Origin: an uncultured Candidatus Saccharibacteria bacterium
Lineage (GTDB): Bacteria > Patescibacteriota > Minisyncoccia > Minisyncoccales > Staskawiczbacteraceae
Reading direction: 5' to 3'
Assembly: GCA_964479955.1 (NCBI GenBank)
Contig: CAYZNK010000003.1
Location: forward strand, 66,329-130,328
DNA: 64,000 nucleotides
The notes under the pieces are model-generated. The model was not told the DNA's origin. It made no database searches and worked only from the letters and a program-made list of their open reading frames with translations. The position numbers and the translations under genes were made by a program. This document shows, in pieces, positions 1 through 64,000 of this stretch. Within the stretch, counting starts at the first letter, position 1; each line of letters opens with the position of its first letter.

Positions 1-134
1 ATGTGATAGTTATTGTTAGTAAAAAATTGTATAATCAATATAATGGAGTCGCATTATTTAATAGATAGAGATTTAAAAGATGATTATTTTGAGTTAGAAT
101 CATAGTTCCGCAGGGCGGGACACGTATAAATTTT

Positions 135-1196
135 ATGGATTTTAGCATAATTTTCAAATTAAGAAACAAAAAAATTTGGTGGCTTGATTTGATTTTTTAT
201 TTTGCGATGTCTTTGCTGGTGGCAACCGTTCTTTGTTATATTGTTTTTATAATTAAAAATAATATACAAAAACAGCAGATTGCAGAGATAGAAACAGCGA
301 TGCTATCGGTGGGTACGCAAGAACAAAAAGAACAAGAAAGCGAGGTTCTTTTGTATAAAAAAAAGATAAGCGACTTTGCTGATTTGATAAAAAATCACCA
401 GTTTATTTCAAACATTTTTGTTTTTCTGGAAAATGAAACAGTAGTAAATGTCTGGTTTAAACAGTTTAGTTTGGGAGGAAAAAGTGACCAAATACAGCTT
501 ACGGGAGAAGCCGAAGATATGGATGCTTTTAGCAGGCAAACCAACATCTTTGAAAATAACGAATATGTTACAAAATTAGATTCGTTGAGTTCTTCTTTGG
601 GAACTACGGGCGGCGTTGATTTTAACTTAAGCGTATCGGTTGACCCCAAAATATATGCTTATATAGAAAATTCAAAAAATAAGGAAGTTGAGCCGAAGAC
701 GCAGGAAATAACCCCCGTCACAAGCACTATTTCCCAGGTTACGGATTTGACAGAAGATAAAGAGATTAAAGAAGCCGCAGAAACAGAACCTCAGAAAAGC
801 GCCGAAAAATTAATATATTCTTTTGATATTCAGGTGGAACCTGAGATTGTCGGCGCGATAGATTATGAAAATCATGCAATTTTTTTGGATGTGCCGTTTT
901 CTTCAGATATCACCAATCTGATTCCTTCAATAATAATATCTGAAAAGGCAAAAATTTCCCCTGAATCTGGAACACCACAGGATTTTTCCAATACAATTTC
1001 CTATATTGTCACCGCAGAAGACGGCTCGTCTCAAGAATATTTAGTAACAGCGGCAATTACAAAAACAGGGGAAATAGAAAAGGGATTTGTTTCAACGTGG
1101 ATTATAATTTTCTTAGGAATTGCTCTTTTTTCGTTTTTAATAATTGTTATTTTAATAATATTCCTGATTATAAAAAGAAGAATCAAAATAAAATAA
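135..1196 (+). CDS. PilN-like pilus assembly membrane protein with extra C-terminal domain and C-terminal TM anchor (tentative)
   Basis: The ORF has an N-terminal TM helix, a Q/E-rich coiled-coil-like segment and a beta-rich region, as in PilN-type proteins. It lies directly upstream of a PilO-like ORF and pilB. The extra C-terminal domain and the terminal hydrophobic helix (WIIIFLGIALFSFLIIVILIIFLII) are atypical for PilN. Confidence 0.4.
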   Translation: MDFSIIFKLRNKKIWWLDLIFYFAMSLLVATVLCYIVFIIKNNIQKQQIAEIETAMLSVGTQEQKEQESEVLLYKKKISDFADLIKNHQFISNIFVFLENETVVNVWFKQFSLGGKSDQIQLTGEAEDMDAFSRQTNIFENNEYVTKLDSLSSSLGTTGGVDFNLSVSVDPKIYAYIENSKNKEVEPKTQEITPVTSTISQVTDLTEDKEIKEAAETEPQKSAEKLIYSFDIQVEPEIVGAIDYENHAIFLDVPFSSDITNLIPSIIISEKAKISPESGTPQDFSNTISYIVTAEDGSSQEYLVTAAITKTGEIEKGFVSTWIIIFLGIALFSFLIIVILIIFLIIKRRIKIK

Positions 1197-1199
1197 TCT

Positions 1200-1751
1200 A
1201 TGCATATTGATAAACCAATTATTATTGTCTTAACAATATTTATCATTTTACTTTTGATTTTCTTTTTAGTTTCCCCGGAGTACAGAAATTTTAAGACTCT
1301 GCAATTGGAATTAGGAGTAAAAAAAGCAGAATACAACGCAGAATACGAATATTATTCCCAAATAACTCAAAATTATTATAATATTCAAAACAATTCAGAA
1401 AAAATTAAAAAAATTGATATTGCTTTGCCATCAGACCCTGTTTTAGGAGACTTGGTTTATTATGTGCAGGATGAAGCTTTAAAAAACGGTCTCATATTAA
1501 AAAGCATATTTTTAACAAAAGTCCCCTCTGCTTCTGATGAAGAAAAGATAAAAGATATAGGGTTTTCTTTAAGTCTACTTGGGAATTATAAAGCATTAGA
1601 AAGTTTCCTGAATTCATTGGAAAAATCATCCCGATTGTTTGAAATAAACGGCATTTCATTTGGCGCTGGAAGTGGTTCAAGCCAGTCAACGCAGTTTCAG
1701 TCTCAGGATGTCTTTCAATTCAGCATGCAAATAACAACACACGCATATTAA
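1200..1751 (+). CDS. PilO-like pilus assembly protein (tentative)
   Basis: The ORF starts 4 nt after the previous stop. It has a single N-terminal TM helix, a coiled-coil segment and a C-terminal alpha/beta region (LGNYKALESFLNSLEKSSRLFEINGISF), which is typical of PilO. It sits in the pilus operon. Confidence 0.45.
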   Translation: MHIDKPIIIVLTIFIILLLIFFLVSPEYRNFKTLQLELGVKKAEYNAEYEYYSQITQNYYNIQNNSEKIKKIDIALPSDPVLGDLVYYVQDEALKNGLILKSIFLTKVPSASDEEKIKDIGFSLSLLGNYKALESFLNSLEKSSRLFEINGISFGAGSGSSQSTQFQSQDVFQFSMQITTHAY

Positions 1752-1759
1752 AAAATAAA

Positions 1760-2197
1760 ATGGCAGTAGTTTTTATATCTCCAAAACAAAAGCAAAAAAT
1801 GTTTTTAACCGGCATTATTTCCGGAGTTACTTTGATTTTTATTATTGTTGCTCTTCTTATAATGTTTTCAAAGCCAAAAGAGACTTATAATGAGTTTATG
1901 TTTAATAAACCTAAGGTTACTATTGATTTTTCTGTTTTTGATTCAGAACAATTTAAGAATTTAGAGCCATTTTCAGGGCTGAAGATACAATTTTTTTACA
2001 AAGCACGGATAAACAACGAAGAAAAAGAAGGAATGATTTCTGCCGGGTCTATAGAAGATGCTAAAAAAGAATTGGAAGATTTAGGATACACTGTAATTCT
2101 TATTGAAGAAACAGAAATCGGTCGAGATAATCCGTTTGAGGATTATGACAGCTCTCTGCCAGTGGAATTGCAGGAGCTTCTTGAAATAAGCGAATAA
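1760..2197 (+). CDS. small TM-anchored protein with a GspF/PilC N-terminal-like motif
   Basis: It has an N-terminal TM helix. The C-terminal segment FFYKARINNEEKEGMISAGSIEDAKKELEDLGYTVILIEE resembles the start of PilC in this window (YIYQARSKEGKLETGTVEASTKEAAAFLLQKYNIFVTSIKEE). Confidence 0.3.
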   Translation: MAVVFISPKQKQKMFLTGIISGVTLIFIIVALLIMFSKPKETYNEFMFNKPKVTIDFSVFDSEQFKNLEPFSGLKIQFFYKARINNEEKEGMISAGSIEDAKKELEDLGYTVILIEETEIGRDNPFEDYDSSLPVELQELLEISE

Positions 2198-2241
2198 ATT
2201 TTAATATAAAATTAGAAATTAAAATTTAAAAATTTCGTTAT

Positions 2242-3966
2242 ATGGTTTTACTGCAAGAATTATACGCAAACGGAATACTTTCTGACAGTAGAAAAGAAGA
2301 ACTGGAAAAGGAAATTTTGAGTACCGGAAAAAAAGAAGAAGAGGTTATTTTAGGCCAAAAGATTATATCAGAGGCTGCTTTGTTTGAGCTGAAAAGCAGA
2401 GTTTTAAGGATACCGCTAAAAAAGATCAAGCCAGAAGACATATCTTCTGATGCTTTAGAATTGATTCCCGAAGAAGCATCTGCTAATTACAAAATGATTT
2501 CTTTTTCCAAAGCAGAAAATTTTGTTCAGGTGGCAATGGTTTATCCTGAAGATATATCTGCCCAAAACGCACTTAGGTTTTTGGCAAGTCAGGAAAAATT
2601 TAATTATCAGGTTTACTTGATAACCCCTGAGAATTTTAGTGAATTGCAAAAACAAAGAAAAACAATAGGGAGGGAAGCTCAAAAAGTCTTGGAGGAATTA
2701 AGCAAGGAAAAAGAAGATATTTTGGGAACTTTAAGCCAGAAAATATCTGCAGCGGAGGTTATAACAGACGACGCTCCGATTATAAAAATGGTTTTGGCAA
2801 TAGTAAGGCACGCCATTGAGGGCAAGGCGTCTGACATACATATAGAGCCAGGACGAGAGAAATTAAATGTAAGGTTTAGGATAAACGGAGTTTTAAAATC
2901 AGACCTTTTGCTTCCATTAAAAGTGCATCCCTCCATTGCTGCCAGAATAAAGATTTTATCAGGATTAAAAATAGATGAGAACAGGATTCCGCAAGATGGA
3001 AGATTTTCAGCGAGAATAAATGACAGGGACTTAGATTTTAGGGTTGCGACTTTTCCAACTCTTTATGGAGAAAAAATTGAGCTCAGGGTATTGGATCCGT
3101 CCGCAGGATCAAAAACTTTTGATGATTTAGGTCTAACTGGAAAAAATTTAGAATTGGTAAAAGAAGCAATAAAAAAACCTTATGGATTAATCCTGTTTAC
3201 GGGTCCTACTGGCTCAGGAAAAACAACAACCCAGTATGCAATATTGAGAATTTTAAATCAAGAAGGAGTTAATATAGTGACTGTTGAAGACCCTATTGAA
3301 TATTCCATATCAGGGATAAATCAGTCTCAAATAAGACCGGAAATTGGTTATACATTTGCCAGTGGACTCCGTCAAATTTTAAGGCAAGATCCCAATATAA
3401 TTATGGTTGGAGAAGTTCGAGACGAAGAAACAGCAAGTCTTGTTATGAACGCCGCCTTGACGGGGCACGTTGTCCTTTCTACGTTGCATACTAATTCTTC
3501 TGTCGGGGTTGTTGCTAGATTGATGGATATGGGGGTAAGGTCTTTTTTGATTCCTTCAACATTAAGAATTGTAATTTCTCAAAGGCTTGTAAGGACTTTA
3601 TGCAGTAATTGCAAGATAAAAACAAAACCAAGCCTCAAAGTAAAAGATTTTATTTTAGACAAGATTAAAGACCTTCCAGAGCATGCAAAAGCAAACCTTA
3701 AACTTCCCGACCCTTTGTTTATATACTCGGCAAAAGGTTGCGACCAATGCAAAAATACCGGATATTCGGGCAGAGCAGGCTTGTTTGAAGTTTTTTCCAT
3801 GAATGATCAAATTGCCCAATTGATTCTCAAAGACCCTACGGAACAGTCAATTTTTAGAGAAGCAGTAAAACAGGGGATGGTTACAATGGAGCAGGAGGGA
3901 ATATTAAAAGTTTTATCCGGCCAGACAACTATGGAAGAGATAACCCGTGTTACAACCGAAAGATAG
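2242..3966 (+). CDS. pilB: type IV pilus assembly ATPase PilB (GspE family)
   Basis: The 574-aa ORF has Walker A GPTGSGKTTT, a VGEVRDEETA Asp box, a LSTLHTN His box and a tetracysteine motif (CSNC...CDQC). Confidence 0.9.
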   Translation: MVLLQELYANGILSDSRKEELEKEILSTGKKEEEVILGQKIISEAALFELKSRVLRIPLKKIKPEDISSDALELIPEEASANYKMISFSKAENFVQVAMVYPEDISAQNALRFLASQEKFNYQVYLITPENFSELQKQRKTIGREAQKVLEELSKEKEDILGTLSQKISAAEVITDDAPIIKMVLAIVRHAIEGKASDIHIEPGREKLNVRFRINGVLKSDLLLPLKVHPSIAARIKILSGLKIDENRIPQDGRFSARINDRDLDFRVATFPTLYGEKIELRVLDPSAGSKTFDDLGLTGKNLELVKEAIKKPYGLILFTGPTGSGKTTTQYAILRILNQEGVNIVTVEDPIEYSISGINQSQIRPEIGYTFASGLRQILRQDPNIIMVGEVRDEETASLVMNAALTGHVVLSTLHTNSSVGVVARLMDMGVRSFLIPSTLRIVISQRLVRTLCSNCKIKTKPSLKVKDFILDKIKDLPEHAKANLKLPDPLFIYSAKGCDQCKNTGYSGRAGLFEVFSMNDQIAQLILKDPTEQSIFREAVKQGMVTMEQEGILKVLSGQTTMEEITRVTTER

Positions 3967-4098
3967 CAAAACGAATTTCTAATTCCTGCCTGTGGCGGGC
4001 AGGTTCATTAAATTCTTAATGAAATAACTTATAAATACTTAGAAATTGAGACATGGATATTTAATAGAAATTAATAATTAGAAATTAAATAAAAAGTA

Positions 4099-5163
4099 AT
4101 GGATTATTTATCATATTTTAAAAAGATTTTAGAGATAGCTGTTAAACAAGAAGCTTCTGATATAGATATTTCAGTGAACTATGTTCCGCACATAAGAATT
4201 ACCGGCCAGCTTGTGCCCCTAGGTCAAGAGAAAACAATTTTGCCAAAAGATTCTGAGGGCCTTGCTTTTGCAATAATGTCAGAAGAGCAGAAAAATAAAT
4301 TTTTAAAAGAAAAAGAAATAGATTTTTCTTACGAATTTGAAGACAAAGGCAGATTCAGGGTTAATATTTTTTACCAGCGCGGTAGTATAAGCCTGGCTTT
4401 AAGATTTGTACCCTCTAAAATCAGAACTATTGAAGAATTAAACCTTCCACAGATTTTGCACGAATTCACTTCAAGGCCGCAAGGACTTGTTTTGGTGACA
4501 GGCGCTTCAAGTCAGGGAAAATCAACAACCCTTGCCGCTATTTTGGATGAAATAAACCATACAAGGCCCGTGCATATAATAACAATTGAAGACCCGATAG
4601 AATACACATACCCTGTGAGCAGAGCAATAGTTGACCAAAGGGAAGTCGGAATAGATACACTTTCTTTTCCAAGGGCATTAAGAGAGGTTTTGCGGCAAAA
4701 TCCGGATGTTATAATGGTTGGAGAGATGAGGGACTTGGAAACTATTTCAACTGCAATAACGGCAGCTGAAACCGGGCATTTGGTTTTTGCCACTTTACAT
4801 ACAAACGGAGCGGCTCAGGCAATTCATAGAATGGTTGACGTTTTTTCTGCTGAACAGCAAAACCAGATAAGGCTTCAGTTGGCGTCTTCTTTGCTGGGTA
4901 TAGTTTCGCAAAGGCTTATACCAAGAATCCAGGGAGGGTTTATTCCTGTTTGCGAAGTCATGCTTTGTAATAACGCAATTTCAACCTTGATAAGGGAAAA
5001 CAAAACCCACGAAATTGCAGCTGTTATAGAAACATCTTCAAAAGAAGGAATGATTTCTTTAAGCAGGGCATTGGTTGACTTAGTGAGAAGAAAAGAAATA
5101 TCCCTGAAAAATGCAACAGATTACGCGCTGGACCCTAACGAAGTAAAAAACCTATTACGTTAA
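4099..5163 (+). CDS. pilT: twitching motility/retraction ATPase PilT
   Basis: The 354-aa ORF has Walker A GASSQGKST and the motifs ITIEDPIEY, MVGEMRDLETI and FATLHTN. The size is typical of PilT. Confidence 0.9.
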   Translation: MDYLSYFKKILEIAVKQEASDIDISVNYVPHIRITGQLVPLGQEKTILPKDSEGLAFAIMSEEQKNKFLKEKEIDFSYEFEDKGRFRVNIFYQRGSISLALRFVPSKIRTIEELNLPQILHEFTSRPQGLVLVTGASSQGKSTTLAAILDEINHTRPVHIITIEDPIEYTYPVSRAIVDQREVGIDTLSFPRALREVLRQNPDVIMVGEMRDLETISTAITAAETGHLVFATLHTNGAAQAIHRMVDVFSAEQQNQIRLQLASSLLGIVSQRLIPRIQGGFIPVCEVMLCNNAISTLIRENKTHEIAAVIETSSKEGMISLSRALVDLVRRKEISLKNATDYALDPNEVKNLLR

Positions 5164-5296
5164 TTATCAATTATCAATTTTCAATTATCAACCAATTTCA
5201 AAATTATCCAATTATCAAACAATGGCATTATTGTCATTGATAATTGATAAATTGATAATTTATTGAAGATTGGCTATTGAAAATTGAAAATTCGTA

Positions 5297-6505
5297 ATGA
5301 AATATATTTATCAGGCAAGGTCAAAAGAAGGAAAGCTTGAAACTGGAACAGTTGAAGCTTCTACAAAAGAAGCGGCGGCTTTTCTTTTGCAGAAATACAA
5401 CATTTTTGTAACATCAATAAAGGAAGAGAAGATATCTTTTGACAAGCTTAAGAATATGCCCCTTTTCGAAAAGGTTTCAAAAAAGGATTTGGCAATATTT
5501 TCAAGGCAGTTGGCTGTTTTAATGGAGTCTAGGGTACCGGTGACACAAGGATTAAAATCTTTAGCTCTTCAGACAAAAAAACAGGGGTTTAAAGAAAAAA
5601 TAATAAAAATATCCCAATTGGTTGAAGAAGGAAACCCCTTATCCGCTGCATTTGGTGAATATCCGGAAGTTTTTAATATTTTCTTTATAAGCTTGGTGAA
5701 GACAGGGGAAGCGTCGGGTAAAATTTCGGAAACCCTTTATTATATATCAGACCATTTGGAAAGAGAGGCGGACATATCTGCAAAAATAAAAGGGGCCATG
5801 ATATATCCGGCATTCGTCATCGGCGTTTTATTTGTTGTTATTCTGGTGATTATGTTTTTTGTAATGCCGAGAATAACGACTCTCTTAAAAGAAACAACAA
5901 ACGAACCGCCCATGATGACCAAAATAATGATAAGTTTCTATGAATTTTTATTTCATTACGGATGGGTGTTAGTTGTGGCTTTTTTTTCGTTAATTGTTTT
6001 TATAATTTATTATATGACAACCAAAGCAGGGAAAAAAACTTATGATAAAATTTTATTAAAATTGCCGGTTTTAAAAGATTTTTTTAAAAAAATCTTTCTT
6101 ATTAGGTTTGCAGAAAATATTGCAACTTTAATTTCAGCCGGCCTTTCAATAAATAATGCGCTTAAAATAACAAAAGATACTGTGGATAATGTGGTTTACA
6201 AAGAGATTATTTCTGAGATAGAAAAAAAGGTTTCAGAGGGAGAAAAAATGAGTTCGGTTTTGGCAAAGTATCCAGAATATGCCCCGCCTTTTGTGGTGCA
6301 AATGATACAGGTGGGTGAAGACACTGGAAAATTAGATAAAAATTTGAACGAAATAGTTAATTTTTTTCAAAAAGAAGTTGCAAGAACGGTTGAGGTATTC
6401 ACAGCTCTTTTGGAGCCGATTTTAATAATTGTTTTGGGTATTATTGTTGCATTGATGGCAGTTACCATTTTAGAGCCATTATACGGGTCATTAAGCGCGA
6501 TTTAA
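5297..6505 (+). CDS. pilC: type IV pilus platform protein PilC (GspF family)
   Basis: The 402-aa ORF has two T2SF-type repeats with three TM segments. Motifs include FSRQLAVLMESRVPV and FVVQMIQVGEDTGKLD. Confidence 0.9.
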   Translation: MKYIYQARSKEGKLETGTVEASTKEAAAFLLQKYNIFVTSIKEEKISFDKLKNMPLFEKVSKKDLAIFSRQLAVLMESRVPVTQGLKSLALQTKKQGFKEKIIKISQLVEEGNPLSAAFGEYPEVFNIFFISLVKTGEASGKISETLYYISDHLEREADISAKIKGAMIYPAFVIGVLFVVILVIMFFVMPRITTLLKETTNEPPMMTKIMISFYEFLFHYGWVLVVAFFSLIVFIIYYMTTKAGKKTYDKILLKLPVLKDFFKKIFLIRFAENIATLISAGLSINNALKITKDTVDNVVYKEIISEIEKKVSEGEKMSSVLAKYPEYAPPFVVQMIQVGEDTGKLDKNLNEIVNFFQKEVARTVEVFTALLEPILIIVLGIIVALMAVTILEPLYGSLSAI

Positions 6506-7024
6506 ATGTTTTTAAGCAGCAAAAAAATAATTAAACGTTGGCATTACATTGGACTGTTTATTTTATTGTTTGGCTTATTAAGATATTTTTTTGATTATGA
6601 TTTATCTAAAAATAGCAACATGTGGGATTTTTTTTGGGTGTGCCACATAACTTCAGTTTTAGCTGGAATTATTATTTTGTCCCGCGATAAATTTTTAATA
6701 TCAGGAGTTTTAGTGTGGATAATATTGGGTCCATTATTAGCTATTCTTTTTAATATAAATGGAGTTTTGTCTTTAACTGGGTTTCATCATATAACAACTG
6801 CGCTGGCTTTGCCTGTAATATTGTTTTATTATAAAGAAACATGGAGCTCTGAAGGATTTGCATTCGGAGTAATAAGTTTCTATGCCTATATGTCAATAAC
6901 TGCAAACCTAAGCGATGGAGCAATAAATTTATTAAATAATATGCCCTTGTGGGTAGGCTTGTTTTTAGCTATGGTTTCTTTGTTGATGATTTTTCAAAAT
7001 AAGTTCCTTAAATATCAAATATAA
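6506..7024 (+). CDS. polytopic membrane protein of unknown function in the pilus operon
   Basis: The start ATG abuts the pilC stop (TAAATG). The ORF has about 5 hydrophobic segments. I recognise no family. Confidence 0.45.
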   Translation: MFLSSKKIIKRWHYIGLFILLFGLLRYFFDYDLSKNSNMWDFFWVCHITSVLAGIIILSRDKFLISGVLVWIILGPLLAILFNINGVLSLTGFHHITTALALPVILFYYKETWSSEGFAFGVISFYAYMSITANLSDGAINLLNNMPLWVGLFLAMVSLLMIFQNKFLKYQI

Positions 7025-7037
7025 AAATTAACTGTTT

Positions 7038-7517
7038 ATGAAAAATATCTTAGAAAAATCAAGGATTTATTTATACCAAGCCGGTTTTACGGTTATAGAA
7101 TTGGTTGTAGTTGTTGCAATAATGGCTGTTTTATCCACGATTGTTGCAGCTAATATTATGTCATATTTATCTAAAGGAAAAGATGCGGCCATAAAAGGAA
7201 ATATGCATTCTATTGCCAGTAGCGCCACTGTATTTTTCGATAAAGAAAAAGAATGGAATAATGTTTTTAATCCGGTAAATAACCCTTCCATACTTGTAGT
7301 TATGGATGCCATTAATAAAATAACAGCCCCAAATGCGGTGTGGCGCCGTTTAAGTTCCGATAATTCATCTTGGTGTGTTTGCTCTTTTCTTACGCAGATA
7401 GTTGGTGCTTCGGGGACGTCAAACACATATTGTATTGATAGTTCAGGTTATAGAAAAGAAACCACAAATCATTGTTCTCTTCGTTGTACAAATACCACCG
7501 GGTCTTGTTTAGATTAA
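7038..7517 (+). CDS. type IV pilin (paralog 1)
   Basis: It carries the prepilin leader and class III signal QAG/FTVIELVVVVAIMAVL. It has the C-terminal Cys-containing motif WCVC...TYCIDSSGYRKET shared with the two following pilins. Confidence 0.8.
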   Translation: MKNILEKSRIYLYQAGFTVIELVVVVAIMAVLSTIVAANIMSYLSKGKDAAIKGNMHSIASSATVFFDKEKEWNNVFNPVNNPSILVVMDAINKITAPNAVWRRLSSDNSSWCVCSFLTQIVGASGTSNTYCIDSSGYRKETTNHCSLRCTNTTGSCLD

Positions 7518-7540
7518 ATGCAAATTGGTATAATAAAAAT

Positions 7541-7987
7541 ATGCAAAACAGGAAAAAAGGTTTTAAAAATACACTTTTGGCAGGTTTTACATTTATTGAA
7601 TTATTGGTAGCAGTTGCGATAATCGCAGTTTTATCGGCTATAATTTTGTTTACAATCATTCAATATATAGATAAGGGAAAAGACGCAAATGTGAAGGGAA
7701 ATTTGGCAGTTTTAATTTCGTCGGGAGAGGTTTATTATAATAGTAATCAAAATATAAACGGGACAGGATATGACGGATATTGCGATTCAAGCGTTGTTGC
7801 AACAGCCCAAAGCGAAATTCCAAAACATGAAGATATTGGGATTTATTGTTCAGATAATAAAAGCGAATGGGCCGCATGCGCCCAGTTGTTTCTGGATGAC
7901 AGATATGCATATTGCGTTGATAGTAGGGGAGTAAAAAAGGAAATTGACAACGATGACTGTGTAGCAGATATGGTGCAATGCCCCTAA
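7541..7987 (+). CDS. type IV pilin (paralog 2)
   Basis: The track ORF is 7472..7987. I prefer the internal ATG at 7541, which gives MQNRKKGFKNTLLAG/FTFIELLVAVAIIAVL. The C-terminal motif is WAACAQL...AYCVDSRG. Confidence 0.8.
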   Translation: MQNRKKGFKNTLLAGFTFIELLVAVAIIAVLSAIILFTIIQYIDKGKDANVKGNLAVLISSGEVYYNSNQNINGTGYDGYCDSSVVATAQSEIPKHEDIGIYCSDNKSEWAACAQLFLDDRYAYCVDSRGVKKEIDNDDCVADMVQCP

Positions 7988-8222
7988 TTGCTTTACCTGT
8001 GGATTTCTTATTTGATATTTTTTCTGGATAATTTATAATAAGATAAGTGCAATATTATTTATATTTTAAAGGTCGGCTCCAAAGAAAGAATAATTCAACA
8101 ATAAAAAAAATTCGTCTCCGCCAGTTGGCGGACGGCGGGAAAAATAATTAATAACGGACAAGTTTTTGCTATTTGCAATTTAAAGAGCAATATAGCTATT
8201 AATTGTTCGTTTAGTTTAAATC

Positions 8223-8660
8223 ATGCAAAGACAAAAAGGTTTTACAATTATTGAATTGATTGTGGTTATAGCAATTATTGCTGTCTTGGCTACAATCGTG
8301 ATGGTAAACGTTGTCCAATACATTGGAAAATCAAAGGACGCTGCAATAAAGGGGAACATGCAAACAATTGCAAGCACTGCGGCTGGAATTTTTGATACAT
8401 ATAAAGCATATAATAACGGAGCAACAACTTCTGCAGTAGGAAATCCGACAGCAGCAAATGCGATAGCCCAGATAAACACCCTGAGCAGTAATGCGACCAA
8501 TACAGCTGCTCATAATAATAGTTCAAACTGGTGTGTTTGCGCTCAGCTTACAGGAAATTCCGCCAATACGTATTGCGTTGACAGCACAGGATACAAGAAT
8601 GAAACAGCAACAGCTTGCGGAACCAGATGCAGCGCCACATCACAAGCCTGTGCAAACTAA
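8223..8660 (+). CDS. type IV pilin (paralog 3, likely major pilin)
   Basis: It has a short leader, MQRQKG/FTIIELIVVIAIIAVL. The C-terminal motif is WCVCAQL...TYCVDSTGYKNET. A strong hairpin terminator follows. Confidence 0.85.
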   Translation: MQRQKGFTIIELIVVIAIIAVLATIVMVNVVQYIGKSKDAAIKGNMQTIASTAAGIFDTYKAYNNGATTSAVGNPTAANAIAQINTLSSNATNTAAHNNSSNWCVCAQLTGNSANTYCVDSTGYKNETATACGTRCSATSQACAN

Positions 8661-8669
8661 AATTTAAGG

Positions 8670-8712
8670 CCAAACAGAAACCCCTCTTTTTATGTGCGGG
8701 GTTTTTGTTTGG
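8670..8712 (+). terminator. intrinsic terminator after pilin 3
   Basis: CCAAACAGAAACCCC (8670-8684) pairs with GGGGTTTTTGTTTGG (8698-8712) as a 15-bp stem with 1 mismatch. The 3' side is T-rich. Confidence 0.7.
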
Positions 8713-8755
8713 CTGGTTTGCATAAAAACGTTTTTGCAGTTATCATAAATTTAAT

Positions 8756-11242
8756 ATGGAAATTAGACTGGATTTGCTTAAAACATTGCTTAAGAGATCT
8801 TGGGTTCCCTTTTGCTTAATTTTAATATTTTTAACGGCGTTTTTTATCCGGGTGTTTTTTTCTTGGGACTCCGTATTTTCAGACCCCATAAAATATTCTG
8901 CTGACGATGGGATATACCATATGCGTCTTGTGGAAAATATGCTTTTGGGAGGGCATTTCCCATTTAGGATTTATTTTGACCCGTTCACCAATTTTCCTTA
9001 TGGAACTTATATCCATTTTACACCATTATATGACTGGCTTCTGGCTTTGATAATTTGGATAATATCTTTTGGAAAACCAACATTGGAAATAATAAACAAA
9101 ATCGCCCCGTTTTATCCTGCCGTAATGGGGGCATTATTAATATTTGTTATTTATTTTATAACCAAAATTCTTTTTAAAAATAGAGGAATTGCTATCTTAG
9201 CTTCGTTTTTATCTGGAATTTCGCCCTCATTCTTATACAGGTCTACATTGGGAAACACCGACCATCATGTTGCAGAAGTTTTGTTTTCAACGCTTTTTAT
9301 AATGTTCTTTATGATGGTTTTGCAAAACAGCAGGAACTCGTTTAGTTCTCTGAAATTTTGGATTTTTGCAGTATTATCCGGTTTTTCTTTGGGGCTTTAT
9401 TTTTTAGCATGGACAGGAGCTATAATGTTTTTGTTTCTAATATTCTGTTTTATTGTGCTGTATTATTTAATAGAATATTTTTTGGGAAATCGGAAAAATT
9501 GGATTTTATATGCGGGAATTATTATTTTTTTGACTTCATTTTTGATGATTTTGCCGTTTTTCGGGCACCCTGACCTTTTTAATACCTATATGTATAATAT
9601 TTTGCACCTGGAATCTTTTTTGCTTGGGATATTGGTTTTTATAATTTTACTTTTATTTGACAGGTTATTTTTAAAAAAGAATATCAGCTCTAAACTAATG
9701 CCGATTTTTTTGGCTTGCACGATTTTTTTGGTATTAAGTTTATTTAAAATATTTTTACCGGATCTGTTTTTTTACTTAATATCCGGAGCAAAAGAAGTTA
9801 ATACTGGAATGGTTGAATATCCCTTGGCCCGCGAATTAGTAGGAGAAATGGCTCCAGTTTCTTTTAACGGGCTTGTTGGAAATTTTTATGCAGTTTTTAT
9901 AGTGTCCTTAATATCACTTGGAATAATTTTTTATAAATTTTTAAAAAATAGAAAACCGGAATATCTTCTGATTATTTTGTGGGCTGTTTTTATGATGTTA
10001 ATGTCTGGCATCATACCGTATTTTGGGCAAGTGAGGTTCTCTTATTATCTATCCCCCATTTTCTCAATTTTGTTTTCGTTTACAGTATTTTCTGCAATAA
10101 TATTTGGATGGGAGGGATTGCAAAAATCAAAAGAATTGGATGAATCAAACACTTTCAAAAAATATATTTTAATCGGTTCAGTTGTCATGATTTTTAATGG
10201 AATTTATTTTTTGTTTTATCCGTTTCCTTTTAACGCCGGAGCTGATTTTCCGAAAAGCTTGCCATACATTATTGGTGATATTTTTTATAACGCAAAAATG
10301 TCTCCAGCAGAAGAGGATAGATACGAAGTTGTAGAATGGCTGAAAAATAATACGCCCGACACAGGAATTGATTATTATGAACTTTATAAAGAGCCTGGGA
10401 TTAATAATGATACTGGAAAAGTTAATGCTTATGCTTATCCGGAATCAGCTTATGGTATTTTGGCGGTTTGGGATTTTGGCCACATGATAACTTATTATGG
10501 CCACAGGATTCCCGTTTCAAACCCTTTTCAACAGGGAATAGGCAGAAAAAACAAAGACGGGTCAATACGCCCCGGATATGCTACATTTTTTCTGGAAAGA
10601 GATGAAAATGCGGCCACAGGTTATCTGGAACAGCTAAAAACAAGATATGTGATTTCAGATAGCGCATCTGTAAATTCTGACGGCGTTTTTCAGCAGATGA
10701 TAAAATGGGCCCAGGATGATTATGACGGATATTTAGAGGAAAATTCAGAAAATTTGGACTTAAATAAATATTACGATTCAATGATCACCAGGCTTCATTT
10801 GTTTGATGGCAGACAAACTGAATTTACCGCAAAAATAAGCGAAGAAGACAGGGATTTTGAAATCAAGCCATTAAGCCGGTTCAGATTGCTTTATGAATCC
10901 GACACAACCGGATTTACTTTGAAAATTGATGCAAAAAATGATGTTAAAAATTTTAAAGTTTTTCAATATGTTAAAGGGGCTGTGATAAAAGGATTTGCGC
11001 CTTTGGGAGCGGAAGTTGAGGTTTCAGTAAAAATAACAACCAATCAGGATAGGGAGTTTACATATAAAAATACCGCTGAGTCAAAAAACGGAAGCTTTAA
11101 AATTACGGTTCCTTATTCAACTGGGTTTCAAAAGAACTCTGAAACAAAAGCTGAAAAATATATGATTAAAATTGGAAACTATACAAAAGAGGTAGAGGTT
11201 TCCGAGCAAGATATTTTAAACGGAAAAATAATAAACATATGA
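8756..11242 (+). CDS. STT3/AglB/PglB-family oligosaccharyltransferase
   Basis: The 828-aa ORF has a ~480-aa polytopic N-terminus and a soluble C-terminal domain. It carries a WDFGH motif (VWDFGHMITYYG) at the position of the catalytic WWDYG motif. The first loop has ADDGIYHMR and YFDPFTNFPYG, resembling the DxD...YH.R and FDP.FN. loop motifs of AglB/STT3. Confidence 0.7.
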   Translation: MEIRLDLLKTLLKRSWVPFCLILIFLTAFFIRVFFSWDSVFSDPIKYSADDGIYHMRLVENMLLGGHFPFRIYFDPFTNFPYGTYIHFTPLYDWLLALIIWIISFGKPTLEIINKIAPFYPAVMGALLIFVIYFITKILFKNRGIAILASFLSGISPSFLYRSTLGNTDHHVAEVLFSTLFIMFFMMVLQNSRNSFSSLKFWIFAVLSGFSLGLYFLAWTGAIMFLFLIFCFIVLYYLIEYFLGNRKNWILYAGIIIFLTSFLMILPFFGHPDLFNTYMYNILHLESFLLGILVFIILLLFDRLFLKKNISSKLMPIFLACTIFLVLSLFKIFLPDLFFYLISGAKEVNTGMVEYPLARELVGEMAPVSFNGLVGNFYAVFIVSLISLGIIFYKFLKNRKPEYLLIILWAVFMMLMSGIIPYFGQVRFSYYLSPIFSILFSFTVFSAIIFGWEGLQKSKELDESNTFKKYILIGSVVMIFNGIYFLFYPFPFNAGADFPKSLPYIIGDIFYNAKMSPAEEDRYEVVEWLKNNTPDTGIDYYELYKEPGINNDTGKVNAYAYPESAYGILAVWDFGHMITYYGHRIPVSNPFQQGIGRKNKDGSIRPGYATFFLERDENAATGYLEQLKTRYVISDSASVNSDGVFQQMIKWAQDDYDGYLEENSENLDLNKYYDSMITRLHLFDGRQTEFTAKISEEDRDFEIKPLSRFRLLYESDTTGFTLKIDAKNDVKNFKVFQYVKGAVIKGFAPLGAEVEVSVKITTNQDREFTYKNTAESKNGSFKITVPYSTGFQKNSETKAEKYMIKIGNYTKEVEVSEQDILNGKIINI

Positions 11243-11922
11243 AGCTTTCTATAATAGTTCCTGCCTATAATGAAGAAAGAACAATCTCTGAAATTTTAAA
11301 AAAAGTTGATGCTGTTTTATTGCCCGGATTTGAAAAAGAAATAATCATTATTGATGATAAATCTTCGGACGGAACATTGGGGGTTTTGGAAAAAATAAAG
11401 AGTATGCATGATTTTATTTTATTGAATCATCCGCGGAACATGGGGAAGGGAGCTGCAATCAGGACAGGAATAAAAAAAGCAACGGGGGATTTTGTTATTA
11501 TTCAAGACGCTGACTTGGAATATGATCCTAATGATTATAAAAAACTTTTAGTTCCGTTTTTGGAACAAGGGGCTGAAGTTGTTTATGGGTCTCGCATTTT
11601 AGGTTCAAAAAAGCGAGGAAAATTAAGTTTTTATTTGGGAGGCAGGTTTATGACTATTGCTACAAATTTAATACATGGAATAAATATTACAGACGAGCCG
11701 ACTTGTTATAAGGTTTTTAAAAGGGATTTGATAAATTCTTTGGATTTGAAAAGCAACGGTTTTGAATTTTGTCCCGAAGTTACAGCAAAAATAGCCAGGC
11801 GAGGAATAAAAATATACGAAGTGCCGATATCTTATTTTCCAAGGGGTAAATCAGAGGGGAAAAAGATAAAATGGAGAGACGGAGTTATAGCCCTGTGGAC
11901 TTTGCTTAAATATAGGTTTTAA
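11239..11922 (+). CDS. GT2 glycosyltransferase, polyprenol-phosphate sugar synthase-like (DPM1/dolichyl-P-glucose synthase type)
   Basis: Motifs are IIVPAYNEE, IIIIDDKSSDGT, RNMGKGAAIRTG and IIQDADLEYDP (DxD). Its start overlaps the OST stop (ATGA), implying translational coupling. Confidence 0.8.
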   Translation: MKLSIIVPAYNEERTISEILKKVDAVLLPGFEKEIIIIDDKSSDGTLGVLEKIKSMHDFILLNHPRNMGKGAAIRTGIKKATGDFVIIQDADLEYDPNDYKKLLVPFLEQGAEVVYGSRILGSKKRGKLSFYLGGRFMTIATNLIHGINITDEPTCYKVFKRDLINSLDLKSNGFEFCPEVTAKIARRGIKIYEVPISYFPRGKSEGKKIKWRDGVIALWTLLKYRF

Positions 11923-11930
11923 AATTATTT

Positions 11931-12713
11931 ATGGACTTTATTTTACTTTTATTGTATTTGTTCATCTCTGTTTTTGGCCTTTGTATCGGGAGTTTTTTAA
12001 ATTGCGTGATTTATAGGCTGGAAACGGAAAGAAGCCTAAAAGGAAGATCTTTTTGCCCTAAATGCAAAAACCAACTGAAATGGATAGACCTTGTCCCTGT
12101 TTTTAGTTTTTTGTTTTTAAAAGGCAGGTGCCGCTATTGTAAAAAAGGTATATCTTGGCAATACCCTGCGATAGAAATATTAACAGGATTGATATTCTTA
12201 CTAATTTTCCTTGCTTGCCGGCAGGCAGGAATTTTAAATTTACTGTTTTGGTTTTACATCTCGTCTGCGGTGATAGTCATTTTTGTTTATGACCTAAAAC
12301 ATTATGAAATTCCAGACAAAATTTTGATGCCGGCAATCTTAATTACCTTAATATACGATATTTTTATTTTGTGCCAGCCGTTTTCTCTGATATGTTCAAT
12401 AAATTATATTTTTGCCGCATTGATTGGTTCTGGTTTTTTTCTTTCCATATTTTTAATTTCAAAAGGATTATGGATGGGGTTTGGGGATGTAAAGTTTGCA
12501 GTTTTAATGGGTTTACTACTGGGATTTCCCAATATCCTGTTGGCTTTGTTTTTATCGTTCTTTTTTGGTGCTATAATAGGAATAATATTAATGGTTTTTA
12601 AAAAGAAAGGAATTAAAAGCGAGATCCCTTTTGCCCCGTTTTTAATAGTGGGAACATTTTTAACCGTTTTTTGGGGGGAGCAAATAATAAGTTGGTATTT
12701 ATCTTTAATTTGA
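11931..12713 (+). CDS. pilD: prepilin peptidase PilD (A24 family)
   Basis: It has an N-terminal zinc motif (CPKCKN...CRYCKK), the catalytic Asp motif GFGDVKFAVLMG and a polytopic membrane profile. Confidence 0.9.
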   Translation: MDFILLLLYLFISVFGLCIGSFLNCVIYRLETERSLKGRSFCPKCKNQLKWIDLVPVFSFLFLKGRCRYCKKGISWQYPAIEILTGLIFLLIFLACRQAGILNLLFWFYISSAVIVIFVYDLKHYEIPDKILMPAILITLIYDIFILCQPFSLICSINYIFAALIGSGFFLSIFLISKGLWMGFGDVKFAVLMGLLLGFPNILLALFLSFFFGAIIGIILMVFKKKGIKSEIPFAPFLIVGTFLTVFWGEQIISWYLSLI

Positions 12714-12720
12714 TTTTAAA

Positions 12721-13338
12721 TTGTTCAAAGATTTTAGATTTAAAATTTTAAATAAAAAACAAGGGATAACACTTGTTGAGATTGCAGTCTCTGTTTTTAT
12801 CATTGCCATATTTTCCCTTATGGTTATTAGCAATTTTCCAAGAATACAAAGACAGTTTGCTCTTTCTCAAGCGACACATAAAATAGCTCAGGATATAAGA
12901 AAAGCGGAAGATTTGGGATTTTCGGGTGCCCAAGTTTCAGAAGATTTTGATGCAAAAGGATATGGTGTCTTTATTACTTTTACAGAAGTGGGTGGTATTT
13001 ATCCTACACATTGGTATATATATGCTGATACTAACGAACCAGCCGATAAGAAATATACTTCGGAAGATTATATTATTGAGAATGTCAGTATTCTTGATTC
13101 TGGAGTCTTTATTAAAAAAGCTTATGATATTGATAACCCCAGTATTAACGTTAGTCATTTGAGCATAAACTTTAATCCTCCTAATCCCGATGTGACAATA
13201 ATGGCCAACTATGAACCTAGCCTAGAAAATTTTATAGTTATTGAGAAGGGTGTAAGAATTGTGATGAGTTTGATACAGGATCCGTCAATGGAAAAAACTG
13301 TTTTTATAAATTCATCCGGCTTAATAGAGGTTGAGTAA
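12721..13338 (+). CDS. minor pilin / pseudopilin
   Basis: It carries the class III signal KKQG/ITLVEIAVSVFIIAIFSL. The start appears to be TTG, with no in-frame ATG before the signal. Confidence 0.6.
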   Translation: MFKDFRFKILNKKQGITLVEIAVSVFIIAIFSLMVISNFPRIQRQFALSQATHKIAQDIRKAEDLGFSGAQVSEDFDAKGYGVFITFTEVGGIYPTHWYIYADTNEPADKKYTSEDYIIENVSILDSGVFIKKAYDIDNPSINVSHLSINFNPPNPDVTIMANYEPSLENFIVIEKGVRIVMSLIQDPSMEKTVFINSSGLIEVE

Positions 13339-13345
13339 AATTTCA

Positions 13346-13924
13346 ATGAAAAATTTATTGTTTTTTAAAAAAAATAAAGGGTTTACAATAATAGAGCTGT
13401 CTGTTGCTATTTTTATTTTATCAATTGCCATAATTGGGGCATATAATGCTTTTACAACAATGGATAAATTAACTTCTAATTCTTCAGACCGGTTTGTAGC
13501 CGCATATTTAGCTCAAGAAGGATTGGAGATAATAAGAAATATAAGAGACAGCAACTGGTTAAGAATGGATACTGATCCTTCAATAACTTGGGTATCAGGG
13601 ATTTCAGACCAAGATACTGATTGCACTATAGGTTGTGAAGTTGATTATAAAACATTAGGTACTGCTGACTCACCGTTATATCCATGGACAGGAAGATATT
13701 TTTATATCAATGAAGAGGGATTTTATACATATAACCAGGAATCTGCAACAAAAACAAAATTCAAGAGAAAAATAACAATCACCCCCTTGGAAACAGCAGA
13801 AGGCGTTTATGATGTAATAAAGATTACAGTTCAAGTTTTTTGGGATGAAAAATCAAATATTTTGCACAATGAAGAAACAGAGGATTATATTACAGCAGAA
13901 GAGTATCTTTATAATTGGTACTAA
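13346..13924 (+). CDS. minor pilin (PilV-like)
   Basis: The signal is KKNKG/FTIIELSVAIFILSIAIIG. I chose the ATG at 13346 within track ORF 13331..13924. Confidence 0.65.
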   Translation: MKNLLFFKKNKGFTIIELSVAIFILSIAIIGAYNAFTTMDKLTSNSSDRFVAAYLAQEGLEIIRNIRDSNWLRMDTDPSITWVSGISDQDTDCTIGCEVDYKTLGTADSPLYPWTGRYFYINEEGFYTYNQESATKTKFKRKITITPLETAEGVYDVIKITVQVFWDEKSNILHNEETEDYITAEEYLYNWY

Positions 13925-14020
13925 GTTAATTTTAAAAATTTTGAGTGTTAAGAAAATATTTTAATAAATTTTTAATTTTCAACCATGGCACACACTGGGG
14001 TTTCAAATTCAGTCCGTCGA

Positions 14021-14681
14021 ATGGCGGAAAAAATTCAAAATTCTAACAGAGGTCTTACAATGGTTGAGCTTATTGTTGTTATAGCTGTTTTTATGTTGGT
14101 TGTTAGTGTGGCTATAGTTATTTTTGTATCCATTATTGATAGCCAGAGAATAATTTTGTCTCGCGAGCGGTTATTGAGCCAAGTTAGCTACGCTACAGAA
14201 TATATGTCAAAAGCCTTAAGAATGGCCTCAAAAGACATAGGCGGAGATTGTCTTGTATATACAGATGTTAATTATAATATTACAGATACGTTTCCGGGAT
14301 ATATCTATTTATATACAAGGCCGAATAGTTGGTATGAGGGGATAAAGTTTATAAATGAATCTAACAATGAAGCATGTCAAGAATTTTATTTAGCCGAAGC
14401 AGGAGGAAACGTACTAAAAGAAAAAAGAATAAATTTCCCGTATGACCAAGTTACTGATGAAAATTCAGTATCCTTAATTTCTGATAAGTTTAGTATCAAT
14501 TATTTAAGGTTTAGCATAAATGGAACAAGCGGATTGGAGGCTGATTTAATATATGGAGCATCAGAGGATGATGACCCTCCGCAGCAGCCAAGAGTTACTA
14601 TTATTATGGGAGTTCAGTCTCCGGAAGACCCATTGCAATCTGAAATAAAAATACAAACCACGATTTCTCAAAGAAATTTAA

Positions 14682-14692
<11 letters not shown>
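14021..14692 (+). CDS. minor pilin (PilW-like)
   Basis: The signal is NSNRG/LTMVELIVVIAVFMLVV. I prefer the ATG at 14021, which gives an 11-aa leader. The alternative start is 13985. Confidence 0.6.
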
Positions 14693-18686
<3,994 letters not shown>

Positions 18687-18805
18687 TTTGTTACTGAATG
18701 AATTACTGAATTTATTCAGTAATTCAAGACGCAATATATTAGAATTAAAAACCAGGTTTGTCGTGCCCGCTTGTTAGCCAAGAATCAGGAATTTGTTTCA
18801 AGGGG

Positions 18806-18834
18806 TTGACAGTTTTTAAAAAAAAGAATAATAT
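18806..18834 (+). promoter_or_regulatory. sigma70-like promoter candidate in the long gap upstream of rpoB
   Basis: TTGACA lies at 18806-18811, followed by a 17-nt spacer and TAATAT at 18829-18834. Confidence 0.4.
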
Positions 18835-19003
18835 AAAATCATATTGGGTCCACTTGATCAATGGACCATTTTAAAAAAATAAGTGGCTACTTTACTCTAA
18901 AAAATGAACGCCCTTGCCCCGTATTTTTTTATGCGCCAAAAATAAAAAAATTAGGGCAAAGGGAGATACCCTAAAACCAGTAGGGTATTTTGTGTTTTTA
19001 ACT

Positions 19004-19100
19004 AAACCAAAAATCAAAAACCAAAAAGCAAAACCACAAACCAAAAATAAAAAAGTTTTTAGTCTAATTTTTTTCTGTATTTTTGGTTTTTGAGTTTTGG
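19004..19100. repeat. class C low-complexity hairpin element (AACCAAAAA arm / TTTTTGGTT arm), copy 1
   Basis: An A/C-rich arm (19004-19055) is complementary to a T/G-rich arm (19080-19100). Positions 19015-19047 are identical to 46860-46892. Confidence 0.7.
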
Positions 19101-19120
19101 ATTTTAATTTATCAAAATCT

Positions 19121-22100
19121 ATGGCTGAGATTATAAAAAAGGTAAAAAATTTCTCAAAATCAAAACTGTCCTATCCCACGCCTCATCTTCTGACTATGCA
19201 GAAAGAAACATGGGAAGACCTTTGGCAGTTTAAAATGAAAGAGCTTTTTGAGGAAATTTCTCCGATAAAAGACTATACCGGGAAAGAATTTGAGCTTTGG
19301 TTTGATGACTACCAGCTTGGCAAGCCAAATTATAAAAACGGCTTGGAGGCGAAAAAGAACAATGATTCTCTTGAGGCTCCGCTGAGGGTAAAAGTCAGAT
19401 TGGTTAACCTTAAAACCAAAGAAATAAAAGAACAGGAAGTTTTTTTGGCTGATTTTCCGATAATGACAGAACGCGGAACTTTTATAGTCAACGGAGTTGA
19501 AAGAGTTGTTGTTTCCCAGCTTATCAGGTCTCCGGGAGCTTTTTTTACATCAAGGTCATGGAGGGGTAGAGATTATTTTGGGGCTAAGATTATTCCAAAC
19601 AGGGGAGCTTGGCTTGAGTTTGAAACAGAAGACTCCGGCTTTATTGGCGTTAAGATAAACAGAAAAAGAAAGGTCCCTGCAACAACCTTGCTTATGGCTT
19701 TAGGTTTGGATAATGTTGAAAAAGTTGAAAAAGCTTTTGCTGATGTGGATACAGGGGAAATCAGATACATAAAGGAAACTTTAAAAAGAGACACCTGTAA
19801 AGACCAAAAAGAGGCATTAGTGGAAGTTTATAGGAGATTGAGGCCGGGAGATTTGGTTACTCCTGACGCCGCTCAAGATTTGATTTTTAATATGTTTTTT
19901 AATTTTAATAGGTATGACTTGTCAAAGGTTGGAAGATGGAAAACATTGCAGAGATTGCCGCAGTTAGCTGAAAAGAAAAAATCAAAAAATAGCGACGAGG
20001 AAATCATAAAAGAACAGAGAACTCTTAAAATAGAAGATATAATAGAGGTTGTAAAAGAAGTTATTAGGTTGAATAACGATCCTTTAGCAAAACCAGATCA
20101 GGTTGATCACCTGGGAAACAGAAGAGTAAGAACATTGTCAGAGCTTATACAAAACAGAATGAGGGTTGGAATGATGAGGATGGAAAGGATTATAAGAGAT
20201 AAAATGTCTACTTTAGAAGAGGATACAATAACTCCTTTGCAGCTTATAAACCCAAGGCCATTGATGGCTGTTATAAAAGAATTTTATACGGCTTCCCAGT
20301 TTTCCCAATTCATGGACAATGAAAATCCGCTTGCCGAATTGGAACACAAAAGAAGGCTTACAACAACAGGCCCAGGAGGACTTACAAGAGAAAGGGCTGG
20401 TTTTGAAGTAAGGGATGTTCAGCCTTCGCACTATGGAAGAATTTGTCCAATAGAAACTCCGGAAGGCCCAAATGTCGGATTGGTGGGGCATTTAGCATCT
20501 TTTGCAAAGGTAAATCGTTATGGATTTATTGAGGCCCCTTATTTTAAAGTTAAAAACGGAAAAATCACAGATGAAGTCTGTTATCTTTCAGCCCAAGAAG
20601 AAGAAAGGCACACAATTGCGCCCGCTTCTGTTGCTTTAGACGAAAAAACAGGTAGAATTTTACCAGAAATTATGCCCGACAAAGTTGAGGCAAGGGTAAA
20701 AGGCGAGCCGGAAGAAGCTGAAATTTCAGAAGTTGACTACATTGATGTTTCTTCAAAACAGTTTATTTCTGTTGCAACGTCTTTGATTCCTTTTTTGCAG
20801 AATGACGACGCATCCAGAGCCTTGATGGGCTCAAACATGCAAAGGCAGGCTGTGCCATTGATAAAGGCAGAGCCTCCGTTAGTTGGCACAGGAACCGAAA
20901 GAACGGTTGCCAGGGATTCCGGGCAGGTTATTTTAGCAAGGGCAAACGGAATTGTAAAAGAATCTGATTCCCAGCATATAAAGGTACAGTATGATATTTC
21001 AGGAAAAAAGGTGGAAGAAAATTATGAGCTTCAGACATTTGTAAGAACAAACCAGTATTCATGTTTTCATCAAAAGCCGATTGTACAAAAAGGAGAAACA
21101 ATCAAAAAGGGAGATGTTTTGGCTGACGGAGCCTCAATTTCACAGGGAAGGCTTGCTTTGGGAAGGAATGTTTTGGTTTGTTTTCTGCCGTTAAGAGGAG
21201 GAGGTTTTGAGGACTCAATGATTATTTCCCAAAAATTGGCAAAGCAAGATGAGTTTACTTCAATTCATATAGAGGATTTTACATGCGACGTCAGAGAGAC
21301 AAAATTGGGAGACGAAGTTACAACTTCAGATATTCCAAATGTTGGAGAAGAAAAACTAAGGGATTTAGATGAGGAAGGTATTGTAAGGGTTGGAGCTGAA
21401 GTGGGACCCAATGACATTTTAGTTGGTAAAATTTCTCCAAAAGGAGAGGCAGAATTAACTCCAGAAGAAAGATTATTAAGGGCCATTTTTGGAGACAAGG
21501 CAAAAGATGTCAAAGATACATCTTTAAGAATGGAGCACGGGAAAAATGGAAAAGTAATCAATGTAAAAATATTTTCAAGGGAATTAGGGCACAAATTGGA
21601 GCCGGGAGTTATAAAGAGAATTCAAGTTGAAGTTGCTGAAACCAGAAAAGCAAAAGTTGGAGATAAGCTTGTTGGAAGGCATGGAAACAAGGGAGTTGTT
21701 TCAAAAATTTTAGCAGAAGAGGAAATGCCGTTTTTAACTGATGGCACTCCGGTTGATTTGGTGATTTCTCCATTGTCTGTTCCCTCCCGTATGAACATAG
21801 GGCAGATTTTGGAAACACATTTGGGATGGGCTGCCCATAAATTGGGGTATCTTGCAATTACGCCTGCTCTGCTGGGAGCAAACCAAAGCGATGTTAAAGA
21901 GGAATTAAGAGAAGCAGGTTTGCCCGAATCGGGCCAGACAACAATTTATGATGGAAGGACCGGTTTGCCGTTTCCAAGGCCAATCACAGTAGGATATATG
22001 TATGTTATGAAGCTTATCCACATGGTTGACGACAAAGTTCACGCAAGGTCAATTGGTCCTTATTCATTAATTACTCAACAGCCATTGGGAGGAAAGGCTC

Positions 22101-22378
22101 AATTTGGAGGACAGAGATTTGGGGAAATGGAAGTCTGGGCGTTAGAAGGTTATGGAGCGGCTCACACTTTGCAGGAAATGCTGACAATAAAATCAGATGA
22201 TGTGCAGGGAAGAGCGGCAACTTATGAGGCAATTTTGAAAGGCGAACCAATTAGGCACCCAAATATTCCCGCATCCTTTAATTTATTGGTGGCCGAATTA
22301 AAATCTTTGGGAATGGCAATTGAAGTAAAAGAAAAGCCACGCGAATTGCGCGAAGACAAAACAGAAGATAAAAAATAA
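19121..22378 (+). CDS. rpoB: DNA-directed RNA polymerase beta subunit
   Basis: Beta-subunit motifs are unmistakable (e.g. GNRRVRT, NMQRQAVP, GRHGNKGVVSKI, GGQRFGEMEVWALE). The start is moved to the ATG at 19121. Confidence 0.97.
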   Translation: MAEIIKKVKNFSKSKLSYPTPHLLTMQKETWEDLWQFKMKELFEEISPIKDYTGKEFELWFDDYQLGKPNYKNGLEAKKNNDSLEAPLRVKVRLVNLKTKEIKEQEVFLADFPIMTERGTFIVNGVERVVVSQLIRSPGAFFTSRSWRGRDYFGAKIIPNRGAWLEFETEDSGFIGVKINRKRKVPATTLLMALGLDNVEKVEKAFADVDTGEIRYIKETLKRDTCKDQKEALVEVYRRLRPGDLVTPDAAQDLIFNMFFNFNRYDLSKVGRWKTLQRLPQLAEKKKSKNSDEEIIKEQRTLKIEDIIEVVKEVIRLNNDPLAKPDQVDHLGNRRVRTLSELIQNRMRVGMMRMERIIRDKMSTLEEDTITPLQLINPRPLMAVIKEFYTASQFSQFMDNENPLAELEHKRRLTTTGPGGLTRERAGFEVRDVQPSHYGRICPIETPEGPNVGLVGHLASFAKVNRYGFIEAPYFKVKNGKITDEVCYLSAQEEERHTIAPASVALDEKTGRILPEIMPDKVEARVKGEPEEAEISEVDYIDVSSKQFISVATSLIPFLQNDDASRALMGSNMQRQAVPLIKAEPPLVGTGTERTVARDSGQVILARANGIVKESDSQHIKVQYDISGKKVEENYELQTFVRTNQYSCFHQKPIVQKGETIKKGDVLADGASISQGRLALGRNVLVCFLPLRGGGFEDSMIISQKLAKQDEFTSIHIEDFTCDVRETKLGDEVTTSDIPNVGEEKLRDLDEEGIVRVGAEVGPNDILVGKISPKGEAELTPEERLLRAIFGDKAKDVKDTSLRMEHGKNGKVINVKIFSRELGHKLEPGVIKRIQVEVAETRKAKVGDKLVGRHGNKGVVSKILAEEEMPFLTDGTPVDLVISPLSVPSRMNIGQILETHLGWAAHKLGYLAITPALLGANQSDVKEELREAGLPESGQTTIYDGRTGLPFPRPITVGYMYVMKLIHMVDDKVHARSIGPYSLITQQPLGGKAQFGGQRFGEMEVWALEGYGAAHTLQEMLTIKSDDVQGRAATYEAILKGEPIRHPNIPASFNLLVAELKSLGMAIEVKEKPRELREDKTEDKK

Positions 22379-22491
22379 CAATTAGTTATTTTATCACAAG
22401 AATTTTTAAATATTTAAACAAATAATTAAAAGAAAAAGGTTATCCTTCGCCTTGTGGGGCTCAGGATGATTTGTTCATAAACTCACAAATC

Positions 22492-25400
22492 ATGCGAGTA
22501 TTAGACTTAGAATCAATAAGAATCAAGCTTGCGTCGCCCGAGGATATTATGTCCTGGTCTCACGGCGAAATTACCAAGCCAGAAACAATCAATTACAGAA
22601 CCCAGAAGCCTGAAAAGGATGGACTTTTTGATGAAAGAATTTTTGGTCCTGAAAAAGACTATGAGTGCGCTTGTGGAAAATACAAAAGAATAAGATATAA
22701 AGGGGTTGTTTGCGACAGATGTGGAGTTGAGGTTACAAAGTCTTCTGTAAGAAGGGAGAGAATGGGGCATATAAAATTGAATGCGCCTGTTTCGCATATT
22801 TGGTTTTTAAGGGGGGTGCCCTCAAGAATGGGCTTGGTTTTGGACAAAAGTTTTCAGCAATTGGAGAAAGTTGTTTATTTTTCTTCATATATAATCACAA
22901 AAGTTGACGCAGAGGCCCGAGACAGAATCATAGAGGCAATTGAACAGGAATACAAGTCAAAAGTTAAAAAAGAAACAACAGAAGCCGGAAAAACAGAGTT
23001 AAAGTCAGCAAGAGAAAAAGCAAAAGAAGAAGTTCTGGAAATTAAAGAGCTAAAAATTTTATCTGAAGTTGTTTATCATACCCTTTCTTTAAAATACGGC
23101 GAAATGTTTGAGGCAGGCACAGGAGCTGAAACAGTAAGGGAAATTTTTTCAAAAATTGATTTAAAAGAAAAAGTTGCAGAACTAGAAAAAGAAGCAAAGG
23201 AAGCTCCACCCGCAACAAAGAAAAAAGTTTTGAGAAGATTAAAGCTTTTTCAGGGAATGTTAAAAGCTGGAGTAAGGCCGGAGTGGATGTTTATGGAAGT
23301 TTTGCCTGTTTTGCCTCCTGACTTAAGGCCAATGGTCCAGTTGGACGGAGGCAGATACGCATCTTCTGATTTAAACGACCTTTATAGAAGGGTTATTAAC
23401 AGAAACAATAGACTGCAATATTTGTTGGAAATCTCAGCTCCGCCGGTTATTGTAAGAAATGAAAAAAGAATGTTGCAGGAAGCAGTTGACGCTTTGATTG
23501 ACAACGAAATGAGAAAGGGAGTCACAACAACAGCAACAACCGGAGGAAAGAGATTGCTGAAATCTTTGGCTGCAATGTTGGCCGGAAAGCAAGGAAGGTT
23601 CAGGCAAAATCTTTTGGGAAAGCGCGTGGACTATTCGGGAAGGTCTGTTATTGCCGTTGGCCCTGAATTAAGTTTTTCGCAGTGTGGATTGCCAAAAACT
23701 CTGGCATTGGAAATTTTCAAGCCGTTTGTTATCAAGAAAATTTTGGAAAAAGAAATGGCTTATAATATCAGAGGAGCTGCCAGACTGATTGAAGAAAAAA
23801 CTCCTGTATGGGGAATTTTAGAAGAAATTATCAAAGATAAATTGGTTCTTTTAAACAGAGCTCCAACTTTGCACAGGCTTGGAATTCAAGCATTTAAACC
23901 CCTTTTAACAGAAGGTGAAACAATAAAATTGCATCCTTTGGTTTGCGAATCGTTTAATGCTGACTTTGATGGAGATCAGATGGCGGTTTACTTACCTTTG
24001 TCAGAAGAAGCTCAGACAGAAGCGAGGGAAATAATGCTTTCAACATTGAATCTTATAAGACCGGCAACAGGAATGCCTGTGATGGGTCCTTTTAGAGACA
24101 TTGCTTTGGGATGTTATTTTTTGACAAGATTAAATGCAAAACAAGATACAAAGGAGATGAAAGTTTATTCTTCGGATGTTGAAGCTAAAATGGCTTATGA
24201 ATACGGATTTTTAGGGATTAATGATTTAATTAAGGTGCCGCATCCAAAAATGTCGGACCAGGATAACTCTAAAAACAAAAACACTCTGGAACTTATAGAA
24301 ACAACTGTTGGGAGGCTGATTTTAAACGCTGTTTTTCCAAACGATTACCCATATATTAATAAATTAATTGACAACAAAGGATTGAAAGGCCTGGTCAGAG
24401 AAGTTATTGAAAAATATACTAATGAAGAAGCAGTTGCCATTTTAGACAATGTAAAACTTCTTGGTTTTGAATACTGTACATTGTCGGGAATAAGCTGGGG
24501 AATGGACGACCTTATAGTTCCAAAAGAAAAGCCGGCGTTAATAGAGCAGGCAGAAAAAGAAATAAAGCAAATAGACACTCATTTTGAAAAAGGACTTTTG
24601 TCATTGGAAGAAAAAACATCCCAGAAAATTTTAGTTTGGCAGACAGTAAAGTCAAAAATAGAAGCTTTATTAAAAGAAACCTTGCCTCCTGATGGGCCTG
24701 TTATGTCAATTATAGGTTCTGGTTCAAGGGGAACATGGGCTCAGCCTGTTCAGATGGCTGGCATGAAGGGTTTGGTTAACAATCCTGCAGGAGACATTAT
24801 TGAGTTGCCGGTTAAATCTTCATTTACAGAAGGTTTTAATGTTTTGGAATACTTTATTTCAACTCACGGAGCCAGAAAAGGAACAGCTGACACCGCATTG
24901 AGAACTTCTTCTGCCGGATATTTGACAAGAAGACTGGTTGATGTGGCTCATGATATTATTGTCACAGAAGAAGATTGCGGAGACAAAACAGGATTTACTG
25001 TTTACAGAAAAGATGCCGATGCTATTGAACAGGATTTTATTTTCAAAATAGTTGGCAGGACTGTTTTGGAAAATGTTGAGCACGGTAAAAAAACTTTTGT
25101 TAAAAAGGGACAAATTATTGATTGGCAGACAGCAAAGGCAATTGCAGAAGAGTCCGGGATTGAAAGGGTTATTGTTCGCTCTCCTTTGACTTGTAAGGCG
25201 GCTTTGGGGGTTTGTCAAAAATGTTATGGATGGGATTTGGGAAGAAACAATTTGGTAAAACTTGGAGAATCTGTTGGAGTTGTTGCCGCCCAGGCAATAG
25301 GAGAGCCGGGAACTCAGCTTACTTTGAGAACTCACCACTTGGGAGGAATTGCGGGAGCGGGCGATATTACTCAGGGTTTGCCAAGAATTGAAGAAATTTT

Positions 25401-26115
25401 TGAGTCAAGGACTCCAAAAGGAGAGGCAATTATGTCTTTGACAGAAGGAAAAGTAGTTGACATTGATGAAGAAAAAAGGATTGTAAAAATCCAGCCGGTT
25501 GCTTCGTTAAAGAAGGGAGAATCAGCAGACAAAAAATCATCAAAGAAAGAAATAATGGAATACAAGATTCCAAACAGAATTGGAATCTTAGTGCAAAAAG
25601 GCCAGGAAATAAAAGAGAATCAGCCTTTGTGCGAGGGAAGTTTAGACCTTAAAAAGCTTTATAAGTCTTCAGGAGTGGAGCTTACCCAAAGGTATATTTT
25701 GCAAGAAGTTCAAAGAATTTATTCTTCACAGGGAGTTGATATTCACGATAAACACATTGAAATAATAATCCAGAAAATGTTTTCCAGGATAAAAATTAAG
25801 GAAGAGGGGGACAGCAATTGGATAAAAGGGGAAATCGTTGAAAAAACCGTTTTTGATGAAGAAGTAGAAAGCCTTAAAAAAGCTAAAAAGGATGTTCCAT
25901 CCGGCACTCAAATATTGCTTGGAATATCTGAAGTTTCTCTAAACTCAGAGTCATGGCTTTCATCAGCTTCTTTCCAGCAAACATCCAGGATATTGATTAA
26001 GGCTTCCCTTGAAGGCAAAGAAGATAAATTAAGAGGATTGAAAGAAAATGTCATTATCGGAAAACTTATTCCGGTAGGAACTGGCTTTGAGCCAAAAGTA
26101 AAGGAAAAGAAATAA
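22492..26115 (+). CDS. rpoC: DNA-directed RNA polymerase beta-prime subunit
   Basis: It has a Zn motif ([23 protein letters not shown]), the catalytic [11 protein letters not shown] and [13 protein letters not shown]. The start is moved to the ATG at 22492. Confidence 0.97.
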
Positions 26116-26138
26116 TAACAGATTACATAAATAAAAAA

Positions 26139-26165
26139 CGGCAACGTCCGACGTTGCCCGACTAT
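26139..26165 (+). terminator. hairpin after rpoC
   Basis: GGCAACGT (26140-26147) pairs with ACGTTGCC (26151-26158). Nearly the same hairpin recurs after groEL at 48631. The T tract is weak. Confidence 0.45.
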
Positions 26166-26194
26166 TTTACAAACTAATTAGCAAATCGCAGTTT

Positions 26195-26225
26195 AAAAAC
26201 TCCGCCAGAACCAGCGGAGTTTTTA
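26195..26225. terminator. bidirectional-looking intrinsic terminator
   Basis: AAAAACTCCGC (26195-26205) pairs with GCGGAGTTTTT (26215-26225). An A tract lies 5' and a T tract 3'. Confidence 0.65.
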
Positions 26226-26387
26226 AGTGTGTAGGGGGATTTTAAATGTACAAAATTAAATTCATGTCTCACAATTTTTAAATCTCTGTTTATTATTTCC
26301 GACAAAAAAAGGAAAAAGCAATTTTTATAACATTGTTGTGATGCGTAAAGTCTTATGACGAGTTAAAAACATCATATTATGCTGTGC

Positions 26388-26415
26388 TTGACATACTTTT
26401 GCGGGGGGGTATTAT
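26388..26415 (+). promoter_or_regulatory. sigma70-like promoter candidate with a G7 tract in the spacer
   Basis: TTGACA lies at 26388-26393 and TATTAT at 26410-26415, with a 16-nt spacer. The spacer ends in GGGGGGG (26403-26409). Confidence 0.4.
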
Positions 26416-26506
26416 TAAACAAATAGGAATAATCAACTAATATTTTACAAGTTTTTACAGCAAAAAATAAATTTTTGTTTTTAAATTTGCAAAATAAAAA
26501 TTAAGT

Positions 26507-28483
26507 ATGAAAATTAAGCACTTCATAGCAATAGCTGTTCTTATAACAGCGTTTTTAGGTTTTGGACAAAACGCAAGCGCTGTTACAATAGAAGAACTAT
26601 TGGCTCAGATAGCCCAATTGCAAGCGCAAATACAAGCATTGCAAGCCCAGTTGAATACAGGAACCTCTGCAACTGCTGCGTGGTGCTACACTTTTAATAC
26701 TAATATGGGATACGGGGCAACAGGCGCTGATTTTGAAGCTTTGATAACAGCTTTAGATAAGGAAGGTATAATGGAATTTATTTCTGTTAATAAGCCTTCA
26801 GAGTATAACGAAGTTATTGGAAGCGGAGTTGTTGAATTTCAGAAAAAATATGCCTCCGAAGTTTTAACTCCATACGGTTTAAAAAACGGTACAGGATATG
26901 TTGGAAAATCAACCAGAGCAAAATTAAATAAAATTTATGGGTGTAGCACAACACCAGTTTGCACCCCAAGCTGGATTTGCGGTAGCTGGAGCACTTGCGC
27001 AAATGGACAACAAACAAGAACCTGTTCAGATGAAAACAGCTGTGGAGTTACAACAAATAAACCAGCGGTAATTCAAACTTGCAGTTCCACTCAGCCCTCC
27101 ATCACCGTCACCTCGCCCAACGGAGGGGAAACGTGGAAAGTAGGCTCGTTGCAGAAAGTGACATGGACTTCAGCTAATGTTCCAACTTCTAATATGACAA
27201 TAGTTTCCTTGATTGACCCGAATAACAATCCAACAATAAATATGACCACAGTGACAAATAAAAACGGACAGGCGTATTTTATAGTTCCTTCCACTGTTAT
27301 AGCAGGTCAATACAAAGCTCACATAAAAACCGTTGTTAACGGAGTTTCCTACATAGACACAAGCGATGGATATATCACTGTTTCCTCAGCAACCTCAACC
27401 TGCACCCCAAGCTGGATTTGCGGTAGCTGGAGCACTTGCGCAAATGGACAACAAACAAGAACCTGTTCAGATGAAAACAGCTGTGGAGTTACAATAGACA
27501 AACCGGCGATAACGCAAGTGTGTGAAACACCTTCTATTATAGCTTATCCAACAACAGGTACTTTAATGGATTCTTCCCCTACTTTATGGGTTGATTTTGT
27601 TGTGAGTAATTATACTCCAAATGGAACAGAGAAGGTAGACTTTGGTGATGGGACAGTAAGTATTCTTGGATATACCACTGCGTACAATAGTAGACACGAC
27701 TATCATTCTGCTGGGATATATACAGTAAAATTACTTGCTGGCGCAACTATACTTGCAACTACGCAAGTAACAGTAACCTCCTCCACCCAGTCTTCCATCA
27801 CCGTCACTTCTGCTGGAGGGTCGGATATTCCTGGGCATAATCTTACTTTTTCCTGGACAGCAAGCGGTGTGAGTACTGTTGACCTTAGTTTAAAAAATTC
27901 ATCAAATATTTACGTTCTAGCAACAGGCGTGTCTGCAAGCGCCGGCTCTTATAGCGTCAGGATTCCTGCTGACGCTGTTCTGGGAACATATTCTATGGTT
28001 GTGAGCTCAGGCTCCACAGTTACTTATGGAGGACAATTTAGCATAGTGGCTCCAACAGCTGCAACAATTACCGTAACCTCGCCAAACGGAGAAGAGCTTT
28101 GGATAGTTGAGAATTTGCAGACAGTCAGATTTATGAATACAGGGGTTACAGGAACCGCTTGGATTTATTTGGATAAATACTCCGGAAGCACCATTACGAA
28201 AAGTGTTTTAGTGGGCGCTTTTCCACTTAGCACAAGCAAACAGTCGGAAGTACATAGTTTTAGTCTTTCCAGAAGCCTTGTAAATTCTATGGGCGGGCCA
28301 GGAAACCGTTTTAAAATCCGCGTTTTAAGCAATGCCTCAGGAACTCCGCAAGACACAAGTGATAACTATTTTACTATTGCCGACCCATTAGCAAGTTCTG
28401 ATATGCATCAGAACAACCTTGCATCAATCTCTGATGCAGTTTCAAAATTGGCAGAACAGATAAAATCTTTGCTTTCAAAATAA
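26507..28483 (+). CDS. secreted multidomain cell-surface protein
   Basis: It has a signal peptide (FLGFGQNASA), a Q/A coiled coil and a peptidoglycan-binding-like segment (VVEFQKKYASE...GYVGKSTRAKLNKIY). It has two identical Cys-rich modules (CTPSWICGSWSTCANGQQTRTCSDENSCGVT), three ITVTSP-type Ig-like modules and a PKD-like segment (VDFGDGT...YHSAGIYTVKL). Confidence 0.7.
   Translation: MKIKHFIAIAVLITAFLGFGQNASAVTIEELLAQIAQLQAQIQALQAQLNTGTSATAAWCYTFNTNMGYGATGADFEALITALDKEGIMEFISVNKPSEYNEVIGSGVVEFQKKYASEVLTPYGLKNGTGYVGKSTRAKLNKIYGCSTTPVCTPSWICGSWSTCANGQQTRTCSDENSCGVTTNKPAVIQTCSSTQPSITVTSPNGGETWKVGSLQKVTWTSANVPTSNMTIVSLIDPNNNPTINMTTVTNKNGQAYFIVPSTVIAGQYKAHIKTVVNGVSYIDTSDGYITVSSATSTCTPSWICGSWSTCANGQQTRTCSDENSCGVTIDKPAITQVCETPSIIAYPTTGTLMDSSPTLWVDFVVSNYTPNGTEKVDFGDGTVSILGYTTAYNSRHDYHSAGIYTVKLLAGATILATTQVTVTSSTQSSITVTSAGGSDIPGHNLTFSWTASGVSTVDLSLKNSSNIYVLATGVSASAGSYSVRIPADAVLGTYSMVVSSGSTVTYGGQFSIVAPTAATITVTSPNGEELWIVENLQTVRFMNTGVTGTAWIYLDKYSGSTITKSVLVGAFPLSTSKQSEVHSFSLSRSLVNSMGGPGNRFKIRVLSNASGTPQDTSDNYFTIADPLASSDMHQNNLASISDAVSKLAEQIKSLLSK
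26960..27053 (+). repeat. 94-nt exact intragenic duplicate, copy 1 (copy 2 at 27401..27494)
   Basis: TGCACCCCAAGCTGGATTTGCGG...GTGGAGTTACAA is identical at both positions by direct reading. Confidence 0.85.
27401..27494 (+). repeat. 94-nt exact intragenic duplicate, copy 2
   Basis: It is identical to 26960..27053. Confidence 0.85.
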
Positions 28484-28493
28484 AATAGGTTTT

Positions 28494-28524
28494 AAAAACT
28501 CCGCCAAAAATCAGCGGAGTTTTT
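28494..28524. terminator. intrinsic terminator after the surface protein gene
   Basis: AAAAACTCCGC (28494-28504) pairs with GCGGAGTTTTT (28514-28524). The stems are the same as in the terminator at 26195. Confidence 0.7.
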
Positions 28525-28570
28525 AATTGTTTAATAAAATTTATTGTATTCTTATTATCTCAAAATCTCA

Positions 28571-28614
28571 AAAATGTCGGAAAATTTCACGGCCGTGAAA
28601 TTTTCCGACATTTT
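28571..28614. repeat. 44-nt perfect palindrome
   Basis: AAAATGTCGGAAAATTTCACGG|CCGTGAAATTTTCCGACATTTT. The 36-nt core is identical to 42102-42137 inside uvrC. Confidence 0.9.
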
Positions 28615-28790
28615 TAAATCAAATAGCCAAATAGTCGAATAGCCGAACAATCAGATGGCTGGATATATTTAAAATAACATTTTTAGTTCTTCGATGTTTT
28701 TTAGCGCTTTTTGGCGTATATAAGTCATTATTTGGTTGAATTTGAATAAATATATGCAAATGTTATAATAGATTAATTTAGTGTAGAAAT

Positions 28791-31022
28791 ATGGCAAAAA
28801 AGAACAATCTTAAAAACGGGAAAAATGCGAACGTAAAAATAAAGGAAAAGCCAAAGGACTCAATTTTAAGCTCCTGGGCAAGAAGGTGGATAAAAGCCAC
28901 ATTGATGTTTTTGTTGGCGATAATTGTTGTTTTGTCGTTCCCTTATTTTAATAAAGCCGGAAAAACAGGAGAATATTTTATTGTGGTTGTTAATTTTTTG
29001 GTTGGCAAAGCTTTTTATACAATACCGTTTTTCCTGTTCGTGGCAGGAATGATTTTTTTAAAAACCCGCAAAAAAGGCAAGAATCTGGCAATGTTTCTGG
29101 CTGTCATTGTTTCAATTATAGGAATAGCGGGCATATTAGCAGCAAAAGATTTGAACGTAAATCCGGCGCCAGGCGGAGGCGGATGGATAGGATTTTTGTT
29201 GGCAAGGCTGTTTGCTGGCCTTTTTGGACTTTTGGTCGCCAATATTATATTTGCAACCATTTTATTAATAGGAGCATTTATTTTTTTACAGTTTGTCTGG
29301 TCAGAAGTCCAACTTGAAAAAGAAAAGAAAAAAGAAGAAAAGCAGTCTTATGTATTAAATAAACAGGAAGAAGAAAATATAAAAATAAAAGGTGTTTTAC
29401 CGGAAAAACAGGAGAAAAAACAGCCGGTAAACTCCAAAATGTCTTTATTTAAAAAAGGGAAGGAAGAAGAGCCGGAAAAAATAAAATTAAAAAAATCGGA
29501 AGACGAAAAAGCAAAAAGCGATTATATTTTGCCGCCCTTGGATTTGCTGTCAAAGAATGAATCAGCCCCAACATCAGGAAATATAAAAGAGAATTCAATG
29601 ATAATTAAGAATACTTTGGAAAACTTTGGAATTTCTGTTGAAATGGCAGAGGTAAACGTGGGTCCAACAGTAACGCAGTATGCTTTTAAGCCGGCAGAAG
29701 GGGTAAAACTTTCAAAAATTACAACCTTATCAAATAATTTAGCATTGGCATTGGCAGCCCATCCTATTAGAATTGAAGCCCCTATTCCCGGAAAATCATT
29801 GGTTGGAATTGAAGTGCCAAACAAAGTAAGGTCTATTGTCACATTAAGGAATTTGATTGCCCATGGAAATTATCAAAATTCCGCCAGCCCTTTGCTTATT
29901 GCTTTAGGGCGAAATGTTTCCGGTTCTCCTGTTTATGCTGATATTGCAGAAGGCCCCCATATGTTGGTTGCGGGAGCTACTGGAACAGGAAAAACAATCT
30001 TTTTGAACAGTCTAATTTTAAGCTTGTTGTATAAATATACTCCGGAGAATTTAAGGATGATTATGGTTGACCCTAAAAGGGTTGAATTTCAGCACTACAA
30101 TGATATTCCACATCTTTTGTGCCCCGTAATTTACGACGCAACAAAAACAATAAACGCTTTGCAGTGGCTGATACGGGAAATGGAAAGAAGGTTTGAAATA
30201 TTTTCAGAGGTGCCTGCAAGAAATATCGGGAGTTATAATGCAAATAAAACAGTGATTTCAAACGGAGCACAGTTGCCGTATATTGTTTTTGTGGTTGATG
30301 AATTAGCAGACTTAATGGCTGCAAAAGGTAGGGAGCTTGAAGCTGGAATTGTAAGGCTGGCGCAAATGGCAAGAGCAACCGGAATACATTTGGTATTGGC
30401 AACACAGAGGCCGTCTGTTGAAGTTATTACAGGACTTATTAAAGCAAATGTTCCTACGCGTATTACTTTCCAGGTTTCTTCGCAGGTTGATTCAAGAACA
30501 GTTATAGATACATCCGGAGCAGAAAAATTATTGGGAGCAGGAGATATGCTGTTTTTATCAGCGAAATCCGCAAAATTGGGCAGAATTCAAGGTCCGTATG
30601 TTTCTGAAAAAGAAGTTAAAAAAGTTGCTGATTTTGTTTCAGACCAGAAAGGGGGACTTGAAGATTTACAGACCGTTTTGTCCCAAAATCTAAAAGATGC
30701 ATTAGAGGCTCCTGACCCAAAAGAAGCTAAAGAAAACGGAGATTTTTTTGGAGATGATGACCCGCTATTTGAAGAAGTAAAAAAAATTGTTTTGGAAACT
30801 CAAAAAGCTTCCGCATCATTTTTACAAAGGCGTTTAAGAATTGGATATTCAAGGGCAGCCAGATTAATTGATATGTTGGAGGATAAAGGCATTGTGGGGC
30901 CTGCTGATGGCGCAAAACCGCGCGAAGTATATGCAGACAGGGGAGAATCGGCCACAGCCCAATTAATTCCCGGGGGAGGGCCGGATGAATCAGAAGAAGA
31001 TACAGAATGGAAAAAGGTTTAA
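28791..31022 (+). CDS. ftsK: DNA translocase FtsK/SpoIIIE
   Basis: It has N-terminal TM segments, a K/E-rich linker, Walker A GATGTGKT, Walker B VVDELADLM and a C-terminal winged-helix gamma-like domain (LQRRLRIGYSRAARLIDMLE). Confidence 0.9.
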   Translation: MAKKNNLKNGKNANVKIKEKPKDSILSSWARRWIKATLMFLLAIIVVLSFPYFNKAGKTGEYFIVVVNFLVGKAFYTIPFFLFVAGMIFLKTRKKGKNLAMFLAVIVSIIGIAGILAAKDLNVNPAPGGGGWIGFLLARLFAGLFGLLVANIIFATILLIGAFIFLQFVWSEVQLEKEKKKEEKQSYVLNKQEEENIKIKGVLPEKQEKKQPVNSKMSLFKKGKEEEPEKIKLKKSEDEKAKSDYILPPLDLLSKNESAPTSGNIKENSMIIKNTLENFGISVEMAEVNVGPTVTQYAFKPAEGVKLSKITTLSNNLALALAAHPIRIEAPIPGKSLVGIEVPNKVRSIVTLRNLIAHGNYQNSASPLLIALGRNVSGSPVYADIAEGPHMLVAGATGTGKTIFLNSLILSLLYKYTPENLRMIMVDPKRVEFQHYNDIPHLLCPVIYDATKTINALQWLIREMERRFEIFSEVPARNIGSYNANKTVISNGAQLPYIVFVVDELADLMAAKGRELEAGIVRLAQMARATGIHLVLATQRPSVEVITGLIKANVPTRITFQVSSQVDSRTVIDTSGAEKLLGAGDMLFLSAKSAKLGRIQGPYVSEKEVKKVADFVSDQKGGLEDLQTVLSQNLKDALEAPDPKEAKENGDFFGDDDPLFEEVKKIVLETQKASASFLQRRLRIGYSRAARLIDMLEDKGIVGPADGAKPREVYADRGESATAQLIPGGGPDESEEDTEWKKV

Positions 31023-31032
31023 GCAAAAAATA

Positions 31033-31191
31033 ATGCCAGGTAGTGAAAATTCGACAGTTCGTCATAATTTTCAAAGTTTGAAAATTATGACGAATAAAAG
31101 AAATCGCCATCTTGGCACAAGAAAATCAAGATAAAATATAATTATCCAGCAGAAAATCGATTTTTAAAGTCGAATTTCTACTACCTGGCAT
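31033..31191. repeat. ~160-bp TIR-bounded cassette ending at the recA start codon (copy 1)
   Basis: The 23-nt terminal inverted repeats are ATGCCAGGTAGTGAAAATTCGAC (31033-31055) and GTCGAATTTCTACTACCTGGCAT (31169-31191), matching at 21/23. A 37-nt perfect internal palindrome lies at 31058-31094. Positions 31112-31192 are 79/81 identical to 57484-57564. Confidence 0.8.
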
Positions 31192-32218
31192 GGTAAAACC
31201 AAAAAAAGAAAAATCGTTATCTTCAGGAACAGAAAATAAGGCTTTAATGCATGCCTTAGATGAAATTAAAGAGAGGTTTGGAGAAGGGGCAATAATGAAA
31301 ATGAGAGAAATCCAGGCCGTTAATGTTGATTCTGTCCCAACAGGCTCTATTGCAATGGATTTGGCTTTGGGAGTTGGCGGAATGCCGCGGGGCAGGATTA
31401 TTGAAATTTATGGAGGAGAGTCTTCCGGAAAAACAACCCTGTCTTTGCATGTTGTGGCCGAAGCTCAAAAAAAAGGTGGAACATGCGCTTTTGTGGATGC
31501 AGAACACGCAATGGACCCTGACTATGCCAGAAGAATAGGGGTAAATACTGACGACCTTTTAATTTCTCAGCCTGATTCTGGAGAGCAAGCGTTGCAGATT
31601 GTGGAAACTCTTGTAAAAACAGGGGATATTGATGTAATTGTTGTTGATTCTGTTGCCGCTTTAACACCCCAGCGGGAAATTGAAGGAGAGATTGGTGACC
31701 AGCATATTGGTTTGCAGGCGCGCATGATGTCACAAGCAATGAGAAAACTTGCTGGAATAATGGCAAAAACAAAAACAATTGTTATTTTTATAAACCAAAC
31801 AAGACAGAAAGTGGGAATGGTTTTTGGAAACCCGGAAACAACCCCAGGTGGATTAGCATTGAAATTTTATGCTTCAGTAAGAGTCAACTTGACAAGGACA
31901 GCCCAGATAAAATCCGGAGATGAAATAATTGGAAACCGTGTAAAGGCTAAAATAGTCAAAAATAAAGTAGCGGCCCCTTTTAGGACAGCTGAATTTGATA
32001 TTTATTATAACGAGGGAATTTCAAAATCAGGTGATGCTTTAAGGACAGGGCTGAACAGCGGGTTGATAAAACAATCTGGAGCGTTTTTCTCTTTTGACGG
32101 CCAAAAAATCGGACAGGGAACGGAAGCGTCAAAGTCATGGCTAAAAGAACATCCAGAAGCAATAGAAAAAATCAAAACAGAGGCAATGAAAACAGCCGGC
32201 GCGCCGTCAGAAGAATAA
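31190..32218 (+). CDS. recA: recombinase RecA
   Basis: It has Walker A GGESSGKTT and the motifs FVDAEHA, VVDSVAAL and FINQTRQKVG. Confidence 0.97.
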   Translation: MVKPKKEKSLSSGTENKALMHALDEIKERFGEGAIMKMREIQAVNVDSVPTGSIAMDLALGVGGMPRGRIIEIYGGESSGKTTLSLHVVAEAQKKGGTCAFVDAEHAMDPDYARRIGVNTDDLLISQPDSGEQALQIVETLVKTGDIDVIVVDSVAALTPQREIEGEIGDQHIGLQARMMSQAMRKLAGIMAKTKTIVIFINQTRQKVGMVFGNPETTPGGLALKFYASVRVNLTRTAQIKSGDEIIGNRVKAKIVKNKVAAPFRTAEFDIYYNEGISKSGDALRTGLNSGLIKQSGAFFSFDGQKIGQGTEASKSWLKEHPEAIEKIKTEAMKTAGAPSEE

Positions 32219-32232
32219 CATTATAAAAGATA

Positions 32233-32256
32233 AAAAGCCCCATTTGGGGCTTTTTT
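32233..32256 (+). terminator. intrinsic terminator after recA
   Basis: AAAAGCCCC-ATTT-GGGGCTTTT is followed by Ts. Confidence 0.8.
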
Positions 32257-32286
32257 GGTGATTACTGTAGGGCGTTAACTAACTTT

Positions 32287-32481
32287 TTATTTTGGGGTAT
32301 ATGGAAGCAGTCCCATTTGTCGGGCTCTTTTTATTGCTGTTGCAATTTTTTTTTGATGATGAGAACACAGATTAGTTTTTTTTCTTGGTTTTATTTTATA
32401 AAAACCGGAAACATACTGAGAAAGCAATTCTGTATTTTTAAAATCAACATCATTTATATTTTTTTGGCAAAAATAACACAT
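32287..32481 (-). CDS. rpsR: 30S ribosomal protein S18
   Basis: The 64-aa ORF has the motifs CYFC...IDFKN..LL..YVS...KI.PR..T..C..HQ..IA.AIKRAR..GLLPY. Confidence 0.9.
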   Translation of the reverse strand: MCYFCQKNINDVDFKNTELLSQYVSGFYKIKPRKKTNLCSHHQKKIATAIKRARQMGLLPYTPK

Positions 32482-32576
32482 GAATTTTTCGAATAAAATG
32501 AGAAAAATTCATCCCGAGCCCTTTGAGGGCGAGGGATATTCCCTCATTGATAATTGATAATTGGTAAATTGATTAT

Positions 32577-33101
32577 TTAGAATGGTATATCTTTTACATC
32601 TATTTCTTCTGCTGAGTTATCTTCAAAAGAAACTCCTTTTGAGCTGTTTTCATCCTCTGGCGCTGGCGGGTAATCTTCTTGTATTATTGGAATTTCCTGA
32701 TTGGAAGCAAAGTGTGCTGTATCTGGTTCTGGGGAGGAAAATGGCTTGCTATAATTTGAACTTCCTGAGCCAGAATTTTTTGGGCCAAGTTGGAGGTTTT
32801 CTGCAATAACTTCTGTTCTGTATTGCTTTATTCCTTGATTGTTAACCCAATTTCTTGTTTTTATCCTTCCTTCTATTAAAACCAAAGACCCTTTATTTAA
32901 ATATCTTGAGCTTATGTCAGCCAGCTTTCCAAAACAGACAATATTGTGGAATTCGGTTTCCTGCTTTTTTTCACCTGTTCCGGATGTGTAGAACCTATTT
33001 GTTGCCAATCCAAAACTTGTTACTTGTTGTCCTGACGGCAAAGACCTTACTTCGGGGTCGCGGGTTACATTTCCTAAAACAAAGATTTTATTAAAATTCA
33101 T
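32577..33101 (-). CDS. ssb: single-stranded DNA-binding protein
   Basis: It has an OB-fold N-terminus (MNFNKIFVLGNVTRDPEVR...TEFHNIVCFGKLA) and an acidic tail ending DIPF. Confidence 0.9.
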   Translation of the reverse strand: MNFNKIFVLGNVTRDPEVRSLPSGQQVTSFGLATNRFYTSGTGEKKQETEFHNIVCFGKLADISSRYLNKGSLVLIEGRIKTRNWVNNQGIKQYRTEVIAENLQLGPKNSGSGSSNYSKPFSSPEPDTAHFASNQEIPIIQEDYPPAPEDENSSKGVSFEDNSAEEIDVKDIPF

Positions 33102-33132
33102 AGCTCTTTAAATTTTAGTTAATTATTTAAGA

Positions 33133-33591
33133 TTATTCTCCTAAAATTTCGTCTAATTTTTGTTCTATGTCTTTTAATTCAACTTTCTTTGAAGGAATAG
33201 GGGCTTCTTCAGCTACATTTTTTTCTTGCATATTGTTCTCCGCCGGAATTTCTTTACCGGGTTCAATAACCCTATTTTTTTTGCCCCTGATTTTCCCTAT
33301 TTTAACAGGATTTTTTATTATAATCATATGGCGATTTATCTTTCCGTCTTTATTCAGGGTTTCTTTTAGCTCTAAAAGATGTTCTGTTTCCAGTTGAAAT
33401 TCTAAAGTCCCGATAAAGCCTGACATATGCTTTTTTATCGGGTAGGATAGAGTTTTTGCAATAGGAATTGACCTATTCAAAACAGAGCCCTCTTTTTTGG
33501 AAATAAAATCTTCCATTTCTCTTGAAAAAGCCTCCGCTTCTTCTGAGGTTATCTCGGGAGAAATTATATAAGTTAATTCGTATGTCTTCAT
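33133..33591 (-). CDS. rpsF: 30S ribosomal protein S6 with C-terminal extension
   Basis: The N-terminus MKTYELTYIISPEI is typical of S6, and the gene sits in the canonical rpsF-ssb-rpsR order. The start is moved to 33591. Confidence 0.85.
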   Translation of the reverse strand: MKTYELTYIISPEITSEEAEAFSREMEDFISKKEGSVLNRSIPIAKTLSYPIKKHMSGFIGTLEFQLETEHLLELKETLNKDGKINRHMIIIKNPVKIGKIRGKKNRVIEPGKEIPAENNMQEKNVAEEAPIPSKKVELKDIEQKLDEILGE

Positions 33592-33764
33592 TTTTTTTTG
33601 AATATGAAGTCCTGGCATATTTTAACACCAAGGCGTCTGAATGCTTTTTGTGGGCAGCCAGTCGCATGGAAAATCATACTCTATTAAGTTTGGTATTATT
33701 ATATCAGTTTATGGTAAAAAATCAAGTATTTATTTATTTTTAGGTTTCTGTATAATAAAAGCAT

Positions 33765-35120
33765 ATGAAGATAAACTCGGCAATTTTTAAGTCTTACGAT
33801 ATTAGGGGGATTTACCCTTCTGAAATAAACGAGCAGGCGGCTTTTGGTATAGGCAAGGCTTTTGGGAAACATACTAAGGCAAAAAATATGGTTATATGTC
33901 ATGATGCCCGTATTTCATGCCCTGAGCTCAAAAAAGGCTTTTTGGAAGGGTTTTCCTTGGAGTCCGCAAAAATATACGATATAGGCCAGCTCCCCACAGA
34001 ATGCCTTTATTTCGCTGTAGGATTTTACGATTTTTCAGCAGGGATTATGACAACCGCCAGCCATAATCCAAAAGAATACAATGGTTTTAAAATGATTAAA
34101 AAGTCAGAAAATGGCAGCATAGAGATTATAAGGGGAAAAGATTTATTGCCCGTTGTTGAGAATGAAAATTTAGAGAAAGCAGAAACCGCACAGGATAAAA
34201 ATATTGATGTCATTAAAAAAGATATTTTAAAAGATTATATTAATCATATTTTATCTTTTATTGACCTTAGCGAAATCTCTCCCCTAAAAGTTGTTATTGA
34301 CGCTTCAAATGGGGTTGCAGGAAAAATAATTTCAGAAATTAAAGACAAACTCCCCATTGAGATAATTGAGCTTAATTTTGAGCCTGACGGAAACTTTCCA
34401 AATCATTCTCCTAACCCTTTGGCTCAGGGTTCTTCAGAGCAAATAAGCAAGGCAATAAAAGAGCAAAAAGCCGACTTTGGCTTGATTTTTGACGGAGACG
34501 CAGACAGGGTTTTTCTTGCAGATGAAAACGGAGATATGGTAAAGGCAGATGTTACTCTATTGATGCTGGCAAGATATTTTTTGCATAATAATTCGGGGTC
34601 TGCCGTGGCTTATAACGCCATATGTTCAAAGGCTGTTCCGGAGTTTATTGAAAAATGGTCAGGAAAGCCGATAAGAACGCAGGTGGGGTTTGTGAATGTA
34701 AGAAACGGAATGTTGGAAAATAACGGCATAATGGGGGGAGAGCTTTCCGGGCATTATTGTTTTCGCGATAATTTTTATCTTGATTCAGGCATGATTGCAA
34801 TGCTTGTTTTGTTGCAGGTAATATCTAATGACACAAGAAAAGTTTCAGAGATTGTTAAAGAGTTATCTCCTTACGCAAAATCAGCTGAAATTAATTTTGA
34901 GGTTGAAAATAAAGACAATATTTTGGAGAAAATAAGGCAAAAATATGCAGATGCCAAGCAGGATTTTTTGGACGGGATAACAGCAGAGTACAAAGACTGG
35001 TGGTTTAATGTAAGACCTTCAAACACAGAACCGTTTTTAAGGCTTACAGTTGAGGCAGACACAGAAGAGCTTTTGCAGGAAAAACAAAAAGAATTAGCAT
35101 TATTTATTGAAAATATATAA
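33765..35120 (+). CDS. phosphomannomutase/phosphoglucomutase
   Basis: It has FKSYDIRG, the active-site loop TASHNPKEYNGFK, the metal-binding FDGDADR and GGELSGH. Confidence 0.85.
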   Translation: MKINSAIFKSYDIRGIYPSEINEQAAFGIGKAFGKHTKAKNMVICHDARISCPELKKGFLEGFSLESAKIYDIGQLPTECLYFAVGFYDFSAGIMTTASHNPKEYNGFKMIKKSENGSIEIIRGKDLLPVVENENLEKAETAQDKNIDVIKKDILKDYINHILSFIDLSEISPLKVVIDASNGVAGKIISEIKDKLPIEIIELNFEPDGNFPNHSPNPLAQGSSEQISKAIKEQKADFGLIFDGDADRVFLADENGDMVKADVTLLMLARYFLHNNSGSAVAYNAICSKAVPEFIEKWSGKPIRTQVGFVNVRNGMLENNGIMGGELSGHYCFRDNFYLDSGMIAMLVLLQVISNDTRKVSEIVKELSPYAKSAEINFEVENKDNILEKIRQKYADAKQDFLDGITAEYKDWWFNVRPSNTEPFLRLTVEADTEELLQEKQKELALFIENI

Positions 35121-35204
35121 TAAATATAATAAATCTACAACACAGCTTTGTATGAGGCTGTTTTTTGTTCTATGAGTGATATAAAACTCTGGTTCAGTAA
35201 GAAA

Positions 35205-35247
35205 ACAAAAAACCCGATTAGCGTTTGGCTATTCGGGTTCTTTTTTT
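35205..35247. terminator. bidirectional terminator between PMM/PGM and trpS
   Basis: AACCCGA (35211-35217) pairs with TCGGGTT (35233-35239). It is flanked by an A tract and a T tract. Confidence 0.55.
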
Positions 35248-35266
35248 AAGTTAAAAACGTGAAATT

Positions 35267-36247
35267 TTAATTGAGGCCCATTTTTTCTTTGGCTTCCTGC
35301 ATTGTTTCCTTTGCTATTATTTCAGCCCGTGATTTTCCGCTTTTTAAAATTTCGTCAACATAAACTTCTCTTGTCTGGAGCTCTTTTTGTTTTCTGCGGA
35401 AAGGCTCCAAATAATTTATAACAAGTTCAGCCAAAGATTTTTTAAATTCTCCGTATCCTTTTCCCTTAAATTCTTTTTCAATTTCCTTTGTGGATTTTTT
35501 GGTTATCAAGCTGTAAATTGTAAGCAAGTTTGAGATGCCCGGCTTTTTAGTTATATTGTAAATTATGTCTTTGCCAGAGTCTGTTTCAGCTGACATAATT
35601 TTTTTCTGTATTGCCTCTGGCTCGTCAAAAAGAGAGACGTAGCTTTTTGGGTCGTCTGACTTTGACATTTTCTTTTTTGGGTTTGTCAAAGACATTATTC
35701 TTGCCCCGGATTCTGGTAAAATAACTTTTGGTTCAGGAAATAGTTCCCCGAATTTTTGGTTAAATTTTCTTGCAATTGTCCTTGCCAATTCAACATGCTG
35801 AGTTTGGTCTTCTCCAACCGGCACGCCCTGGGCCTTATACAAAAGTATGTCTGAAGCCATTAAAACAGGATAATTGAACAGTCCGGCGTTTATGTAGTCT
35901 TTGTGCTGTTTTGACTTTTCCTTGAACTGCGTCATTCTGTTTAATTCTCCCATTGGGGTAATAGAGCCCAAAAGCCAGGCAAGCTCTGCATGCTCTTTTA
36001 CCTGCGACTGCACAAAAATGATTGATTTGTCCGGGTTCACGCCGGCGGCCAGATAAATTGAAGCTGCCTCCAGTATGTTTTTTTTCATTTCTAAAGGCTC
36101 ATAGGGTGTTGTTATTGCATGCAAGTCAACAATGCAAAAAATACATTCATTTTTTTCCTGAAGCTCTATCCACTGCTTTAATGCTCCCAAATAATTTCCC
36201 AAATGTATGTTGCCCGTTGGCCTTATGCCTGAAAAAATTCTTGCCAT
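35267..36247 (-). CDS. trpS: tryptophanyl-tRNA synthetase
   Basis: It has the HIGH-type motif TGNIHLGNYLGA and the KMSKS motif (KKKMSKSD). The 326-aa size fits. Confidence 0.93.
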   Translation of the reverse strand: MARIFSGIRPTGNIHLGNYLGALKQWIELQEKNECIFCIVDLHAITTPYEPLEMKKNILEAASIYLAAGVNPDKSIIFVQSQVKEHAELAWLLGSITPMGELNRMTQFKEKSKQHKDYINAGLFNYPVLMASDILLYKAQGVPVGEDQTQHVELARTIARKFNQKFGELFPEPKVILPESGARIMSLTNPKKKMSKSDDPKSYVSLFDEPEAIQKKIMSAETDSGKDIIYNITKKPGISNLLTIYSLITKKSTKEIEKEFKGKGYGEFKKSLAELVINYLEPFRRKQKELQTREVYVDEILKSGKSRAEIIAKETMQEAKEKMGLN

Positions 36248-36310
36248 AGTCTTTTTATATTATTTTATCATTTTTATAAAAAAATTACAGATAAAAATAA
36301 TGGAGTTATT

Positions 36311-38065
36311 TTATACTTCAATTATTACGGGCAAAACCATTGGCCTTCTGGATGTTTTTGACCCCAAAAAGTCTCCGACTTTGTTCCTGACCTCGTCTTT
36401 TATATATGTCCAGTTTACAGCCCCGTCTTTTACGGCTGTTTTATTTATAATTTCAATCACTTTTTTGCGCGTTTGTGAAAGCAAATCTTTTGATTCCCTT
36501 AAATAAACAAATCCGCGCGATATTATGTCCGGGGAGCCCTTGACTTGGCCTGTTCTTTTATCAACTATTGCAACAATTACAAACATTCCGTCTGCGGCCA
36601 ACATTTGCCTGTCTCTTAAAACAATTTCTCCAACATCTCCAACCCCAAGACCGTCAACAAAAATATGATTTGAGGGGACTTTTTCTTTTAGAATTTCTCC
36701 GCCCATGTTGGTAAATTTTATAATAGAGCCGTTATCTGGCACAAAAATTCTATTTTTGGGAAAACCCATTTGCCAAGCGATTTTAGCGGCTTCTTTAAGA
36801 AAATAATGATTGGCATAAACAGGAATAAAATATGTTGGCTTTACGCTTTTTAGCATGTGTTTTATTCCCTCTATATTGCTATGCCCTGAAGCGTGCACAT
36901 CAATTATTTCTGAATGGTAAACATTATCAGAAAGCCTGTATAAATTATCCTTAAGCCTTTGGACAGTCCTTTCGTTTCCGGGAATTACAGAAGATGAAAA
37001 GATAACAGTATCTTCTTTTTTGATTTTTATATGCTTGTGGTTTCCCGCAACAATTCTGGAAAGGGCCGCCATTTCTTCTCCTTGCGCTCCTGTGCAGATT
37101 ATAACCACTTTGTTATCGGGATATGTTTGAGTTTTGTCCGTTGGAACTATCACCCCTTTTGGGATTTTTATATACCCTAACTTTTGGGCAATTTCAATAT
37201 TCAGTTTCATTGAAAACCCGTCCAGAGCAACTTTTCTATTTGTTTTTGAAGCAAACTCCAGTATTTGTTTTATTCTTTCAATTTGTGAAGAAAATGTTGC
37301 GATAATTGTTCTTCCCGGGGCATTTGCAATAAGATTGTAAAGATTGTTTAACATTTCTTCTTCTGTGACAGGGATTTTGGCGTTTGTTGAGCCCAGTGAT
37401 TCTAACATTAAAATTGTTGGCCTTTTTATTTTTGAAAGATGGGTGTAATCTATTACTTTTCTGCCAATGGGGCTTTTTTCAATTGTCCAGTCTCCCGGGT
37501 GGATTATTGTTGCAACAGGAGTTTCTAAGATTACGCCAACAGCGTCCATTATGGCATGGTCAACCTGGAAAAATTTCAATGTAAACCCGCCAAGCGAAAT
37601 CTTTTGGTTTAAATCCTTTATGTAATTGGTTTTCAGCTTTTTGGTCTCTCCTCTGTATAAATCTTCAACTCTGTGTTTTACCATTTCTATTGTCAAAGGC
37701 CTGCCGATTATTTGCGGATAGTTAAGTTTTTTTAACAATATGGGGGCTGCTCCAATATGGTCCAAATGCCCGTGGGAAAATATTACTCCGCGGATATTTT
37801 TTTCTTTGCCTTTTAAATATTCAACGTTTGGAATAACATAGTCAATTCCGGGCATGTCTTCTTCCGGAAACTGCAACCCCATATCCAAAATCACAATATC
37901 ATTTCCATATTCAAAACAGGTCATATTCCTTCCAACCTCTTCACATCCGCCAAGCGGGATTATTTTCAGGTTCTTTTTTTGGGGAACCCTTATCCGGTTG
38001 AACGTTTTTTCTTGCGGCAAAACTTCAGTTTCTCCGGATTTAACCGGATTTATTTTATTTTCCAT
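36311..38065 (-). CDS. rnj: ribonuclease J
   Basis: It has the metallo-beta-lactamase motif SHGHLDHIG, a beta-CASP region and a C-terminal domain. The 584-aa size fits. Confidence 0.88.
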   Translation of the reverse strand: MENKINPVKSGETEVLPQEKTFNRIRVPQKKNLKIIPLGGCEEVGRNMTCFEYGNDIVILDMGLQFPEEDMPGIDYVIPNVEYLKGKEKNIRGVIFSHGHLDHIGAAPILLKKLNYPQIIGRPLTIEMVKHRVEDLYRGETKKLKTNYIKDLNQKISLGGFTLKFFQVDHAIMDAVGVILETPVATIIHPGDWTIEKSPIGRKVIDYTHLSKIKRPTILMLESLGSTNAKIPVTEEEMLNNLYNLIANAPGRTIIATFSSQIERIKQILEFASKTNRKVALDGFSMKLNIEIAQKLGYIKIPKGVIVPTDKTQTYPDNKVVIICTGAQGEEMAALSRIVAGNHKHIKIKKEDTVIFSSSVIPGNERTVQRLKDNLYRLSDNVYHSEIIDVHASGHSNIEGIKHMLKSVKPTYFIPVYANHYFLKEAAKIAWQMGFPKNRIFVPDNGSIIKFTNMGGEILKEKVPSNHIFVDGLGVGDVGEIVLRDRQMLAADGMFVIVAIVDKRTGQVKGSPDIISRGFVYLRESKDLLSQTRKKVIEIINKTAVKDGAVNWTYIKDEVRNKVGDFLGSKTSRRPMVLPVIIEV

Positions 38066-38080
38066 AAATTTGTTTGATTA

Positions 38081-38104
38081 TTTACGTAATTTTTTACGTA
38101 ATTT
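38081..38104. promoter_or_regulatory. tandem TTTACGTAATTT x2 upstream of rnj (candidate operator)
   Basis: A perfect 12-mer is repeated head to tail, and each copy contains the palindrome TTACGTAA. It lies 16-39 nt upstream of the rnj start codon on the minus strand. Confidence 0.35.
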
Positions 38105-38159
38105 AATTATATTATTGTCCGCATAGCATATTTAGGCATGCGGCTTGAGAATTTATTTG

Positions 38160-38241
38160 TGCCGCGGGAGGGAGTTGAACCCTCAAGCCTTGCGGCATAC
38201 GCTCCTGAAGCGTACGTGTTTGCCAATTTCACCACCGCGGC
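38160..38241 (-). tRNA. tRNA-Leu (anticodon CAG)
   Basis: The reverse complement folds as a class II tRNA. The acceptor is GCCGCGG/CCGCGGC and the anticodon stem is TACGC/GCGTA with loop TTCAGGA. It has a long variable arm (GCC-GCAA-GGC) and a T arm GAGGG-TTCAACT-CCCTC. No CCA is encoded. Confidence 0.85.
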
Positions 38242-38246
38242 ATTTT

Positions 38247-38831
38247 TTATCTTAAAAAACTTAAATCTTCTGGCAGGGATTTTAACGGCTCTTCAAAGCG
38301 GAGCTCCGGAGCATCTTTATAATTTTCATTTTTAATCCAGCCCTGTTCTGTATAATAATAGCAGGCTCCCTGCATTTTCTCAAAAAAAGAATAATCGCTT
38401 TTACACTCTCCGGAAATCCAGTTTGCCATTTTTAACTCTTCTGATTTTGATGGATTTATTGTCACGTGGCCGTAGCCCGACGGAATTATAACAGAATCTC
38501 CTTTTTTAGCCATAACCGCATAAACATCTTCAACTGCCTCTTCTTTTAATTTCTGCATCAAGTAAATTGCTTCTCCCTCCAAAACAGTGTAAGTCTCCTG
38601 TGTACTCCCAATGTGAAAATGACCTTTTGTTTTGTTAAATTCTTTTCCTATCATTATTGCCGGAACAACCGTGATGTCATATCTTAATCCGTCTTTTTTC
38701 TCCAGACCCCTGTACATATAATAAATATCAAAATCACCTGCGTTTTCCAGCCATTTCTGGTCATATACAACGCTTTTTATGTCGCTTAATTTGCGAATAT
38801 CGGGAGTTAACTTTGAAAGGTCAAAATTCAT
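38247..38831 (-). CDS. cupin-type glucose-6-phosphate isomerase (archaeal-like cPGI), tentative
   Basis: It has cupin metal-binding motifs TKGHFH....QETY.VLEG and SGYGHVTINP. The 194-aa size fits. Confidence 0.5.
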   Translation of the reverse strand: MNFDLSKLTPDIRKLSDIKSVVYDQKWLENAGDFDIYYMYRGLEKKDGLRYDITVVPAIMIGKEFNKTKGHFHIGSTQETYTVLEGEAIYLMQKLKEEAVEDVYAVMAKKGDSVIIPSGYGHVTINPSKSEELKMANWISGECKSDYSFFEKMQGACYYYTEQGWIKNENYKDAPELRFEEPLKSLPEDLSFLR

Positions 38832-38847
38832 GTTATAAAATTTAAAT

Positions 38848-40839
38848 TTATTTAAGGATTCTTTTTGCGTTTATATACCAATTTTTTATATTTGAAAATC
38901 TTTTTGCGGGGTCAATTATTTTTGTTGTTTCAATTCCCTTTATCTTTTCTGAAACCCAATACATATAATTGGGATTGTACAAAAATAGGGCAGGTGCTGA
39001 AATCAATATTTTGTCTTGCAGAGTTTCGTATTTTTGCGCTTTTGCATCTTTATCCATTGATTCTCTGGCTTCTTTTAAAAGTTGGTCCGCATCTTTGTTC
39101 TGGAATTCAGAAAGATTTAATCCGGGATCTTTTATCTGCGAAGAATGCCAGAAGGGATATAAATCCGGTTCTGCTCCAAGCGCCTGGCCGTAAAGCAGGG
39201 CGTCATAATCCCTGTTTTTAATAATGTCTTTTAGTTCAGAAAGTTCCACTGCTTTTATTTGCGCAAAAACCCCAATTTCCGCCCAATAGCTTAATAAATT
39301 TTCACAAGCCTTTATTAGTTGAGGCTGGTTTATTGTTGTTATTGTAAAACTAAGCGGCACAGAATCATTTTGAGAAGAAAAACATAGTTCATTTAGTTTT
39401 TTTCTTGTTGAGGTTCCCACTTCTCCTGTTGGTTCCAGATCAGAAAGGTATTTTTCTTGGAAAGCTGTTACGGCTTTTTCTGTGCCAGAGCCGTATCTTC
39501 CGCTGACTTCATCTGCCAGCAAATTTTTAAAATTTTCATCCAGTTTTGCAAGACATCTTTGCAATTCAGCCACTTCGGTGCCAGACGACTTGCCTGACAA
39601 ATAATTTTTAAATTGAAAGGCGGCCGTTTTGCTTACAGGTTTTACCCTTTGCCCATTATTGTCAATTTTAAATCCTGATTTATCTAACAAAGCTTCTGCT
39701 GTTTGCTTGTCATACGCATACGAAACAGAAGGTTCTGAATATCCGTAGTATCCGGGCAGAATAGGTGAATTTACAATAAAAATATCCTCTTTTGTGCCGG
39801 TCTTTATATTGTCTACAAGCTCTTTTTTGTTAACAGCATAGTTTAGTGCTTGGGTTATATTAGTGTCAGAAAAAATGCTTTCGTCTTTGGCGTTGAAAAA
39901 AACGGCAAAATATCTTGGCAAAGAAAAAGAGTAGACATCAAATTTTTCAGAAGAAAGCCAGCTTTGTTTTTCTTTTTCCTCAAGGTATTGTATGTTGTCC
40001 AAAGAATCAATAGAGAATCCGTCAATTGTTTTTTGATTGGCGGCTTTTACTAAATCGTCTTCTCTTTCAAAAAAATAAAAAGATATTTTTGGTATGTATG
40101 GCTTTTTATCGTGATATTTTGGATTTGATTTTAAATCTATGCTCTTTATAAATCCCGTGCTTGTCTGACGTAAGTCAGACACCAAATAGGGGCCAGATCC
40201 AACCGGCTGAAGATTGTATGAAGAAAGCGCAAAATTTTCGGGCAGTATGTTTTTCCAGATATGTTTTGGGATTATTTTTACAGTGCAGTTTTCCAAAAAA
40301 GAGCTGTAGGGGGACATTAAAGACAAAATAAAAGAAAGGTCGGATTTCTTTTTTATTTCAACATCAAGCCAGTTTGCCCTTAAAGGGCTTTTGTAGTCTG
40401 AATTTTGAATTGTTTGTATTGTATAAACAACATCGTCTGCTGTAATTGGAACTCCGTCCTGCCAGTAAAGGTTATCTTTTAACTGAAATGTATATGTTTT
40501 TCCGTCTTCTGAAATCTGCCAGTTTTCTGCCAAGTCGGTTGCAAGGTTTCCGTCTTTGTCATAGGTCATCAAGCCAGAATAAATCAAATCAATCAATGTC
40601 CTGTCAACATCGTTTGTGTCTCCGTAAATGGGGTTTATAAACCTTGGCTGTCCAACAATGCCTTCAACATAACTGCCCCCAAAAGCAGGCGACAGCTTTG
40701 TTATATTTGCGTAAAAGTAAATTAAAAAATACAAAAAGGATATTAAAAACAGGGAAAGTAAAACCAAAAACCATTTTTTTTCAGTTTTTGATAATACTTT
40801 AAAAATTTGTTTCCACTGAGAAAACTTAGGAAATTTCAT
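38848..40839 (-). CDS. ABC transporter substrate-binding protein, family 5 (peptide/nickel type) with inserted peptidoglycan-binding-like domain
   Basis: It has an N-terminal TM anchor and SBP_bac_5-like regions (LMTYDKDGNLATDLAENWQISEDGKTYTFQLKDNLYWQDG). The insert GTEVAELQRCLAKL...GRYGSGTEKAVTAFQEKY...TGEVGTSTRKKLNELC resembles PG_binding_1. Confidence 0.7.
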   Translation of the reverse strand: MKFPKFSQWKQIFKVLSKTEKKWFLVLLSLFLISFLYFLIYFYANITKLSPAFGGSYVEGIVGQPRFINPIYGDTNDVDRTLIDLIYSGLMTYDKDGNLATDLAENWQISEDGKTYTFQLKDNLYWQDGVPITADDVVYTIQTIQNSDYKSPLRANWLDVEIKKKSDLSFILSLMSPYSSFLENCTVKIIPKHIWKNILPENFALSSYNLQPVGSGPYLVSDLRQTSTGFIKSIDLKSNPKYHDKKPYIPKISFYFFEREDDLVKAANQKTIDGFSIDSLDNIQYLEEKEKQSWLSSEKFDVYSFSLPRYFAVFFNAKDESIFSDTNITQALNYAVNKKELVDNIKTGTKEDIFIVNSPILPGYYGYSEPSVSYAYDKQTAEALLDKSGFKIDNNGQRVKPVSKTAAFQFKNYLSGKSSGTEVAELQRCLAKLDENFKNLLADEVSGRYGSGTEKAVTAFQEKYLSDLEPTGEVGTSTRKKLNELCFSSQNDSVPLSFTITTINQPQLIKACENLLSYWAEIGVFAQIKAVELSELKDIIKNRDYDALLYGQALGAEPDLYPFWHSSQIKDPGLNLSEFQNKDADQLLKEARESMDKDAKAQKYETLQDKILISAPALFLYNPNYMYWVSEKIKGIETTKIIDPAKRFSNIKNWYINAKRILK

Positions 40840-40868
40840 TTATATTTTTAGGCTTAGAGCCGGCAGTT

Positions 40869-41087
40869 TTAGCTTATTGCAATGTTTAATACTCCCAAAA
40901 CAAGAAAGGCGGCCGCAAAAGCAATTGTAAGATAATGAAGCTTTTTTTGGATTCCGCGCTTTGCAGAATAAACTTCACTGCTTCCGCCAAAACCAGCCCC
41001 AAGGGCTGTGCCTCTTTGCTGCAAAACTATAAGCGTGATTAAAACCACTGACACTAAAATTTGAGAATAAAATAATATGGTATTCAT
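40869..41087 (-). CDS. secG: preprotein translocase subunit SecG
   Basis: The 72-aa ORF has two TM helices and the central motif LLQQRGTALGAGFGGS. Confidence 0.75.
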   Translation of the reverse strand: MNTILFYSQILVSVVLITLIVLQQRGTALGAGFGGSSEVYSAKRGIQKKLHYLTIAFAAAFLVLGVLNIAIS

Positions 41088-41099
41088 TTTAAAATTATG

Positions 41100-41495
41100 C
41101 TAATCTTCTTCTTTTTTTACTAATATTTTATTGAGTATAATATTAAATATCCCTATAATCAATGTTGTGTACAGCAATGGTAATATTAAGGGTATTGACA
41201 CTTCGTCAAATATCAAATCCAAAAACCATAGCAGGCCCATATTTATCAGTATGTTGAACAATCCAAGGGTCACAATTCTTAATGGAAGCGTAATTGTTTT
41301 TAATATCGGGCCTATAAAATAATTAAGAAGCCCCAGCGTAATTGCCAAAACCAACAGCATTTGCCATTGGGCATTTATTGGAATCCCAAAAAAGCTTGAG
41401 TCGGCGTAAAAAGTCACAACAACTTTGTCAATAAAAGAAGACGCCAGCCAAAGCCCCAAATATGCAGCTGCAATTTGAGAGAGGATTTTTCTCAT
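41100..41495 (-). CDS. small 4-TM membrane protein, phage holin family IV-like (YvlD-type)
   Basis: The 131-aa ORF has four hydrophobic helices. The motif pattern is GLFNILINMGLLWFLDLIF. Confidence 0.5.
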   Translation of the reverse strand: MRKILSQIAAAYLGLWLASSFIDKVVVTFYADSSFFGIPINAQWQMLLVLAITLGLLNYFIGPILKTITLPLRIVTLGLFNILINMGLLWFLDLIFDEVSIPLILPLLYTTLIIGIFNIILNKILVKKEED

Positions 41496-41553
41496 CGTTT
41501 TAAGTATAGCAAATTATTTAGGCAAAAACAATAGTATTATGTTAAGTCGGCAA

Positions 41554-42996
41554 TTATTTTAATAGATTCTCTTTTCTTATTTTTTTATGAAAAGCAATTG
41601 CAAATCTGTGGGCCTCGTCATCAAGATACAAAATAAGGTTATAAACTTCTCTTGGCAAAGTTTTCAATAAAATTGGCTTTTTTTTGCCTTCCACAAATAA
41701 CTCTTTGTTTCTTTTTGCAATTGAAATTGCTTTAATATCTTTGGTTTTTGGTTTTTGGTCTTTGGTTTTTATTGCTATATTCAATTGGGCTTTTCCGCCG
41801 TCAATTAAAATAACCTGCGGATATTCCCATTCTTTGTGCGCAAATCTTCTTTGTAAAACTTCTCTTAGCATTGCAATGTCGTTTGGCTTTCCTGAAATTT
41901 TTATTTTGAATTTTCTGTATTTTGACTTGTCCGGTTTTCCTGCAGTAAAAACAGCCATTGAACCTGTTGCAAAATTTCCCTGGATATTTGAAACGTCATA
42001 GCATTCAATTCTGTTGATGTTTTTAATTCCCAAAATCCCAGCCAAAATTTCCCTTCCGCCTGGGGAAGGAAAGAATATTGCGGGGGATTGTTTTAATTTT
42101 TTGTCGGAAAATTTCACGGCCGTGAAATTTTCCGACAAATTTGACAAATTTGAATCTTTTTTTATTGTGATGTCCGACTCTTCTCTTGCTATGTCCGACT
42201 TTTCTCTTGCGAGGTCCGACCTCGCAAGAAATTCTTGGTTTATAACAGAGCTGTGGGACATTATGTTTTGCAAAGCGTAAATTTTATCCCTAACTTTTCC
42301 GGCTTCTTCAAATCTGCTGGCTTTTGACAGGGTTTGCATTTCTTTTCTCAAAGACTTTAAAACAGACTTGCTTTTTCCTCTTAAAACCAAAACCAGTTTT
42401 TTTATGTTGTTTTTATATTCGTAAAGCTTGCTTTGTGTCCTGAGAGTAGTCGAAGGGCTTAACAATTCCCCGTAAGGCCCTGGGCATAAATCCAGGTGGC
42501 ACCATGTGCATTTTAATTTTGAGTGGGTTTTGTTGGTGTAATATGGAAATACCTTGCGTAAAAATCTTATTGTTTTTTTAAGGGATGCCCCCTCAACAAA
42601 CGGGCCTATATATTGCGCGTTTTTTGTTTCCGTTGGCTGATGAGTGATAAAAACATAAGGAATTTTATTTTTATTTTCAATGATTGCGATATAAAAATAA
42701 TTTTTGTCGTCCCTCCAGACAATATTGAATTTTGGCTGGTATTTTTTTATTAAGTTTGCCTCTAAAATTAACGCTTCAATTTCTGACTTTGTTTCAATAA
42801 ACCCAATTTTGTTTACTTTGCTTACAAAAAATTTGTCTTTGTAAGATGGCTGGAAAAAATGATTTTTGACGCGGTTTTTAATGTTTATTGCCTTGCCAAT
42901 GTATAAAAGCTCTTTTTTGTTGTAGAAAAAATAAACTCCGCTGGTTTTTGGGAGGCTTTCAAAAGTTTTTTCTTTGATAAATCTTATTTTTTCCAT
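41554..42996 (-). CDS. uvrC: excinuclease ABC subunit C (short form with in-frame repeat insertion)
   Basis: It has a GIY-YIG N-terminus (GVYFFYNKKELLYIGKAINIKNRV), a UVR-like helix and an endonuclease domain (RIECYDVSNIQG). I see no C-terminal (HhH)2 domain. The linker contains palindromic DNA repeats at 42100-42230. Confidence 0.85.
   Translation of the reverse strand: MEKIRFIKEKTFESLPKTSGVYFFYNKKELLYIGKAINIKNRVKNHFFQPSYKDKFFVSKVNKIGFIETKSEIEALILEANLIKKYQPKFNIVWRDDKNYFYIAIIENKNKIPYVFITHQPTETKNAQYIGPFVEGASLKKTIRFLRKVFPYYTNKTHSKLKCTWCHLDLCPGPYGELLSPSTTLRTQSKLYEYKNNIKKLVLVLRGKSKSVLKSLRKEMQTLSKASRFEEAGKVRDKIYALQNIMSHSSVINQEFLARSDLAREKSDIAREESDITIKKDSNLSNLSENFTAVKFSDKKLKQSPAIFFPSPGGREILAGILGIKNINRIECYDVSNIQGNFATGSMAVFTAGKPDKSKYRKFKIKISGKPNDIAMLREVLQRRFAHKEWEYPQVILIDGGKAQLNIAIKTKDQKPKTKDIKAISIAKRNKELFVEGKKKPILLKTLPREVYNLILYLDDEAHRFAIAFHKKIRKENLLK
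42100..42139. repeat. 40-nt perfect palindrome inside uvrC
   Basis: TTTGTCGGAAAATTTCACGG|CCGTGAAATTTTCCGACAAA. Its core is identical to the intergenic palindrome at 28571-28614. It translates as SENFTAVKFSD on both strands. Confidence 0.9.
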
Positions 42997-43041
42997 TATT
43001 AAATTAAACCACAAAACAGGTTATTTTTCAAGATTTATAAA

Positions 43042-43070
43042 TTGACAGAATGCCTAAAACAAGGTAATAT
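43042..43070 (+). promoter_or_regulatory. sigma70-like promoter candidate for acpP
   Basis: TTGACA lies at 43042-43047, followed by a 17-nt spacer and TAATAT at 43065-43070. Confidence 0.5.
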
Positions 43071-43118
43071 TAGTTTACGTATTTTTGTTCTTTAACATCC
43101 TTAGGAAAGGAGCCTATT

Positions 43119-43388
43119 ATGGTTGCCAACGCCTTGCCAAGAGAAAAGACAGTTGAAGAAAAAGTGATTGAGATTGTTGCTGAACAGTTGGGCTTAAATC
43201 CAATGATAATCAAAAAGGATTTTTGGATCGGCCGCGATTTGGGCGCAGACTCTCTTGAGCTTATGGAGTTGGCCATTGAGTTGGAGGAGGAATTTGATAT
43301 TGATTGTTTATCCGATGACTCAATTTTTGACAACGACCTTACTGTCCAGACAATAATTGACCGAATAATAGGGCAAAGAGTCAACTAA
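43119..43388 (+). CDS. acpP: acyl carrier protein
   Basis: It has the phosphopantetheine attachment motif LGADSLELMELAIELEEEF. The 89-aa size fits. Confidence 0.8.
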   Translation: MVANALPREKTVEEKVIEIVAEQLGLNPMIIKKDFWIGRDLGADSLELMELAIELEEEFDIDCLSDDSIFDNDLTVQTIIDRIIGQRVN

Positions 43389-43403
43389 ACAGTCGCTCCT
43401 CAT

Positions 43404-43432
43404 AATCCCCGCTAAAATGGGGATTTTTGTTT
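43404..43432 (+). terminator. intrinsic terminator after acpP
   Basis: AATCCCC (43404-43410) pairs with GGGGATT (43419-43425), followed by TTTTGTTTT. Confidence 0.7.
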
Positions 43433-43444
43433 TAGTAAAAAGCC

Positions 43445-43473
43445 TTGCACAAGGAAAAATAAAATAGTATAAT
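43445..43473 (+). promoter_or_regulatory. sigma70-like promoter candidate for uvrA
   Basis: TTGCAC lies at 43445-43450, followed by a 17-nt spacer and TATAAT at 43468-43473. Confidence 0.5.
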
Positions 43474-43542
43474 AACATACCTTGAATTGCAAAATAAACT
43501 AAAAATGAATAAAAATTTTATATCGCTGCGCTAAAATTATAT

Positions 43543-46410
43543 ATGCAACAAAATGAATATATAAAAATAAAAGGGGCCAGGGTGCACAATCTTAAAAATA
43601 TAGATGTGGAAATCCCCAAAAACAAACTGGTGGTTATAACTGGGCTTTCGGGCTCCGGAAAGTCATCATTGGCTTTTGATACTTTGTATGCAGAAGGCCA
43701 AAGAAGATATGTTGAGTCTTTGTCAGCTTATGCCAGGCAGTTTTTGGGTGTAATGGATAAGCCGGATGTTGATAAAATAGACGGAATTTCTCCGGCAATT
43801 TCAATTGACCAAAGAAAATCAACCCACAACCCAAGGTCAACAGTTGGGACAACCACGGAAATATACGATTACCTTAGGCTTTTGTTTGCAAGAATAGGAA
43901 AGCCGCATTGTCCTATCTGCGGAAAATTAATTTGGCGCCAGACAATTGACCAGATTGTTGAGCAAGCAATGAGAATCAAAAAAGATTCTGAATTTATGGT
44001 TTTGGGGCCTGTGATACGCTCTAAAAAGGGAGAGCATAGGGCGGTCTTGGAGGAAATTCAGAGAAACGGTTTTGTCAGGGCAAGGATTGACGGCTCAATC
44101 CATATGATTGATGAATTTTTGGAAAATTTTGCAGACAGTTTAGACAAGCAAAAAAAGCATAATATTGAGGTTGTTGTTGACAGATTGGTTTTAAACAAAG
44201 ATTTGGACCGTTCCAGATTAGTTGATTCTTTGGAAACAGCATTGAAGCTTGGCAAAGGTATTGTAATAATAAGCGTTAAAAAAAACAAAGACGAATTAGA
44301 AGATTTGGTTTTCAGCGAGCATTTTGCGTGCGAAGAATGTTCTGTTTCTTTGCCAGAACTTGAGCCAAGGCTTTTTTCTTTTAACAATCCTTACGGGGCA
44401 TGCCCCGAGTGCACCGGGCTTGGGGAAAAATTGGAGGTTGACCCAGAGCTTGTAATTCCAAATAAAAATTTGACGCTTGCAGAAGGCGCAATTTGGCCGT
44501 GGTCTAGAGCTTCTCACAAAGTTGGCAGACAGGGATATTATTATTCAAAGCTTTTGGAATTATCGGAAAAATATAATTTTTCGCTGGATGAAGAGGTAAA
44601 AAATCTTCCGCAAAAAATTATTGACATTATTTTATACGGAGATAAAACAGGAGGCTTTGAGGGAGTTGTTTCAAATTTGGAAAGAAGATACCACGAAACA
44701 GACTCTGATTGGACACGCCAGGAAATTGAGCAGTACATGGTTATAAAAATTTGTCCCAAGTGCCATGGCAAGAGGTTAAGGCAGGAAATTTTGGCTGTCA
44801 CAATAGGAGATGATGCGCGTAAAAATTCAAGCGCCAAAGGAACTTCAATAGATGAAATTTCTGAAATGCCCGTTGATAAAGTAAAAGATTTTTTTAAAAA
44901 TTTATCAGAAAGGTTGAGTCCTGCTGATTTAAAAGTCAGCCATTTGATAATAAAAGAAATTGTTGACAGGATTCAGTTTTTAAATGATGTTGGGTTAGGA
45001 TACTTAACTTTGGCAAGGAAAGCAGGAACATTGTCCGGGGGAGAAGAACAAAGAATAAGGCTTGCAACCCAGATAGGCTCAAAACTTTCCGGAGTTTTAT
45101 ATATTTTAGACGAGCCCTCGGTTGGCTTGCATGCAAGAGACCAACACAAACTTATTGATACATTAATAAGGCTTAAAGAACTGGGCAACAGCGTGGTTGT
45201 TGTGGAACACGACCCCCAGACAATGCAGGCAGCCGACTGGATTATTGATATTGGCCCAGGGGCCGGAAAACATGGCGGAAAAGTTATTTTTCAGGGAACA
45301 TATAAACAGCTTTTAAAATCTGACAGTTTAACCGGAAAATATTTATCAGGAAGGTTATCTATAAAATCCCAAAACCAATCCGCTAGCCGGCGGACCAAAA
45401 ACCAAACCCCAAAAAATAAAGAGCAAAAGTTTTTGCAGGTAAAAGGAGCAAGAGAGCACAATTTAAAAGATATTGATGTTAAAATTCCTTTGGAAAGATT
45501 TGTGTGCGTAAGCGGAGTTTCCGGTTCTGGAAAATCTTCTTTGATAAATGACATTTTGGCAAAAGCTTTGCTTAAAAAGTTTTATAGGGCAAAGGAAGAG
45601 CCGGGATTGCACAAAGAAATTTTGGGAATTGAAAATATAAACAAGGTGGTTTTAGTTGACCAGTCGCCAATTGGCAGAACTCCAAGGTCAAATCCGGCAA
45701 CTTATACGGGAGCATTTTCCCATATAAGGGAAATTTTTTCAAAAACAAAAGAAGCCCGCATCAGGGGATATTCTGCGGGCAGATTTAGTTTTAATGTAAA
45801 AGGCGGAAGGTGCGAGGCTTGCGAAGGCCAGGGCCAGAAAAAAGTTGAAATGTACTTTTTGCCCGATATTTATGTTGAATGTGAAGAATGCCACAGAAAA
45901 AGATATAACAAAGAAGTTTTGGAGATAGATTACAAGGGCAAAAACATTGCAGACATATTGTCTATGACAATTGAAGAGGCTTTGGAATTTTTTAAAAATA
46001 TTCCGGGCCTTTATGAAAAATTAAAGACGCTTAAAGATGTTGGGTTGTCCTATCTTGAGTTGGGACAATCAGCCACTTCGTTGTCGGGAGGCGAGGCGCA
46101 AAGAATAAAATTAGCATCAGAACTTTCAAGAAAAGGTACTGGCAGGACATTATATATTTTAGACGAGCCTACAACTGGTCTTCATTTTGATGACATTAAA
46201 AAATTGGTTTCTGTTTTAAGAAGCCTTGTTGATAAACAAAATACCGTTTTAGTTATTGAGCATAACACGGATTTTATAGGGTCTGCTGATTATATAATTG
46301 ACTTGGGTCCTGAAGGCGGAGACAAGGGCGGACAAATTATTGCAGAAGGTTCTCCAAAAGAGATTTCACAAAACAAAAACAGTTATACCGGAAAATATCT
46401 GAAAAAATAA
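43543..46410 (+). CDS. uvrA: excinuclease ABC subunit A
   Basis: It has two ABC ATPase halves (GLSGSGKSS and GVSGSGKSS; LSGGEEQR and LSGGEAQR) and Zn modules ([22 protein letters not shown]...CEECH). Confidence 0.97.
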
Positions 46411-46424
46411 TTATTCTGCAGGTG

Positions 46425-46452
46425 TTGACAATGCGTATTTTTTGAATAGAAT
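46425..46452 (+). promoter_or_regulatory. sigma70-like promoter candidate for groES-groEL
   Basis: TTGACA lies at 46425-46430, followed by a 16-nt spacer and TAGAAT at 46447-46452. Confidence 0.55.
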
Positions 46453-46463
46453 AAAATATCAAC

Positions 46464-46547
46464 GGAATCCCCAAATCCCGAAATCCAAATCCCAATTAAG
46501 TTCTAATCAAATTTTGTTGGGCATTGGGCTTTGGTCATTGGGATTTT
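46464..46547. repeat. class B low-complexity hairpin element (AAATCCCAA arm / TTGGGATTT arm), copy 1, in the groES 5' UTR
   Basis: The left arm GGAATCCCCAAATCCCGAAATCCAAATCCCAA is imperfectly complementary to the right arm TTGGGCATTGGGCTTTGGTCATTGGGATTTT. Confidence 0.65.
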
Positions 46548-46556
46548 ATAAAAATT

Positions 46557-46850
46557 ATGCAAATAAAACCAATTAGGGATCATATTTTAATAGAACCTAT
46601 TAAAGAAGAAGAAAAAACAAAGGCGGGAATTTTTTTGCCCGACACTGTTTCAAAAGAAAAGTCCGAGCAGGGAAAAGTAATTGCAATAGGACAGGGAAAA
46701 AAGACTGACGACGGAAAGATAATTCCACTTTCAATAAAGCCAGGAGACACTGTTTTGTTTTCAAAATACGGACCTACTGAAATAAAAGTTGACGGAAAAG
46801 AATATTTGATAGCAACAGAATCAGATATACTCGCTATTATTGAAAATTAA
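46557..46850 (+). CDS. groES: co-chaperonin GroES
   Basis: MQIKPIRDHILIEP..EEKTKAGIFLPDT is classic GroES. The start is moved to the ATG at 46557. Confidence 0.93.
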   Translation: MQIKPIRDHILIEPIKEEEKTKAGIFLPDTVSKEKSEQGKVIAIGQGKKTDDGKIIPLSIKPGDTVLFSKYGPTEIKVDGKEYLIATESDILAIIEN

Positions 46851-46960
46851 ACCAAAAAACAAAAACCAAAAAGCAAAACCACAAACCAAAAAACAAAAAG
46901 ATGTTTAGTCTAGTCTTTTCTATAATAATATTTTTGGTTTTTGGTATTTAGTTTTTGGTC
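46850..46960. repeat. class C low-complexity hairpin element, copy 2, between groES and groEL
   Basis: An A/C-rich arm is complementary to a T/G-rich arm (TTTTTGGTTTTTGGTATTTAGTTTTTGGTC). Positions 46860-46892 are identical to 19015-19047. Confidence 0.7.
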
Positions 46961-46963
46961 TAA

Positions 46964-48604
<1,641 letters not shown>

Positions 48605-48630
48605 AACTAACAAAATAACAAATTTTGAAT

Positions 48631-48667
48631 GGGCAACGTCGGACGTTGCCCGTTTATTTTTTTGAAG
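48631..48667 (+). terminator. intrinsic terminator after groEL
   Basis: GGGCAACGTC (48631-48640) pairs with GACGTTGCCC (48642-48651), followed by GTTTATTTTTTT. Confidence 0.8.
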
Positions 48668-48743
48668 TGTGGATAAATTAGTTTGAATGTACCTTTTATA
48701 TTGTTTATAATTAAAAAATATTTTAATAAACATATTTTGCTCT

Positions 48744-51131
48744 ATGTTCATAGAAAATTTGCAAAACAAAATTAAAAATTTTTTACAAAAAGAAATTGTG
48801 TTTTTCAAAAAAGGGGATTTTATCTTTTCTGTCAAACCTCTTCCGGCTTTGCAGGGAATTTTACTGGTTTCGGTTTTTTTGTTTCTTTTTATTTTTACCC
48901 ACATTCCTCCTGGTCCAGAGAAAATAAACCAGTCTCTGGTTATTTCTGAATTTGCAACAAAAACCCGCGCTGTTGCCGGAAAAACTTCAGAACACATTGT
49001 TTTAATCAAAAAAAGCGAAATTACAAAAAATAATTATTATTTAAAACTTCCAAAAACAGCTGAAAATATTAAAATATCAAGCGTTTCATCCCAGACAGCA
49101 AAAATAGCTTTGCAGGATTACAGTACAACCCCTTTGGTTTTGCCCGAAGAAAGAAAAGTTTTTGCAAAAAAAGAGAAAAGTTCCATATTTGCAGGGATTT
49201 CCAGTTTATTTTCTCAAAGCATGGCTGACTTAAGCGAAGCCGTTTTGGATATTATGGAAAATTCAGATAACAGCCAAATAAATGTTCCAATAACAGAACA
49301 GGAAGATTCTATTTATGTTGACTTGTCCTCTGAATCAGAGGAAACTGTCCAACCAGAAGAGTTGACACAAGAAACATCCGTTGCCGAAACGCCAGCACAA
49401 GAGCCTGTTGATGAAGCAACAGCTGAAATACCTGCTGATGAGGTTTTAACAGACAAAGAACAACATAAAGCCAGCAAAACCGAGCAGGAATTAAATAAGG
49501 CAGACAAAGAAAAACAAACTAAAGAAAAAACATCCAAACAGGACCAGGAATCTGACTTGCCATCTGAATCACAGGAAACTGTCCAGCCAGAAGAGCCAGC
49601 AGAAGAACCGCCCGCCATTGAACCGCCCGCAGAAGAACTGCCCGTTGATGAACCGCCCGCAGAAACACCAACAGAGGAAACTCCATCAGATAGCCCGGAA
49701 ACAGAATTAACAGAAGCCGTGCCAGAAGAGCAAAAAACAGTTGACAGCGGAGTTTCTGAACAAGAATATGTTCAGATAACCTATGAAACTCCTGCTCCGG
49801 AAATAACAGAGCAAGAAACAGACACAGGAAAACTCATAACCGTTTTGGCAGACGATGAAGGTTTGCCAGAGCCCATATCAAATGTTGTTGCATATACTGC
49901 AATCCCTGAAATCTACAAAGTTGGCCAGGAATCCAAAATAAAGCTTAAATGGAAAAACCAGGGCGACCAGGAAGTTGAATTTCACGCCTATGACACAGAC
50001 AACAACGGAAAGCTTGATTATGTTGAGTGGACAATCCCGCATTTGTCAGAACAGATTTTTGAAATCATCTTCATTTCCAAAGCCTTCAGGTTAGATGAAA
50101 ACAAGGAAATCACAGAAGATATTTACGAATATGTTCAGGCAAAAGACAGCAACTGGGTCACATTAAACAGCAAAGAATATATCAGAGTAACTTTTGAGCA
50201 AATCTTAGACAATACAAAAGACATAACCGTTTACGCAAAGCCAACAGGAGAATCAGCAGGGACAATACAGGTTTATGAGCAGGGAACAGACACGCTAATA
50301 GTTGAGTTTCCTGCAATAAACGCAGAAAACACATACAAAGTTTTGCTGACAAACCTGCAAAACCCGTCAGATGTTTTTGACCTTAAAATCACAGGCAATA
50401 TTGATTTTGATTATATTGTTGACCCTACGGTAAGCGACAGTTTTAGTGATGAAACAAAAATCGGGGCAGGCACAACTTATGTCCAGCTTAGTAGCGGAGT
50501 ATTAATTCAACCTTGTTATGTTCCAAATCCATCATGGACAAAAATTGCAGACACTTTGGTAAGGGATATTGCCGGAGCATACAACTCCACAATAGCAAAA
50601 GATATTTACTGCGATGACAGCAACTGCATTTTGTGGACAGACGGGGCAGAAGCCCCAGGCACAGTCTGCATTGCAACAGACGCAAATGTTTACGCAAATA
50701 TTTTGTGGTCAAAAACAGATGTGTCAGGAACACAAACATGGTCAGACACAAATTTTGACTTGTACGGGGGTGACATAGGCGGGACACATTCCACAATAGG
50801 GGTTGGAAATGGAAATACTGCTGTTGGAACAAAAAATTGGCTTGAAAGATATTACAGCAATTCTGCTTCCGGAACTTTCAACGCAATGGATGCCTGTAAG
50901 GCAAAAGGAATTGGCTGGAGACTGCCAACAATTGTGGAATTAGACAGCATAAGGGACCAGGCAAAAGGAAGCTCGCCATATTCCAGGTTGCCTAATATTG
51001 TTGCGATCGGCTATTGGTCGTCTTCCGAGTATTCCACGACTAACGCCTACAGCTTGTACTTCGGCAGTGGCAATGTGCTCAACCTCGCTAAGTCTAGCAG
51101 CTACTACGTGCGCTGCGTCCGAGGGTATTAA
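48744..51131 (+). CDS. DGR target (variable) protein: N-terminally anchored surface protein with C-terminal DUF1566/C-type-lectin-fold-like variable domain
   Basis: It has an N-terminal TM segment and an acidic P/E-rich repeat region. The C-terminus GWRLPTIVELDSI...YWSSSEY...YYVRCVRGY contains the VR. Confidence 0.85.
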   Translation: MFIENLQNKIKNFLQKEIVFFKKGDFIFSVKPLPALQGILLVSVFLFLFIFTHIPPGPEKINQSLVISEFATKTRAVAGKTSEHIVLIKKSEITKNNYYLKLPKTAENIKISSVSSQTAKIALQDYSTTPLVLPEERKVFAKKEKSSIFAGISSLFSQSMADLSEAVLDIMENSDNSQINVPITEQEDSIYVDLSSESEETVQPEELTQETSVAETPAQEPVDEATAEIPADEVLTDKEQHKASKTEQELNKADKEKQTKEKTSKQDQESDLPSESQETVQPEEPAEEPPAIEPPAEELPVDEPPAETPTEETPSDSPETELTEAVPEEQKTVDSGVSEQEYVQITYETPAPEITEQETDTGKLITVLADDEGLPEPISNVVAYTAIPEIYKVGQESKIKLKWKNQGDQEVEFHAYDTDNNGKLDYVEWTIPHLSEQIFEIIFISKAFRLDENKEITEDIYEYVQAKDSNWVTLNSKEYIRVTFEQILDNTKDITVYAKPTGESAGTIQVYEQGTDTLIVEFPAINAENTYKVLLTNLQNPSDVFDLKITGNIDFDYIVDPTVSDSFSDETKIGAGTTYVQLSSGVLIQPCYVPNPSWTKIADTLVRDIAGAYNSTIAKDIYCDDSNCILWTDGAEAPGTVCIATDANVYANILWSKTDVSGTQTWSDTNFDLYGGDIGGTHSTIGVGNGNTAVGTKNWLERYYSNSASGTFNAMDACKAKGIGWRLPTIVELDSIRDQAKGSSPYSRLPNIVAIGYWSSSEYSTTNAYSLYFGSGNVLNLAKSSSYYVRCVRGY
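50997..51125 (+). repeat. DGR variable repeat (VR)
   Basis: It aligns gap-free with 51356-51484 over 129 nt. All 15 mismatches are at positions where the TR has A. Confidence 0.9.
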
Positions 51132-51355
51132 TTCAATTAAATTTTCAATATGTAAAGATAATTTAAAATTTGGAATTTCACGCGCCGCCCGATTCTTACA
51201 AAGCTCGCCACGTATTGGCATAAAGCTTGTAAAGAGAGTGCGCAAGAATATTAAATACGACTCCTGTCGCGCATAGGAACAAGTCATGCGCATCGATTGT
51301 CAGAAAGTTTCTTTTAAATTTAAACTTTCGGAGAAATGATTCGTGCGGGAGAAAA

Positions 51356-51484
51356 ATTGTTGCGAACAACTATTGGTCGTCTTCCGAGAATTCCACGACT
51401 AACGCCTACAACTTGAACTTCAACAATGGCAATGTGAACAACAACGCTAAGTCTAACAGCAACTACGTGCGCTGCGTCCGAGGG
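51356..51484 (+). repeat. DGR template repeat (TR)
   Basis: This noncoding copy is rich in AAC/AAT triplets. It is identical to the VR except at 15 adenines. The 3' 23 nt are GC-rich and invariant (IMH-like). Confidence 0.9.
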
Positions 51485-51530
51485 CACTTAATATTCAGCC
51501 AAAATTTTTTGCGGCGTAAAAATTTAAAAA

Positions 51531-51893
51531 ATGTATAACTTAGAACATCTTCCAATTTATTTAAAAATTTACCGGTTTATAAAATTTTTATATGAAGTAG
51601 TCAAAAATTTTCCAAAGCAATATAAATACACATTAGGAGAAGATATTTTAAAAATTGCATGGGAATGTCTGGATGAAGCCATAGAAGCCAACTCTTTGCC
51701 GAACGATAAGAAGTTTCTAAAAATTCAGGCTTTAAGTGTAAGTTTTGATAAACTAAAAATAAGAATGAGAATGGCCCATGAAATAGAAGCGATATCTTTG
51801 GGTCAGTTCTCACACATGAATGTTTTTTATACAAAAGAAATCGGAGAAATGGTCGGAGGATGGCTTGCGTGGGCAAAATCTTATAAATTATGA
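51531..51893 (+). CDS. avd: DGR accessory variability determinant (Avd-like four-helix-bundle protein)
   Basis: The 120-aa ORF is predicted helical. It lies between the TR and the RT, and its stop overlaps the RT start (ATGA at 51890-51893). Confidence 0.8.
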   Translation: MYNLEHLPIYLKIYRFIKFLYEVVKNFPKQYKYTLGEDILKIAWECLDEAIEANSLPNDKKFLKIQALSVSFDKLKIRMRMAHEIEAISLGQFSHMNVFYTKEIGEMVGGWLAWAKSYKL

Positions 51894-53053
51894 GTTCTAA
51901 AATTTTTACTTTTGAAAAAATTTATAAAGCCTATCTTGATTGCCGCAAAACAAAAAGAAAGACAATCAATGCCCTTAAATTTGAATTTTGTTTTGAAAAA
52001 AATATATTCTTGCTAATGGAAGAATTAAAAAATAAAACATACAAGCCCGGTCGTTCAGTCTGTTTTGTTGTAAAAAATCCTTCACCAAGGGAAATATTTG
52101 CGGCAAATTTTAAAGACAGAGTTGTTCATCATATTTTAATAAGAGAAATTGAAAAAATAGGAGAACGAAAACTTATTTATGACACGTTTTCCTGCAGAAA
52201 AAGAAAAGGAACACATCTTGCTGTTAAGAGATTAAAAAGCTTTATAAAAAAAGCTACAGAAAACCACACAAAAGAAGCGTTTTATATACAAATGGATATC
52301 TCGGGTTTTTTTATGGCAATAGACCACAATATTTTGTATTCAATTTTTGAAAAAATAATTTTAAAGCAAAAAAAGACCCGAATATGGAAAGATGATATTT
52401 TATGGCTGGCAAAAACAATTATTTTTTCAAAACCAACTGAAAATTATCTAATTAAGGGTCAGCGTTCTTTGTTTAATATTTTGCCAAAAAGAAAATCTCT
52501 TTTTTATTCTGACAGCAATAAAGGCCTGCCTATTGGAAATTATTCTTCACAATTTTTTGCCAATCTTTATTTGAATAAATTAGACCAATTTATAAAAAGA
52601 GAGTTAAAATGCAAATATTATGCAAGATATGTTGATGATTTTATATTGATTGACAGAGATAAAAACAAACTTATTGAAGCAGAAAATAAGGTGAATAATT
52701 TTTTGAAAACAGAACTTGACATGAGCCTTAATCCGAATAAAACAAAATTGAAATCGTTAGATAGCGGAATTGAATTTTTGGGATATTTTATAAAACCCCT
52801 TTGCATTTTAACCAAACAAGGGGTGGTAAAAAGGGCAAAAGAAAAAATATACAGATTCAATCAATTGGAAAATTTAAATATTGATAAAGTTATATCCGTA
52901 TTAAATTCTTATTACGGACACTTTAACCACGCTAATACATTTAATTTAAGAAAGTCAATTTTTGAAAACTGCGTGGGGGGGGGGGGCTTAAAGGGAAAGA
53001 TTTTAGTTTCAGCAGATTATAAAAAAATAATTTTGAAAAAAATCAATGCATAA
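51890..53053 (+). CDS. DGR reverse transcriptase
   Basis: RT motifs are QMDISGFFMAIDH, LPIGNYSSQFFANLYLN, YARYVDDFILI, LNPNKTKL and IEFLGYFI. Confidence 0.9.
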   Translation: MSSKIFTFEKIYKAYLDCRKTKRKTINALKFEFCFEKNIFLLMEELKNKTYKPGRSVCFVVKNPSPREIFAANFKDRVVHHILIREIEKIGERKLIYDTFSCRKRKGTHLAVKRLKSFIKKATENHTKEAFYIQMDISGFFMAIDHNILYSIFEKIILKQKKTRIWKDDILWLAKTIIFSKPTENYLIKGQRSLFNILPKRKSLFYSDSNKGLPIGNYSSQFFANLYLNKLDQFIKRELKCKYYARYVDDFILIDRDKNKLIEAENKVNNFLKTELDMSLNPNKTKLKSLDSGIEFLGYFIKPLCILTKQGVVKRAKEKIYRFNQLENLNIDKVISVLNSYYGHFNHANTFNLRKSIFENCVGGGGLKGKILVSADYKKIILKKINA

Positions 53054-53109
53054 AAAATCAGTTAAAATTTCCTTATTTAACAATTAATTGCAGTCTTTTG
53101 TGGTAGAAT

Positions 53110-53643
53110 ATGGGCATAAAACAAAATAAAGTTAAAATATATATTGACGGAGCAAATATATTTTATACTCAAAAAAGGTTGGGTTGGTTTATTGATTGGC
53201 TAAAGATAAAAAATATTATTGAAAAGGAAAAAGAAGTTGCAGAATGGAAATATTATGTTGGCGTAAAAGACGGAGATGAAAAAATGATGGATTATATAAA
53301 ATATCTTAATAATATTGGTTTTTATACAGTAACAAAATCATTGAAAAAGATTAAAGTTATCAAAGATAAAATTTCCCCCAAAACGCAAGAAAGGGAATTT
53401 ATTTATAAGGCGAATTTTGATGTGGAAATGACAGCAGATATTTTGTTGGATAAATCCAAACTGGATGAGATTATAATTTTTAGCGGCGATAGCGATTTTA
53501 GATATTTGGTTAAAAAATTAAAGGATGCAGGGATTAAAACAATGGTTTATTCATCTAGAAAAACAATATCGTGGGAATTGAAGTTAGAAATTTCAAAAAT
53601 TGTTTATTTTGAAGATATTAAAGATGAAATATTAAGGCAATAA
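53110..53643 (+). CDS. NYN-domain (LabA/DUF88-like, PIN-related) putative ribonuclease
   Basis: Motifs are KIYIDGANIFY and IIIFSGDSDFRYLVKKLKDAGIKTMVY. It is co-oriented 57 nt downstream of the RT and is followed by a hairpin. Confidence 0.75.
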   Translation: MGIKQNKVKIYIDGANIFYTQKRLGWFIDWLKIKNIIEKEKEVAEWKYYVGVKDGDEKMMDYIKYLNNIGFYTVTKSLKKIKVIKDKISPKTQEREFIYKANFDVEMTADILLDKSKLDEIIIFSGDSDFRYLVKKLKDAGIKTMVYSSRKTISWELKLEISKIVYFEDIKDEILRQ

Positions 53644-53644
53644 A

Positions 53645-53676
53645 AACCCACTCTAGCTTTCGCCAGAGTGGTTCTG
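53645..53676 (+). terminator. hairpin after the NYN gene
   Basis: CCACTCT (53648-53654) pairs with AGAGTGG (53665-53671). The T tract is weak. Confidence 0.45.
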
Positions 53677-53710
53677 TTAAACTAATTTAATTATAGCAAA
53701 TTAAAAAACC

Positions 53711-56700
53711 TTGTCAACAGCAAAAACAAAAATTAAAAGTTGGTTTTCAAAGGCAATCATTGTTGTTGCGGTTTTGCTTTATGTTTTTGGAATTGCCTTA
53801 ATTTATGCTGAAACTTATTATTCTTCGGCAATTTTGGTTTCAACAAATTTATTGTCGGGATTAACAATAAACAGCGTTGATTATTTTGGATATAATTGCA
53901 GTATTCTGGCAAACACTACATTGAAGGTTCAGTTTAGCCAGGACGGGGATTCCTGGTATTCTGCAAGCCATGTTGCAGATACATGGACGGATTTGTCAGA
54001 CGGAAGCCATCTTGATTCAGGCTCCGGGGCTATAGCTTTGTCCGGGTTTGATATTGATACGCCTAATCCTGAATTTTATTACAAAATACAGCTTAGCACA
54101 TCTGATACAGCAACAACTCCCAATTTCATTTCTGTAAATTTAATTTACAATACAGGTTCTTACGCAACCGCAACAACACAAGCCGCATCCGGAGTCTTGG
54201 CGCTCACTGCCACAGGCAACGGAAATATCACAGGCGCAGGAAGCTCAACAATAACAAAAAGAGGGTTTCAGTATGGCATAAGCCAGACAGCAAATTTAAG
54301 GGAAGTTTCTGAAACAGGAACATTTGGAACAGGGGCATTCTCATTGGAGCTTACATATTTATACGCCGGAAAAACACATTATGTGAGGTCATTTGCGCAA
54401 AACTCAGAAGGAAGGGCTTACGGAGACTGGCAGGAGTTTACAGCGCTTGATAATTATTATTATTCTTCGGCTGTTGGGGTTTCCTCAAATTTATTATCAG
54501 GACAGACAGTAAACAGCATAAACGGGTTTTTTGCCACAACAAGCATTCCTTCGGGAACAGGAATTACAGCGCAATTTAGCCAGGATAATTCTTCTTGGTA
54601 TTCGGCAGGAGGAACATTGGACGGAACAACATCTTTGTCTAACGGGGAAAACCAAATTGATTTGACAGGTCTTGGATGGTCGGGAGCCAATTTTTACTAC
54701 AAGGTTGCTTTAAGCGCTGACAGCGGAAGATTGGAAACTCCTGTGTTGCAGTCTGTTTATTTAAATTACAATGTTCCGATTGAGTCTTCGGGACCTTCAG
54801 ACAGTGGCTCTTCTGCGTCAAATCCAACACTTTCGGGAAGCGATATTGATTTTTCAATAACTGCCACTGATTCAGAGTCTGATAATTATTATCTTGCAGT
54901 CTGCAAAACAAATTCAATCACAGCCAACAATGAAGCCGTCCCAACTTGCGGGGGCGGAAATTGGTGCATTTCTGACTCAACTGTTTCTGCAAGCCAGGCT
55001 TCCTGCAGTTATACAACATCTGGCACAGATGAGGGGGATAATAGTTGGTATGCTTTTGTTTGTGACCATAATGCAGAATCTGCTTGCTCTGTTGCTATGC
55101 AGGGAACAGGGGATAATGGCTCTCCTTTTTCAGTTTACATTGACTCAACAGCTCCAACCACAACAGCAGACGCAGGAAGCTATGTTTTTGGAAATTGGTC
55201 AAAGGAAAATGTTGAAGTCTCTTTGTCCTGCGATGACGGGTCGGGTTCCGGATGCGCAACTACAAAATACTGCACAGACACAGACAACACCTGCACTCCA
55301 ACCACAGATTACACAACTGCCGTCACAATTTCCACAGAAGGCACAAGCTACATCAGGTATCTTTCAACTGACAATGCAACCAACGAGGAAACAGCCAAAA
55401 GTTCAACCGTCAAGGTTGATAAGACAGCTCCAACCACAACAGCAGACGCAGGAAGCTATGTTTTTGGAGAAACATCAACATCAGCAATCACAGTCACCTT
55501 GGTCTGTTCAGATGGTTCGGGTTCCGGATGCCTGTCCACACTTTATTGTACAGACACAGACAACACCTGCACGCCTGCAACAAGCTATACAACTGCCGTC
55601 ACAATTTCCACAGAAGGCACAAGCTACATCAGGTATCTTTCAACTGACAATGCAACCAACGAGGAAACAGCCAATTCAGAAACAATTGTAATACAAACAT
55701 CAACTTCCACTCCGTCTACAGGAGGGGGGTCTATGTGGCTTCCTATTGGTCAGCAGGAAGCAGAAGACAACAATAAACAAGAGGATGATAAAAAGCCTGC
55801 TTTAGAGATTGATAAAAACATTATTTTACAGATAGGCCAACAATTAAAAGACATGGCAGATGGAGCAATGGAATTTTTCTTTGGTAAACAGCAAACTGCG
55901 GTTTCAGAAATAACTATTCCAGAAGAAACTCCCGAGGCTTTTGAGAATATAGAGATTATGGGGGAACTGCCCGCAGAAAGTTTAGAAATTTCATTTATAG
56001 GGGACAATATCAGTTTTTTCTCCGGAAAATTGCCGGATTTCTCACAGACAATGCAGGATTTAGGAATAAATGATTTAAATAATTTAAGGGAATTGGGCGG
56101 AGCAGAATTTATTTTGCCCGGAATTGCTTCTTTTGTTGGCGTAGAAGTTGGGGATGTTGAAGTTGGCTTGAATATACCTGTAGTTTCTATTGCTAATATG
56201 AACCGGGAAGAAAAGGACAAAATTCCAACAGACATTATTTTTGCAAGAACAGCAGCAGAATCAATAGAGCATAATATGGCAATTTCAGTCAGCGATTCCG
56301 GGGATGTTGAACAGAGAATTTCATTGATAGCAAGCCAAAAAGTTGAACTGATAATAAAGCCGCAAAACACAGCCAAAAGAATAACTGGAATAGTTATTTT
56401 AAAGAATAAGCCCGAAGCAAAACTAAATCCATTTTCTGACCTGTGGAGATATTTTTCGGCTGCCTTAAGCGGGTATAACACAGACGAAGAAAATTTGGAA
56501 ACATACGGTTTGCTTTTGGATAAGTTTGAATATTTTTACGAAGGTGACGGAATTTATAAAGCAGAATTTAAGGCTCCTGTAAATGAGGGAGAATATGAAA
56601 TAATAACAATTATTGAATACGAAGAAAGCAGTTTGCGTTCAAAGGGAATAAAATTAATTGCCGCAGTTGACCCTGAGGGATATATTTTTAGGAAACTTCC

Positions 56701-57094
56701 ACAGGGAGAGCTTAGGGTGAGGGATGCATTGGTGTCAATTTATTGGCTTAATTCTGAAACCGGAGAATACGAACTTTGGCCGGCTAAAAAATATTTTCAG
56801 GAAAATCCGCAGACAACCGATGATACGGGAAGATATGTTTTTTTGGTGCCAGAGGGAATATATTACCTTAAAGTTGAAGCTAAAGGATACCACACTTATG
56901 AGGGCAGTCCGTTTTCAGTGGTCAAAGATATCGGTGTGCACAAAAATATTGAATTAAAAAAGAAGGCGGAGTGGAAAGAGTGGCTTGATTGGAAAATTTG
57001 GATAATAATAATTCTGGGCATTGTTATTGCTTTAATTGTTTATAAATACATTAAAAATTTAATTTCAAAAAATGGAACAGAAAAAAATATTTAA
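53711..57094 (+). CDS. very large surface protein with internal repeats and C-terminal TM anchor
   Basis: The start is TTG. It has an N-terminal hydrophobic segment, two ~110-aa related modules (SSA..VS.NLLSG.T.NS...QFSQD..SWYSA) and two tandem 92-aa Cys-containing modules. It also has a CarboxypepD_reg-like segment (GRYVFLVPEGIYYLKVEAKGY) and a C-terminal TM helix. Confidence 0.7.
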   Translation: MSTAKTKIKSWFSKAIIVVAVLLYVFGIALIYAETYYSSAILVSTNLLSGLTINSVDYFGYNCSILANTTLKVQFSQDGDSWYSASHVADTWTDLSDGSHLDSGSGAIALSGFDIDTPNPEFYYKIQLSTSDTATTPNFISVNLIYNTGSYATATTQAASGVLALTATGNGNITGAGSSTITKRGFQYGISQTANLREVSETGTFGTGAFSLELTYLYAGKTHYVRSFAQNSEGRAYGDWQEFTALDNYYYSSAVGVSSNLLSGQTVNSINGFFATTSIPSGTGITAQFSQDNSSWYSAGGTLDGTTSLSNGENQIDLTGLGWSGANFYYKVALSADSGRLETPVLQSVYLNYNVPIESSGPSDSGSSASNPTLSGSDIDFSITATDSESDNYYLAVCKTNSITANNEAVPTCGGGNWCISDSTVSASQASCSYTTSGTDEGDNSWYAFVCDHNAESACSVAMQGTGDNGSPFSVYIDSTAPTTTADAGSYVFGNWSKENVEVSLSCDDGSGSGCATTKYCTDTDNTCTPTTDYTTAVTISTEGTSYIRYLSTDNATNEETAKSSTVKVDKTAPTTTADAGSYVFGETSTSAITVTLVCSDGSGSGCLSTLYCTDTDNTCTPATSYTTAVTISTEGTSYIRYLSTDNATNEETANSETIVIQTSTSTPSTGGGSMWLPIGQQEAEDNNKQEDDKKPALEIDKNIILQIGQQLKDMADGAMEFFFGKQQTAVSEITIPEETPEAFENIEIMGELPAESLEISFIGDNISFFSGKLPDFSQTMQDLGINDLNNLRELGGAEFILPGIASFVGVEVGDVEVGLNIPVVSIANMNREEKDKIPTDIIFARTAAESIEHNMAISVSDSGDVEQRISLIASQKVELIIKPQNTAKRITGIVILKNKPEAKLNPFSDLWRYFSAALSGYNTDEENLETYGLLLDKFEYFYEGDGIYKAEFKAPVNEGEYEIITIIEYEESSLRSKGIKLIAAVDPEGYIFRKLPQGELRVRDALVSIYWLNSETGEYELWPAKKYFQENPQTTDDTGRYVFLVPEGIYYLKVEAKGYHTYEGSPFSVVKDIGVHKNIELKKKAEWKEWLDWKIWIIIILGIVIALIVYKYIKNLISKNGTEKNI
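55148..55699 (+). repeat. tandem 276-nt (92-codon) intragenic repeat x2
   Basis: ACAGCTCCAACCACAACAGCAGACGCAGGAAGCTATGTTTTTGGA starts at 55148 and again at 55424. A long identical stretch, ACAACTGCCGTCACAATTTCCACAGAAGGCACAAGCTACATCAGG...GAAACAGCCAA, is present in both units. Confidence 0.85.
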
Positions 57095-57431
57095 AATAGT
57101 GCTTATTTCAATATTGTGCGTTTCTTTGGCGGCAAATGCAGCCTTGCTGTTTTTGGGCGTTAAAATGTATAAAGAGCTATCGTCTGCCAGAGATTCAAAA
57201 CAGCAGAATTCAAAGATGCTGTCGTTTGCAAATATTTTTATTGAAAAGATTCTGCTGGCGGAATCTGACATTGATTTTGATACAAGGCTTGAATTGGAAA
57301 CGCGCGTAAGGTCTCTAAATGACAGCGAGATACTGAGCCAATGGCAAAAGTTTACAAAATCAGACAGCCTTAATGCAAGCAGAGAAGCAAAATATCTTTT
57401 GAATTTGCTTGTAAAAAAATCAATAAACTGA
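57072..57431 (+). CDS. small membrane-anchored hypothetical protein
   Basis: The ORF has an N-terminal hydrophobic helix. I recognise no family. Confidence 0.4.
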   Translation: MEQKKIFKIVLISILCVSLAANAALLFLGVKMYKELSSARDSKQQNSKMLSFANIFIEKILLAESDIDFDTRLELETRVRSLNDSEILSQWQKFTKSDSLNASREAKYLLNLLVKKSIN

Positions 57432-57440
57432 TAGATTTAA

Positions 57441-57563
57441 TATAGTGGAAATTAGACAGCGTTCTATCAGAAAATTATCACTTTTGGCACAAGAAAATCA
57501 AAATAAAATATAATTATCCAGCAGAAAATCGATTTTTAAAGTCGAATTTCTACTACCTGGTAT
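57441..57563. repeat. TIR-bounded cassette, copy 2 (shorter, degenerate left end)
   Basis: Positions 57484-57564 are 79/81 identical to 31112-31192 and end at the start codon of the next gene. The left end, TAGTGGAAATTAGACAG, resembles 31041-31057. Confidence 0.75.
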
Positions 57564-58092
57564 GAATTGCCCAAACGATAACGAAGAATTAGAAAAAATT
57601 TTATTCCACAACGTGGAGGTTGATTTTTGCCCTTTGTGTCTGGGAATGTGGTTTGATGACGATGAATTGAGATTGGCGAAAGACAACAAAGATAAAAATT
57701 TGAATTGGGTGGATGTTGACTTATGGAGAGACAGGGGAAGGTTTGAGGTTTTAAAAATAAGCAAGCATTGCCCTGTTTGCAGGGTGGGATTGCAGGAAAT
57801 AAAATATGACGGGTCAAAAACAAAAGTTGATTTTTGCAAAAAATGCAGAGGCGTTTGGCTGGATAGGGGAGAATTCAAGCAAATAATAAATTATTTGAAA
57901 AATAAGTCAGATTACGGAATTCTGCATAATTATACAGAAAATTTATTATCAGAATTATGGGAAGTTTTTTCGGGACCAGAAACTTTTAGGAGTGAATTGG
58001 CGGATTTTCTAACTCTTTTGAAACTATTAAATTACAAGTTTGTTGTTCAGCATCCGCACATAAACGAGCTGATTGATAAACTGCCAAAATAA
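57562..58092 (+). CDS. double zinc-ribbon protein (TFIIB-type zf domain x2)
   Basis: CPNDNEEL...VDFCPLCLGMWFDDDEL and CPVCRVGL...VDFCKKCRGVWLDRGEF match the zf-TFIIB-like pattern C..C...C..C.G.W.D..E. Confidence 0.6.
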   Translation: MNCPNDNEELEKILFHNVEVDFCPLCLGMWFDDDELRLAKDNKDKNLNWVDVDLWRDRGRFEVLKISKHCPVCRVGLQEIKYDGSKTKVDFCKKCRGVWLDRGEFKQIINYLKNKSDYGILHNYTENLLSELWEVFSGPETFRSELADFLTLLKLLNYKFVVQHPHINELIDKLPK

Positions 58093-58096
58093 TTAT

Positions 58097-58228
58097 AAAA
58101 TCCCAAATCCCAAAATCCAAATCCCAACCAAATCCTAATTCCGCCATCCAGCGGACTAAATCCCAAAACGTTTTGGGATTTGATACTTAGAGTTTTGTTG
58201 GTCATTGGGGATTGGTCATTGGGGATTT
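58097..58228. repeat. class B low-complexity hairpin element, copy 2, with nested small hairpins
   Basis: The left arm is AAAATCCCAAATCCCAAAATCCAAATCCCAACC and the right arm is TTGGTCATTGGGGATTGGTCATTGGGGATTT. Nested inside are TCCGC-CATCCA-GCGGA (58140-58156) and the perfect palindrome AAATCCCAAAACGTTTTGGGATTT (58158-58181). Confidence 0.7.
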
Positions 58229-58238
58229 CAAAAGAATC

Positions 58239-58793
58239 ATGACTACACTTTTTTATATCATATTGGCAATAATAGCAGCCGTTGCCTTTTGGCTAGTTCT
58301 TGTTTTTAATGGCTTTGTTGTTTTAAAAAACAGGGCAAAGGAGGCTTTATCTGATATTGATGTGCAGTTAAAAAGAAGGTACGACTTAATTCCAAACCTT
58401 GTTGAAACAGTAAAAGGATATGCAACGCACGAAAAAGAGATTTTTGAAAAAGTTACATTGGCAAGGGCTTCTGCAATGTCGGCCCAAGGAATGAAAAACA
58501 GGGCAGTTGCCGAAAACCAATTGTCTGAAACCTTAAAAAGTCTGTTTGCTGTTGCAGAAAATTATCCTGATTTAAAAGCTTCGCATAATTTTTTGGAGTT
58601 GCAAAGAGAAATTACTGATACGGAAGACAAAATTCAGGCCGCCCGCAGGTTTTATAACACAAATGCAAGGGATTTGAACATAAAAGTTGAAAGTTTTCCG
58701 GATAATATTATTGCGAAGTCTTTTGGATTTTCTCAAATGGAATTGTTTGAGGCAGATGCAAATGAAAAACAGCCTGTCAATGTAAAGTTCTAA
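58239..58793 (+). CDS. lemA: LemA family protein
   Basis: It has an N-terminal TM helix and the motifs DVQLKRRYDLIPNLVETVKGYA..E and ENYPDLKA...F..LQ.E...TE..I...R..YN. The start is moved to 58239. Confidence 0.85.
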   Translation: MTTLFYIILAIIAAVAFWLVLVFNGFVVLKNRAKEALSDIDVQLKRRYDLIPNLVETVKGYATHEKEIFEKVTLARASAMSAQGMKNRAVAENQLSETLKSLFAVAENYPDLKASHNFLELQREITDTEDKIQAARRFYNTNARDLNIKVESFPDNIIAKSFGFSQMELFEADANEKQPVNVKF

Positions 58794-58848
58794 TCGTTCA
58801 AGTTGTTCTAATCGTTCAAGTCGTTCAAGTTGTTCAAAGCGTTATGCG
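58794..58848. repeat. class D repeat, left arm (CGTTCAAGTTGTTC-type units) upstream of the four-helix-bundle gene
   Basis: TCGTTCAAGTTGTTCTAATCGTTCAAGTCGTTCAAGTTGTTCAAAGCGTT is imperfectly complementary to 59211-59256, largely once G:U pairs are allowed. Confidence 0.65.
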
Positions 58849-58851
58849 AAA

Positions 58852-59205
58852 ATGCAATTTAATTTTGAAAAATTAGAAGTTTGGCAATTAGGGATGCAGG
58901 TTGTTAATAGTGTTTATTCTATTGTCAAAAAATTTCCAGCAAGCGAAAGATTTGAATTAACGTCTCAAATCAAAAGAGCAGCGGTTTCAATAGTATTAAA
59001 TATTGCTGAAGGAAGCGGAAGAAAAACAAAAAAAGATTTTTGTCATTTTATCAGAATTGCAATAGGGTCTAGTCTAGAGGTGGTCACTTGTATAAAGATA
59101 GCGTTGCGGGAAAATTTTATTTCAAAACAAGAATCCGAAGAGATAATTGGTTCTATAGAAAAGATATATTTTAAATTAGTGGCCCTTGAAAAATCAATAA
59201 ACTAA
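58852..59205 (+). CDS. four-helix-bundle protein (23S rRNA intervening-sequence protein / Avd-like family)
   Basis: The motifs FEKLEVWQ......V..I...FP..ERF.L.SQI.RAA.SI..NIAEG.GR....DF..F...A.GS..E are characteristic of this family. Confidence 0.8.
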   Translation: MQFNFEKLEVWQLGMQVVNSVYSIVKKFPASERFELTSQIKRAAVSIVLNIAEGSGRKTKKDFCHFIRIAIGSSLEVVTCIKIALRENFISKQESEEIIGSIEKIYFKLVALEKSIN

Positions 59206-59210
59206 CTTTT

Positions 59211-59256
59211 AGGGAATCGTTTTGAACAAATTAAACATTTAGAACGGTTTGAACAT
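59211..59256. repeat. class D repeat, right arm downstream of the four-helix-bundle gene
   Basis: The reverse complement of AGGGAATCGTTTTGAACAAATTAAACATTTAGAACGGTTTGAACAT aligns to the left arm. Confidence 0.65.
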
Positions 59257-59261
59257 ATATT

Positions 59262-60164
59262 ATGCCAAGCATATATACGCAAGCAGATTCAAACACAAGA
59301 AAAACCTGGTTTTTATTAACTGGGTTTTTGGTCTTCATCATAGTAATAGGCTGGCTTTTCAGCTATATTTTAGACGATACTGCCATTTTATACATTGCAA
59401 TAATTTTCAGCATTTTTTCTTCTTTTGGAAGTTATTGGTGGTCAGATAAAATTGTTTTATCAATGTATAGGGCAAAGCCAGTAGAGCATAATGATAATCC
59501 GGAACTTTATCATATTGTTGAAAATCTTTGCATTACAGCAGGTCTTCCTGTTCCAAAGATTTATATTCTGCCCGAGCTTCAGCCAAATGCTTTCGCAACA
59601 GGCAGAGACGCAAAGCACGCTGTTATTGCTGTTACCCAGGGGCTTTTAAACAAACTTAACAAAACAGAGCTTCAGGGGGTTATTGCCCATGAATTATCGC
59701 ATATAGGAAATAGAGATATGCTTTTGGCAACAGTTGTGGCCATTTTGGCAGGCGTTATTGCAATGCTGGCAAACTTTTTTATGAGAATCAGTTTTTGGGG
59801 AGGCAGAAGAAATTCAGATGACAACAAAGGAGCAAATGCTTTGATTTTGGTTTTAGGGGTTGTTGCAGCACTTTTGGCTCCAATAGCAGCTAGTTTAATA
59901 CAGCTTGCAATTTCAAGAAAAAGAGAATTTTTAGCAGATGCGGATGGAGCGCTTTTAACAAGATACCCGGAAGGACTGGCGTCTGCTTTAGAAAAAATTT
60001 CATCTGACCCAACCTCAATGAGAGTTAAAAATGATGCAGCAAGCTCTTTGTTTATTGATTCCCCATACAAGGGTAAGCAAAAAACGAGTTGGTTTGTAAA
60101 ACTTTTTTTAACTCATCCTCCTGTTGAAGAGCGTATTTCCGCTCTTCGCGATATGAGTATGTAA
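59262..60164 (+). CDS. htpX: zinc metalloprotease HtpX (M48 family)
   Basis: It has the HELSHI zinc motif, TM helices and the C-terminal THPPVEERI. Confidence 0.9.
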   Translation: MPSIYTQADSNTRKTWFLLTGFLVFIIVIGWLFSYILDDTAILYIAIIFSIFSSFGSYWWSDKIVLSMYRAKPVEHNDNPELYHIVENLCITAGLPVPKIYILPELQPNAFATGRDAKHAVIAVTQGLLNKLNKTELQGVIAHELSHIGNRDMLLATVVAILAGVIAMLANFFMRISFWGGRRNSDDNKGANALILVLGVVAALLAPIAASLIQLAISRKREFLADADGALLTRYPEGLASALEKISSDPTSMRVKNDAASSLFIDSPYKGKQKTSWFVKLFLTHPPVEERISALRDMSM

Positions 60165-60168
60165 ATTT

Positions 60169-60411
60169 ATGGCAAGAATAAATAAGGAAAAATTAAATGA
60201 GCTATTAAAAGCCATTCCCGATATTTCACCAGAGGAAAGGCAGTATTTGATGAAAGAATTTGAAAAGCCGTTGGTTGACGGCTTGTCTGAATATAAATTT
60301 GAGGAAAAAGCAAAGCAATTGTTAAATAATAGAAAAGACATTATTGACGACTTTGAATTAAGAAAAGTTAAAGAAAAAATATCAGAAGAATTCAAAAAAG
60401 ACAAAAAATGA
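60169..60411 (+). CDS. hypothetical small helical protein
   Basis: This is an ORF only, K/E-rich. It overlaps the next ORF by ATGA. Confidence 0.35.
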   Translation: MARINKEKLNELLKAIPDISPEERQYLMKEFEKPLVDGLSEYKFEEKAKQLLNNRKDIIDDFELRKVKEKISEEFKKDKK

Positions 60412-60749
60412 AAATTGTAAAAGACCAAAAAGTTGATATAGCGGAGTTAAAAGAAATGGCCCAGAAAATGTTTGGGAGTTTGGTAAAAGGGATGGTTGAT
60501 GTTGAAAAAGAAATTATGGCTGTTGACGCGCCAATGCATTCTGATTTACTTGAATTTTTAATGAAAGAGGAAAATTGTAATCCAAAAGATGTTTGGGGTA
60601 TAAATATTTATCCTGAAAAATCAGGTGAAGATTTTATAGAGTTCGATTCGGTTATGAACTTAAAGCCCGCGTTTAACAATAAGTCCCGAGGTATAGAAGA
60701 TGCAGAAATAAGGGAAAAAATAATAAAAATAGTTCAAAAATTAACTTAA
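60408..60749 (+). CDS. hypothetical protein
   Basis: The ORF is translationally coupled to the previous one. I cannot assign a family confidently. Confidence 0.4.
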   Translation: MKIVKDQKVDIAELKEMAQKMFGSLVKGMVDVEKEIMAVDAPMHSDLLEFLMKEENCNPKDVWGINIYPEKSGEDFIEFDSVMNLKPAFNNKSRGIEDAEIREKIIKIVQKLT

Positions 60750-60753
60750 AATA

Positions 60754-61047
60754 ATGTATTTTCATAAAGACCTAACGCAAGAGCAATGGGAAGACATGGA
60801 TTTTTTTAGACAGATGGCAAATATGGGAGCTGAATTTGGCAGGGCAGAAAATTGGATATTAAAAGATAAAAAGATTAGCGAAGCAGCTTTTTTCAGAGGG
60901 GTTGAATTATTAGACGCAACTATTTTGGATTCTAAAAATAGAAAACATTTAAAAGAGCTTTGCAGATTACGCGAAGCGATTGGTTCTGATCTAAAAGATT
61001 GGGATAAATACTTTTTGCCGTTTAATTATGCATCAATTGAAAAATAA
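60754..61047 (+). CDS. hypothetical protein
   Basis: This is an ORF only. Confidence 0.4.
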   Translation: MYFHKDLTQEQWEDMDFFRQMANMGAEFGRAENWILKDKKISEAAFFRGVELLDATILDSKNRKHLKELCRLREAIGSDLKDWDKYFLPFNYASIEK

Positions 61048-61050
61048 TTT

Positions 61051-61134
61051 GGAGGAGTCGCATAGTGGCCATTGCAACGGCTTGGAAAGCCGTGACCTTC
61101 ACGGGTCTCGTGGGTTCGAGTCCCACCTCCTCCG
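61051..61134 (+). tRNA. tRNA-Ser (anticodon GGA)
   Basis: The acceptor is GGAGGAG/CTCCTCC and the anticodon stem is ACGGC/GCCGT with loop TTGGAAA. It has a long variable arm and a T arm GTGGG-TTCGAGT-CCCAC. The discriminator is G and no CCA is encoded. Confidence 0.85.
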
Positions 61135-61139
61135 CTTGT

Positions 61140-61176
61140 AAACTAAAAGCACCCTAAGAGGTGTTTTTAGTTTGGC
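61140..61176 (+). terminator. intrinsic terminator after tRNA-Ser
   Basis: AAACTAAAAGCACC (61140-61153) pairs with GGTGTTTTTAGTTT (61160-61173) as a 14-bp stem with one G:U. Confidence 0.7.
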
Positions 61177-61253
61177 TATTGACAGTGATGTTAGAATAAT
61201 ATAACATTAAGATGTCGCAGTAAAAAATAAAATAATAAGTATGTTTCTAAAAT

Positions 61254-61634
61254 ATGCAGTTAACATTAAAACAATACAAAATAATAAGAATAATAGCGGC
61301 ATTTGTAATAGCTTTTGCCATAAGCCAATCAATAGTTTTCAAAAATTTTTTTGCTCCGGTTATATTGGTTGCAACAGGCTCTTTTTTGTTGATGTATTTT
61401 AAAAGAAAGGTAAAAGACGTAATAGCAGATGAAAGAGATTGGGCAACGGGAGGAAAGGCCGCTCTCTTCGCAATTCAAATATATTCTTGGATATCGGTTA
61501 TATTCATGTTTTTCTTTTATGCTATTGCTGACAAAAACATATTCTACCAGCCGATTGCAATGACTTTGGCTTTTTCTGTTTGCGGTTTGATGATTATGTA
61601 CAGTATAATTTTTCGTTATCTAAACAAAAAATGA
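61254..61634 (+). CDS. small 4-TM membrane protein (DUF2178-like, tentative)
   Basis: It has four hydrophobic helices. It lies directly upstream of a small XRE regulator, which is the common pairing for this family. Confidence 0.45.
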
Positions 61635-61638
61635 ACTT

Positions 61639-61830
61639 ATGAAAAATAGAATTAAAGAGCTGAGGTTAAAGATAAATATTACGCAAGAAGAATTGGCGCA
61701 AAGGGCCGGCGTAAGAAGGGAAACTATTGTTTTTTTAGAACAAGGGAAATATAATCCTTCATTAAATTTAGCATACGAGGTTGCAAAAGCTTTAAAGTCT
61801 TCAATTGATAAGGTTTTCATATTTGAATAA
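61639..61830 (+). CDS. XRE-family helix-turn-helix transcriptional regulator
   Basis: The motif is [48 protein letters not shown]. Confidence 0.8.
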
Positions 61831-61959
61831 AAAATGTATGGGACAGCTGGTATTTTTAAATTGAAAGAAGTATAATGGCAGTATAAAAAATTAAATAAGG
61901 CAGGCGCTGGATTGCCCCAAACATGGGATGGGTCGGTTTGGCAGCTTGTTTTTTAAACA

Positions 61960-62730
61960 ATGGAAATGGAAACAGAACAAAAAAGATTTGATTTATCAAA
62001 CAGGTTTTTTGCTATCATAGCTTTGCTAGTTGTTGCAATTTGTCTGTATTTGGCGTCTGAACTGGTTTTGGGTTTTAAAACGCTTAATTTACAAAATCAA
62101 AACCAGATTACCGTGGCAGGGGAAGGAAAAGTTTATGCTGTTCCGGATATTGCAACAGTAACTTTGGGGATTGAAACAAACGGCAATTCGGTTAGCGAGA
62201 TAACCCAAAAAAATGTTTCTGCAATGAATAAGATAATACAGGAGCTTAAAAATTTAGGTATTGAAGACAAAGATTTACAGACAACCCAGTATTCTGTTAG
62301 TCCTCAGTATAATTGGACCCAAAAGGAGGGCAGAATACCAGACGGATACACAATAAGCCAAAATATTGAAGTAAAAATAAGAGATTTTAATAAAATCAGC
62401 AATATTTTAACAGTGGGGACTGAAAATGGAGCTAATATTGTAAATAGTCTGCAGTTTGAAATTGACGATGCAGAGCAATTTAAGGCAAATGCAAGAGCAA
62501 AGGCAATAGCGCAGGCAAAGGAAAAAGCAAGAGTTTTGGCTGAGCAGTCGGGCATAAAACTGGGAGATATAATCAATGTTTATGAAAACAGCTATTACAG
62601 TCCGGTTTCTTCATATTCCACAAAAGCAGTAGGAATGGGGGGAGCCGTAGAAGATTCTGTCTCCCCGCAAATTCAGACAGGAGAGCAGGAAATTAGGGCA
62701 ACCGTTAATTTGGTTTATAAAATAAAATAA
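61960..62730 (+). CDS. SIMPL-domain (DUF541) protein
   Basis: It has an N-terminal TM helix and the motifs ITVAGEGKVYAVPDIATVTLGIET and ARAKAIAQAKEKARVLAEQSGIKLG. Confidence 0.75.
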   Translation: MEMETEQKRFDLSNRFFAIIALLVVAICLYLASELVLGFKTLNLQNQNQITVAGEGKVYAVPDIATVTLGIETNGNSVSEITQKNVSAMNKIIQELKNLGIEDKDLQTTQYSVSPQYNWTQKEGRIPDGYTISQNIEVKIRDFNKISNILTVGTENGANIVNSLQFEIDDAEQFKANARAKAIAQAKEKARVLAEQSGIKLGDIINVYENSYYSPVSSYSTKAVGMGGAVEDSVSPQIQTGEQEIRATVNLVYKIK

Positions 62731-62745
62731 TTTATTAACAATATT

Positions 62746-63198
62746 ATGGATAATTGCGTTTTTTGCAAAATTATAAAGGGAGAAATTGATTCTGCCAAAA
62801 TATGGGAAGATGAAAACTTTGTTGCCATATTGGACATGAATCCAAATACAAGGGGAATGAGCCTTGTTCTGCCAAAGTCTCATTTTGAATCTTATGTTTT
62901 TTCAATGCCAGACGAAATTTACCAAAAATTGATGATGGCTTCAAAAACAGTGGGAAATATTTTAGAAAAATCTTTAGGGGCCAAAAGAGTAGCTATGGTA
63001 ATGGAGGGAATGGGGGTTAATCATGCCCATATAAAACTTTATCCAATGTATGGATTAGATGATGAGTTCAAGCAAATAGTTGCAAAAGATAGATTGTTTT
63101 TTGAAAAGTATCCGGGCTACGTAACCACACTTATGGGCCCCCAGGCAGACCTTAAATCCTTAAAAGAGCTGGCAGAAGAAATAAGGGTGAAGTCATAG
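62746..63198 (+). CDS. HIT family hydrolase
   Basis: It has an N-terminal CVFCKII and the histidine triad region GVNHAHIKLYP. Confidence 0.85.
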   Translation: MDNCVFCKIIKGEIDSAKIWEDENFVAILDMNPNTRGMSLVLPKSHFESYVFSMPDEIYQKLMMASKTVGNILEKSLGAKRVAMVMEGMGVNHAHIKLYPMYGLDDEFKQIVAKDRLFFEKYPGYVTTLMGPQADLKSLKELAEEIRVKS

Positions 63199-63303
63199 AT
63201 TGCTTTGTTGTTGTAAAGTCGCATTAACTCATCTTTGAATGCCGGTGTTTTTTTTGGCTATGAATTTTTTACGCAAATTTTTTAAATATCAAATATTTTA
63301 AAA

Positions 63304-64000
63304 ATGGACTCGCAAATAGAAGAAATAAAAAACAAACTGGATATAGTTGATGTTGTGGGTTCTTATGTAAAACTAACCAGGACGGGTATCAACTACAGGG
63401 GGATTTGTCCATTTCATTCTGAAAAGGGGCCGTCTTTTTTTGTCTCTCCTGCAAGGCAAATGTGGCATTGTTTTGGATGCGGGCTTGGAGGGTCTATTTT
63501 TGACTTTATGATGAAAATTGACGGCGTTGAGTTTGGAGATGCTTTGAGAACCTTGGCAAAAAAAGCAGGCGTTGAATTAAAAAAAGAAAATCCGCAGTTA
63601 AGGACAGAGCGTCAGAGGCTGTATGAAATCTGCGAATTGTCAGCTTCTTTTTTTGAAAAACAACTATCAGCCAGCGATTGGGGTAAAAAGGCAAAAGATT
63701 ATCTTTTAAAAAGGGGAATTTTGGAAGAAACAATTAAAAAGTGGAGGCTGGGATACTCTCCTGATACATGGCAGGGACTGTCTGATTTTCTTGTTGGAAG
63801 GGGATATAACAGGGATGAAATAATAAAAGCAGGCCTGGCTGTTATGTCAGAAAAAGGAGGTTCAAATTTGGGCAGAACCTATGACAGGTTTAGGGGCAGG
63901 ATTATTTTTCCAATTTTTGATATAAGTTCGCAGGTAATCGGTTTTGGCGCAAGGATTTTTAAGGAAAACGATAAAAATAATCCAATAGCGGGCGGAGCAA
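63304..64000 (+). CDS. dnaG: DNA primase DnaG (5' partial, runs off the window)
   Basis: This ORF is not in the track because it is open to the window end. My translation from the ATG at 63304 gives [24 protein letters not shown]...[28 protein letters not shown] (CHC2 zinc finger) and ...[23 protein letters not shown]. Confidence 0.9.

Follow-up and report, generated by a model that had tools for sequence, protein, structure and literature searches.

Proteins of the S23/IVS four-helix-bundle family are among the commonest uncharacterised small bacterial proteins, and why they occur in so many loci, among them rRNA genes and cas operons, is a puzzle. The pentamer of the DGR protein Avd grips an RNA stem-loop by bases flipped into the crevices between protomers (bioRxiv 10.1101/2023.10.23.563531). 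23S rRNA IVSs with an S23p/IVP ORF are known from Coxiella burnetii, Leptospira, and Xanthomonas; in C. burnetii, tandem heptamers precede the S23p ATG and excision by RNase III has been shown (PMC4990558). The heptamer hairpins of heterocystous cyanobacteria known as STRRs (short tandemly repeated repetitive sequences) occur in the hupS–hupL spacer (PMC2670836) and, according to Vioque 1997 as cited in PMC4046671, in RNase P RNA. For about thirty years, neither the STRR hairpins nor the ORFs in rRNA IVSs have been explained. REPtrons consist of a RAYT gene between inverted REP sequences, together with dispersed geneless REP hairpins.

In the 64-kb window (the whole stretch of DNA that was analysed, from a Staskawiczbacteria-like member of the Patescibacteria), an IVP gene lies between lemA and htpX and is enclosed by inverted arrays of a short tandem repeat (Table 1). 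This cassette resembles the 23S IVSs in protein family, in the complementary arms around a loop of approximately 400–600 nt, in the short tandem repeats directly upstream of the ORF (GACAGAT, three to four copies, in Coxiella), and in its patchy distribution. In contrast to the 23S IVSs, the window copy lies between two protein genes of an operon, its unit is 9 nt long, and strong purifying selection acts on its ORF, unlike the Coxiella ORF, which is in decay and probably not translated (PMC4990558); RNase III excision has been shown for Coxiella and others and would be a prediction for the window copy. STRRs are hairpins of tandem 7-nt units in the spacers of co-transcribed genes or extending the helices of stable RNAs. 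The geneless hairpins of the window, with tandem 7-nt arms in operon spacers, fit this description, and the IVP arms are a 9-nt variant of it, but descriptions of STRRs come from cyanobacteria only and mention no gene in the loop, whereas the cassette encloses a gene in a patescibacterial host. No link between STRRs and IVP genes was found in the literature searched.

Avd has a homologous pentameric four-helix-bundle fold (attributed to IVP by homology) and binds an imperfect RNA stem encoded beside its own gene. However, the IVP gene is adjacent to lemA and htpX and not to a reverse transcriptase, a template repeat, or a variable repeat, its product fails the Avd models, and the gene is flanked on either side by a long tandem array, where Avd has a single 11-bp stem-loop. 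As in a REPtron, inverted copies of a short repeat bracket a gene, and geneless occurrences of this repeat exist as well (in L028/L044 and in Anabaena pANA02), but the enclosed gene, which belongs to PF05635 only, encodes a 117-aa helical bundle without an HUH/Y1 catalytic domain, and the geneless hairpins of the window use units other than that of the cassette. Small size (0.4–0.6 kb), inverted-repeat ends, dispersal, and the lack of a transposase are shared with mobile insertion cassettes and MITEs, from which IVP cassettes differ in having tandem arrays and not a single inverted repeat as ends, no consistent target duplication, and one passenger family. A search of the literature on IVS proteins, four-helix-bundle proteins, Avd, and STRRs, whose coverage was incomplete so that a prior description is possible, yielded no account of stand-alone IVP genes bounded by inverted tandem-repeat arms. 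If IVP genes are generally packaged with clade-specific inverted arrays, the three puzzles of the protein family, the rRNA-IVS ORFs, and the STRR hairpins may be one phenomenon, which can be tested.

The lemA–IVP–htpX locus

Table 1. Coordinates of the cassette, its neighbours, the geneless hairpins, and the DGR in the window
Feature	Position	Strand	Evidence and remarks
lemA	58240..58793	+	PF04011 E 3e-60; ORF list; upstream host gene
Left arm, six tandem 9-nt units	58787..58843	+	Repeat search; TRF; fills lemA-to-IVP spacer
IVP gene, four-helix-bundle protein, 117 aa, pI 9.2	58852..59205	+	PF05635, TIGR02436, 2GSC
Right arm, four inverted units	59218..59256	+	Inverted repeats I1–I4; duplex energy
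htpX (M48 protease, Peptidase_M48)	59262..60164	+	PF01435 E 2e-31; downstream host gene
Geneless hairpin, Zn-ribbon/lemA spacer	58097..58230	+	AAATCCC / ATTGGGG heptamers; fold -45.9 kcal/mol; TRF
Geneless hairpin, pilB-like/pilC-like spacer (filled)	5160..5301	+	AATTATC / ATTGATA heptamers; -40.6 kcal/mol
Geneless hairpin, groES/groEL spacer (filled)	46849..46969	+	AAACCAA / TTTTTGG heptamers
Sister of the groES/groEL hairpin, upstream of rpoB	19004-19105
DGR	48744-53053		Lcl_C target gene, bAvd, reverse transcriptase
DGR reverse transcriptase	51890-53053		Has its own Avd

The protein encoded within the cassette matched the profiles PF05635 (E 1.3e-34, 119 bits, cut-off 33.8) and TIGR02436 (107 bits, cut-off 24) and is similar in sequence to pentameric XCC0516 (PDB 2GSC, E 1e-20). 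The family motif has been given as GxxRxxxSxxxNxxE (Lin et al. as cited in PMC3936711), and the translated residues IKRAAVSIVLNIAEGSGR fit RxxxSxxxNxxEG. The protein is a member of the PF05635/TIGR02436 four-helix-bundle (23S rRNA IVS protein) family; the profile scores bear out this part of the original prediction, whose coordinates and sequences for the cassette also agree with the DNA. The gene has a dN/dS of 0.07 relative to its orthologue in L004. The cassette is not in an rRNA helix, as the Rfam matches in the window are two tRNAs only and the flanking genes are lemA and htpX. PADLOC gave zero defence-system matches for the cassette, and a search within it for a promoter or terminator of its own gave no signal above chance.

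Both spacers, lemA–IVP and IVP–htpX, are filled by inverted arrays of the 9-nt unit GTTCWAR-NN. The left arm, whose first unit includes the last codon and stop of lemA (TTC TAA), consists in order of GTTCTAATC, GTTCAAGTT, GTTCTAATC, GTTCAAGTC, GTTCAAGTT, and GTTCAAAGC (consensus GTTCTAATC / GTTCAAGTY; TRF period 9, 4.9 copies). The right arm, given as reverse complement, consists of GTTCAAACC, GTTCTAAAT, GTTTAATTT, and GTTCAAAAC, and the htpX ATG lies 5 nt past its end. As in an IVS, the complementary arms close a stem around the insert, with 58804–58841 pairing with 59218–59255 as its core. The flank complementarity claimed earlier is truly present: the arm–arm duplex has an energy of -32.6 kcal/mol compared with -15.6 ± 3.0 for dinucleotide shuffles, of which 0 of 1000 were as good (z = -4.7 with the exact spacers), and 0 of 3000 random window segments paired with the left arm reached the observed energy. 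Folding of the 491-nt region recovers the long-range stem in the MFE structure as well as in the centroid; the energy of this whole fold is ordinary (z -0.64), so the arm–arm test alone is informative. The flank inverted-repeat score of the IVP gene is the highest among 44 plus-strand genes in the window, and within the 64 kb the GTTCWA unit occurs in the left and right arms only. Because the arms are identical in three independent assemblies (99.4–99.6% identity), an assembly artefact is excluded. A possible origin of the left array by duplication of the lemA end, which contains the unit-like AAGTTCTAA, fits the window as well as L004, L007, L014, L155, and L163 but is contradicted by L164, in which the lemA end differs and yet the repeat unit persists.

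The lemA–IVP–htpX arrangement with the same repeat unit recurs in approximately 12 Parcubacteria lineages. At 12 such loci, arrays of the GTT[CG]TA[AG] type fill both spacers, the right arm always reaches the htpX ATG, and the duplex z ranges from -1.9 to -6.8, being -2.7 or lower at 11 of them. The closest relatives have gene-free lemA–htpX junctions of 0–15 nt or hairpin-only spacers (L084, L085, L092 with CGAAATC units, L096, and L100), the arms of which are unrelated in sequence to the GTTCWA unit. The comparison of relatives thus upholds the proposal of an insertion insofar as adjacency of lemA and htpX is the normal state and the closest relatives have no IVP gene there, but the insertion is not recent, given the deep recurrence in Parcubacteria and the correlation between IVP and HtpX distances (Mantel r 0.52, p 0.003). 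The copy in the window is a member of an old lemA–IVP–htpX lineage with a patchy distribution among Parcubacteria.

Flanks of IVP genes across the family

A census of four-helix-bundle genes for flanking inverted arms, proposed as a check on the cassette, gave a positive result: the inverted-repeat score of the flanks exceeded the 95th percentile of neighbouring genes at 49 of the 76 homologous loci (Mann–Whitney p=5e-22), and the duplex z was below -2 in 54% of the sampled loci. The best period of the left arm was 7 or 14 in approximately two thirds of cases; arms of the CPR group had a period of 9, and a few arms had one of 8. No more than about 40% of the arms were strongly periodic (self-match of at least 0.6), compared with 0% of ORF control segments. 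Roughly one third of family members are without clear inverted arms, and one has direct arrays instead. The inverted-arm cassette build is typical of the sampled PF05635 family; L045, a genuine 23S helix-45 IVS, has the same build as the window cassette. The repeat unit follows the protein clade and not the insertion site, with 66% identity within groups versus 41% between groups. The IVP is under strong purifying selection, with dN/dS values of 0.03–0.15 after exclusion of the pair L041/L061 (0.79), which probably reflects a start or frame misassignment.

Among the sampled contexts are the 23S helix-45 IVS, housekeeping operons, a tRNA cluster, and, on plasmids of cyanobacteria, cas operons; non-homologous contexts hold 60–90% identical IVPs with one common unit. 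In two groups that were aligned, homology stops sharply at the outer arm tips, and the cassettes in these groups are discrete units that end there. The arms are identical at 35–37 of 37 positions where synonymous sites differ by 31–37%. Arms abut the neighbouring genes and fill the intergenic spacer, and the cassette is co-oriented with its neighbours in 113 of 134 cases, compared with a 72% baseline (p 0.0014). In L028/L044, a geneless hairpin built of the unit of the cassette lies at a distance of 1.3 kb from it, and in Anabaena pANA02 an array of the same unit occupies the next cas spacer. Inverted tandem-unit arrays flank 6 of 9 IVP genes on cyanobacterial plasmids, some of which are inside cas operons, a finding in accord with PMC3936711. 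The cassettes probably explain the apparent 'CRISPR association' of IVP genes, and in annotated genomes they can disguise operons or split them. Culturable carriers exist in Nostoc punctiforme (pNPUN01, NPUN_RS34290), Anabaena sp. 90 (pANA02, ANA_RS23230 between cas6 and cas4), and Picosynechococcus PCC 7003 (AWQ21_RS15215 between cmr2 and cmr3).

The original prediction had taken G:U pairs at arm mismatches as a sign of selection on RNA pairing. This claim fell: across 47 loci there were 53 G:U-compatible versus 49 A:C mismatches (3 versus 2 in the window arms), and the sense duplex was stabler than the antisense duplex in 26 of 47 (p 0.48). With no RNA-specific signature, the arms are equally compatible with a role at the DNA level. 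Furthermore, much of the complementarity results from the conserved unit core that both arms contain, so the target of selection could be the motif arrays and not pairing.

Explanations for the cassette

The reading that we favour, with modest confidence, is that of an IVS-type element residing in an mRNA operon and not in an rRNA helix, in which a conserved IVP gene is carried between inverted short-tandem-repeat arrays. lemA, IVP, and htpX would be co-transcribed, and the arms of the transcript would pair in a duplex of ~35 bp (-33 kcal/mol) that loops out the IVP ORF. Such pairing would place the lemA stop beside the htpX start, restoring the tight junction of the cassette-free relatives. 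The duplex would be a plausible substrate for RNase III, for which the Coxiella 23S IVS offers an experimental precedent. By analogy with the DGR Avd pentamer, an IVP pentamer is likely to bind the periodic stem or repeat array of its own cassette, and this binding would maintain, regulate, or spread the cassette. As a speculative extension, which we regard as rather improbable, IVP cassettes may be the autonomous form of an unrecognised class of hairpin elements. The pentameric IVP would recognise its own 7–9-nt units and drive or safeguard the spread of gene-bearing and geneless hairpins of the same unit (STRR-like elements and ORF-less IVSs), via an RNA intermediate (perhaps with reverse transcriptase, as for Avd) or a hairpin-DNA intermediate and without a recognisable transposase.

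It is possible, if unlikely, that the cassette is instead a DNA transposon of the non-autonomous kind, such as a MITE or mobile insertion cassette that carries a passenger gene. Its arrays would then be TIRs with multiple sites for a transposase supplied in trans, and RNA pairing would be incidental. Mu and Tn7 are transposons with several binding sites per end and provide a precedent for such multi-site ends. In keeping with this explanation, homology breaks off sharply at the arm tips, different contexts share the same arms, the arms are more conserved than synonymous sites, and both G:U and strand bias are lacking. Two of the four elements of one subgroup are flanked by direct repeats of 7–8 bp (L032 by AAACTAAG, L018 by AACAATC), an anecdotal observation; across 45 loci, whose arm ends are difficult to delimit, the overall target-duplication signal showed no excess over the null (3.58 observed versus 3.38). 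No transposase recurs consistently in the neighbourhood, and since the unit differs between IVP clades, the transposon explanation would need many matching transposases. Recent transposition was not seen among the exact proteins P0039 and P0034, which are on many contigs but each in a single context; the window holds one cassette copy, and the related copies in other contexts are on different metagenome contigs. The enriched co-orientation with host genes, a passenger that is always of one family and under purifying selection, and the handling of rRNA-inserted members at the RNA level (PMC4990558) likewise argue against a transposon.

The hairpin could also be an STRR-like host feature, serving mRNA processing, stability, translational coupling, or heat-responsive control of htpX, with the IVP gene having landed in or been captured by its loop, which we consider doubtful. 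At least five geneless hairpins of tandem-unit, spacer-filling build lie between co-directional genes in the window, including groES and groEL, and hairpin-only lemA–htpX spacers exist in the five relatives listed above. Roles of STRRs in transcript stability or translational coupling have been proposed (PMC2670836), and the right arm stops at the htpX ATG in 12/12 orthologues. The original prediction had grouped the other window hairpins with the cassette; the shared architecture stood, but a shared origin was not supported, as their units are not the same and the 18–40-nt loops show no remnant of a gene. The units AAATCCC, AAACCAA, and AATTATC are used by 0 of 183 IVP loci, and the hairpin-only relatives carry unrelated sequences. 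Confinement of the GTTCWA unit to the IVP flanks in the window, the travel of arms with the gene into unrelated contexts elsewhere, and the correlation of unit with IVP clade also count against a host hairpin.

A further explanation, that the IVP is a spare or second Avd serving the DGR 5.8 kb upstream and that the flanking repeats are part of the retroelement, is very improbable. The predicted homology to the DGR Avd was borne out as a distant one (19% identity, E 1e-5), but the DGR already has an Avd and the IVP scored below the cut-offs of the Avd-specific models (NF033474, 23 bits versus 80; PF22296 for bAvd, 27 versus 40). The lemA–IVP–htpX synteny is kept in about a dozen loci, with 0 reverse transcriptases among the called genes at those with gene calls and only lemA/htpX-type neighbours found at the remainder by tblastn with four window query proteins. 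Finally, although a 36% GC genome and repetitive arms inflate the number of possible pairings, a chance match between low-complexity, AT-rich flanks can be dismissed, as it is refuted by the shuffle and genomic-segment controls and by conservation in 11/12 orthologues and across phyla.

The lemA-htpX locus of the window

Profile searches clearly placed the 117-aa ORF between lemA and htpX, by sequence, in the 23S rRNA intervening sequence (IVS) protein/four-helix-bundle family, as originally predicted, with scores of 119 bits for PF05635 (E 1.3e-34; cut-off 33.8) and 107 bits for TIGR02436. The nearest solved structure to this IVS protein (IVP) is the pentameric XCC0516 (2GSC, E 1e-20). Assignment as an Avd of a diversity-generating retroelement (DGR) was rejected, as the ORF scored 23 bits with NF033474 (80 required) and 27 bits with the bAvd model PF22296 (cut-off 40), and alignment with the Avd encoded by the window DGR (48744-53053) gave only 19% identity.

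The spacers on both sides of the gene are built from repeats. Six tandem 9-nt units (GTTCTAATC / GTTCAAGTY) make up nearly all of the 58-nt lemA-IVP spacer, the first of which contains the lemA stop codon, and four inverted units occupy most of the 56-nt IVP-htpX spacer, ending 5 nt before the htpX ATG. The arm-arm duplex was calculated at -32.6 kcal/mol, compared with -15.6±3.0 for dinucleotide shuffles, none of which (0/1000) equaled it, and none of 3000 random window segments paired equally well with the left arm; when the exact spacers were used, the duplex z was -4.7. The 491-nt region as a whole does not fold with unusual energy (z -0.64), and both its MFE and centroid folds contain the long-range stem. 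The IVP gene ranked first among 44 window genes in flank inverted-repeat score, its arm unit does not occur outside the arms within the 64-kb window, and the arms are identical across three independent assemblies. The flanking arms of the original prediction are thus confirmed.

The DGR itself looks complete by gene content (Lcl_C-domain target, bAvd, and reverse transcriptase, followed by an NYN-domain gene). Its avd is bracketed by 29-nt, AT-rich inverted arms with 76% complementarity, a borderline case that may be due to chance, as the avd flank score ranked fourth of the 44 genes.

Positions of features in the window and in other sequences
Sequence	Feature	Positions	Strand	Remark
Window	Zn-ribbon gene	57562-58092	+	
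Window	lemA	58240-58793	+	PF04011
Window	Left-arm units	58787-58843		
Window	IVP ORF	58852-59205	+	PF05635
Window	Right-arm units	59218-59256		
Window	htpX	59262-60164	+	Peptidase_M48
Window	Geneless hairpin	5160-5301		pilB-pilC
Window	Geneless hairpin	19004-19105		upstream of rpoB
Window	Geneless hairpin	46466-46546		upstream of groES
Window	Geneless hairpin	46849-46969		groES-groEL
Window	Geneless hairpin	58097-58230		Zn-ribbon-lemA
Window	DGR	48744-53643 (with the NYN-domain gene)		
Window	DGR avd	51531-51893		
Window	Inverted repeat at avd	51502-51530 / 51895-51923		
Window	34-bp palindrome	28576-28609		widens to 46 bp
Window	34-bp palindrome	42103-42136		widens to 40 bp
Window	21-nt tandem repeat	42165-42220		
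Window	ftsK-recA spacer hairpin	31033-31191		-61.9 kcal/mol
Window	Surface-protein-like ORF	53711-57094		1127 aa
Window	276-bp tandem duplication	55148-55674		
L084	lemA-htpX hairpin	1229-1315		-29.5 kcal/mol
L085	lemA-htpX hairpin	2397-2500		-37.2 kcal/mol
L028	Geneless TATGGC hairpin	4300-4370		
L044	Geneless TATGGC hairpin	4698-4770		
L023	IVP cassette and tRNA gene cluster	1547-3521		
L191, pPg_01	IVP gene	46268-46627		
L193, pANA02	Arrays	43494-43523, 44157-44186, 10137-10176		

Inverted tandem-repeat arms across the IVP family

A census of 80 loci from a metagenome scan (relatives with 35-73% identity) was scored by comparing the 110-nt upstream flank with the reverse complement of the downstream flank. 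The median score was 27 for IVP genes, 15 for neighbors in the same loci (n=229), and 14.5 for mismatched flank pairs (n=588), and 49 of 76 IVP loci exceeded the neighbor-gene 95th percentile (Mann-Whitney p 5e-22), establishing inverted arms as typical of the sampled family. Duplex-energy z was below -2 in 54% of the loci and below -3 in 32%. Inspection showed arms of short tandem repeats at almost every locus; only ~40% of arms are strongly periodic (self-match >= 0.6), a level that no ORF control segment reached. A period of 7 or 14 fits best in about two-thirds of the loci, with 9 best in the CPR group and 8 in a small number, and the units form the groups GTTCTAA / GTTCAAG, TATGGC, GTTCACC, GACCGGG / GGAGACG, CTACAGT, GGTTCAT, and TTAGTTA. 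Cassettes (gene plus arms) span 390-610 bp, comparable to the 428-nt Coxiella IVS. We regard the window cassette with high confidence as a member of a family-wide type.

A tblastn search of plasmids identified IVP genes in 21 records, all but one cyanobacterial. Among nine loci inspected in detail, six have inverted tandem-unit arrays: Nostoc punctiforme pNPUN01 (GGGTGTR) and pNPUN02 (AGTCAGG), Anabaena sp. 90 pANA02 (GGTGACA), Picosynechococcus PCC 7003 (GGAGATAA), Nostoc ATCC 53789, and Geminocystis (GGGAAAA). Two of the nine lack inverted arms, and one, Pseudanabaena galeata pPg_01, has direct rather than inverted heptamer arrays (AAAAGCT x15 upstream, AAAAGCC x10 downstream) around the IVP gene that separates cas6 from cas4. 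The underlying trait may be the tandem array, most often arranged in inverted form. Several plasmid IVP genes lie within cas operons (cas6-IVP-cas4; cmr2-IVP-cmr3), in agreement with a previous report (PMC3936711).

Similar heptamers have been described elsewhere. The Coxiella IVS carries three or four tandem GACAGAT heptamers immediately before the S23p ATG; their copy number is strain-variable, and the first coincides with an RNase III site (PMC4990558). Heptamer STRR (short tandemly repeated repetitive) hairpins without known function are present in the hupS-hupL spacer of filamentous cyanobacteria (PMC2670836) and, at second hand, in their RNase P RNA (Vioque 1997, as cited in PMC4046671). 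Within an incomplete coverage of the literature, we found no paper linking the Coxiella heptamers or STRR hairpins to stand-alone IVP genes.

Discreteness and history of the cassette

Within unit groups, IVPs are 60-90% identical and the flanking contexts of most pairs are non-homologous. When the GTTCACC copies (four contexts) and the TATGGC copies were aligned, homology was sharply confined to the stretch between the outer arm ends, demonstrating discreteness for these two groups. The GTTCACC left arm is identical at 35-37 of 37 positions between copies that differ at 31-37% of synonymous sites, so the arm sequence itself, beyond its complementarity, is constrained or homogenized. IVP dN/dS is 0.03-0.15 among orthologues and dispersed copies alike. 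We have moderate confidence in present or past mobility of the cassettes.

The idea of a recent insertion between lemA and htpX did not hold. An htpX scan of species-representative genomes assigned the window to Candidatus Staskawiczbacteria or its vicinity. The closest relatives of the window (L084-L103, HtpX 69-85% identical) keep Zn-ribbon-lemA-htpX without the IVP. In about ten of these, the lemA-htpX junction is 0-15 nt (stop-codon calls may be off by up to ~8 nt), and five carry a geneless hairpin there (L084, L085, L092 with CGAAATC heptamer arms, L096, and L100). The GC-rich hairpins of L084 and L085 have similar ends and differ from the window arms; this junction seems to host a second family of hairpins. 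An IVP gene directly upstream of htpX recurs in L004 (IVP 73%, HtpX 78% identical to the window), L005, L006, L007, L010, L014, the group sharing the exact protein P0039 (L164 and others), and the Moranbacteria-type loci L133, L139, L155, and L163. Their positions in the HtpX tree are dispersed (11 of 87 tree loci; L010 and L014 were added from partial htpX matches), and IVP and HtpX distances are correlated (Mantel r 0.52, p 0.003). All 12 IVP-htpX loci have both spacers filled with arrays, built from a GTT[CG]TA[AG]-type unit in 11, and duplex z ranges from -1.9 to -6.8 (<= -2.7 in 11/12). Between the window and L004, dS is 2.6, such that the unit has persisted past synonymous-site saturation. 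By its recurrence, scattered distribution, correlated distances, and shared unit, the cassette is an old resident of the junction, with many clean losses or possibly renewed acquisition at that site. Elsewhere, a CPR-type IVP (P0034, L174-L183) lies between M50 (RseP-like) protease and thioredoxin-reductase-like genes with ~50-nt spacers; this second case beside a membrane protease gene may be coincidence.

An Rfam scan of 20 loci identified one genuine 23S helix-45 IVS (L045), with heptamer-like arms (CATCCGA / CATCTGA), and one cassette inside a tRNA gene cluster (L023); the remaining 18 gave no rRNA match. We class the window cassette as an IVS element located outside rRNA that has, as a trait of its family, inverted tandem-repeat arms, and the proposal of an IVS-like cassette in an mRNA context was largely right and applies more widely than first supposed, the recent insertion and the G:U argument aside. 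The latter took G:U-compatible mismatches as a sign of RNA selection. Among 47 loci, G:U-type and A:C-type transitions are equally frequent (53 and 49, p 0.77), transversions prevail (174), and the sense duplex is the more stable in 26 loci versus 21 for the antisense (p 0.48), leaving no strand-specific RNA signature. The RNA-stem reading draws instead on the rRNA precedents, on co-orientation with neighboring genes (113/134, compared with 72% among the neighbors themselves, p 0.0014), and on geometry, the stem base joining the upstream stop to the downstream start; arms usually directly adjoin the flanking genes. No promoter- or terminator-like signal above chance was found between lemA, IVP, and htpX, which would share one transcript. 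Pairing of the arms would loop out the IVP ORF and bring the lemA stop near the htpX start, as in cassette-free relatives, rendering the insert nearly silent for the host, and the ~35-bp duplex would be a likely RNase III substrate. We consider the chances of such stem processing about even. With lower confidence, and by analogy to Avd, the IVP pentamer probably recognizes the periodic stem or array of its own cassette: Avd, a homologous pentamer, holds an 11-bp RNA stem-loop in contact with all five protomers, gripping flipped-out bases in crevices between them (bioRxiv 10.1101/2023.10.23.563531).

Geneless hairpins and other repeats

Five geneless, spacer-filling hairpins with heptamer arms in the window had been proposed as kin of the cassette. 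Their architecture is alike, but their units differ and none contains a gene remnant. Structures with a cassette's own unit were found in other contigs: a geneless TATGGC hairpin (four units per arm, 14-nt loop) lies 1.3 kb upstream of a TATGGC cassette in L028 and L044, and the AGGTGAC array of the pANA02 cassette recurs in the next spacer, cas4-cas1. Such proximity makes a partnership like that of REP repeats and the RAYT transposase possible. On pANA02, a 9-mer array (TTCATCCTG x4.4) also lies between a DGR reverse transcriptase and avd.

Other repeats were observed in the window. A perfect 34-bp palindrome (GTCGGAAAATTTCACGG/CCGTGAAATTTTCCGAC) occurs twice (chance expectation 0), possibly as an operator or a dispersed palindromic element, and its second copy has a 21-nt tandem repeat beside it. 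The strong, non-repetitive ftsK-recA hairpin has 23-nt arms (91% identical) and an inner 18-bp stem, with the recA ATG within the right arm. Finally, the surface-protein-like ORF contains 1.9 copies of a 276-bp tandem duplication (82% identical).
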